The notes under the pieces: generated by a model
What the model saw: the letters and a program-made list of their open reading frames with translations, nothing else
Told to the model about the DNA's origin: nothing
Database searches by the model: none
Shown: piece by piece, positions 1-32,000 of the stretch
Numbering within the stretch: the first letter of the stretch is position 1
How the letters are laid out: the number at the start of each line of letters is the position of its first letter
Position numbers and translations under genes: made by a program
From: Polynucleobacter necessarius
Lineage (GTDB): Bacteria; Pseudomonadota; Gammaproteobacteria; Burkholderiales; Burkholderiaceae
Reading direction: 5' to 3'
DNA: 32,000 nt
Assembly: GCF_900095195.1 (NCBI RefSeq)
Contig: NZ_LT606950.1
Location: forward strand, 366,164-398,163

Positions 1-831
1 CCAATGGGATTGCAAATGGTTCTGTGGGTTCATGGCGATAAAGCCAGTGTGTTGCAAGAAACCAGGATAGACACGACGTCCAGCGCCAGGATAGGTTGGG
101 GGAACCTTATAAATCACGTGGCTCTCAAACCAATCATGTGACTTTTGTTCCGCTAAGTTATTCACAGCGGTTGGGGGCTTGCGTGCATCGATTGGACCAC
201 CCATCATGATCATGGAAGCAGGGGTTGCTTCGCCTGCGGAGGCTATGAGAGAAATGGCGCCCAAGGTTGGAACTGTCGGCTGATATACTGAGATCACATG
301 TAAGTTTTCTGCGCCGATAAAGCGGATGAATTCTTGAACATAATGAACATAGTCGTCTAGACCAAACTCACCTTCGCTCACGGGAACGTTGCGTGCATCA
401 ATCCAGTCGGTGATGTAGACCTTGTGATCTTGCAAAAGGGTGCGTACGGTATCGCGCAAGAGAGTTGCGCGGTGGCCAGATAACGGTGCCACGATCAATA
501 CAGATGGATCCTCTTTGAGTTTCTTGATGGTTTCTGCATCATCTGAGAAACGCTTAAAGCGAATTAATTTACAGAATGGTTTAGTGACCTTCGTAATTTC
601 ATGAATCGCAACTTCATGGCCATGAGCCATTACCGAACGAATGCCAAACTCGGGTTTTTTATAGTTCTTGCCTAAGCGATACAGAAGTTCATAGCTGGCA
701 GCTAAACGCTCCGATCCAGGTACCTTAGAAGCTGGGTTTGAGGCATTAACGAAAGCCTCAGAGGCAGCGCGCGCCCAAGAGCTGATGGGCTGAAGTAAGG
801 CTTTTTGGAATTCGTGTAACTGATAAAGCAT
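1..831 (-). CDS. phaZ: intracellular poly(3-hydroxybutyrate) depolymerase PhaZ, first 277 codons (3' end outside window)
   Basis: Absent from the ORF track because it runs off the window. Own reverse-strand translation from ATG (complement of 829-831) gives MLYQLHEFQKALLQPISSWARAASEAFVNASNP...LIVAPLSGHRATLLRDTVRTLLQDHK, open in frame to base 1. AGGAGG (complement of 836-841) lies 4 nt upstream. The N-terminus matches the MLYQLHEFQ start I remember for Cupriavidus PhaZ1-type depolymerases. Confidence 0.75.
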   Translation of the reverse strand, partial: MLYQLHEFQKALLQPISSWARAASEAFVNASNPASKVPGSERLAASYELLYRLGKNYKKPEFGIRSVMAHGHEVAIHEITKVTKPFCKLIRFKRFSDDAETIKKLKEDPSVLIVAPLSGHRATLLRDTVRTLLQDHKVYITDWIDARNVPVSEGEFGLDDYVHYVQEFIRFIGAENLHVISVYQPTVPTLGAISLIASAGEATPASMIMMGGPIDARKPPTAVNNLAEQKSHDWFESHVIYKVPPTYPGAGRRVYPGFLQHTGFIAMNPQNHLQSHW

Positions 832-869
832 GATACCTCCTGTAAATCGATATAACCGCTAACTAGCCT

Positions 870-2069
870 TTAGGCAAGTACGCGGGCGATTGCTTTGGCT
901 ACTTTATCAATATTTTTGGTATTGAGCGCAGCCACACAAATGCGTCCAGTGAAGAGGGCATAAATGCCATCTTCTTTCTGTAAGCGATCCACTTGCTCGG
1001 CAGTTAAGCCTGAGTAAGAAAACATACCGTGCTGCTTTTCAATAAAAGCAAAATCTTGCTGAACCCCAGCAGCGGCTAATTTTTCCACTAAGCCATGACG
1101 CATTGCTTTAATACGGTCACGCATCTGTGCTAATTCATCTTTCCAAAGCTGACGAAGTTCAGGTGAATTTAAAACAGCGGCAGCAATAGCAGCGCCATGA
1201 GTTGGTGGGTTGGAATAGTTTGTACGAATAACACGCTTCAATTGAGAAAGTACGCGCGTGGATTCGTCTTTGCTTTGAGTCACGATTGATAGTGCGCCAA
1301 CACGCTCACCATAGAGTGAGAATGATTTGGAAAAGGAGCTGGATACAAAGAATGACATGCCAGATTCCGCGAAGAGGCGAACAGCAATGCCATCTTGCTT
1401 AATCCCGGCTGCAAAGCCTTGATAGGCCATATCTAAGAAAGGAATTAAGCCTTTGTTCTTGCAGATATCGATCACTTGGCGCCACTGTGCTTCCGTGATA
1501 TCTGCGCCAGTCGGGTTGTGACAGCAAGCATGCAATAACACCGTTGTGTTTTTAGGGAAAGACTCTAAAGACTTCACCATGCCATCGAAATCGACACCGC
1601 GTGTTTTGCCGTCAAAGTAGGTGTACTCAACGACGTCAAACCCCGCAGATTCAAAAATGCCGCGATGGTTTTCCCAGGTAGGGTTGCTAATAGCGCAAGG
1701 TGCACCCAAGTTCAGACGCTTAATAAAGTCTGCGCCAACACGCAATGCGCCAGTGCCGCCTAAGCATTCAGCAGTGACTACGCGACCATCTTTGATCAGC
1801 GCAGAATCGGCACCGAACAATAAATTTTGTACTGCGCTGTTGTAAGGGTTTGGGCCTTCAATCGGAATATAGCTACGTGGAGAGTGTTTCGCCACAATCG
1901 CTTCTTCAGCTTTGATAACGGCTTGCAAGAGGGGCACTTTGCCTTCGTCTGTGTAGTAGACGCCAACACCTAAATTCACTTTGTCAGGACGCTGATCAGC
2001 AACGTATGTTTCGGTGAGGCCAAAAATGGGATCTTTAGGGGCGAGCTGGACGGATGCAAACAGGGTCAT
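870..2069 (-). CDS. aspartate/aromatic-amino-acid aminotransferase (class I, AspC/TyrB family)
   Basis: 399-aa ORF. It has family hallmarks NLGVGVY, HACCHNPTG and SFSKSFSLYGERVG (PLP-lysine motif). Confidence 0.85.
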   Translation of the reverse strand: MTLFASVQLAPKDPIFGLTETYVADQRPDKVNLGVGVYYTDEGKVPLLQAVIKAEEAIVAKHSPRSYIPIEGPNPYNSAVQNLLFGADSALIKDGRVVTAECLGGTGALRVGADFIKRLNLGAPCAISNPTWENHRGIFESAGFDVVEYTYFDGKTRGVDFDGMVKSLESFPKNTTVLLHACCHNPTGADITEAQWRQVIDICKNKGLIPFLDMAYQGFAAGIKQDGIAVRLFAESGMSFFVSSSFSKSFSLYGERVGALSIVTQSKDESTRVLSQLKRVIRTNYSNPPTHGAAIAAAVLNSPELRQLWKDELAQMRDRIKAMRHGLVEKLAAAGVQQDFAFIEKQHGMFSYSGLTAEQVDRLQKEDGIYALFTGRICVAALNTKNIDKVAKAIARVLA

Positions 2070-2238
2070 GTGATCTAAACGTAGTGGTTAAATGGTGAAT
2101 TAAAGTCGGTTTTTCGGGTAATTGACGTTAAATTGGGCTTAATTGTCTGTTTTTGAAGTCAGAATCAACTATTTCTAAATAAAAACGGCAAAATCAATGT
2201 TTGTACTAAATTCGCTGTGAATAAATCTCATAGATGAA

Positions 2239-4395
2239 ATGATAGCCGAGATGCCCCCTAAGTCACCCAAAAATAGCCCCAAAATGGAAGTCCAGGAAGC
2301 GCAGAAAAACCCTGCTGCAGACCCGTTGGGCGAGGTAGGGCATGATCTGGATCCAACCAAGTTTGTTAGCTTTCCTGGGTCACCTTATCAGCTCTATCAA
2401 CCTTTCCCTCCAGCCGGAGACCAGCCAGCGGCGATCGGGGGTCTGGTAGAGGGGGTTGAGGATGGGTTGACCTTTCAGACTCTCCTCGGGGTAACTGGCT
2501 CAGGTAAGACCTTCACAATGGCCAACGTCATCGCTAGAACAGGGCGTCCAGCCATCGTTTTTGCCCCGAACAAGACCTTGGCGGCTCAGCTCTATAGCGA
2601 ATTTCGGGAATTTTTCCCTAAAAACGCGGTGGAATACTTCGTAAGCTACTACGACTATTACCAACCGGAGGCCTATGTTCCTCAGCGCGACCTGTTTATC
2701 GAAAAAGACTCTTCGATCAACGAGCATATTGAGCAAATGCGTTTGTCTGCCACGAAGAGTTTGTTAGAGCGTCGCGACGTCATCATTGTTGCTACGGTAT
2801 CTGCAATTTACGGTATTGGAAATCCCGGTGACTATCACAGCATGGTGATGACATTGCGACCTGGCGACAAGATGAGTCAGCGTGAAATTTTGGCAAGACT
2901 CGTCGCGATGCAATATGAACGCAATGAAATGGATTTCAAGCGTGGCGTGTTTCGAGTGCGTGGTGACACGATTGATATTTTCCCAGCAAAACATAATGAA
3001 CTGGCTGTGCGGGTTGAATTATTTGATGACGAAGTAGAAAGTTTGCAGTTCTTTGATCCGCTAACGGGAAAAATTCGGCAAAAGATTCCTCACTTTACGG
3101 TCTATCCAAGTTCGCACTATGTGACCCCTCGCGAGACAGTGCTCAAAGCCATTGAAACGATTAAAGAAGAGTTGCGCATTCGGTTAGATGAGTTTGTTAA
3201 AGATGGCAAGCTGGTAGAGGCGCAACGGCTGGAACAGCGCACCCGATTTGATTTGGAAATGCTTAATGAGCTCGGCTTCTGTAAGGGCATTGAGAACTAC
3301 TCACGCCATCTCTCTGGTGCCGCACCGGGTGAAGCTCCCCCGACCTTGGTGGATTATTTGCCGAATGATGCGCTGATGTTTTTGGATGAGAGCCACGTCT
3401 TGATTGGCCAGTTGAACGCGATGTACAACGGCGATAAATCGCGCAAACATACCCTGGTGGAGTTTGGTTTTCGCTTGCCTTCAGCAATGGACAATCGACC
3501 TCTCAAGTTTGTCGAGTTTGAAACCAAAATGCGCCAAACTATTTTTGTGTCTGCAACACCAGCGGAATATGAGAATGCACATCAAGGACAAGTTGTTGAG
3601 CAAGTAGCAAGACCAACTGGATTGGTTGATCCGGAAATTGAAGTTTTGCCAGCAAGCACCCAAGTGGATGATCTGCTTAGTCAAATTCATGAACGCGTAA
3701 AGGTTGGTGAGCGCGTATTAGTGACTGTACTTACCAAGTGGATGGCAGAGCAGTTAACCGATTTTTTATCGGACAATGGTGTCAAAGTACGTTACGTGCA
3801 CTCTGATATTGATACGGTCGAGCGCGTCGAAATTTTGCGCGATTTGCGGCTCGGTGTATTTGATGTGTTGGTGGGCATCAATCTGTTGCGCGAGGGATTG
3901 GATATTCCTGAAGTATCCCTAGTGGCGATTTTGGATGCCGATAAAGAAGGCTTTTTGCGTTCTGAACGATCCTTAATTCAGACCATCGGGCGAGCGGCCC
4001 GAAATGTCCGTGGCAAAGCTATTCTGTATGCCGACAAAATAACGGATTCCATGCGCCGCGCGATGGGGGAGACTGAGCGTCGTCGTGCCAAGCAGATAGC
4101 CTTCAATACGCTGCACGGGATAAAGCCTAAGGGCGTGCAGAAACGCATTAAAGACATTATTGATGGCGTTTATGACGTCAAAGAGAAACATCAAGAGATG
4201 CAGGTAGAGCAGGAGCGTGCTCGCTATGAGGATATGAGCGAGAAAGATTTATCTAATGAAATCAAGCGCTTAGAAAAACAAATGAACGCTGAAACCAAAA
4301 ATTTGGAATTTGAAAAGGCTGCTAATACGCGAGATAGGCTCACCAAGATCAAAGAAATGGCGTTTGGGGCTCGCTCTCGGGACCCGATGCTTTAA
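2239..4395 (+). CDS. uvrB: excinuclease ABC subunit B (UvrB)
   Basis: 718-aa ORF with Walker [51 protein letters not shown], and a C-terminal UVR motif ([12 protein letters not shown]). The start is uncertain; in-frame ATGs occur at 2239, 2251 and 2284. Confidence 0.9.
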
Positions 4396-4423
4396 TTCCT
4401 CGCTTTCAAGGGGGATTTTTGGG

Positions 4424-4453
4424 ATAATTCCCGAGCAGTTTGCTGGGTCTTAT
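4424..4453. promoter_or_regulatory. imperfect palindrome upstream of iscR; candidate IscR autoregulatory operator
   Basis: ATAATTCCCGAGCA-GT-TTGCTGGGTCTTAT. The right arm is the reverse complement of the left arm except for one missing C and two mismatches. It lies about 80 nt upstream of the iscR ATG, where Rrf2-type autoregulation is expected. No binding data. Confidence 0.3.
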
Positions 4454-4531
4454 GGTAAAGTTGAGCGTAATGGTTGGGTATTACCGACCCGTCCATTGGC
4501 TGTCCATAACAATCCATTGTCAAGGTGACAT

Positions 4532-5050
4532 ATGAGACTTACTACTAAAGGTCGTTTTGCAGTAACCGCGATGATTGATTTGGCTCTGCGCGAGGCGCAC
4601 GGGCCTGTAACGCTTGTCGGAATTAGTCAGCGACAAAAAATTTCACTCTCTTACCTCGAACAGTTATTCGGCAAATTACGTCGATTCAACATCGTGGACA
4701 GTACGCGTGGCCCTGGTGGCGGGTATACGCTCGCTCGCCCATCCAATGAGGTAAGTGTTGCCGACATTGTTGTGGCTGTCGATGAGCCATTGGATGCCAC
4801 TCAGTGTGGCGGAAAAGGAAACTGTCAATCAGAGGAAGATAGTCATGGCTGTTGTATGACACACGATCTGTGGAGCAATCTCAATTTAAAAATGGTTGAG
4901 TATCTCAGCTCGGTGACTCTGAAAGATTTGGTTCAGCAGCAAGAGGGGCGTGGCGTAGTGATTCAGGATATGCGCCAGAAAAAAGTCAAAGTAGAAAGCG
5001 CAAAAGCGGAAAAACTTACTCCAGCTGTTGCTGCGAAAAGGGGCCTGTAA
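4532..5050 (+). CDS. iscR: Fe-S cluster assembly transcriptional regulator IscR (Rrf2 family)
   Basis: MRLTTKGRFAVTAMIDLAL N-terminus. The Cys/His cluster-ligand region is DATQCGGKGNCQSEEDSHGCCMTHDLW. It is the first gene of an isc operon. Confidence 0.9.
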   Translation: MRLTTKGRFAVTAMIDLALREAHGPVTLVGISQRQKISLSYLEQLFGKLRRFNIVDSTRGPGGGYTLARPSNEVSVADIVVAVDEPLDATQCGGKGNCQSEEDSHGCCMTHDLWSNLNLKMVEYLSSVTLKDLVQQQEGRGVVIQDMRQKKVKVESAKAEKLTPAVAAKRGL

Positions 5051-5124
5051 CCAAAGTGCCGCTGGTGAACTCCGTATTTAATTTGGCGCGACAAAGCTAA
5101 CTCTTACATTATTTGAAACACAAT

Positions 5125-6384
5125 ATGAACGCACCAAGAATACTGCCTCAACAACCGGTTCCAATGTTTAGTCCAAAACACTTTCCAGTGTACATGGATT
5201 ATTCAGCAACTACACCGATTGATCCGCGTGTGGTTGACAAGATGTTGCCGTATTTGCGTGAGCAATTTGGCAATGCGGCATCCCGTAGCCATGCCTATGG
5301 TTGGGCTGCAGAAGAGGCTGTTGAGTGGGCGCGTTCAGAAGTGGCTCTACTAGTTCATGCTGATCCAAGAGAAATTATATTTACGAGCGGAGCGACTGAG
5401 AGCATCAACTTAGCTCTAAAGGGTGCAGCCCATTTCTATAAGGATCGTGGCAATCACATTATTACGGTGAAGACTGAGCACAAGGCGACCTTGGATACTT
5501 GTCGCGAACTTGAGCGAGAAGGTTTTGAGGTGACGTATTTAGATGTGTTGCCCAATGGCTTGATTGACTTCGTGCAATTGGAAACCGCAATGAAGCCTGG
5601 CACCATTTTGGCTTCGGTAATGTATGTCAACAACGAAATCGGCGTTGTGCAAGACATTCCACGTATCGGTAAACTCTGCCGCTCACGTGGCGTTATCTTT
5701 CATGTTGACGCAGCGCAAGCTACTGGCAAAGTAGAAATCGATTTAGAAAAAATTAAAGTGGACTTGATGAGCTTTTCAGCGCACAAGACCTATGGTCCTA
5801 AAGGCATTGGCGCCTTATTTGTGCGCCGTAAGCCCCGTATTCGTATTGAGGCCCAGATCCATGGTGGCGGCCATGAGCGCGGTATGCGTTCTGGCACCTT
5901 GGCGGTTCACCAAATTGTGGGTATGGGTGAAGCATTCCGCATTGCGCGTCTCGAGATGGCCGAAGAGAGTAAGCGTATTCGTGCGTTGCGCGACCGCTTG
6001 CTTGATGGTTTAAAAGATATTGAAGAGGTGTATGTGAACGGTGACATGGATAGTCGTGTGCCGCACAACCTCAATATCAGTTTTAACTATGTTGAAGGCG
6101 AATCCATGATGATGGCGCTCAAAGATTTAGCGATCTCATCCGGTTCTGCTTGCACCTCTGCCTCCCTAGAGCCTTCGTACGTTTTGCGCGTGCTCGGTCG
6201 TAACGATGAATTGGCACACAGCTCCATTCGCTTTACCTTGGGTCGCTTTACAACTCAAGAAGAGGTGGACTTCACCATTCAGTTAGTTAAAGACAAGATT
6301 GCGAAATTACGCGAACTTTCTCCACTGTGGGAAATGTACAAAGATGGAATCGACTTAAGCACGATTCAATGGGCTGCACACTAA
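5125..6384 (+). CDS. iscS: cysteine desulfurase IscS
   Basis: [23 protein letters not shown] (PLP Lys) and [17 protein letters not shown] (catalytic Cys). The track starts at TTG 5113; the in-frame ATG at 5125 is preferred. Confidence 0.9.
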
Positions 6385-6416
6385 AAGATATATTGAAAAG
6401 TTAACGAGGAAATACC

Positions 6417-6803
6417 ATGGCATACAGCGAAAAAGTCATTGACCATTATGAAAATCCCCGCAACGTTGGCTCTTTTGAAAAGAGTGACACCAGCGTTGGT
6501 ACCGGCATGGTTGGGGCGCCGGCATGTGGTGACGTGATGAAGCTACAGATTCGTGTGAACGATCAAGGCGTGATTGAGGATGCCAAGTTCAAAACGTATG
6601 GTTGTGGCTCTGCAATTGCCTCATCTTCATTGGTTACTGAATGGGTCAAGGGTAAGACCTTGGATCAAGCATTAGAAATTAAGAACTCTTTAATTGCTGA
6701 AGAGTTAGCATTGCCACCTGTGAAAATTCACTGCTCGATTTTGGCGGAAGATGCAATCAAGGCTGCGGTTGCTGACTATAAAGAAAAATATCCAACCAAA
6801 TAA
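6417..6803 (+). CDS. iscU: Fe-S cluster scaffold IscU
   Basis: 128 aa with GAPACGDVMKLQI, YGCGSAIASSS and IHCSILAEDA. Confidence 0.95.
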   Translation: MAYSEKVIDHYENPRNVGSFEKSDTSVGTGMVGAPACGDVMKLQIRVNDQGVIEDAKFKTYGCGSAIASSSLVTEWVKGKTLDQALEIKNSLIAEELALPPVKIHCSILAEDAIKAAVADYKEKYPTK

Positions 6804-6820
6804 GCAATAACTGAATCATC

Positions 6821-7144
6821 ATGGCAATTACCTTAACTGAAAAAGCAGCAAAACACGTTACTCGCAATCTTGAGAAGCGCGGTAAAGGTTGCGGCCTACG
6901 TTTAGGCGTGCGCACTACGGGTTGTTCAGGCTTAGCGTATCAGCTCGAGTATGTGGATGAACCTGCTGTTGAAGACCAGGTATTTGAGTCAAATGGCGTA
7001 AAAGTATTTGTTGATCCAAAGAGCTTGGCTTACTTAGATGGAACAGAATTGGATTTCGTGCGTGAGGGTTTGAACGAAGGATTTAAGTTTCAAAATCCCA
7101 ACGTAAAAGACGAGTGTGGTTGTGGCGAATCCTTCCGCGTCTGA
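6821..7144 (+). CDS. iscA: Fe-S cluster insertion protein IscA
   Basis: 107 aa with C-terminal ECGCGESF and an internal GCSG motif. Confidence 0.9.
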
Positions 7145-7649
7145 CGATTACTTTCGCTTCTTTGGCCTAAACCAGCAATTCAAAATCGATTTGCCTGCGC
7201 TTGATCAGGCATACCTAACCATCCAAAAAGAAGTGCATCCTGATCGCCATGCACGCGGCAGCAAGTCGGAGCAACGGATAGCAATGCAAATGGCTACATT
7301 AGCCAATACCGCGCACCAAACACTGAAGAATCCTATTCAACGAGGTTTATATCTCTGCCAATTGCATGGTGTAGATGCCACCCTGGAAACCAATACTGCC
7401 ATGCCGGCCGTCTTTCTCATGAAGCAGATGGAATGGCGCGAAAGCCTGGATGAGCAAGCAGAAGATTTGCCGGCCTTAGAAGAATTGATGTCTGAAGTAG
7501 AGCAATCCAAAGAAGATACATTGATGGAAATTGTCCAGGCTATAGACGGCGCTAAAAACTATCAGCGTGCCGCTGAGCTTTTGCGTGGCCTCTTATTTAT
7601 TGATAAGTTTGCTGCTGAGCTTGATGATGCTATTGCAGCCTTAATCTAG
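7116..7649 (+). CDS. hscB: co-chaperone HscB (J-domain)
   Basis: DYFRFFGL plus the HPD motif ([10 protein letters not shown]). There is no in-frame ATG near the 5' end. Candidate GTG starts at 7116 and 7122 overlap the end of iscA, so the start is uncertain. Confidence 0.8.
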
Positions 7650-7671
7650 TCTACCCGTACACTATCGTTCC

Positions 7672-9537
7672 ATGGCACTCCTACAAATTTCTGAACCCGG
7701 TAAGTCGCTTGCGCCCCATCAGCGTCGCATTGCGGTGGGAATCGATTTGGGAACAACGAATTCTTTAGTAGCGATTATTCAAGATGCATTACCAAAAGTG
7801 CTTGCAGACGAGCAAGGACGCGAATTGCTGCCATCAGTGGTGCGGTATTTGCCAAATGGCCACACTCAAGCAGGGTTTGAGGCGCTAGAACATGTGGTGA
7901 GTGATCCTAAGAATACGATTGTTTCCGTAAAGCGCTTTATGGGTCGCGGGCTTACAGATGTGGAGCACATTGAGAACGCACCATACGATTTCGTTGATCA
8001 ACCTGGCATGCTCAAACTACGAACCGTTGTAGGCGATAAAAGTCCAGTCGAAGTGTCGGCCGAAATTTTGGCGCGCTTGCGTCAACTGGCTGAAGATTCG
8101 GTGAATGATGAGATTGTGGGCGCTGTGATTACGGTACCAGCGTATTTTGATGATGCACAACGTCAAGCAACCAAAGATGCAGCAAAGCTGGCTGGAATTG
8201 AAGTATTACGCCTGCTAAATGAGCCAACCGCTGCAGCAATTGCTTACGGTTTAGATAATGCCTCCGAAGGAATCTATGCGGTATATGACTTAGGTGGTGG
8301 CACGTTTGATATCTCAATCCTGCGGATGAGTAGGGGGGTATTTGAAGTTTTTTCCACTGGCGGTGATTCTGCTTTAGGCGGCGATGACTTTGATCATCGT
8401 CTCTACTGTTGGGTAATTGAGCAGGCTAAATTACCACCGCTATCGATTCATGATCAGCGTACCTTGCTTCAAGCGTGTAAACATGCCAAAGAGTTGCTCA
8501 GTCACAACCCCTTAGCGCGTGTGCATGAGACCCTTTCGGATGGTACGGTCGTTAATGTTGGTATTAGTCAGGCCCAGTTTTTTGAGATTACTCAGAACTT
8601 GGTAAATAAAACCCTTATAGCCTGTAAAAAAGCATTGCGAGATGCTGGCCTTAAGGCTGAAGAGGTAAAAGGTGTAGTCATGGTTGGCGGATCGACACGG
8701 ATGCCAAACGTGCAACGTGCTGTTGGCGAATTGTTTGGAACCCAACCCTTAAATAATTTAAATCCAGATCAAGTGGTGGCTCTTGGTGCAGCAATGCAAG
8801 CGGATTTGTTGGCAGGTAATCAAGGTAAAGATGATGAGTGGTTATTACTCGATGTCATTCCACTCTCCCTCGGTATTGAAACCATGGGCGGATTGGTTGA
8901 AAAAATCATTCCACGTAATACGCCGATTCCAGTTGCTAGAGCGCAGGATTTCACAACCTTTAAGGATGGGCAAACTGCGCTAGCAATACAAGTTGTCCAG
9001 GGTGAGCGTGAGTTAGTGCAGAACTGCCGATCTCTTGGTCGTTTTGAGTTGCGCGGTATTCCACCGATGGTGGCAGGTGCCGCTCGCATTCGAGTGACTT
9101 TTCAGGTTGACACTGATGGGGTGCTATCGGTCAGCGCTACTGAGCAAGGTTCTGGAGTCCAAGCTTTCATCGATATCAAGCCTTCGTATGGTTTAACGGA
9201 TGCTGAAATCACGCGCATGCTACAAGATGGATTTGCCTCCGCTAAAGAAGATCTGTTGGCGCGGTCATTGCGTGAGGAGCAAGTAAGCGCCCAACGTTTA
9301 TTGGATGCTGTGCAAACAGCTTTAGACAGTGATCGCCATTTGCTGACTCTAGAGGAGCAGGCGGCTATTGATCAAGAGATGGCGAAGCTGCAAAAGATTT
9401 TGTTGGAAGAGACCGATAGTTCTGTGGTCCGGAAAGCGGTTGATCATGCTGCAAAAGCAACCGATGCGTTTGCGCAAAAACGCATGAACTCCAGTATTCA
9501 AAAGGCACTATCAGGCAAGAATGTTGCTGAGATATAG
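7672..9537 (+). CDS. hscA: Fe-S protein assembly chaperone HscA (Hsp70 family)
   Basis: 621 aa with [17 protein letters not shown] and the [16 protein letters not shown] Hsp70 signatures, in isc operon context. Confidence 0.9.
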
Positions 9538-9563
9538 AGTATTTCATAAAAATAGATAACACC

Positions 9564-9902
9564 ATGACGCAAATTGTTGTTGTTCCCCACAGTGAATATT
9601 GCCCAGAAGGCGCAGTCGTTGAAGCATCACCAGGCACTTCAATTTGCGAGGCATTGCTCGAGAACGATATTCCGATTGAGCATGCTTGCGATATGGTTTG
9701 TGCCTGCACTACCTGTCACGTGATCGTCAAAGAGGGTTACCAAAGCCTGAATCCCCCCGATGAAAATGAGGAAGACATGCTGGATCGGGCTTGGGGTTTA
9801 AATCCCCAATCCCGTCTTTCTTGCCAAGCCATTGTGGCCAAAGAGGACCTCGTGATTGAAATTCCCAAGTACTCGATTAATCACGCCAAGGAAAATCACT
9901 AA
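9564..9902 (+). CDS. fdx: ISC-type [2Fe-2S] ferredoxin
   Basis: 112 aa with the cysteine pattern CDMVCACTTCHV...LSCQ typical of adrenodoxin-like Fdx. It is the last gene of the isc operon. Confidence 0.9.
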   Translation: MTQIVVVPHSEYCPEGAVVEASPGTSICEALLENDIPIEHACDMVCACTTCHVIVKEGYQSLNPPDENEEDMLDRAWGLNPQSRLSCQAIVAKEDLVIEIPKYSINHAKENH

Positions 9903-10040
9903 AACAGATCAATCCAGGCACTAATTTAGCGCATTGCGTTCAAATGAATGCATTGATGGTCAGCGCCATGGATGGTAACCACTAATATGAAGTTGTTCAT
10001 TCTGTAGTGTGTTTTCCGTAGTACCTCCATAAATCTTTTT

Positions 10041-10070
10041 AAGCCATCCTTCGGGGTGGCTTTTCTTTTT
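10041..10070 (+). terminator. rho-independent terminator closing the isc operon
   Basis: AAGCCATCC-TTCG-GGGTGGCTT (9-bp stem with one G.T pair) followed by TTCTTTTT. Confidence 0.7.
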
Positions 10071-10193
10071 GGTGGTGATTAACAATCCACAGATTGATCT
10101 AATGAACTAATCATCTTTCGAATTCTGAATTTCTTAGTTCACTTACAAGACTGCAATTCCTACACTGAATGCAACAGAACTTCAGGAATCAAC

Positions 10194-10484
10194 ATGACGG
10201 TATTGATAGTGGGTGGTGATCGTATTTCGAGTATCATGAAATATTTAGCCCAGAACGGCTTTAATGACATTTTGCATTGGGATGCAAGACGAAATGGTAA
10301 TACCCATCGGTTTATGCCACAGAGTGCGCGTTTAGTTGTGATTTTGATTAATTATCTTAATCACGGCATGGCTAAAAAGATTAAGCGTGATGCGGAAGAG
10401 TTGGGCGTGCCTGTACTTTTTAGTAAAAATTCTGCCTCTGAGCTAAGTCAGATATTTCGGGCAGATAAGCACCTCATTCATTAG
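10194..10484 (+). CDS. small conserved protein, DUF2325-like
   Basis: 96-aa ORF. The pattern LIVGGD...H(x)...RLVVILINYLNHGMAKKIK...GVPVLF fits my memory of the DUF2325 family (Rossmann-like beta-alpha unit with conserved His). The family assignment is from memory only. Confidence 0.5.
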   Translation: MTVLIVGGDRISSIMKYLAQNGFNDILHWDARRNGNTHRFMPQSARLVVILINYLNHGMAKKIKRDAEELGVPVLFSKNSASELSQIFRADKHLIH

Positions 10485-10507
10485 GTTTTCATCCGCCCGG
10501 CAAACTT

Positions 10508-11869
10508 TTATTGCGAAACTGCCTCGCGAATCATGCCAGCAGCAACAGTATGATTTGTGGCTTCGTCAATCAAGATAAACGCACCAGTACGCGGAGATTG
10601 GTCGAATAAGTCCGCAACAATCGGCTTTTGCAAAATAAAATCCACTCGCCCAATTTCATTGGTAGAAAGCGCATGGACATCACTGGCATGCGATAAGGTC
10701 TGAACATCCAAGACTTGTTGGATATTTTTAACCTTTGCGCCAACCGTATTGGTGGTGTGACGCAGCGCGTATTTACGACTCAGAGAGAGTGGCTCGCTAT
10801 CTAACCAGCATAAATCAGCGGAAAGTTGTTTGCTAAGTACGGGCGGATTGGTATCTTCAGCGCTAATAAATAAAGAGCCACGCGATACGTCAATATCCTC
10901 AGCCAATTGAATTGCTGCGGCTTCGCCAGTTTGAGCAGATTCCACAGCATTATTACCTTTGCTGCCTGAGCCATTCCCGAGATAAATCTCAGTAACCGTA
11001 GCTTCCGAGCCGCCTGGTAATACCCTAATCTTTTGGCCTTTGCGAACGCTGCCGAATTTAATCTCGCCGAGATAGCCACGGAAATCATCTGAAGCGCATC
11101 CATTCTGACGTGCTACATATTGCACGGAGAAGCGTAAGGCTAATTTTTCGGATTCAGGGCTGGTATCAAGACCTTCGAGTAATTCCAGCAGAGTAGAGCC
11201 ATTATACCAAGGGGTGTGTTGGCTTCTGGTAACAACATTGGCCCCAAATAAGACTGAGATGGGAATTAATGTTGGAGTGGGCAAACTAATTTTGCTGGCG
11301 AGGTCTTCAATGGCGGATTTGACGGTGTTGTAAACCCTCTCATCAAATTCAAACAAGTCCATCTTGTTGATGGCAAATGCCACGTGACGCAAGCCTAATA
11401 GATGCACAATCGCTGCATGACGCTTAGTTTGGGCGAGTAATGTCGCTGGGCTAGTGGTGAGATCAACGCGAATCGCATTTACTAATATGACTGCTACATC
11501 AGATTGGGATGCTCCCGTAACCAAATTGCGAGTGTACTGTTCGTGACCAGGAGCGTCAGCCGTAATAAATTTACGCTTCGGTGTTGAAAAATAGCGATAC
11601 GCTACATCAATGGTGATACCTTGTTCACGCTCAGCTTCCAGGCCATCAGTTAAAAGCGCCAAATCTACCACAGCATCAGAGGAGGTAACGCGCGCATGTT
11701 TCGTCTTAGAAATGGACTCAAGTTGGTCTACCAAAATCGATTTCGTGTCATAAAGTAGACGACCAATTAAAGTGCTCCTGCCATCATCAACGCTACCAGC
11801 GGTAATGAAGCGCACTACGTTTTGATGCGCATTTTGATATGCCGTACTGATCGATGAATGCTTGTACAT
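10508..11869 (-). CDS. cysN: sulfate adenylyltransferase subunit 1 (CysN)-like GTPase; ORF open but orphaned and probably non-functional
   Basis: This is residues 111-563 of the 563-aa track ORF, starting at an internal ATG (complement of 11867-11869). It has RFITAGSVDDG-R-STLIGRLL, DAPGHEQYTRN and NKMD. The P-loop Lys is Arg (AGG, complement of 11777-11779). The partner gene cysD is absent. Confidence 0.6.
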   Translation of the reverse strand: MYKHSSISTAYQNAHQNVVRFITAGSVDDGRSTLIGRLLYDTKSILVDQLESISKTKHARVTSSDAVVDLALLTDGLEAEREQGITIDVAYRYFSTPKRKFITADAPGHEQYTRNLVTGASQSDVAVILVNAIRVDLTTSPATLLAQTKRHAAIVHLLGLRHVAFAINKMDLFEFDERVYNTVKSAIEDLASKISLPTPTLIPISVLFGANVVTRSQHTPWYNGSTLLELLEGLDTSPESEKLALRFSVQYVARQNGCASDDFRGYLGEIKFGSVRKGQKIRVLPGGSEATVTEIYLGNGSGSKGNNAVESAQTGEAAAIQLAEDIDVSRGSLFISAEDTNPPVLSKQLSADLCWLDSEPLSLSRKYALRHTTNTVGAKVKNIQQVLDVQTLSHASDVHALSTNEIGRVDFILQKPIVADLFDQSPRTGAFILIDEATNHTVAAGMIREAVSQ

Positions 11870-12199
11870 CGTTCTCTTGAGGGTAGACTTTTTCGATTGC
11901 AACGCCATAGTGGTCTTCAGTTGTTTTGACCATATCGACGGTTTCTTGATGCAAGCGACCCGTCGCCAAGGTAAAAACTTGATATTGGCATTGGCCTTGG
12001 TAATCGCATCGGTAACGACCATGTCTTCAGCAGCTAGGCTGGTTGCAAAACGAACATCTGAAAACCGTTTAGATATATCGGACAGGCGCTTCTTTAAAAC
12101 AGTTGATTTATCAGCAAGTTCAGTTGGCGTAAGAGTGCTTGGTGGAATGGACCAAAAAGTCGGTTTTTCGAGGGAATTTTGAAGGTTTTGCTGGGTCAT
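11870..12199 (-). pseudogene. cysH: remnant of PAPS/APS reductase gene cysH (about 110 5' codons, frameshifted), fused to cysN
   Basis: Frame 0 gives RFATSLAAEDMVVTDAITKANANIK. A +1 frame then gives VFTLATGRLHQETVDMVKTTEDHYGVAIEKVYPQENDVQAFIDQYG, which are classic CysH motifs. The rest of cysH is missing. Confidence 0.8.
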
Positions 12200-12276
12200 T
12201 TACATACTCCGAGAGGGGGCAAATAGGCTGCCTCCAGCTCTGACACAGCAGTTTATTGGCTATTTTTATTACTTAC

Positions 12277-12311
12277 AAATATATAAAAGTCATCTTTTTA
12301 TATATAAAAGT
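12277..12311. repeat. AT-rich direct/inverted repeat in the former cysH promoter region
   Basis: ATATATAAAAGT occurs at 12279-12290 and again at 12300-12311, a 21-bp period. The spacer carries CTTTTTATATAT, the near reverse complement of the first copy. The repeat lies 80-110 nt upstream of the cysH remnant start. Confidence 0.5.
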
Positions 12312-12348
12312 AATGGAAACGAGTGATTTACCTGCCTAAAACTACTTT

Positions 12349-13265
12349 TTAATCCAAATCAATATCAGACTCAGGCTTGAGTGCCGCTTTTACTTTGGCT
12401 TCATCAAGCTTGGGTGAGCATAACTCGATGAATTCATAGGCAAATCCGCGCAAAAAGGTGCCTTTTCGTAGTGCAATCCGAGTGGTGTTGTCCTCAAATA
12501 GTTGGCCGACATCCAATAGGCTCAATTTTGTGTCTCGATCAGTTTGATATGCCATGGATGCGATGATGCCAATCCCCGGGCCTAATTCAACGTAAGTTTT
12601 TATAACGTCAGCATCAAGTGCGGACATTACGATATCGGGCGTAATTCCAGCTTTAGCAAAAGTTTTATCAACCAATTTTCTGCCAGTGAATCCTTCGTGA
12701 TAGGTAACGATCGGAAATTCAGCAAGATCTTCAAGAGTTAAATTTTGCTTACCTTCAAGAAGGCGGTCTTTCGGCACTACTGCAGTGTGGTGCCATGAAT
12801 AGTACGGAAACGTAACGAGCTCAGGAATGCCTTCTAAAGCTTCGGTGGCAATACCAATATCCGCCTGACCCTCTAGTAATAACTCCACAATTTCTTGTGG
12901 GCTGCCTTAATGAAGTGCTAGATGAACGCCCGGGAACTTCTTCTTAAATTGACTGACAACATTTGGCAGGGCATAGCGCGCTTGTGTATGGGTCGTTGCA
13001 GTTGTGAGTTGGCCTTTATCTGCCTGACTAAATTGAGCACCCAGCTGTTTAATGTTTTTAGTATCTAGCAAAATACGCGCGACGATCGTTAAGAGTTCTT
13101 TGCCAGGTTCGGTAAGGCCAAGAAGGCGCTTGCCTTTGCGGACAAAGAGCTCAATGCCCAATTCATCCTCGAGATCCAAGATGTGCTTACTTACCCCGGA
13201 TTGAGAGGTGGCAAGTGCATTGCCAACTTCAGTCATAATGATGATAATTCGATACGTAAATTCAA
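12349..13265 (-). pseudogene. cysB: LysR-type cysteine-regulon activator CysB, disrupted by an in-frame stop
   Basis: Track ORFs 12907-13407 and 12349-12888 are in the same frame. They read ...THTQARYALPNVVSQFKKKFPGVHLALH-TAA-GSPQEIVELLLEGQADIGIATEAL. The TAA (complement of 12907-12909) sits where CysB proteins have Gln. The first about 20 codons of the HTH region look shortened and frameshifted (..NLRIELSSL / IIIIMTEVGNALATSQSGVSKH). Confidence 0.85.
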
Positions 13266-13786
13266 ACCAAAGGACAAAAATACGATCAATCTTGGCAAGT
13301 ACACCATCAGTTGATTGATCCTCGGTAACAATATCCAACTCATGTGGGCGTGCACAGGCGAGAACGGAAGCGCCTTGAGAAATCGACTCTGATTGATCGT
13401 GCTTCAATTTGTCTTTACTAACTTCAATAACTCATGGACTTTATCTGCAATTTCTTCTTTGCTAGGACGCTCTTTGCGATTCTTGACTTGTAGGCCAAAG
13501 GCAACGTTATCAAATACTGTCATGTGCTTAAACAGTGCATAGTGCTGGATACAAACCCCACTTGACGATCTCGTACGGGGGTAGTGGAAGTGTCTACGCC
13601 ATCCAAAATAATGGTTCCACTATCAGGTGTTTCGAGGCCCGCAATAATACGCAACAGAGTGGTTTTCCAGCAGCCAGATGGACCTAGGAGGGCGACTAGT
13701 TCTCCGGAGGGAAAATCCAGAGAGACGTTATTTAGCGCAACAAAGTTCCCGAAGGTTTTGTTGATATTTTTTACTTCAATACTCAT
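13266..13786 (-). pseudogene. cysA: sulfate/thiosulfate ABC transporter ATPase CysA, frameshifted and internally deleted
   Basis: The N-terminus with Walker A is intact ([18 protein letters not shown]). At about 13545 VGFV-SSTMH replaces VGFVFQHYALF (a T is missing). The next frame gives [22 protein letters not shown]...LLKLVKTN*. It then jumps to KHDQSES...ARPHELDIV. The ABC signature and Walker B are absent. About 520 nt remain versus about 1050 expected. Confidence 0.8.
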
Positions 13787-14072
13787 AGTGGTCCTTCAAT
13801 TGCTGGGGCTGCGTTTGTTTCGAATTTCAGACGCCATTCCACATAGGTTTTGGCGGCTAGAGTTAATAGTGCTAATAGGGCTAATAAGGACGCCACAGCA
13901 ACTGCAGCGACAAAGTTGTATTCGTTATAGAGAATTTCAACCTGCAACGGAATGGTGTTGGTATAGCCGCGAATGTGTCCCGAAACGACCGAGACGGCGC
14001 CAAACTCACCCATGGCACGAGCGTTACAAAGGATGACGCCATAAAGTAGGCCCCACTTAATATTGGGCAAAA
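13783..14072 (-). pseudogene. cysW: 3' third of sulfate permease gene cysW (5' two-thirds and cysT deleted)
   Basis: [68 protein letters not shown] is nearly identical to the C-terminus I remember for CysW. Homology stops at about 14072. The stop overlaps the cysA ATG (ATGA, 13783-13786). Confidence 0.8.
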
Positions 14073-15423
14073 GCTTTGGATTTGAACAATTCATTCCTAA
14101 TTCATTTCTGAATGATTTGTCTAATCCAAGCAACGACCCATTAGTGAATCAAGTATTTCTGAATGAAGTGCCAGTTACTAAAAGTCAGAATACAGCGCTT
14201 GATCCATTATTGGTTCGAAAAGATTTTCCGATTCTTTCTGAGCGAGTCAATGGTCGTCAATTAGTCTTGTTTGATAACGTTGCGACAACCCAAAAGCCCC
14301 AAGCAGTGATTGATCGTATTAGCTATTTTTATGAGCACGAGAATCCCAATATTCACCGTGCTGCCCATGAATTAGCTGCGCGCGCAATCGATGCTTATGA
14401 AGGTGCTCGTGAAAAGGTAAGAGTATTTCTCAACGCTAAATCGGTTAATGAAATCGTTTTTGTGCGTGGTACGACCGAAGCTATCAACTTGGTATCACAA
14501 AGTTGGGGCCGCCAAAACCTCAAAGAGGGCGATGAAATCATTCTCAGTAATCTTGAGCATCACGCAAACATTGTTCCTTGGCAGTTGTTGGCCAAAGAAA
14601 AAGGATTAAGTATTCGTGTGATACCCGTTAATGATGATGGCGAGTTGCTGTTGGATGAGTATCAGAAGCTGTTCAATAGTCGCACTAAGCTTGTGAGTTT
14701 TACCCACGTATCCAATGCATTGGGTACGATTACGCCAGCTAAGAAGATTATTGAAATTGCGCATGCCGCTGGAGTGAGGGTGCTGCTGGACGGTGCCCAA
14801 TCCATTTCGCATATGAGAGTGGATCTGCAAGACCTCAATCCGGACTGGTTTGTATTTTCTGGACACAGGGCTTTTGGACCAACGGGTATTGGCGCTCTGT
14901 ATGGCAAAGAAGATTTGCTTAATGCCACTCAGCCATGGCAAGGTGGCGGCAATATGATTCAAGATGTGACGTTTGAGCACACCAAGTTTCATGATGCTCC
15001 AAGCCGTTTTGAGGCGGGTACAGGCAATATTGCGGATGCGGTAGGTTTTGGTGCCGCCAGTGATTACGTCAACTCTGTTGGCATAGATTTAATTGATCAA
15101 TACGAGCATCAACTCTTGTTATATGCAACCCGCTTACTCAAAGATGTTCCCGGTATTCGATTGATTGGGACTGCACAACATAAGGCTAGCGTTTTATCTA
15201 GCGTTTTATCGTTTGTGATTCCAGGAATCAAGACTGAGGATATTGGTGCGGCGTTAAATAAAGAGGGTATTGCAGTTCGCTCAGGACACCACTGTGCGCA
15301 GCCTATCTTGCGTCGCATGGGGGTAGAAACGACCGTTAGACCATCCTTAGCTTTTTACAATACTTGCAAGAGGTGGATAGGATGATTGCTGTATTGCATC
15401 GTATTCGCTCCCAGCATAGATAA
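14063..15423 (+). pseudogene. SufS/CsdA-family cysteine desulfurase, inactivated
   Basis: Class-V aminotransferase motifs are present: NVATTQKP, HHANIVPW and RSGHHCAQP. The PLP-lysine motif SGHK is SGHR (AGG 14867-14869). A 12-bp tandem duplication is at 15188-15211. A 1-nt deletion near 15366-15371 ends the ORF at 15385. The shifted frame continues (C)EEVDRMIAVLHRIRSQHR to TAA 15421-15423. There is no in-frame ATG at the 5' end. Confidence 0.75.
15188..15211 (+). repeat. in-frame 12-bp tandem duplication (AGCGTTTTATCT/AGCGTTTTATCG) inside the sufS-like gene
   Basis: Read directly from the sequence. It encodes SVLS-SVLS where family members have a single copy before SF(V/I)xxG. Confidence 0.85.
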
Positions 15424-15449
15424 CCATCAGTTTGGTTAGAGTAGAAATA

Positions 15450-15475
15450 AAAAGGCCACTGAAAAGTGGCCTTTT
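15450..15475 (+). terminator. rho-independent terminator after the sufS-like gene
   Basis: AAAAGGCCACT-GAAA-AGTGGCCTTTT, a perfect 11-bp stem with a T-tail. Confidence 0.75.
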
Positions 15476-15481
15476 AATCGT

Positions 15482-15735
15482 ATGAAAATGAATTATGCAA
15501 AGGGTTCTTCAAGCTCGGCATATGCGCTTGCAGGGGTTGGGTTAATTGGTTTATCAGTGCATCTTGGCTCAAAGAATGTTTTTTAGCAAACTTATATCTC
15601 CAAGGAGGCAGTCTATTAGACTACCTGCTAGGTTTAGGCATCGTTGGCAGTTTTGTTTTGGGAGTGGTGTTGATTGCCGGGCATGTGAGCAAGGAAGGTG
15701 TGGCTGAAAATTTTTACGAACATACACCATATTAA
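15482..15735 (+). pseudogene. candidate small two-TM membrane protein gene split by a frameshift in a T6 run
   Basis: ATG 15482 gives MKMNYAKGSSSSAYALAGVGLIGLSVHLGSKNVF, then TAG at 15584-15586. The -1 frame continues LANLYLQGGSLLDYLLGLGIVGSFVLGVVLIAGHVSKEGVAENFYEHTPY to TAA 15733-15735. One extra T in the run 15579-15584 would join them. It is flanked by terminators. No homolog recognised. Confidence 0.3.
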
Positions 15736-15752
15736 ATCAAATGCAGATAAAT

Positions 15753-15780
15753 AAAAAGGGTGCTAATGCGCACCCTTTTT
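15753..15780. terminator. bidirectional rho-independent terminator
   Basis: AAAAAGGGTGC-TAATGC-GCACCCTTTTT, an 11-bp perfect stem with an A-run on one side and a T-run on the other. It sits between the small + strand ORF and the 3' end of fpr (minus strand). Confidence 0.75.
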
Positions 15781-15804
15781 ATTAACTAAGAATTTAGTAT
15801 TCGT

Positions 15805-16581
15805 TTATTTTTCTACGAATGCACGTTCAAATACGTAGTCACCCAGCTGTCCAAGACTTGGTGAGACCTTAAAGCCTTTGGCATCAAGCATTTTTGACGT
15901 TTCTTTTAGCATGGATGGGCTGCCGCAAATCATGGCACGGTCAACTTCAGGATCAAGAGGCGGCAAGCCGATGTCTTTAAATAGTTGACCTGATTCAATA
16001 GCGGTAGTTAAGCGACCAGTGTGCTTAAAGGCTTCACGGGTAACGGTTGGGTGGTAGATGAGTTTTTCACGGATCAATTCGCCTAGATATTCATCTTGCG
16101 TTAATTCATTTTTAATGTAATCAGCATAGGCTAGCTCGCTAACTAAGCGAACCCCATGAATCAATACAACTTCCTCAAACTTTTCGTAAGTCTCTGGATC
16201 GCGAATAATGCTCATAAAGGGCGCAAGTCCAGTGCCAGTGCTAAATAAGTAAAGGTGTTTACCTGGGTTGAGGTCGTCAAGCACTAAAGTGCCAACGGAC
16301 TTTTCGCTCACCAAAATGGGGTCACCCACTTGGATTTTTTGTAGGCGTGAGGTTAGGGGGCCATCTTGAACCTTAATGCTTAAGAATTCCAAATGCTCTT
16401 CATAGTTCGGGCTAGCGACGCTGTAAGCGCGAACGAGTGGTTTGCCTTCAACCTCAAGACCAATCATTAAGAAGTGGCCACTACGGAAGCGTAAGCCTTT
16501 GTTACGGGTGGTGGTGAAGCTAAATAGGGTGTCGTTCCAGTGGTGGACGGTTAAAACGGTTTCGGTGTGATATGCGGCCAT
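15805..16581 (-). CDS. fpr: ferredoxin-NADP+ reductase (bacterial Fpr type)
   Basis: 258 aa with RAYSVAS (FAD-binding RxYS), LFSTGTGLAPF (NADP-binding GTG) and the C-terminal ERAFVEK typical of Fpr. Confidence 0.85.
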   Translation of the reverse strand: MAAYHTETVLTVHHWNDTLFSFTTTRNKGLRFRSGHFLMIGLEVEGKPLVRAYSVASPNYEEHLEFLSIKVQDGPLTSRLQKIQVGDPILVSEKSVGTLVLDDLNPGKHLYLFSTGTGLAPFMSIIRDPETYEKFEEVVLIHGVRLVSELAYADYIKNELTQDEYLGELIREKLIYHPTVTREAFKHTGRLTTAIESGQLFKDIGLPPLDPEVDRAMICGSPSMLKETSKMLDAKGFKVSPSLGQLGDYVFERAFVEK

Positions 16582-16735
16582 AACAAGCTTTTAATAAATT
16601 TGCAAAACCTTGATTATCCTCAAAATCTGCTCATTTTTTGAGGGTTTGATGGATTAACTTTTCATAACCAATGCACTTTTGGTAATAAGGCAGGTCTTTC
16701 TGCCGATTGAGCCCATCTCCCACTATGATTAAGGG

Positions 16736-17215
16736 ATGACTCGTGCTCAATACCTCTATCTCTCGTTCATTAGTCTTAGCTTGGTTATCTTTGCAGTGAT
16801 ATTGCAACAGGTTGGCTACCAAGGCGTCAGCTTTTTGCCTTGTCCATTGTGCATCTTGCAAAGAGTTGGGTATCTGGGCATTGGCATTTCTTGTTTATTT
16901 GCTGCGAGCTTCCATTCCTCGCGGAAGTTCTTTCACATCGTCGCCATTTTATCGGCTATATATGGCCTTGGCGTAGCTGCTCGTCATGTATGGTTACTAT
17001 CTCATCCTGGGGCTTCTTGTGGCATTGATCCCCTTGAGACATGGATTAATCAGTTTCAATTAGCTCAAGGTCTTCCATGGCTATTTAAGGCTGATGATCT
17101 GTGCTCTGCAAAACTTCCCGCAATTCTCGGGTTACAAGTTCCTGAATGGTCTTTGCTTTGGTTTACTTTTTTATTGTTGATCTTGCTAGTTACTTTTCTG
17201 AGAAGAGCAAAGTAG
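16736..17215 (+). CDS. dsbB: disulfide bond formation protein DsbB
   Basis: 159 aa with four hydrophobic segments, CPLCILQR (the CxxC pair) in the first periplasmic loop, and a second Cys pair (GASCG ... DDLCS). Confidence 0.8.
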   Translation: MTRAQYLYLSFISLSLVIFAVILQQVGYQGVSFLPCPLCILQRVGYLGIGISCLFAASFHSSRKFFHIVAILSAIYGLGVAARHVWLLSHPGASCGIDPLETWINQFQLAQGLPWLFKADDLCSAKLPAILGLQVPEWSLLWFTFLLLILLVTFLRRAK

Positions 17216-17251
17216 TGCGGATAAAAAATCTCACACCATGGGTCGTGGGAC

Positions 17252-18097
17252 TCAGCCTCCAATATGCAGGCAGACCCGTTGTTGGGTTTGCTGCACTGGT
17301 GGATTTGTTTTTGTCAGGGCTGGAGCTGTCAAAGTGGCTGGACTTCCGTAGAACTCTCCCTGTACCAAAATCCTCGAGTCATGAAATGCAAGTTGATCTA
17401 GATTCTTGGTAATCACAATATTAGCTTCACTGCTTGTACTCTTAGGCTGTTCAATATCGCTATAGAGATTCGCACCAGATTGCAAAAGGTGTCGTGCAAT
17501 TTTGATGTAATGAACGTGCGCTCTTTCGGATGAGCCCTGAAGATCGGTAATCGAATCTATATTGATAGCCACTTTTAATGAATTGAGTCGATTGTTTTGC
17601 AAAACAAAGTGGAGGCGTTTGGTATCTTTTACTAATGAAATTGGCAATTCAATCACGATTCGGTTTGGTGAGAACCCGAGAGCATCAACCACTTTTCTAA
17701 ATGCTGAGCCATGATTGTCATCTATGGCAGAGATGAGGCCCTCATGAACATTCAGAAATAAAAGAGCGTCATCAATGCCATGTAGCGTGAAGTTTAATAA
17801 ATGAATTGTTCGACACAGGCGGTCTAGACTGGTAATTTCGTTATCATCGACTGGTTTGGAAAAAAGGTCCCCAGGCTTTATTTGATTGCCATAGGCATCA
17901 ATGCAGCGAACAAATGCTTCATAGGCGTATGGGTTAACCAGATCTGTGGAGCGGAAGATTGGTTGAAATACGCTAGAAAGCGTTAAATTTTGCCAGCGAG
18001 CGCTGATCTCGCCAGCACCATTTAAAAATAATGGACGATTAACGTTATTACTTTTAAGGCCATCAATAAACAATTGGGTTTTGCTAGGAACTCTCAT
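17252..18097 (-). CDS. stand-alone EAL-domain protein with degenerate catalytic residues
   Basis: 281 aa, collinear with the EAL-domain consensus. Retained or altered positions: FQPIF...YEAFVR (EAL becomes EAF), FLNVHEG (Asn kept), IVIELPIS (ELTE becomes ELPI), VAINIDSI (DDFG becomes IDSI), YIKIA (KxD becomes KIA), VITKNLD (AEGVE lost), VQGEFYGSP (QGxxxxxP kept). Confidence 0.6.
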   Translation of the reverse strand: MRVPSKTQLFIDGLKSNNVNRPLFLNGAGEISARWQNLTLSSVFQPIFRSTDLVNPYAYEAFVRCIDAYGNQIKPGDLFSKPVDDNEITSLDRLCRTIHLLNFTLHGIDDALLFLNVHEGLISAIDDNHGSAFRKVVDALGFSPNRIVIELPISLVKDTKRLHFVLQNNRLNSLKVAINIDSITDLQGSSERAHVHYIKIARHLLQSGANLYSDIEQPKSTSSEANIVITKNLDQLAFHDSRILVQGEFYGSPATLTAPALTKTNPPVQQTQQRVCLHIGG

Positions 18098-18115
18098 TTG
18101 ATGGCCGATACCTTT

Positions 18116-19152
18116 CTATCGTTTCTTATTGGCAAATACATCAATCGCGATTTGATCGTAAATATCGCCGTCATCAAATTGTTCTTTTTGAGCCTTTTTC
18201 CAGCCACCAAAAACGGCATCGACAGTAAATGTTTTTACGGGCGGGAAGTTGCCACCATATTTTTTCGTAATTGCGGGAGTAGGGTTATTTGGGCGGAAGT
18301 AGTGTTTAGCAATAATCTCTTGCCCATTTTCTGTGAACAAGAAATCTAGATACGCTTTTGATAGTTTCTCGGTACTATGCTTTTTGGCATATTTTTCAAC
18401 AACCGCCACAGGAGCTGGTGCTTCGATCATGATCGATGGATACACCACATCAAATTTTCCTGCACCAACTTCTTTATTGATCAGCTCAGCCTCATTTTCA
18501 AAGGTGATGAGAGCGTCGCCAATATCACGCTGGGTGAAGGTGGTCGTTGCGCCTCTGCCACCACCAATCGAGGATTGGTACATTTGTAAAGAGGTCGCGC
18601 ACAAACTCTTTTGCTTGTTTCTCGCTCTTGGTCTTCTGGAGCGCATAGCCATATGCTGTTAAATAGGTATAGCGACCATTTCCAGAAGTTTTAGGATTCG
18701 GAATAATGACTTGTGTGCAGGCTTGGTTAAGCCTGACCAATCTTTAATATTTTTTGGATTCCCTTTGCGCACCAAAAAGACGGTTACAGAAGAGTAGGGT
18801 GCAGATTGCTTCGGAAACGCGTTGCGCCAATTTGGATTCACTAAATTGCCACGTCCAACCAAGATATCGATATCTGGCGATTGATTCATGGTGACAACAT
18901 CGGCCTCAAGACCGCCAATAATTGCGCCAGCTTGTTTGCTGGACCCGCCATGGGATTGATTGAGGTTGGAGCTGTTCCGGTTTTGGCTTTCCATTCGGCA
19001 GCAAATACTGGGTTAATGTCTTTGTAGAGTTCGCGAGAAACGTCGTATGAAACGTTCAAAATCGTATTGGGGTTTTTGGTTTGTGCAAAAGCACTGGCTC
19101 CGATTAGGGCACAGATTGCAAAAAGACTGCTGGTTTTAGTAGTGAATTTCAT
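18116..19152 (-). pseudogene. sbp: periplasmic sulfate-binding protein Sbp/CysP, at least 3 frameshifts
   Basis: Four successive track ORFs in different frames tile one Sbp. They are: signal peptide + ILNVSYDVSRELYKDINPVFAAEWKAKTG; NQSHGGSSKQAGAIIGGLEADVVTMNQSPDIDIL...FLVRKGNPKNIKDW; TQVIIPNPKTSGNGRYTYLTAYGYAL; GGGRGATTTFTQRDIGDALITFENEA...FGGWKKAQKEQF. The frame switches lie near 18970, 18718 and 18565. Confidence 0.9.
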
Positions 19153-19386
19153 GATGTTCCAATGGGTTTATTAAAAGTGAAATCTACTAAATAGTAGCTT
19201 AATATTGTCAAACCGACTTGGGAATCAAGAACATTTGCTAAGTAATCCTGCTCTAAGAATATTCAGTTAAGGTTTGGGGTGTGTTAATAGCGTTTTTGGT
19301 TATTAGCTTATTCATAGAGCTTCTTTTACAAAGGAATTCGTCTCGCCTAAGATGTAGGCACTTATGACCCTCCATAATTAGGAATT

Positions 19387-20362
19387 TTGATGACCTACTT
19401 CACTGATAACTCCCAAGCTATTTGTCGCACACTGCTAGTGAGATTAAATCGCGTTACTGACGGCACAAAGGCTACGGTGCTGGCAAAAATTGAAGGCCGC
19501 AATCCAGCTTACTCCGTGAAATGTCGTATTGGTGTGGCGATGATTAACGATGCTCAAGAGAAGGGTCTTCTCGGCCCTGGCAAGGAAATCGTAGAGCCAA
19601 CATCGGGTAATAGGGGTATTGCGCTGGCTTTCGTTGCCGCAGCGCGTGGCATCCCGCTTACGCTCACTATGCCAGAAACAATGAGCTTGGAGCGTCGCAA
19701 ACTCCTGACAGCATTAGGCGCCAAGATCGTGTTAACTGAAAGTCCGAAAGGGATGAATGGTGCCGTTGCCAAGGCAAAAGAAATTGCGGAATCGGATCCC
19801 AATAAATATGTTTTGCTTCAGCAATTTAGCAATCCCTCGAATCCAGCGATTCATGAAAAAACGACTGGTCCTGAAATTTGGGAAGATACAGACGGCAAGA
19901 TCGATGTCTTCGTTGCTGGTGTTGGAACAGGCGGTACTATTTCTGGTGTGGGCCGTTACATCAAAAATGAAAAGAAAAAGACTATTGAAGTGGTTGCAGT
20001 GGAGCCAACTGCAAGTCCAGTAATTACGCAAAAACTGAATGGCGAAGAAATTAAACCCGCACCACATAAGATCCAAGGTATCGGCGCCGGGTTTATCCCC
20101 GACAACATCGATTTATCGGTGGTGGATAAGGTTGAGCAAGTCAGCAATGAAGGGGCCATTGAGTTTGCTCGCCGCATCGCCAAAGAAGAAGGTATTTGGT
20201 GGGCATCTCTTGTGGTGCCGCCACCGCCGTCGCAGTCCGCCTAGCCAAAAAGCCTGAGTATGCTACAAAACTATTGTGGTTGTTCTGCCAGATGCGGCTG
20301 AGCGCTACTTGAGCTCCGCACTATTTGAAGGCGTCTTTGATGAAAAAGGATTGCCCGCATAA
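19387..20362 (+). pseudogene. cysK: cysteine synthase A (O-acetylserine sulfhydrylase) CysK, frameshifted twice near the 3' end
   Basis: The PLP-Lys motif [11 protein letters not shown] and [10 protein letters not shown] are present. The substrate loop TSGNTG is TSGNRG (AGG 19612-19614). IGxTPLV is ICRTLLV. A base is missing in the T-run 20195-20197 and another in the A-run 20267-20270. The corrected frames read [29 protein letters not shown]-(T)IVVVLPDAAERYLSSALFEGVFDEKGLPA to TAA 20360-20362. Confidence 0.85.
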
Positions 20363-20387
20363 CTTAACCTCAGTTATTCCAGCGAAA

Positions 20388-20416
20388 TAAAAAGGCACCA
20401 AGCGGTGCCTTTTTAT
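20388..20416. terminator. bidirectional rho-independent terminator between cysK and lysS
   Basis: AAAAAGGCACC-AAGC-GGTGCCTTTTT, a perfect stem flanked by A and T runs. A second imperfect hairpin follows at 20422-20454 (ATCAGAATCAGAT / ATCTATTCTGAT). Confidence 0.75.
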
Positions 20417-20465
20417 TTCTCATCAGAATCAGATTAATTCGGATCTATTCTGATCTTTAGCTTCT

Positions 20466-22022
20466 TTACTCTTCCTCGCGACGCAAATGAGGGAAGAGAA
20501 TCACATCGCGAATATTGGGTGCATCGGTTAGCAGCATAACTAAGCGGTCAATGCCAATACCACAACCACCAGTAGGAGGCATGCCGTATTCGAGGGCGCG
20601 AATGAAGTCGTGATCGAAATACATGGCCTCTTCATCACCTGTTTCTTTTTGCTCAACTTGCTTGCGGAAGCGATTGGCTTGATCTTCAGCATCATTGAGC
20701 TCTGAGAAGCCGTTGGCTATCTCGCGTCCGGTAATAAAGAGCTCAAAGCGCTCGGTAATGCCTGGGCGTGTATCAGACTCTCTGGCTAGTGGGCTTGCTT
20801 CGATAGGGTAGTCAATGATGTATGTAGGCACCCAAAGGTGCTCCCCAGCAACCAATTCAAATAAGGCTAATTGCAAAGCACCGATACCCGTGTTCTTGAG
20901 CGTTGGAGAATCTGGGTTCTCGCCACCTTTTTTCAATTCAGCACGAATGAACGCAGCATCTTCTAACTGAGCAGCTTCATAGTTTTTACCAGATTGAGCG
21001 CAATATTTCAGAATCGCTTCATTGATGGTGAGGCGTTGGAAAGGCTTGCTTAAATCGAGTTTACGACCTTGGTGGGTCAAGACAGCAGTGCCTTGCGCGT
21101 CAATCGCTGCAGCGCGAATCAGCCCTTCCGTGAAATCCATTAACCAGCGGTAATCCGTATAGGCCGCATAAAGCTCCATCATCGTAAATTCGGGGTTGTG
21201 GCACGGGCTGACACCTTCATTACGGAAGTTGCGGTTGATTTCAAAGACACGCTCAAAGCCACCAACAACTAGACGCTTAAGATATAGCTCTGGGGCAATG
21301 CGCAAGAACATTTGCATGTCGAGCGCATTGTGATGCGTAATGAACGGTTTTGCTGCTGCGCCACCAGGAATCGGGTGGAGCATCGGTGTTTCAACTTCCA
21401 TAAAGTCAGCATCAAGCATATGGCGACGGAGTGATGCGATGGCTTTACTGCGGGCCTTAAAAGTCTCGCGACTTTCTGGATTAACAATCAAATCCACATA
21501 GCGTTGGCGATATTTTGTTTCGAGATCGGAGAGGCCGTGGAACTTGTCTGGTAATGGACGCAATGATTTGCTAAGTAATCGCAACTGATTGCATTCAACG
21601 GAGAGTTCACCCTTATTGGTCTTAAAGAGGTTGCCCTCAGCAGAGATAAAGTCACCCATATCCCAGTGCTTAAAGGCGCCATGCGTATCCGCACCGGTTA
21701 ATTCATCGTTTATGTAGAACTGAATTTGGCCGCTACGATCTTGAATCGTCGCAAAACTGGTTTTACCCATGACACGTTTCAGAACCATACGGCCAGCTAC
21801 TTTGACATGAATCTTTTTGGCAGCCAATTCTTCTTTGGTCAGGCTGTCATAGTGTGCATGTAAGTCAGCGGCCAGATGGGTGGGCACGAAGTCATTTGGA
21901 AACGCAACGCCGTTTTGGCGCAACTTAGAAAGTTTTTCGCGACGTTCAGCAATGATGTGATTCTCATCAACGGCTTCTGTGGCTGGAGGTAAATTCGTTT
22001 TATCGTTCATAAGGTTTGACAT
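20466..22022 (-). CDS. lysS: lysyl-tRNA synthetase (class II)
   Basis: 518 aa with [20 protein letters not shown] (motif 2) and [15 protein letters not shown] (motif 3). Its ATG overlaps the prfB stop by 1 nt (TAATG). Confidence 0.9.
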
Positions 22023-23126
22023 TAAACGCCTTGCTTTAGGCTGGCTTCAATAAAGGCATCAAGATCACCATCCAAAACTTTTTGGGTGTTGGAGATCTCA
22101 ACGTTAGTGCGTAAATCTTTAATACGACTTTGATCTAAGACATAAGAGCGGATTTGATGGCCCCAACCGACATTGGTCTTGCTCGTTTCCAACTTATCCT
22201 GCTCTGCACGACGCTTTTGCATTTCATGTTCGTACAGGCGTGACTTGAGCATGCTCATTGCTTCAGCACGGTTGCGGTGTTGGCTTCGATCATTCTGGCA
22301 CTGAACCACAATCCCAGTCGGAATGTGGGTTAAACGGACCGCAGAGTCTGTTTTGTTAATGTGCTGACCACCTGCACCCGAAGCGCGATAGGTATCAGTA
22401 CGAATATCCGCAGGATTGACTTCAATCTCAATCGAGTCATCAATCTCGGGATACACATAGATCGAGGCAAATGAGGTATGACGTCCGTTAGAGGAATCAA
22501 ACGGGGATTTGCGCACTAGACGATGTACCCCAGTCTCTGAACGAAGATGACCGTATGCATATTCACCATCGACTTTGATCGTCGCGCTCTTGATGCCCGC
22601 GACATCACCATCAGATTCTTCCAGAATTTCAGTTTTGTAACCCTTACGCTCGCAGTATTTCAGATATTGACGATAGAGCATTCTGGCCCAATTACAGGCC
22701 TCGGTGCCACCAGCACCTGCTTGGATACCAATAAAGCAATTGCATGAGTCCATTTCGTTATGAAACATGCGACGGAATTCGAGGTCATTAATGATCTTGC
22801 TGTAACCCTCAACATCTTGCTCAATGGCGGCGATAGTTTCAAAATCACCCTCGTCTTTGGCCATATCAAAGAGCTCAATAGCTCCAGTGATGTTGTTGTT
22901 TAAATCCGTTAAAGTCGCAACCACGCCATCGAGCAATTTTTTTTCTTTGCCCAGCGCTTGCGCTTTCTTTTGATCGTCCCAAATGGAGGGGTCCTCTAGG
23001 ATCGCCTTAACTTCAGTAAGGCGACGCGACTTGACGTCGAAGTCAAAGATACCCCCGAAGAGCTTGCTCGCGTGTGAGCAGATCGGACAAAGTATTTGAA
23101 ATAGTATTTAGTTGTTCAGCTTCCAT
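22022..23126 (-). CDS. prfB: peptide chain release factor 2, requires programmed +1 frameshift
   Basis: Frame 0 from ATG (complement of 23124-23126) reads [27 protein letters not shown] then TGA. The +1 frame continues [22 protein letters not shown]... into the 304-aa track ORF. The SPF and GGQ ([16 protein letters not shown]) motifs are present. Confidence 0.9.
23042..23048 (-). promoter_or_regulatory. prfB autoregulatory +1 frameshift site CTT TGA C with upstream SD-like CGGGGG
   Basis: Reverse strand reads CGG GGG TAT CTT TGA C, matching the canonical E. coli AGG GGG TAT CTT TGA C. Confidence 0.9.
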
Positions 23127-23167
23127 CCCCTAATTATAAGGGGGTTATTGGGGTATAACCTCTGAGG

Positions 23168-24931
23168 CTAATTGCTTGCTGGACTATCGTCGTGGGCTTC
23201 AATCATCAACTGCACCCGTGCTTGGCCCTGATAGCGATCGGTGACGAGGCGGTAAGCAAGCCTTGCTTTGGGCGGCAGGGTTTTGGTGCGATTAAACCAA
23301 ACGGCGGTTAGTGGCGAACCTGGTGACTTAGCCCCGGTACTTTCTCCCAACGGACGAACTTGAAGACGCAGGTGTTTCTCTTTCATGAGGCTTTGTTGCG
23401 CAATTTCAAACTCACCATAGAAAACCGGTTGTGGAAAGCCTTGTCCCCATATTTCTTCTGCGAGCAGATCGCCAATCTCGGGGGTAAATTGCGAAGGAAG
23501 GAGGGCGCCATCGTGCGGGTGCCGTCGCTTAAGGATGTCGTCGGTTAATAGGCTATTAGCCACCTCCTGAAAGCAGGCATCAAACCTTTCAAAATCATCT
23601 TTGCGAATGGTCAGGCCTACCGCCATGGCATGACCCCCAAATTTGAGAATCAGGCCAAGTTCTTTTTTGGACACCACATCCAGTGCATCGCGCAAATGAA
23701 ATCCAGTCAGCGATCTGCCAGAGCCACGAAGTTCTTCTCCTAAATTACCATCTGGTGCAAAAACAATTGCAGGTCGATTAAATCGTTCTTTCAAGCGTGA
23801 CGCCACAATTCCAACAACACCTTGGTGCCAATTTGGGTTCCATAAGCAAATACTGGTGCGTTGCTCTATCGATCCAGATAACTGCTCCTCAGACAGGTGA
23901 GCTAATGCCGTTTCTTGCATGCCACTCTCAATAACACGGCGTTCGCGATTAATGCGATCTAGTTCTTGCGCCAATGTCACGGCTTCATCCACGCTATCCG
24001 TCAGCAATAAACGGATGCCAAGCGTCATATCCGCTAAACGCCCAGCTGCGTTTAGTCTAGGACCAATTGCAAACCCGAGATCAAAGGTATTCGCCTTACA
24101 AGGATCTCTGCCTGCTGCCTGAAAAAGTGCCTGCATTCCAGGCTGCGCAATTCCAGCGCGAATACGTTTTAAACCATTGGATACCAAGATGCGATTGTTG
24201 CGATCCAGTTGAGCAACGTCTGCAACCGTACCTAATGCCACGAGATCTAACAGGTTTTCTACTTTTGGTTGTGTTTCGTTGGTAAATTTGCCGCGTTTGC
24301 GTAGCTCAGCACGCAATGCCACCAAAACATAAAACATGACGCCAACACCAGCAAGTGCTTTACTTGGGAATGTGCAGCTTGGTTGATTGGGATTCACAAT
24401 CGTGGCGGCCTTTGGTAAACGATCGCCAGGTAAATGGTGGTCGGTGACAATCACTTCCATGCCTAATTCACGAGCACGGTCTACACCTGCTTCACTAGCT
24501 ATCCCGTTATCGACAGTTATGAGGTATTTGGGTTTCGGAATTTGTTGTGCAGCCAACTCTACTACCTCGGGAGTCAGGCCGTAACCCATCGTAAATCGAT
24601 TCTGGACCAGAAACTGAATTGGGGTATCAGAACCCCCAAGCATCTTTAAGCCCCGCAGACCTACTGCACAGGCGGTAGCGCCGTCACAGTCGTAATCTGC
24701 AACGATCAGCATAGGTTCTTTTTTCTCCAAAATATCTGCCAACAGGCTGGCGCTACTCAGGCAGTTCTTCAGTTCAGTAGGCGATAAAAGATTCTTTAGT
24801 TCCAATGAAAGTTCATCTGGAGATGTCAAGCCACGAGCAGCATATAGTCGAGCCAGCAAAGGATGCAGACCACTTTGCTCAAGCCAAGTAGCAGTGCGCT
24901 CAAAAAATGTTCGTTGAGAAAAAAGGCTCAT
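23168..24931 (-). CDS. recJ: single-stranded-DNA-specific exonuclease RecJ
   Basis: 587 aa with DHH-family motifs VADYDCDGATA, VDNGI and VTDHH, plus the GGHAMA DHHA1 motif. Confidence 0.9.
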   Translation of the reverse strand: MSLFSQRTFFERTATWLEQSGLHPLLARLYAARGLTSPDELSLELKNLLSPTELKNCLSSASLLADILEKKEPMLIVADYDCDGATACAVGLRGLKMLGGSDTPIQFLVQNRFTMGYGLTPEVVELAAQQIPKPKYLITVDNGIASEAGVDRARELGMEVIVTDHHLPGDRLPKAATIVNPNQPSCTFPSKALAGVGVMFYVLVALRAELRKRGKFTNETQPKVENLLDLVALGTVADVAQLDRNNRILVSNGLKRIRAGIAQPGMQALFQAAGRDPCKANTFDLGFAIGPRLNAAGRLADMTLGIRLLLTDSVDEAVTLAQELDRINRERRVIESGMQETALAHLSEEQLSGSIEQRTSICLWNPNWHQGVVGIVASRLKERFNRPAIVFAPDGNLGEELRGSGRSLTGFHLRDALDVVSKKELGLILKFGGHAMAVGLTIRKDDFERFDACFQEVANSLLTDDILKRRHPHDGALLPSQFTPEIGDLLAEEIWGQGFPQPVFYGEFEIAQQSLMKEKHLRLQVRPLGESTGAKSPGSPLTAVWFNRTKTLPPKARLAYRLVTDRYQGQARVQLMIEAHDDSPASN

Positions 24932-25926
24932 GTCGAAATTATTTCATTCCAAGTACGTAATTTAGGTTTCTTCCAAAAGACCCACGATTTCAGAAATATG
25001 TCTTTTGCTGTGAAGACTCTCTCACGCACCTTGCCATGCTGAAAATCGATGAGTAAAAATTCATCTAGATGTTTTTGGGAGAGTGCCTTGCAGAGGACTG
25101 GCCAAATAGGTTCTGGCTGATCCAGCCAGGCAAATACTCCAGCAAGAGTATCAGTAGTGATAGTTTGAAGATTGTGGCTACAGGGAATGTCGCAATATTT
25201 TGCGAGACCTTGTAATATAGGATGCTCGCCATAAATCCGTTTTGCCTCCGTAAATGATTTCGGAGCCCGCACGTCATTGAGTTTCCCAATGCCGCTGATC
25301 CACAAAGAATTAATGTTCGGGAGACCGCGTTGCTCACGTGCCTCATTGGTAGGATCAATATGCCAGAGCATCTGAATTTCATTTTGCAATTTGCGCCAAC
25401 GTTTAGCGATGCCCTCTTCATCAGAGTCGCGCGGCATCCACCAGTCAATATTGCGGCCATGGGCTTGATCAATGCTGTGTGTGGCCAAACTGGAGAATGG
25501 ACCTGCGGCAATAAACCAGTATTGCTTGTCATGAAATAACACTGGCCCTTGAAAATCTTCCTCGAGCAAGGGTAAGGCGGCTTTCAGAAACTGGGAGGAT
25601 TCACTTTCGGTCAGATCAATCTGATTCTGATTCATCAAAATGAGGTGGTCTCGTGTAGCGTGCAAATGAACAGGCTGTAGGCAAGCGATAGTTTGTTCAG
25701 GATTCACGGCTACAGATGACTGGCCCAATAGCAAAACTGTAGCAATCGGAACCCGCTCCCCCAGCAAGAATCGTTCATGCGGAAGCCCCTGTGGTGGTTG
25801 GCTACTCTGGCTTTGTCCCTCCAGAACATCCTCTCCCGAAAGCATGAGGGTAAAGCGCCGAAGCTTGCTTTGGGCGCTTTGGGTTGTGTGGGCAGGAATG
25901 TTCATTCCCCTGATTTTATGAGGCAT
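24928..25926 (-). CDS. conserved hypothetical protein, translationally coupled to recJ
   Basis: 332-aa ORF. Its TGA overlaps the recJ ATG (ATGA at 24928-24931). No motif recognised with confidence. The position upstream of recJ recalls the recJ-adjacent proteins annotated 'RpfE-type regulatory protein' in Xanthomonas and beta-proteobacteria (memory only). Confidence 0.55.
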   Translation of the reverse strand: MPHKIRGMNIPAHTTQSAQSKLRRFTLMLSGEDVLEGQSQSSQPPQGLPHERFLLGERVPIATVLLLGQSSVAVNPEQTIACLQPVHLHATRDHLILMNQNQIDLTESESSQFLKAALPLLEEDFQGPVLFHDKQYWFIAAGPFSSLATHSIDQAHGRNIDWWMPRDSDEEGIAKRWRKLQNEIQMLWHIDPTNEAREQRGLPNINSLWISGIGKLNDVRAPKSFTEAKRIYGEHPILQGLAKYCDIPCSHNLQTITTDTLAGVFAWLDQPEPIWPVLCKALSQKHLDEFLLIDFQHGKVRERVFTAKDIFLKSWVFWKKPKLRTWNEIIST

Positions 25927-25965
25927 TTCAATATTCCATCGGTTGACTGTGCAATTGTCTAAACT

Positions 25966-27234
25966 GTGGCTATGTTGAGACTTCCCATTGAGCTAGAAAT
26001 CGGCCTGCGCTATACCCGTTCCAAGCGTCGTAAGACGGTTGGCAAGCGTGATGGCTTTCTGTCCTTTATTTCTGGAATCTCTACTGTGGGCATAGCACTC
26101 GGAGTGGCTTCTTTGATTGTCGTCCTCTCCGTCATGAATGGCTTTCAGAAAGAGGTGCGCGATCGTATGCTCTCCGTGTTATCCCATGTTGAGATTACTG
26201 CCCCTGATGGTTTGGCTAATTGGGAGCCTTTGGCGCTGAAGGTTGCTGCGCAACCTCATGTGATTGGGGTTGCACCGATGGTGAGTTCGCAAGGCCTGCT
26301 CACACGTGACAACGTGATGCGAGGGGTGGCGATCCGTGGAATTTTGCCAAGCGAAGAAGGTAAGGCATCTGATTTACCCAAACAATTTGTTGCGGGAAGT
26401 ATTGACGACCTTAAGCCAGGGAGTTTTGGTGTTGTATTAGGCGCTCAACTTGCGTCATTGGTTGGCGCTCGTGTAGGGGATCGTATTAATCTGATTGTTC
26501 CTGAAAGTGATTTGACTCCAGCAGGTGCGATGCCTCGGATGCGCACGCTGCAAGTGGTTGGTATTGTGGACAGTGGTCATTATGAATATGACAGCTCACT
26601 AGCCATCCTGCATTGGAAAGATGCCGCAGCCCTGTTTCGCTTGCATGATCCATCTGGCTTGCGGGTTAAGTTGGATGATATGCAGCGTGCTCCAGAGGTT
26701 GCGAATGCGCTGGCTGCTGTCGTTCCTCAAGCTCTTTGGGTAAGCGATTGGTCGCGTTCGAATCGCAATTGGTTTGCTGCTGTGCAAACGGAAAAGAAAA
26801 TGATGTTCATCATCCTGACATTGATCATCGCAGTGGCTGCATTTAATTTAGTGTCGACTCTCGTAATGACTGTGAACGAAAAGCAAGCGGATATTGCGAT
26901 CTTGCGAACAATGGGTGCTAGTCCAGGACTCATTCAGAGAATATTTTTGGTGCAAGGTTTGGCAATTGGATTATTAGGTTCCCTAGCAGGTGTTGGCTTG
27001 GGATTATTAATCGCACTTAATATCGATGTCATCGTTCCTGCCATTGAGGCGATCTTCCGAGTGCGTTTCCTGCCGCGTGAGGTGTATTTCATTAGTGAAT
27101 TGCCATCTGATGTCCGAATGGGTGATGTGCTCACAGTGGGTCTGATGGCATTTGGTTTGTCAGTGATCGCTACCTTGTACCCGAGCCGTCGTGCGGCAAA
27201 GGTCCAGCCAGCGGAGGCTCTGCGATATGAGTGA
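25966..27234 (+). CDS. lolC: lipoprotein-releasing system permease LolC/LolE
   Basis: 422 aa with the FtsX-like topology: N-terminal TM, a large periplasmic loop and three C-terminal TMs. It has the start LRYTRSKRR and is followed by lolD. The start is GTG 25966 or ATG 25972. Confidence 0.85.
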
Positions 27235-27919
27235 GATGACGAACGTTCTGATTTCTAGTGGGTTGGCAAAGACCTATGGTCAAGGAGCGACTGCGGTTGA
27301 AGTGCTGAAGTCTGTAGATTTGTCTGTTGCTTCTTCTGAGAAAGTCGCGATTGTGGGCTCCTCGGGTTCGGGTAAGAGCACCTTATTGCATTTGCTGGGT
27401 GGCTTAGATACTCCTAGCGCAGGATCAGTCATCCTAGACGGCGCCAATATAAACCAATTGTCTGTGGCGAAATTGGACCGCTTGCGTAACCAGCGTTTGG
27501 GTTTTATCTATCAATTTCATCATCTCTTGGATGAATTTAGTGCAGTCGAAAACGTAGCCTTGTTATTGCGTATTCGCGGTTTGGAAAACGACGAAGCAAT
27601 GGATCATGCTAGCGCGATGTTAAAAGCTGTCGGCTTGGATAATCGCGCATTGCATACCCCTGCTGAATTATCTGGCGGCGAGCGTCAGAGAGTTGCTGTT
27701 GCAAGAGCCCTAGTTGGAAATCCCATCTGCGTACTAGCAGATGAACCCACAGGTAATCTTGATACTGAAACAGCAGATGGCGTATTTGATTTAATGTTAG
27801 AGATTGCGCGCGAGCAGGGTACCGCGTTTGTGATTGTTACCCATGATCCAGTGCGGGCAAAGCATTGCGATCGTATTCTGCATCTTGAGCGCGGTGTTTT
27901 AAAGACCTTTGCTGAATAA
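27227..27919 (+). CDS. lolD: lipoprotein-releasing system ATP-binding protein LolD
   Basis: Walker [10 protein letters not shown], signature [15 protein letters not shown] and Walker [14 protein letters not shown] 27227 overlaps the lolC stop (ATGAGTGA); the track's upstream start at 27191 is unlikely. Confidence 0.9.
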
Positions 27920-27938
27920 GACAAAGGCGACCGATCCC

Positions 27939-28751
27939 ATGTGGATTGATACTCACTGCCATTTAAATGCGCCCGAGTTCTCGGGCACATTGCCAGCGAT
28001 TATTGCGGCAGCGAAAGAAAAAAATGTTCGCGCAATCTTGTTGCCGGCTGTAAGGGCAGCGGACTTCCAGAATGTCAAAGTGCTTAGCTCCCAATATCAA
28101 GATGACATTCCAGGCCTTGTGTACACATTGGGTATTCATCCGCTATATACCAATCAAGCGCATGAGCAAGATATCCAAATTTTGGATGAACAAATACGGC
28201 AATCTTTAGCTGATCCACGATTTGTGGGGATCGGAGAGATAGGCTTAGATTATTTTGTCGAGGGCTTAGACCCCCATAAACAAGACTATTTTTTTCAAGC
28301 GCAATTGGATCTTGCTCAGCAATACCAACTACCTGTGATATTGCATGTTCGTCGCTCGCAGAATGCCATCCTGAAGGCGCTCAGGCGACGTAATATTGCT
28401 GGCGGAATTACTCATGCATTTAATGGGAGTTTTCAGCAAGCAGAGCAATTTATAGATCTTGGCTTTAAGTTGGGATTTGGTGGTGCTGCGACGTATGAGC
28501 GAGCCTTGCAAATTCGAAGACTATTAACCGAGTTTTCGCTAGAGAGCATTGTGACGGAGACGGATTCTCCTGATATCCCGCCGGCTTGGTTAAAGCAAGA
28601 GGGAATTCTATGTAATGAGCCTGCCTTTATTGCCAGAATAGCGAATGCCCTGGCTGCCATTCGGGGTGTTGGTGAAGAGGAATTTGCATCGACAGTCTGG
28701 CAAAACGCTATGAAAGTTCTGCCTCGCTGGGCAACTGCTTGTGCTCTTTAA
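27939..28751 (+). CDS. TatD-family metal-dependent hydrolase/DNase
   Basis: MWIDTHCHL, GEIGLDY, ILHVR and ETDSP motifs. ATG 27939 is preferred over the track start at 27909, which overlaps lolD. Confidence 0.85.
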   Translation: MWIDTHCHLNAPEFSGTLPAIIAAAKEKNVRAILLPAVRAADFQNVKVLSSQYQDDIPGLVYTLGIHPLYTNQAHEQDIQILDEQIRQSLADPRFVGIGEIGLDYFVEGLDPHKQDYFFQAQLDLAQQYQLPVILHVRRSQNAILKALRRRNIAGGITHAFNGSFQQAEQFIDLGFKLGFGGAATYERALQIRRLLTEFSLESIVTETDSPDIPPAWLKQEGILCNEPAFIARIANALAAIRGVGEEEFASTVWQNAMKVLPRWATACAL

Positions 28752-28757
28752 TTATTA

Positions 28758-28822
28758 AAGTTGGCTGGGCTAGTAGACTCATAATCCTTTGGTCCCAGGT
28801 TCAAGTCCTGGTGGGCCCACCA
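28758..28822 (+). pseudogene. tRNA-Ile(CAU)/tRNA-Met-like gene fragment: intact 3' half, degenerate 5' half
   Basis: GACTCATAATCC-TTTGGTC-CCAGG-TTCAAGT-CCTGG-TGGGCCC-A-CCA gives an anticodon loop with CAT (28780-28782), a perfect T-arm, an acceptor 3' strand and an encoded CCA. It closely resembles E. coli ileX as I remember it. The complementary 5' acceptor strand GGGCCCA and the D-stem are absent, and the anticodon stem has 2 mismatches. Confidence 0.55.
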
Positions 28823-28878
28823 GGACGCTATTAGGTAGCAGTTACCTAAATTTATAAATCAATAACTTAGCGAACCAC

Positions 28879-28902
28879 AATGCCCTCTTAATTGAGGGCA
28901 TT
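28879..28902. terminator. stem-loop between the tRNA fragment and the lipoprotein pseudogene (candidate terminator)
   Basis: AATGCCCTC-TTAATT-GAGGGCATT, a perfect 9-bp stem followed by TATTTAAT on the + strand. Confidence 0.5.
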
Positions 28903-28905
28903 TAT

Positions 28906-29283
28906 TTAATCTTTACTGTAAGCCTTGCAGTCATTTCCCTTAAATTCATAGCTCACAACAACTTTATTCTCAATCTTAAAGATTGTCGTACAGGCGTTTG
29001 TATATCCTATTGCAGGGCTGCCGCCCACCATGTTTGTATATGGTTTTCTGGAATCATCACTGTATTAGCTCTTGCGGGTTGACCAGGTATTACGCCTGAT
29101 TCAGAGCGGGAATAAGTAAGGTATCTTACGCCTTCATTTTCATATGAGCCCTGAGGAATTCCCCGGGCGGCCACCAAGTCTTTTTCAGGCTTTCCTATCG
29201 TTGTCTGTGGGATTTTTTCGTAATTCGCTGTAGTTGCGCATCCAGCTAATAGAAGTCCAAGGATGGGTAGAGATTTTTTTCAT
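28906..29283 (-). pseudogene. small lipoprotein gene with two frameshifts
   Basis: ATG (complement of 29281-29283) is followed by A7 (complement of 29274-29280). With A6 the frame reads MKKSLPILGLLLAGCATTANYEKIPQTTIGKPEKDLVAARGIPQGSYENEGVRYLTYSRSESG, with the lipobox LLAGC. A second shift near 29065 is needed to reach ...KPYTNMVGGSPAIGYTNACTTIFKIENKVVVSYEFKGNDCKAYSKD and TAA (complement of 28906-28908). Confidence 0.55.
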
Positions 29284-29348
29284 TTGTATGGTTTTAGTCA
29301 TATGGTGAACATAGCCTATTGGGTAGCAAGCGTTGCTTTAAGTAACGC

Positions 29349-30126
29349 TTATAGTATTTTCTTGTTCTCAAGATTCGTGCTTGCGTTAACAGCTGCCAAA
29401 AGCCATTCTGCAATAGTGAGATTTGTTCTATCGGGTAGATCCGTTAGACCGAGATGAGAGGCTGCTTTACGAAGTTCGCCCAGCGTATGTGTTTCATCTT
29501 TGGTGTTGATTTGAGTGGCAAGCGTTTGTTTACTTAATTTCTCACCATTCTAATCTAAAACTAAGGGCGGGTGCTTGTAGCTCGGGGTTGAGTATCCTAA
29601 TATTTGTTGAGGATAAATTTGTCTATCGGTGTTGCTCAAAAGGTCTGATCCACGAACGATATGGGTAATGCCCTGCGAGGTGTCATCGACCACAACCGCA
29701 AGTTGATGGGTGAAGAGACCATCGATTGCGAGGAGTTTGAATGTTCTGAGCGGCTAGTCTGCTAGCAATCATTTGTCTTGAGCAGGCGCATGGGTAAAGT
29801 ACTTTTTGGCCATTTAGCGTCTCAAGAGCTTCCCAATAGTATTTTTGTCGGCTAGATTGATATAGGGGTTCCTCATCCCAAAAAAGACCACAGGCCTGTA
29901 ATTGGGACCGAATAATTTGATCTACACCAGGCACGCACCTTGGGGTATCTAAATCCTCAATTCTGAGTAGCCATTTCCCTGCATTTTTTCGGGCATTTAG
30001 CCAGTTTCCTGGGGCGGCAACTAATGAGCCAGCATGCAGTGGCCCAGTTGGCGAGGGGGCAAATCGCCCGCGATAGCCGTCGGCAAGGGTTGGAGGGTTT
30101 TGGGGGGTAGACACAGCTAAAATCAT
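29349..30126 (-). pseudogene. gluQ: glutamyl-Q tRNA(Asp) synthetase GluQ, eroded
   Basis: The N-terminus reads YRGRFAPSPTGPLHAGSLVAA...LLRIEDLDTPR...YPCACSR. About 50 codons between CSR and DGLF are missing, and there is a frameshift near 29700-29760. The sequence then reads [29 protein letters not shown]...PPLVLD-TAG-NGEKLSKQ, with an in-frame TAG (complement of 29550-29552). Confidence 0.8.
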
Positions 30127-30129
30127 CTC

Positions 30130-32000
30130 ATGGCTTCACCCCGTTTTGTACATCTTCGCATTCATTCCGAGTTTTCGATTACGGATGGAGTCGTGCGCAT
30201 TGATGATGCGGTGGCAGCTGCCGTTAAGGATGAGATGGGTGCCTTGGCCATTACTGATTTAAGTAATTTATTTGGTTTGGTGCGGTTTTACACTGCCGCA
30301 CGATCCAGTGGGGTTAAACCCATCGCCGGTGCGGATGTTTGGGTATCTAACTCCCAAGATCCTGACCAGCCCCACCGACTTTTGCTGTTGGTCCAAAACC
30401 ATTCTGGTTATCTCAATCTTTGTGAGTTGCTTAGTAGAGCCTCGCTTGATAATCAATCGCGTGGTCGAGCTGAAGTGGATTCCGCGTGGTTTAGTGAGCC
30501 TGCTGCCAAATCTGAGGATAAGAAAGCGAAGCGAACTTTGGCATATGGACTCATTGCCCTCTCTGGAGGGCGCATGGGGGAGGTTGGGAGTGCACTATTG
30601 GCTGGCCAAGAGGATCAGGCCAAGATTATTGCCAAGCGGTATGAAAAGCTGTTTCCGAAATCGTTTTATATTGAAGTGCAGCGTGGTGGGCGCCCTCAAG
30701 ACGAGAGGCAATTACAGCTTGCGTGCCATCTAGCTAGTGAGCTCGATTTACCCGTAGTGGCAACCCACCCTGTGCAGTTCATGCAAAAGAGCGATTTTAC
30801 TGCGCATGAGGCACGTGTTTGTATTGCTGCAGGTGAATTACTAGGTAACCCGCGCCGCCAAAAGAAATTTAATGAAGAGCAATACTTTTTAACGCAAGCG
30901 GAGATGGAGCAGCGGTTTGCTGATTTGCCTGCAGCATTAGCAAACTCTGTAGAGATCGCAAAACGTTGCAACTTATCCTTAGTGTTGGGTCAACCGCGTT
31001 TGCCAGATTTCCCAATTCCTCCAGGCATTACGCTTGATGAATTCTTGCTAGCCCAATCAGAGGCAGGTCTTGAGCGTCATATGGAGCGCAATTTTCCTGA
31101 TCCAGAAGAGCGCGCAAAAGAAATGCCGCGGTATCGCGAACGCCTTTTATTTGAAGCCAAGACCATTTCTCAAATGGGCTTCCCTGGCTACTTCCTGATC
31201 GTTGCTGACTTCATCAACTGGGCTAAAAATAATGGAGTGCCAGTGGGTCCCGGACGCGGGTCTGGCGCTGGCTCTTTAGTAGCGTATTCATTACGCATTA
31301 CCGATCTGGATCCATTGCGGTACAACTTGCTTTTTGAGCGTTTCTTGAATCCTGAGCGGGTATCTATGCCTGACTTTGATATCGACTTTTGCCAACATGG
31401 CCGTGATCGAGTCATTCAGTACGTCAAAGATAAGTATGGCAAAGACGCGGTCAGTCAAATTGCAACCTTTGGCACGATGGCGGCAAGAGCGGCGATTCGC
31501 GACGTGGGCCGTGTTTTGGAGCAAGGTTATAACTTCGTTGATGGCATCGCAAAATTAGTGCCGAATAAGCCGGGTCAATACATGACCATTGAAATGGCTA
31601 AAAAAGAAGAAAAGCAATTAGCCGAGCGAGAAAAAAATGAGGATGAAGTTCGACAATTACTTTCCTTGGCAGAGCAGCTCGAGGGAATGACGCGTAACGT
31701 GGGTATGCATGCTGGTGGCGTACTGATTGCACCAGGTCGACTCACCGATTTTTGCCCGCTTTATACCCAGGAAACAAAGGATCAAGACAGCTGTTCAGTC
31801 ATTAGTCAGTTCGATAAGGATGATGTCGAAGCAATTGGGCTCGTTAAGTTTGACTTTTTGGGGTTAACTACCCTTACGATTTTGGCTGCCGCAGAGCGTT
31901 GGATTAAAGCGCTTCATGCTGATCGCAAAGATTGGAGTATTAGTGATATTCCGCTTGATGATGAAAAGGCGTTTGATGTTTTAAAGCGAGCCAATACGGT
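30130..32000 (+). CDS. dnaE: DNA polymerase III alpha subunit DnaE, first about 623 codons (continues beyond window)
   Basis: Absent from the ORF track because there is no stop in the window. Own translation from ATG 30130 gives MASPRFVHLRIHSEFSITDGVVRIDD (PHP domain) ...GFPGYFLIVADFINWAKNNGVPVGPGRGSGAGSLVAYSLRITDLDPL...FERFLNPERVSMPDFDIDF...HAGGVLIAP. The frame is open to 32000. Confidence 0.9.
   Translation, partial: MASPRFVHLRIHSEFSITDGVVRIDDAVAAAVKDEMGALAITDLSNLFGLVRFYTAARSSGVKPIAGADVWVSNSQDPDQPHRLLLLVQNHSGYLNLCELLSRASLDNQSRGRAEVDSAWFSEPAAKSEDKKAKRTLAYGLIALSGGRMGEVGSALLAGQEDQAKIIAKRYEKLFPKSFYIEVQRGGRPQDERQLQLACHLASELDLPVVATHPVQFMQKSDFTAHEARVCIAAGELLGNPRRQKKFNEEQYFLTQAEMEQRFADLPAALANSVEIAKRCNLSLVLGQPRLPDFPIPPGITLDEFLLAQSEAGLERHMERNFPDPEERAKEMPRYRERLLFEAKTISQMGFPGYFLIVADFINWAKNNGVPVGPGRGSGAGSLVAYSLRITDLDPLRYNLLFERFLNPERVSMPDFDIDFCQHGRDRVIQYVKDKYGKDAVSQIATFGTMAARAAIRDVGRVLEQGYNFVDGIAKLVPNKPGQYMTIEMAKKEEKQLAEREKNEDEVRQLLSLAEQLEGMTRNVGMHAGGVLIAPGRLTDFCPLYTQETKDQDSCSVISQFDKDDVEAIGLVKFDFLGLTTLTILAAAERWIKALHADRKDWSISDIPLDDEKAFDVLKRANT

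Follow-up and report, generated by a model that had tools for sequence, protein, structure and literature searches.

A decayed sulfur assimilation cluster in Polynucleobacter necessarius

The sulfur gene cluster and its remnants

The window (the whole 32-kb stretch of DNA analysed) was shown to contain the remains of a cluster of genes for sulfate uptake, activation and reduction and for cysteine synthesis (Table 1). Intact syntenic clusters from two free-living Polynucleobacter, L082 and L081, served as references for tblastn and nucleotide alignment; in both, the whole cluster is present in the same order and orientation. The ancestral order is cysN-cysD-cysH-cysB-cysA-cysW-cysT-sbp, followed by hydrolase and serine acetyltransferase genes, the genes of a family 2A encapsulin shell and its cysteine-desulfurase cargo, and tauE; cysK and a second sbp are nearby. 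This gene content and order is the same as in the canonical proteobacterial cys regulon (sbp-cysTWA, cysDN, cysH, cysB, cysK), but no cluster locus in the window was found to be a full-length frame with intact catalytic motifs, and thus none could give a full-length product carrying them. Remnants of cysN, cysH, cysB, cysA, cysW, the second sbp, cysK and the cargo cysteine desulfurase (CyD) were present, whereas cysD, cysT, the operon copy of sbp, the serine acetyltransferase gene, the shell gene and tauE were deleted. Homology of the remnants to Sbp, CysW, CysA, CysN, CysH, CysB and CysK was shown by tblastn (47-96% identity to proteins of L082 and the free-living L083), and NCBIfam models matched fragments of cysN, cysB, cysA, cysW, sbp and cysK. 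A previous sequence-only reading had reported nine damaged loci with large deletions, nonsense codons, frameshifts and catalytic-residue substitutions. Gene-by-gene mapping against L082 and L081 confirmed the damage and the types of lesion, with one nonsense codon and frameshifts of 1 bp, except that cysD and cysT are not broken but missing altogether.

Table 1. Features of the decayed cluster and other loci in the window
Feature	Position	Strand	Evidence
cysN remnant (sulfate adenylyltransferase large subunit)	10508-11826	minus	codons 3-447 open
Deletion junction, 1.37 kb	11827-11838	none	blastn map to L082 485-1853
cysH remnant (APS/PAPS reductase)	11839-12199	minus	codons 1 to ~122 of 251
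cysB pseudogene (LysR-type cys regulator)	12352-13257	minus	NF009327 matches two ORF halves
cysA remnant (sulfate ABC ATPase)	13210-13786	minus	profile match, tblastn and nucleotide alignment
cysW remnant (permease)	13786-14070	minus	codons 196-290 only
Junction of 5.7-kb loss	14067-14071	none	blastn map, corresponds to L082 4692-10428
CyD remnant (cargo cysteine desulfurase, family 2A encapsulin)	14066-15417	plus	NF041166
orf90 frameshifted remnant (small conserved ORF) and tauE deletion site	15524-15804	none	blastn map, tblastn
fpr, intact	15805-16581	minus	258 aa, 97% identical to L082; exact match WP_114661999.1
dsbB, intact	16736-17215	plus	NF002552 above cut-off
EAL-like stand-alone ORF, 281 aa, non-sulfur	17252-18097	minus	full length in window
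Second sbp pseudogene (sbp/cysP paralogue)	18143-19152	minus	TIGR00971 and PF13531 on separate fragments
cysK pseudogene (O-acetylserine sulfhydrylase)	19387-20362	plus	TIGR01139 positions 2-256 of 298
gluQ pseudogene (tRNA glutamyl-Q34 synthetase)	29550-30126	minus	NF004313 positions 4-132 of 299

The cysN remnant has lost its start codon and is now read inside a chimeric 563-aa ORF (10508-12199), of which residues 130-557 match TIGR02034; it showed 87% identity to CysN of L083 (tblastn). The P-loop Lys is replaced by Arg (GSVDDGKST to GSVDDGRST, GKS to GRS; AGG at 11777-11779). The cluster contains no cysC and CysN lacks an APS-kinase domain, which suggests that APS would have been reduced directly. 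The 1.37-kb deletion took out cysD entirely together with the 3′ half of cysH, and no remnant of cysD was found in the window by tblastn. What is left of cysH carries a 1-bp deletion at ~11975 in the nucleotide alignment and falls into two frames in tblastn.

In cysB, ancestral codon 128 is a TAA nonsense codon (12907-12909) and the first ~18 codons, belonging to the helix-turn-helix, are replaced by cysA debris, while residues 12-313 could still be aligned in one frame (91% identity, tblastn). The cysA remnant has a 1-bp deletion at 13549, internal deletions of ~430 bp and ~225 bp, and a Gly to Trp change in Walker A (GCGK to GCWK, 13667-13669). The remaining part of cysW matched TIGR02140 positions 179-259 of 261 and showed 96% identity in tblastn. 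Next to it, the 5.7-kb loss comprises the 5′ part of cysW, cysT, sbp, the Ser-hydrolase gene, the serine O-acetyltransferase gene, the family 2A (SrpI-like) shell gene and codons 1-141 of the desulfurase; cysT and the operon sbp copy left no remnant in the window. Parts of this stretch are still present in a sister strain (L086), which shows that the loss occurred stepwise.

The desulfurase had been described from the sequence alone as a SufS-like enzyme of cysteine synthesis; it is instead the cargo of a family 2A encapsulin that has lost its shell and targeting domain. It matched NF041166 with 804.9 bits, yet at profile positions 213-611 of 623 only, and full-length relatives have 587-596 aa. 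The missing codons 1-141 encode the N-terminal targeting domain, including the LADLAN motif, a domain reported to be both necessary and sufficient for encapsulation (PMC8049743). In the free-living relatives L081 and L082 the shell gene, with PF19307 on the shell, adjoins the cargo gene (in L082, NF041162 with 527 bits for the shell and NF041166 with 864 bits for the cargo); NF041874 was also matched among the L082 genes of the 5.7-kb stretch. The same pair of a shell and a cargo with a long N-terminus, lying beside sulfur-metabolism genes in these relatives, is known from the SrpI-type desulfurase encapsulins (Nichols et al., 2021, PMC8049743; Benisch et al., 2024, PMC10836720). Compared to those systems the version in the window is dead. 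A tblastn search of the window with the L082 shell gave no match, its site being inside the 5.7-kb deletion, and the cargo has lost, besides its N-terminal domain, the PLP-binding Lys (SGHK to SGHR, 14867-14869) and, by a 1-bp deletion at 15367, the frame of its C-terminus. Thus, neither a shell nor a cargo with targeting domain and PLP-binding Lys is present.

Just after the orf90 remnant, a gene of ~0.8 kb for a tauE/safE-family permease was deleted. The second sbp contains at least three frameshifts (~18960, ~18715 and ~18560) in tblastn with full-length homologs, and one of its fragments carries an NCBI protein annotation (P0197). In cysK, 1-bp deletions at 20195 and 20265 give three frames in tblastn, and the substrate loop is changed from TSGNTG to TSGNRG (19612-19614) with the PLP-binding Lys intact.

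Intact neighbours and distribution of the damage

Besides fpr and dsbB, which lie between the remnants, lysS, recJ, the isc operon and prfB, the last with its programmed frameshift site, were full length in the window. The EAL-like ORF scored below the cut-off for Pfam EAL (29.6 bits) and could be aligned end to end with a 283-aa homolog (66% identity). The statement in the sequence-only reading that all neighbours are intact holds for these named genes but not for the gluQ pseudogene, whose second fragment is in a different frame (the intact homolog in L056 has 303 aa), nor for the non-sulfur hydrolase gene removed along with the 5.7-kb deletion. The gluQ pseudogene shows that decay in this genome reaches beyond the sulfur pathway.

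Of the ancestral sulfur genes, 14 of 14 were broken or lost, compared to 2 of 24 other genes (Fisher p = 1e-8), a gene count that overstates independence since the sulfur genes lie together and single deletions took several of them at once; counting 9 independent units instead gave p = 1e-6. These figures bear out the claim that the damage is not random. Calling it pathway-specific was overstated: enrichment in sulfur genes is clear, but gluQ is broken and ~18% of genes are pseudogenes in this type of genome. Low GC had also been taken as a sign of host association, which did not hold, since free-living relatives have the same GC; the remnants (45.4%) compared to orthologous free-living sequence (44.6%) showed no signal of AT drift. 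The block from cysB to CyD was absent at this site from four other free-living genomes (L083, L001, L002 and L004).

Comparison with a sister strain and a second symbiont lineage

A sister strain with ~99% identity was available as two independent assemblies, L086 (ENA) and L087 (Logan). A deletion junction of the window was found in both, as were five of its point lesions. The junction is that of cysD, apart from a 5-bp difference, and the point lesions are the cysA frameshift, the change in Walker A of cysA, the Lys to Arg change in CyD, and the frameshift at 20195 and the Thr to Arg change in cysK. Three lesions are private to the window assembly and so lack independent confirmation: the frameshifts at 11975 in cysH and at 20265 in cysK, and the Lys to Arg change in CysN, whose P-loop Lys is kept in L086. 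The sister contigs contained at least 10 further deletions, all except one within the decayed cluster. In L086 the EAL-like ORF, which lies in the decayed interval, contains a 391-bp deletion; in the sister strain a phaZ-like gene, hit by a 342-bp deletion outside that interval, and iscR were also broken.

Pairwise comparison of the window with L086 gave a ratio of nonsynonymous to synonymous codon changes of 38:13 in the remnants, near the neutral expectation, and 47:37 in the intact genes (Fisher p = 0.04). The remnants also differed by 14 small indels and by 9 deletions (148-389 bp), whereas 10,080 sites in the intact genes contained no indel (p = 6e-14). Neither fpr nor dsbB contained an indel, and the changes in fpr were four synonymous and one nonsynonymous. 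By this excess of nonsynonymous changes and indels over their intact neighbours, the remnants evolve neutrally.

A second symbiont genome, LT606951.1 (L085), showed ~79% nucleotide identity to the window. In this genome cysN, cysH, cysB, cysA, cysW and cysT were broken by independent frameshifts or splits at other positions, and cysD and sbp remained full length.

Loss of sulfate assimilation in a host-bound lineage

Five intact proteins in the window were exact matches to NCBI proteins of P. necessarius (taxid 576610; WP_114661992, WP_114661995, WP_114661996, WP_114661999 and WP_114662006) encoded on a contig of 1,550,368 bp, which supports the earlier assignment to a host-bound Polynucleobacter-like lineage. 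The name P. necessarius is now kept for endosymbionts of Euplotes. We consider it highly likely that the window belongs to the reduced genome of such a symbiont, in which the sulfur cluster decayed under lapsed selection and its neighbours were kept, with dependence on host cysteine as the probable outcome.

The source would be the reduced 1.55-Mb genome of P. necessarius, an obligate cytoplasmic symbiont of Euplotes ciliates, whose free-living ancestors would have had one contiguous sulfur cluster. From the 32-kb window of this genome and 20-kb flanks of its relatives, we infer that the host offers reduced sulfur, most likely cysteine, so that selection would have lapsed on sulfate uptake, activation, reduction and regulation, on cysteine synthesis and on sulfur storage. 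Once a first step was knocked out, the remaining steps of the pathway would have become neutral. The comparisons show that the remnants then gained point lesions (nonsense codon, 1-bp deletions, catalytic Lys to Arg, Gly to Trp), and that a deletion bias is now clearing them piecemeal. Purifying selection holds the essential genes, fpr and dsbB within the cluster and the isc operon, lysS, prfB and recJ in its flanks. Cysteine is still needed by the retained IscS Fe-S system, so that a dependence of the symbiont on host cysteine is most probable.

The proposed loss of sulfate assimilation under relaxed selection is supported by the neutral pattern between the strains, by the parallel breaks in LT606951.1, and by a statement in a review that the ability to assimilate nitrate, sulfur and sulfate has been lost from symbiotic P. 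necessarius (PMC11253213, citing Boscaro 2013). The same review and another article, with a figure of ~18% pseudogenization for the P. necessarius symbiont (PMC5632650), bear on an alternative in which unspecific, genome-wide erosion struck one cluster by chance, and sulfate or oxidised sulfur is still assimilated via genes elsewhere, so that physiology could not be read from the window. That figure would fit such erosion, as would the gluQ pseudogene, the broken phaZ-like gene and iscR of the sister strain, and the clustering by which few deletions take many sulfur genes. This alternative is nevertheless improbable, given that inactivation struck sulfur genes in nine or more separate units, every one of them, and spared fpr, dsbB and ~20 flanking genes (p = 1e-6), that the LT606951.1 lineage independently broke the same genes, and that sulfur and sulfate assimilation is stated in that review to be lost in the symbiont.

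That the source is instead a streamlined Polynucleobacter of the plankton, free-living and dependent on exogenous reduced sulfur in the manner of SAR11, is very improbable. Free-living Polynucleobacter do have similar GC and small genomes, and four of them also lack the block from cysB to CyD; however, the exact protein matches are to P. necessarius on a 1.55-Mb contig, and the pseudogene density, the ratio of 47:37 in intact genes and the fast deletion from strain to strain typify a bacterium of small population size that became restricted to a host recently, and not a streamlined free-living one. Errors of sequencing or assembly in a functional cluster, to which the restriction of small indels to 1-bp deletions and the three lesions private to the window assembly might point, are effectively refuted as the source of the stops, frameshifts and missing segments by the recurrence of a kilobase-scale junction and five point lesions in two independent sister-strain assemblies from other data, by the lack of any indel over 10,080 sites in the intact genes of these contigs, and by the broken cluster of LT606951.1.

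Decay of the sulfur cluster in a Euplotes symbiont agrees with what is known from other host-restricted bacteria. Burkholderiales and insect symbionts (Pandoraea, Mycoavidus, Buchnera) likewise lose sulfate ABC transport and reduction and depend on reduced sulfur from the host. Mycoavidus cysteinexigens requires cysteine, and Buchnera aphidicola of Schizaphis graminum carries cys pseudogenes. For Ca. Pandoraea novymonadis, loss of the sulfate transporter is mentioned in PMC5632650. The organism group is the same as in the work on P. necessarius genome reduction (Boscaro et al., 2013, PNAS; 2017, Nat Ecol Evol), and the genome is probably one described there. Parallel reduction in independently derived symbionts agrees with the comparison of LT606951.1 with the window. 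Loss of the sulfur pathway is thus the expected outcome of host life and, according to the review statement above, is already published for the P. necessarius symbiont. Most genomes of the other host-restricted Burkholderiales and insect symbionts are already free of debris, whereas the remnants in the window are still readable, which makes it possible to reconstruct what kinds of lesion arose and in which order.

Sulfur-gene remnants and the ancestral cluster

A first scan based on Fpr yielded free-living Polynucleobacter loci that share synteny with the window only in part; L001, L002, L004 and L083, which do not contain the block from cysB to the desulfurase gene at this site, were usable only for mapping cysN, cysD, cysH and cysK. 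Two complete reference clusters in the same orientation as in the window, L081 and L082, both from free-living Polynucleobacter, were located by a search with the desulfurase fragment. On the minus strand, the reference cluster contains cysN, cysD, cysH, cysB, cysA, cysW, cysT, sbp and a Ser-hydrolase gene, followed on the plus strand by genes for a 302-aa serine O-acetyltransferase (NF041874), a family 2A encapsulin shell (NF041162, 527 bits) and a cargo desulfurase (NF041166, 864 bits). Two small ORFs, tauE and fpr (minus), dsbB and cysK (plus), and finally lysS, prfB and recJ (minus) complete it. Full-length relatives of the desulfurase (587–596 aa) carry the name family 2A encapsulin cargo cysteine desulfurase. 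The fragment, which the sequence-only reading had called SufS-like, is such an encapsulin cargo and belongs neither to the Suf system nor to cysteine synthesis.

The window (46% GC) follows the gene order of Burkholderiales. Upstream of the decayed interval at 10508–20362, the phaZ-like gene is followed by an aminotransferase gene, uvrB, iscR-iscS-iscU-iscA-hscB-hscA-fdx and a DUF2325 ORF; beyond the interval lie lysS, prfB, recJ, a 332-aa ORF, lolC, lolD, tatD, a broken gluQ (tRNA glutamyl-Q34 synthetase) and, at the right end, dnaE. Within the interval, all the kinds of lesion proposed earlier (large deletions, nonsense codons, frameshifts and catalytic-residue substitutions) were mapped against the free-living syntenic clusters (see table). 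Damage had been claimed for nine sulfur loci, and this was confirmed for cysN, cysH, cysB, cysA, cysW, sbp, cysK and the desulfurase gene, except that cysD and cysT were found to be absent rather than damaged; losses of the serine acetyltransferase, encapsulin shell and tauE genes had been missed. The open frame of the cysH-cysN chimera is a chance outcome of a deletion and a frameshift. Of the encapsulin, the shell gene is gone and the cargo has no N-terminal domain, which is required for cargo loading (PMC8049743).

Features and lesions of the window
Feature	Position	Strand	State
phaZ-like gene	1–858	minus	open; runs past left window edge
iscR	4532–5050		172 aa; 200.2 bits against TIGR02010 (cut-off 207.55)
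cysH-cysN chimera	10508–12199	minus	uninterrupted, 563 aa: cysH codons 1–76, out-of-frame cysH sequence, almost all CysN
cysN P-loop	11777–11779		Lys to Arg; cysN remainder uninterrupted
cysD deletion junction	11827–11838		1.37 kb; all cysD, cysH 3′ half and cysN start gone
cysH, surviving part	about 11975		1-bp deletion
cysB			TAA at ancestral codon 128; first ~18 codons lost
cysA	13549		1-bp deletion; also Walker A Gly to Trp and two internal deletions
Central gap junction	14067–14071		equivalent to 5.7 kb of L082; cysW 5′ part, cysT, sbp, hydrolase, acetyltransferase, encapsulin shell and desulfurase codons 1–141 lost
Desulfurase remnant	15367		1-bp deletion; also PLP-binding Lys to Arg
tauE			deleted
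Site of L081 sulfonate block	17189–17495		307 bp
EAL-like stand-alone ORF	17252–18097	minus	281 aa, full length; alignable over its whole length with 283-aa homologs
P0197 (NCBI)	18116–18652	minus	C-terminal fragment of frameshifted sbp2
sbp2 (second sulfate-binding protein)	18143–19152		at least three frameshifts
cysK	20195 and 20265		1-bp deletions; also Thr to Arg in TSGNTG substrate loop
Region after tatD	28752–29550		~0.8 kb; short ORFs only; no family, RNA or tRNA match
gluQ	29550–30126	minus	pseudogene; N-terminal 147-aa fragment and second fragment in other frame; remainder missing
dnaE, 5′ part	30121–32000		open throughout; runs past window edge

Between dsbB and the EAL-like/sbp2 pair, L081 contains about 6.9 kb (13953–20870) encoding DoxX, HU, two TauD and a taurine/sulfonate ABC transporter, and in L082 the block is missing altogether. 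This may reflect either loss by the symbiont or gain by L081.

Specificity and reality of the lesions

The damage was shown to be non-random, as had been proposed: 14/14 ancestral sulfur genes are broken or lost compared to 2/24 other genes (Fisher p = 1e-8), and the difference persisted when lesions were collapsed to nine independent inactivation units (p = 1e-6). Amid and around the remnants, DsbB is full length and Fpr (258 aa) shows 97% identity to the free-living protein, and prfB keeps its programmed-frameshift site CTT TGA C. The view that all neighbours are intact holds for those named earlier (fpr, dsbB, lysS, prfB, recJ and the isc operon), but not for gluQ. Decay is in fact wider than the sulfur pathway, as gluQ is broken here and the phaZ-like gene and iscR are broken in a sister strain; about 18% of the symbiont genome has been reported to consist of pseudogenes (PMC5632650).

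Assembly error was ruled out because several of the lesions recur in two sister-strain contigs, L086 (an ENA assembly) and L087 (a Logan assembly of SRR32119647), whose Fdx is identical to that of the window and whose DNA is about 99% identical. All three share the cysD deletion junction and, in cysA, both the frameshift and the altered Walker A motif; the desulfurase has Arg for Lys in each, and cysK has its first frameshift and its Thr-to-Arg change. These shared lesions are thus real. Three others, namely the frameshift in cysH, the second one in cysK and the Lys-to-Arg change of CysN, were seen in the window strain only.

Five intact window proteins exactly match NCBI proteins of Polynucleobacter necessarius (taxid 576610), a name which we take to be reserved for symbionts that live obligately in the cytoplasm of Euplotes ciliates; their WP_1146 accessions are consistent with the symbiont genomes of Boscaro et al. 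2017. The proposed host-associated Polynucleobacter-like lineage is thereby confirmed. Low GC, offered in its support, is no such sign, since symbionts and free-living Polynucleobacter are not separable by GC. Likewise, reading the GC dip over 10–20 kb as AT-biased decay was rejected, as orthologous free-living sequence is equally AT-rich (44.6% vs. 45.4% GC); the dip is ancestral.

Outside the sulfur genes, IscR is probably functional though somewhat diverged; it is shorter than in L085 (LT606951.1), from a second symbiont lineage (189 aa). The EAL-like protein is degenerate (Pfam EAL below threshold; homologs 270–285 aa), and a stop codon breaks its ORF in free-living L081, while L086 has lost 391 bp of it; this gene may also be heading for loss. 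Neither Rfam families nor tRNA genes were detected in the window. The region after tatD may represent completely eroded debris or else mark the breakpoint of a rearrangement; comEC (829 aa), which follows tatD in free-living L083, left no detectable remnant in the window. The short ORFs at the right end were considered as further pseudogenes, and this was rejected as they lie in the open dnaE.

Decay between close strains and in a second lineage

Pairwise comparison of the window with L086 showed 88 substitutions and no indels in 10,080 sites of intact genes (window 870–9902 and 15805–17215; nonsynonymous:synonymous codon changes 47:37), whereas 3,933 sites of pseudogene remnants showed 51 substitutions, a ratio of 38:13 (about the neutral 3:1) and 14 small indels. 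Remnants and intact genes differed in indels (Fisher p = 6e-14) and in the ratio (p = 0.04). That the ratio is high even in intact genes (47:37) points to purifying selection that is weak across the genome, as fits a small symbiont population.

Ten more blocks (148–391 bp) inside the decayed interval, nine in sulfur-gene remnants and one in the EAL-like ORF, are missing from L086 and present in the window and the free-living references. An eleventh missing block (342 bp, window 73–414) lies outside the cluster in the phaZ-like gene, which in L086 (769–1281) also carries a frameshift; this gene is split in L085. L086 iscR (4968–5501) has a TAG at codon 45, seen only in that contig. Conversely, pieces that the window has lost from cysW/cysT and from the hydrolase and acetyltransferase genes persist in L086, and the window's 5.7-kb gap therefore postdates the strain split and arose stepwise. 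These pieces were found moved next to fdx and partly inverted: in L086 10403–12745, corresponding to window 9971–10547, the DUF2325 gene is replaced by 2.3 kb of cluster debris consisting of part of the acetyltransferase gene and the hydrolase gene (inverted), then cysW/cysT pieces (direct). Two independent assemblies show the identical layout, so that very close strains do differ by this rearrangement.

In L085 (~79% nucleotide identity), cysN, cysH, cysB, cysA, cysW and cysT are broken at positions that differ from those in the window, and cysD and sbp keep their full length. Decay in L085 thus runs parallel to that in the window, independently of it and at an earlier stage. Boscaro et al. 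2017 reportedly deals with such parallel reduction in symbionts of independent origin.

Sulfur supply, novelty and annotation

The window is a clean textbook case of a dispensable pathway lost after host restriction, with interleaved essential genes spared. The move into the host cytoplasm would have relaxed selection on the full sulfate-to-cysteine route and the associated sulfur-storage encapsulin, which, as the window shows, is dispensable within a host; "domino" neutralization of other pathway genes and gradual deletion would have followed. Point knock-outs, including conservative-looking changes of catalytic residues, come first, and stepwise deletion follows. The retained IscS/IscU still use cysteine, and, judging from this 32-kb window, Euplotes is the most likely source of the reduced sulfur, probably as cysteine or else a precursor.

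Host-restricted Buchnera and Mycoavidus have lost sulfate assimilation. Likewise, host-restricted Ca. Pandoraea novymonadis has lost it (transporter; PMC5632650). For symbiotic P. necessarius, loss of sulfur and sulfate assimilation is stated in a passage of a 2024 review (PMC11253213, citing Boscaro et al.); the finding is correct, and its general conclusion was already known for this organism. We see about an even chance that two details together are undescribed so far: that the cys cluster of free-living PnecC Polynucleobacter holds a serine-acetyltransferase/family 2A encapsulin/cysteine-desulfurase sulfur-storage module, which Euplotes symbionts dismantle along with sulfate assimilation, and that at least 10 deletions (148–391 bp) and one rearrangement, nearly all in the decayed cluster, separate symbiont strains with only about 1% divergence. 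The latter, if true, would show unusually directly how fast the deletion bias acts, and over what range of sizes, at the onset of endosymbiont genome reduction.

The value of the window analysis lies in confirmation and in a warning on annotation: gene callers would report the 563-aa chimera, and databases list some pseudogene fragments as proteins, among them P0197 (162 aa, "substrate-binding domain-containing protein").

Follow-up and report, generated by a model that had tools for sequence, protein, structure and literature searches.

The question raised by this locus is whether the 563-codon open reading frame at 10508..12199 (−) encodes one large protein. The frame appears in a program-made list of open reading frames for the window, the whole 32-kb stretch of DNA that was analysed. 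A sequence-only reading had described it as a deletion scar posing as a single large protein, and all the elements it described are found in the sequence. We are highly confident that the frame is a pseudogene scar of cysH and cysN that does not code for a functional protein. Such a scar is ordinary gene decay for a small Polynucleobacter genome. None of the papers searched discusses this locus.

Anatomy of the reading frame

The frame opens with a cysH remnant. Codons 1-74 of cysH are retained in their own frame at 11978..12199 (−), with the ATG at 12199. Residues 1-76 of CysH from the related locus L001 match 12199..11972 with 79% identity in tblastn, and the in-frame residues 1-74 include FATSLAAEDMVVTD, in good agreement with the CysH-like codons 1-75 proposed earlier. 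A 1-bp deletion is found at 11977..11978 (−). In the pairwise alignment the window reads AAG-TTTTTAC where L001 has AAGCTTTTTAC, and L001 position 4483 is without a counterpart in the window. The following 139 nt, cysH codons 75-121 at 11839..11977 (−), are out of frame. The open reading frame reads them as FLPWRRVAC...SSISTA, and their true cysH reading, FTLATGRLHQETVDM...AFIDQYG, sits in another frame. L001 CysH residues 68-122 match 11999..11835 by tblastn in a frame that differs from that of residues 1-76. The later CysH motifs (VFTLATGRLHQETVDM...AFIDQYGI) had been assigned to another frame of the same strand, which is correct, and the cause is the 1-bp deletion at 11978/11977. The combined tblastn E-value of the two CysH pieces is 8e-55 and that of CysN is 0. 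The frameshift-corrected fragment matches Pfam PAPS_reduct over profile positions 4-68 of 175 and also the NCBIfam PAPS/APS reductase models. Residues 123-251 of CysH have no tblastn match anywhere in the window. The locus therefore holds neither an uninterrupted CysH frame, its motifs being split over two frames, nor a complete PAPS_reduct domain with the C-terminal catalytic cysteine motif.

The cysH remnant ends at a blunt deletion junction, ...CAGTACGGCAT / ATCAAAATGCGCATCAAAAC..., at 11838..11839 (−). In blastn, cysH homology extends to 11839 (L001 4622, L084 8637) and cysN homology starts from 11838 (L081 466, L084 10017, L085 498). The switch from CysH to CysN was foreseen by the sequence-only reading, but its place was put at 11850-11870 and lies slightly 3' of this; alignment with intact cysHDN operons, proposed at the time as a check, sets the end points at 11839/11838. 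The order cysH-cysD-cysN, taken there as the usual one, is confirmed by the intact loci of three Polynucleobacter relatives (L001, L082 and L084), with products of 242-251 aa for cysH, 307 aa for cysD and 444-448 aa for cysN. Relative to these operons 1,379 bp are missing (L084 8638..10016), close to the 1.4 kb estimated before. The lost DNA starts in cysH codon 121, takes in the rest of that gene and the whole of cysD, and includes the first five cysN codons. The 3' half of cysH and the whole of cysD had been named rightly, but the five cysN codons were missing from that list.

The alignments show no microhomology at the junction that reaches 3 nt; the dinucleotide AT alone stands on both sides. 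Neither slipped-strand deletion nor recombination between cysH and cysD as paralogues can be assigned as the mechanism; the right end falls in cysN, not in cysD. A search of public metagenome contigs with exact and degenerate patterns of the junction gave no match, and the allele is thus without an independent copy. CysD sequences of two relatives find no tblastn match at E ≤ 1 in the 32-kb window, which is part of a 1.55-Mb genome where a second cysD or cysDN copy is possible elsewhere. No cysD adjoins the scar.

The open frame results from arithmetic and codon usage. In total 1,379 + 1 = 1,380 bases were lost, a multiple of three: the large deletion has a length of 3n+2, which the 1-bp deletion makes good. 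The shifted frame of the 139-nt cysH stretch contains two stops each in L001, L084 and L082 and none in the window, where they are avoided by changes silent in the cysH frame. The idea that the frame stayed open by chance is hereby substantiated, since both lesions are needed and the shifted stretch has to be free of stops. The locus shows neatly how two independent lesions can offset each other in frame and so mask a pseudogene.

Signals for translation are still in place. A Shine-Dalgarno-like GGAG, read directly from the sequence, lies at 12207..12210 (−), 8-11 nt 5' of the old cysH ATG, and is conserved in the L001 alignment. The upstream intergenic DNA (12322..12190) is 87% identical with L001, compared with about 78% in coding DNA. 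The intact GGAG and ATG and the conserved upstream regulatory DNA speak against a dead scar, and with them transcription and translation are possible. A sigma-70 promoter scan of 9900..12450 gave no sites, a result that is uninformative for a CysB-dependent promoter, and an Rfam scan of 9800..12500 gave sub-threshold chance matches only. A 52-nt block at 10018..10069, 98% identical with L081, is an ordinary intrinsic terminator after fdx.

A second start is found inside the scar. An ATG at 11867..11869 (−), in the out-of-frame cysH remnant, begins a 453-aa product, MYKHSSISTAYQNAH..., preceded by the weak purine stretch AAGAGAA only. This product is present in NCBI, UniRef and nr (cluster member P0126), comes from the same contig and is the sole other database product of this locus. 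The public record thus apparently carries a 453-aa protein from the internal ATG of a scar. Automated metabolic reconstructions could wrongly credit the genome with an ATP-sulfurylase subunit, and the 563-aa frame could be mistaken for a new fusion.

State of the cysN remnant

The cysN remnant occupies 10508..11838 (−); it begins with cysN nucleotide 17, in codon 6, and ends with the TAA stop (10510..10508). It shares 85-86% nucleotide identity with L081, L084 and L085 and 89-92% amino-acid identity with Polynucleobacter CysN. A full-length GTPase-like fold is recognized by Pfam GTP_EFTU (E = 1.5e-31) and GTP-eEF1A_C (E = 6.3e-25). The CysN model TIGR02034, whose cut-off is 336 bits, is matched at profile positions 2-406 of 406 with 471.6 bits, and chain B of PDB entry 1ZUN matches with E = 8e-107, aligned over residues 19-432. 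The 443 codons are without internal stop or frameshift and about 90% identical with functional homologues, which, together with the G3 and G4 motifs described below, speaks against a dead scar. Its own start and an adjacent, translationally coupled cysD for the catalytic partner are both missing: cysN nucleotides 1-16 are deleted, and the relatives have a cysD stop that shares bases with the ATG of cysN (TGATG).

Several changes are found at otherwise constant sites. The P-loop codon at 11777..11779 (−) is AGG (Arg), giving GSVDDGRST where GSVDDGKST is found elsewhere, so that the G1/P-loop motif GxxxxGK[ST] is broken. The Lys is present in 85/85 motif matches from 86 loci, in 1ZUN_B and in 126 of the 128 motif-carrying proteins compared; the two proteins with Arg are the window's own products. 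A change of the Walker-A (P-loop) Lys normally cripples nucleotide binding or hydrolysis in P-loop NTPases. The G3 motif (DxPGH, here DAPGHEQY) and the G4 motif (NKxD, here NKMD) are both intact. In G5, SAL is changed to SVL, and LVDA is changed to LVNA; neither position varies among 120 homologues. In total the remnant carries nine substitutions at positions invariant in these 120 homologues, while the next-highest sequence carries five. These nine, including the P-loop Lys to Arg change, are signs of CysN inactivation. CysN differs at 5.75% of cluster-invariant sites, compared with 1.2-3.2% for HscA, LysS and Fdx of the same genome (Fisher p = 0.0055), in a comparison where the number and diversity of the comparison sequences differed between the proteins.

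Ratios of nonsynonymous to synonymous changes are less specific. For cysN they are 31:41 on the window's lineage and 5:43 in the sister (p = 1e-4), and for the controls lysS, fpr, dsbB and fdx 92:260 on the window's lineage and 16:147. As the controls show a similar excess, the cysN excess is not gene-specific evidence, and we rejected it as proof of relaxed selection on cysN in particular. The gene trees of cysN and of the controls differ, as judged from nucleotide identities, which weakens this three-taxon design.

Decay of the surrounding sulfate genes

The genes next to the scar are broken as well. A cysB/cbl pseudogene lies at 12349..13257 (−), with the in-frame stop HLALH*GSPQE and its first 28 or so codons lost. 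L001 CysB residues 29-330 match it in one frame with 89% identity and the stop inside (tblastn); in the list of open reading frames it appears as two pieces, and it matches the NCBIfam CysB family. A cysA pseudogene at 13219..13786 (−) was traced by tblastn, which gives pieces in three frames, and by a segment map against L001. It has lost 1 bp at 13550/13549, about 400 bp internally and a 236-bp stretch, the last of which includes the start of cysB. Of cysW, codons 197-291 alone remain, at 13786..14070 (−), with 96% identity to L001 CysW 197-291 (tblastn) and a match to TIGR02140 over profile positions 179-259 of 261. The cysW remnant stands head-to-head with codon 150 of an encapsulin-cargo cysteine desulfurase gene at a second deletion junction, 14066..14067 (no strand), where 5,748 bp are lost relative to L086. 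In blastn, the two sides of this junction align with separate parts of L086: window 13432..14067 with 4063..4699, and window 14066..15522 with 10448..11892. This 5.7-kb deletion took cysT, sbp and the encapsulin shell gene.

Upstream the window is syntenic with L001 and L086 (cysW-cysA-cysB-cysH), and downstream with L082, L083 and L084 (fdx-hscA). The scar has the marks of a pseudogene, namely homology to intact genes, interruption and a syntenic position. Counting the scar, at least seven lesions put the whole sulfate-uptake and assimilation island of cysW, cysA, cysB, cysH, cysD and cysN out of action. Together with the damage to cysB, cysA, cysW and sbp and the deletion of cysT, cysD and the encapsulin gene, the scar documents abandoned sulfate uptake and activation, which fits a dependence on reduced sulfur from a host. 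The source is probably a ciliate endosymbiont, and reductive evolution in a host-restricted Polynucleobacter fed with reduced sulfur by its host would account for these losses.

The history of the frame can be reconstructed as follows. The ancestor had a sulfate activation and reduction operon, with cysH for the APS/PAPS reductase and cysD and cysN for the two ATP sulfurylase subunits. A 1-bp deletion struck cysH in codon 75. An independent deletion of 1,379 bp has its left end at the third base of cysH codon 121 and its right end at base 16 of cysN; with it went the C-terminal, catalytic half of CysH, the whole of CysD and the start codon of CysN. Because the ancestral genes are in the same frame and 1,380 = 3n, the old cysH ATG now reads through 46 nonsense codons into cysN, and a fortuitous frame of 563 codons is the outcome. 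CysN is unable to make APS without CysD, and its decay has set in (P-loop Lys to Arg). The order and timing of the lesions are as we infer them, and a product of the frame would presumably have no activity.

Alternative readings and comparison with known systems

Natural fusions of CysN exist, for example CysN-CysC of the NodQ type, and the frame gives a partial match to the corresponding model NF004035 (profile positions 10-435 of 632). The score of 516 bits stays below the cut-off of 715, however, and no kinase domain is present. That the frame encodes a natural, conserved fusion of a CysH domain with CysN is next to impossible. The best 120 of 8,000 scored homologues are all stand-alone CysN proteins of 442-454 aa that cover at most 79% of the frame, and none of them covers its N-terminal 120 residues. 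A conserved CysH-N/CysN fusion, which the sequence-only reading had named as evidence against itself, is thus not among them. Since 46 codons are out-of-frame cysH, a conserved architecture is impossible, and the 74 in-frame CysH residues lack the catalytic C-terminal half. Homologue list, tblastn and shifted-frame stops together refute such a fusion as far as the data allow. It is very unlikely, too, that the CysN moiety is still made, as the 563-aa chimera or the 453-aa product, and kept for a CysD-independent role such as a regulatory or moonlighting GTPase-like function. The uninterrupted 443 codons with G3 and G4, the GGAG and ATG with their conserved upstream region, the publicly recorded 453-aa protein and substitution ratios no worse than those of housekeeping genes of the same genome would all suit it. 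Against it stand the universally conserved P-loop Lys, which is Arg here alone, the SVL and LVNA changes, the adjoining activator gene cysB that is itself a pseudogene, and an architecture absent from all of those best 120 homologues. CysN is not known to have a CysD-independent role. We give hardly any credence to the related idea that the second lesion was selected for restoring CysN translation from the cysH start, so that a CysD-independent, GTPase-impaired protein of 563 or 453 aa acquired a new role.

The 1.38-kb gap, the 1-bp frameshift or both could also be artefacts of assembly or sequencing, with cysHDN really intact. A single copy of the junction is known, with no metagenome match, and sequencing errors often take the form of single-base indels. 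But the sequence at the junction is unique and contains no collapsible repeat, and the contig is a replicon-sized record of 1.55 Mb. At least six further independent lesions are found in cysB, cysA and cysW along with the 5.7-kb deletion, and with so many adjacent lesions real decay is far likelier than a series of artefacts. Were the 1-bp change an error, cysH and cysD would nonetheless be destroyed by the deletion of 1,379 bp. An artefact is thus highly improbable, and the pseudogene scar is the reading that we retain.

Compared with CysH, the thioredoxin-dependent APS/PAPS reductase (PF01507, TIGR02055), the first 120 codons of the remnant, read with the frameshift corrected, are 79-80% identical with those of relatives. 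Of the domain, the N-terminal part that binds the nucleotide is kept; the C-terminal half, which in relatives carries the cysteine motifs (CCGARK, CEPC and ECGLH in L084), is lost. Residues 121-563 of the frame can be aligned over their full length with CysN, which is the GTPase subunit in the heterodimeric ATP sulfurylase CysDN (1ZUN_B, TIGR02034). The CysN equivalog model NF003478 scores 488 bits, below its cut-off of 590. Without its own start, its first five codons and its partner cysD, this part is a remnant of CysN and not a working member of CysDN. The GTPase core is shared with the CysN-CysC (NodQ-type) fusions, whereas the frame has no APS-kinase domain and its extra N-terminal 120 residues are cysH debris.

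Endosymbiotic P. necessarius genomes are about 1.56 Mb in size with many pseudogenes, compared with 2.0-2.3 Mb in free-living strains (PMC5018217, PMC11253213). The replicon studied here, of 1,550,368 bp, is likewise small, as in the endosymbiotic P. necessarius of Euplotes, and the window fits the picture of the published symbiotic Polynucleobacter genomes as reduced and pseudogene-rich (PMC5018217, PMC11253213). With recently host-restricted bacteria it also shares disabling deletions and frameshifts that cluster in one dispensable pathway, along with a genome-wide rise of nonsynonymous change. From other chimeric pseudogenes of host-restricted bacteria the scar does not differ in kind. What is particular here is that the two lesions cancel in frame, so that the scar resembles one large gene and apparently carries a protein annotation.

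The cysH-cysN junction

The 563-codon ORF at 10508..12199 (minus strand) had been taken, from the sequence alone, as a chimera of a cysH 5′ remnant and cysN left by a deletion. Alignment with intact operons, by which the lesions were mapped, confirms this. Only CysN-type GTPase domains are found by Pfam (residues 127-323 and 459-558), with no domain match in residues 1-120. Three-frame translation of the 5′ region gives MTQQNL...FATSLAAEDMVVTDAITKANANIK and then FLPWRRVACIKK... in the ORF frame, while the CysH continuation VFTLATGRLHQETVDMVKTTEDHYGVAIEKVYPQENDVQAFIDQYGI is readable in another frame, as the sequence-only reading had noticed. The stitched, frameshift-corrected 5′ fragment matches PAPS_reduct (profile positions 4-68 of 175) as well as the NCBIfam PAPS/APS-reductase models.

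In a one-genome-per-species scan, the loci most closely related to the CysN part are from Polynucleobacter; further loci were added via individual homologues. The presumed order cysH-cysD-cysN holds in three loci with intact genes for CysH (242-251 aa), CysD (307 aa) and CysN (444-448 aa): L001/L086 (a Polynucleobacter MAG), L082 and L084 (Polynucleobacter sp. MWH-UH25E, complete genome). In these the cysD stop overlaps the cysN start (TGATG). The window shares synteny upstream with L001/L086 (cysW-cysA-cysB-cysH) and downstream with L082, L083 and L084 (fdx-hscA and the remaining isc operon). An intrinsic terminator (stem-loop 10041..10062, then a T-run) lies downstream of fdx, in a 52-nt block (10018..10069, plus strand) that is 98% identical to the L081 locus versus about 85% in adjoining coding DNA.

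Two lesions are observed. A 1-bp deletion in cysH lies at 11978/11977 (AAG-TTTTT in the window versus AAGCTTTTT), after which cysH homology runs on to 11839 (...CAGTACGGCAT). That base directly adjoins 11838, where cysN homology begins (ATCAAAATGCGCATCAAAAC...) at what is nucleotide 17 of cysN in L081, L084 and L085, the three sequences most similar to it (DNA identity 85-86%). The boundary, earlier placed at 11850-11870, is thus refined to 11839|11838, and no junction microhomology of at least 3 nt is found there by alignment. The missing DNA, estimated at about 1.4 kb, measures 1,379 bp (L084 8638..10016). As proposed, it comprises the cysH 3′ half (from the third base of codon 121), the spacer and all of cysD; beyond that proposal, cysN bases 1-16 are gone too. 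In the intact operon cysH and cysN share one frame (in L084, 1,698 nt separate their starts). The two lesions together remove 1,379 + 1 = 1,380 bases (3 × 460), so the frame set by the cysH ATG runs on into cysN; either lesion alone would not achieve this.

That the frame stays open by chance is borne out. When a 1-bp shift was imposed on cysH of L001, L084 and L082, the 46-codon stretch contained two stop codons in each, against zero in the window. The differences at the stop sites are synonymous in the cysH frame (e.g. TTA/TTG; GTG AAG/GTC AAA) and thus represent silent changes passed on by descent. For the open frame, the prior is roughly 1/3 (in frame) × ~e^-2 (no stop), a few per cent, which is unremarkable for a genome rich in pseudogenes.

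State of the CysN remnant

No stops or frameshifts are found within the CysN remnant, which is 89-92% identical to its relatives. Its P-loop reads GSVDDGRST and lacks the lysine found in 85/85 motif matches in the loci compared (44-90% identity to query), in 1ZUN, a solved structure of CysN, and in 126 of 128 motif-bearing proteins, the remaining two being products of the window itself. Of the positions that do not vary among 120 homologues, nine are substituted here, G5 SAL to SVL and LVDA to LVNA among them, with a maximum of five for any other sequence. In the same genome, changed cluster-invariant columns amount to 5.75% in CysN versus 3.2% in HscA, 2.1% in LysS and 1.2% in Fdx (pooled Fisher p = 0.0055, with comparison sets that differ in size and diversity). 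Nonsynonymous to synonymous changes in cysN are 31:41 in the window lineage versus 5:43 in its sister. These counts were discarded as evidence of relaxed selection specific to cysN, as control genes show a similar excess (92:260 versus 16:147), a genome-wide effect. CysN is probably inactive yet only lightly decayed, which suggests a relatively recent loss.

Decay of the surrounding cys island

The whole cys island adjoining the scar is decayed, with cysB/cbl, cysA and cysW all pseudogenes directly upstream (12349..14070, minus strand). In cysB the frame is interrupted by a stop (HLALH*GSPQE), and about 28 codons are missing at the N-terminal end. The lesions of cysA are a 1-bp deletion at 13550/13549, the internal loss of about 400 bp, and a deletion of 236 bp that also affects the cysB start. 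Only codons 197-291 of cysW remain. A second sulfate/thiosulfate-binding gene copy, sbp/cysP, is split into two ORFs (18116..18994, minus strand; TIGR00971 profile positions 43-130 and 179-315) and is probably another sulfate-uptake pseudogene. The cysK-like ORF at 19387..20244 (plus strand, 285 aa) aligns to the cysteine synthase A profile (298 positions) only at 2-256 and may be truncated at its 3′ end.

A further deletion, at 14066/14067, took out 5,748 bp (L086 4700..10447). The cysW remnant now abuts, head-to-head, a cysteine desulfurase gene that is left from codon 150 onwards and whose product is a family 2A encapsulin cargo. In L086 the lost segment holds the cysW 5′ part, cysT, sbp, a hydrolase gene, a Hexapep (cysE-like) gene, an SrpI-like encapsulin shell gene and cargo codons 1-149. 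The remaining ORF (14063..15385, plus strand) encodes 440 aa, the C-terminal 75% of the cargo, against 583-602 aa in Polynucleobacter homologues; it matches NF041166 over profile positions 213-611 of 623, with 804.9 bits. With shell gene and cargo N-terminus gone, the encapsulin system is lost, and an untargeted, startless catalytic domain remains.

The dsbB-lysS interval (15805..22022) varies in gene content among Polynucleobacter strains: the two genes are adjacent in L084, about 7 kb of taurine/sulfonate-utilisation genes follow dsbB in L086, and in the window an EAL-like ORF is found there together with the broken sbp and cysK. The cysN tree, with the window closest to L081, L084 and L085, conflicts with the lysS, fpr and fdx tree, a discordance suggesting that strains have exchanged the cys island. 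Farther away, a 147-aa ORF (29683..30126, minus strand) covers the first 107 of 314 positions of the class I Glu/Gln tRNA-synthetase catalytic domain and may be a gluQ-like remnant.

Interpretation of the scar

We consider the ORF very probably a non-functional deletion scar in which two lesions cancel in frame. Independent 1-bp and 1,379-bp deletions would have produced the fortuitous cysH′-′cysN frame in the course of sulfate-assimilation loss. The cysH leader is conserved (GGAG at 12210..12207, ATG at 12199, minus strand), so transcription and translation are possible, and this leader could serve a CysN with residual function. Such function is nevertheless very unlikely: the cysB activator gene is dead, and the product has neither a CysD partner nor the catalytic half of CysH nor a lysine in the P-loop. 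A tblastn search across the 32-kb window detected neither CysD at E <= 1 (full-length L001 and partial L081 queries) nor CysH residues 123-251, in agreement with the absence of an adjacent cysD.

An assembly artefact is less probable still. The least credible reading is a conserved CysH/CysN fusion, whose absence had been anticipated. When the whole ORF was searched against a 5.8-billion-protein collection, the best 120 of 8,000 scored homologues were all 442-454 aa long with at most 79% query cover, the CysN part only. All closest homologues among the matches listed are from Polynucleobacter.

The exact 563-aa sequence matches one NCBI contig only (1,550,368 bp). This 1.55-Mb replicon compares with published sizes of about 1.56 Mb for P. 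necessarius, a Euplotes endosymbiont rich in pseudogenes, and of 2.0-2.3 Mb for free-living strains (PMC5018217; see also PMC11253213), so a symbiotic, host-restricted origin is likely. The same contig carries a 453-aa version (P0126; NCBI, UniRef and nr), which begins MYKHSSISTAYQNAHQNVV... at the internal ATG 11869 (11867..11869, minus strand). As this start lies inside out-of-frame cysH debris, the deposited annotation seems to present the scar as coding for protein, an intact cysN-like gene and not a pseudogene. The scar is a known kind of feature and, this annotation caveat aside, of low interest.
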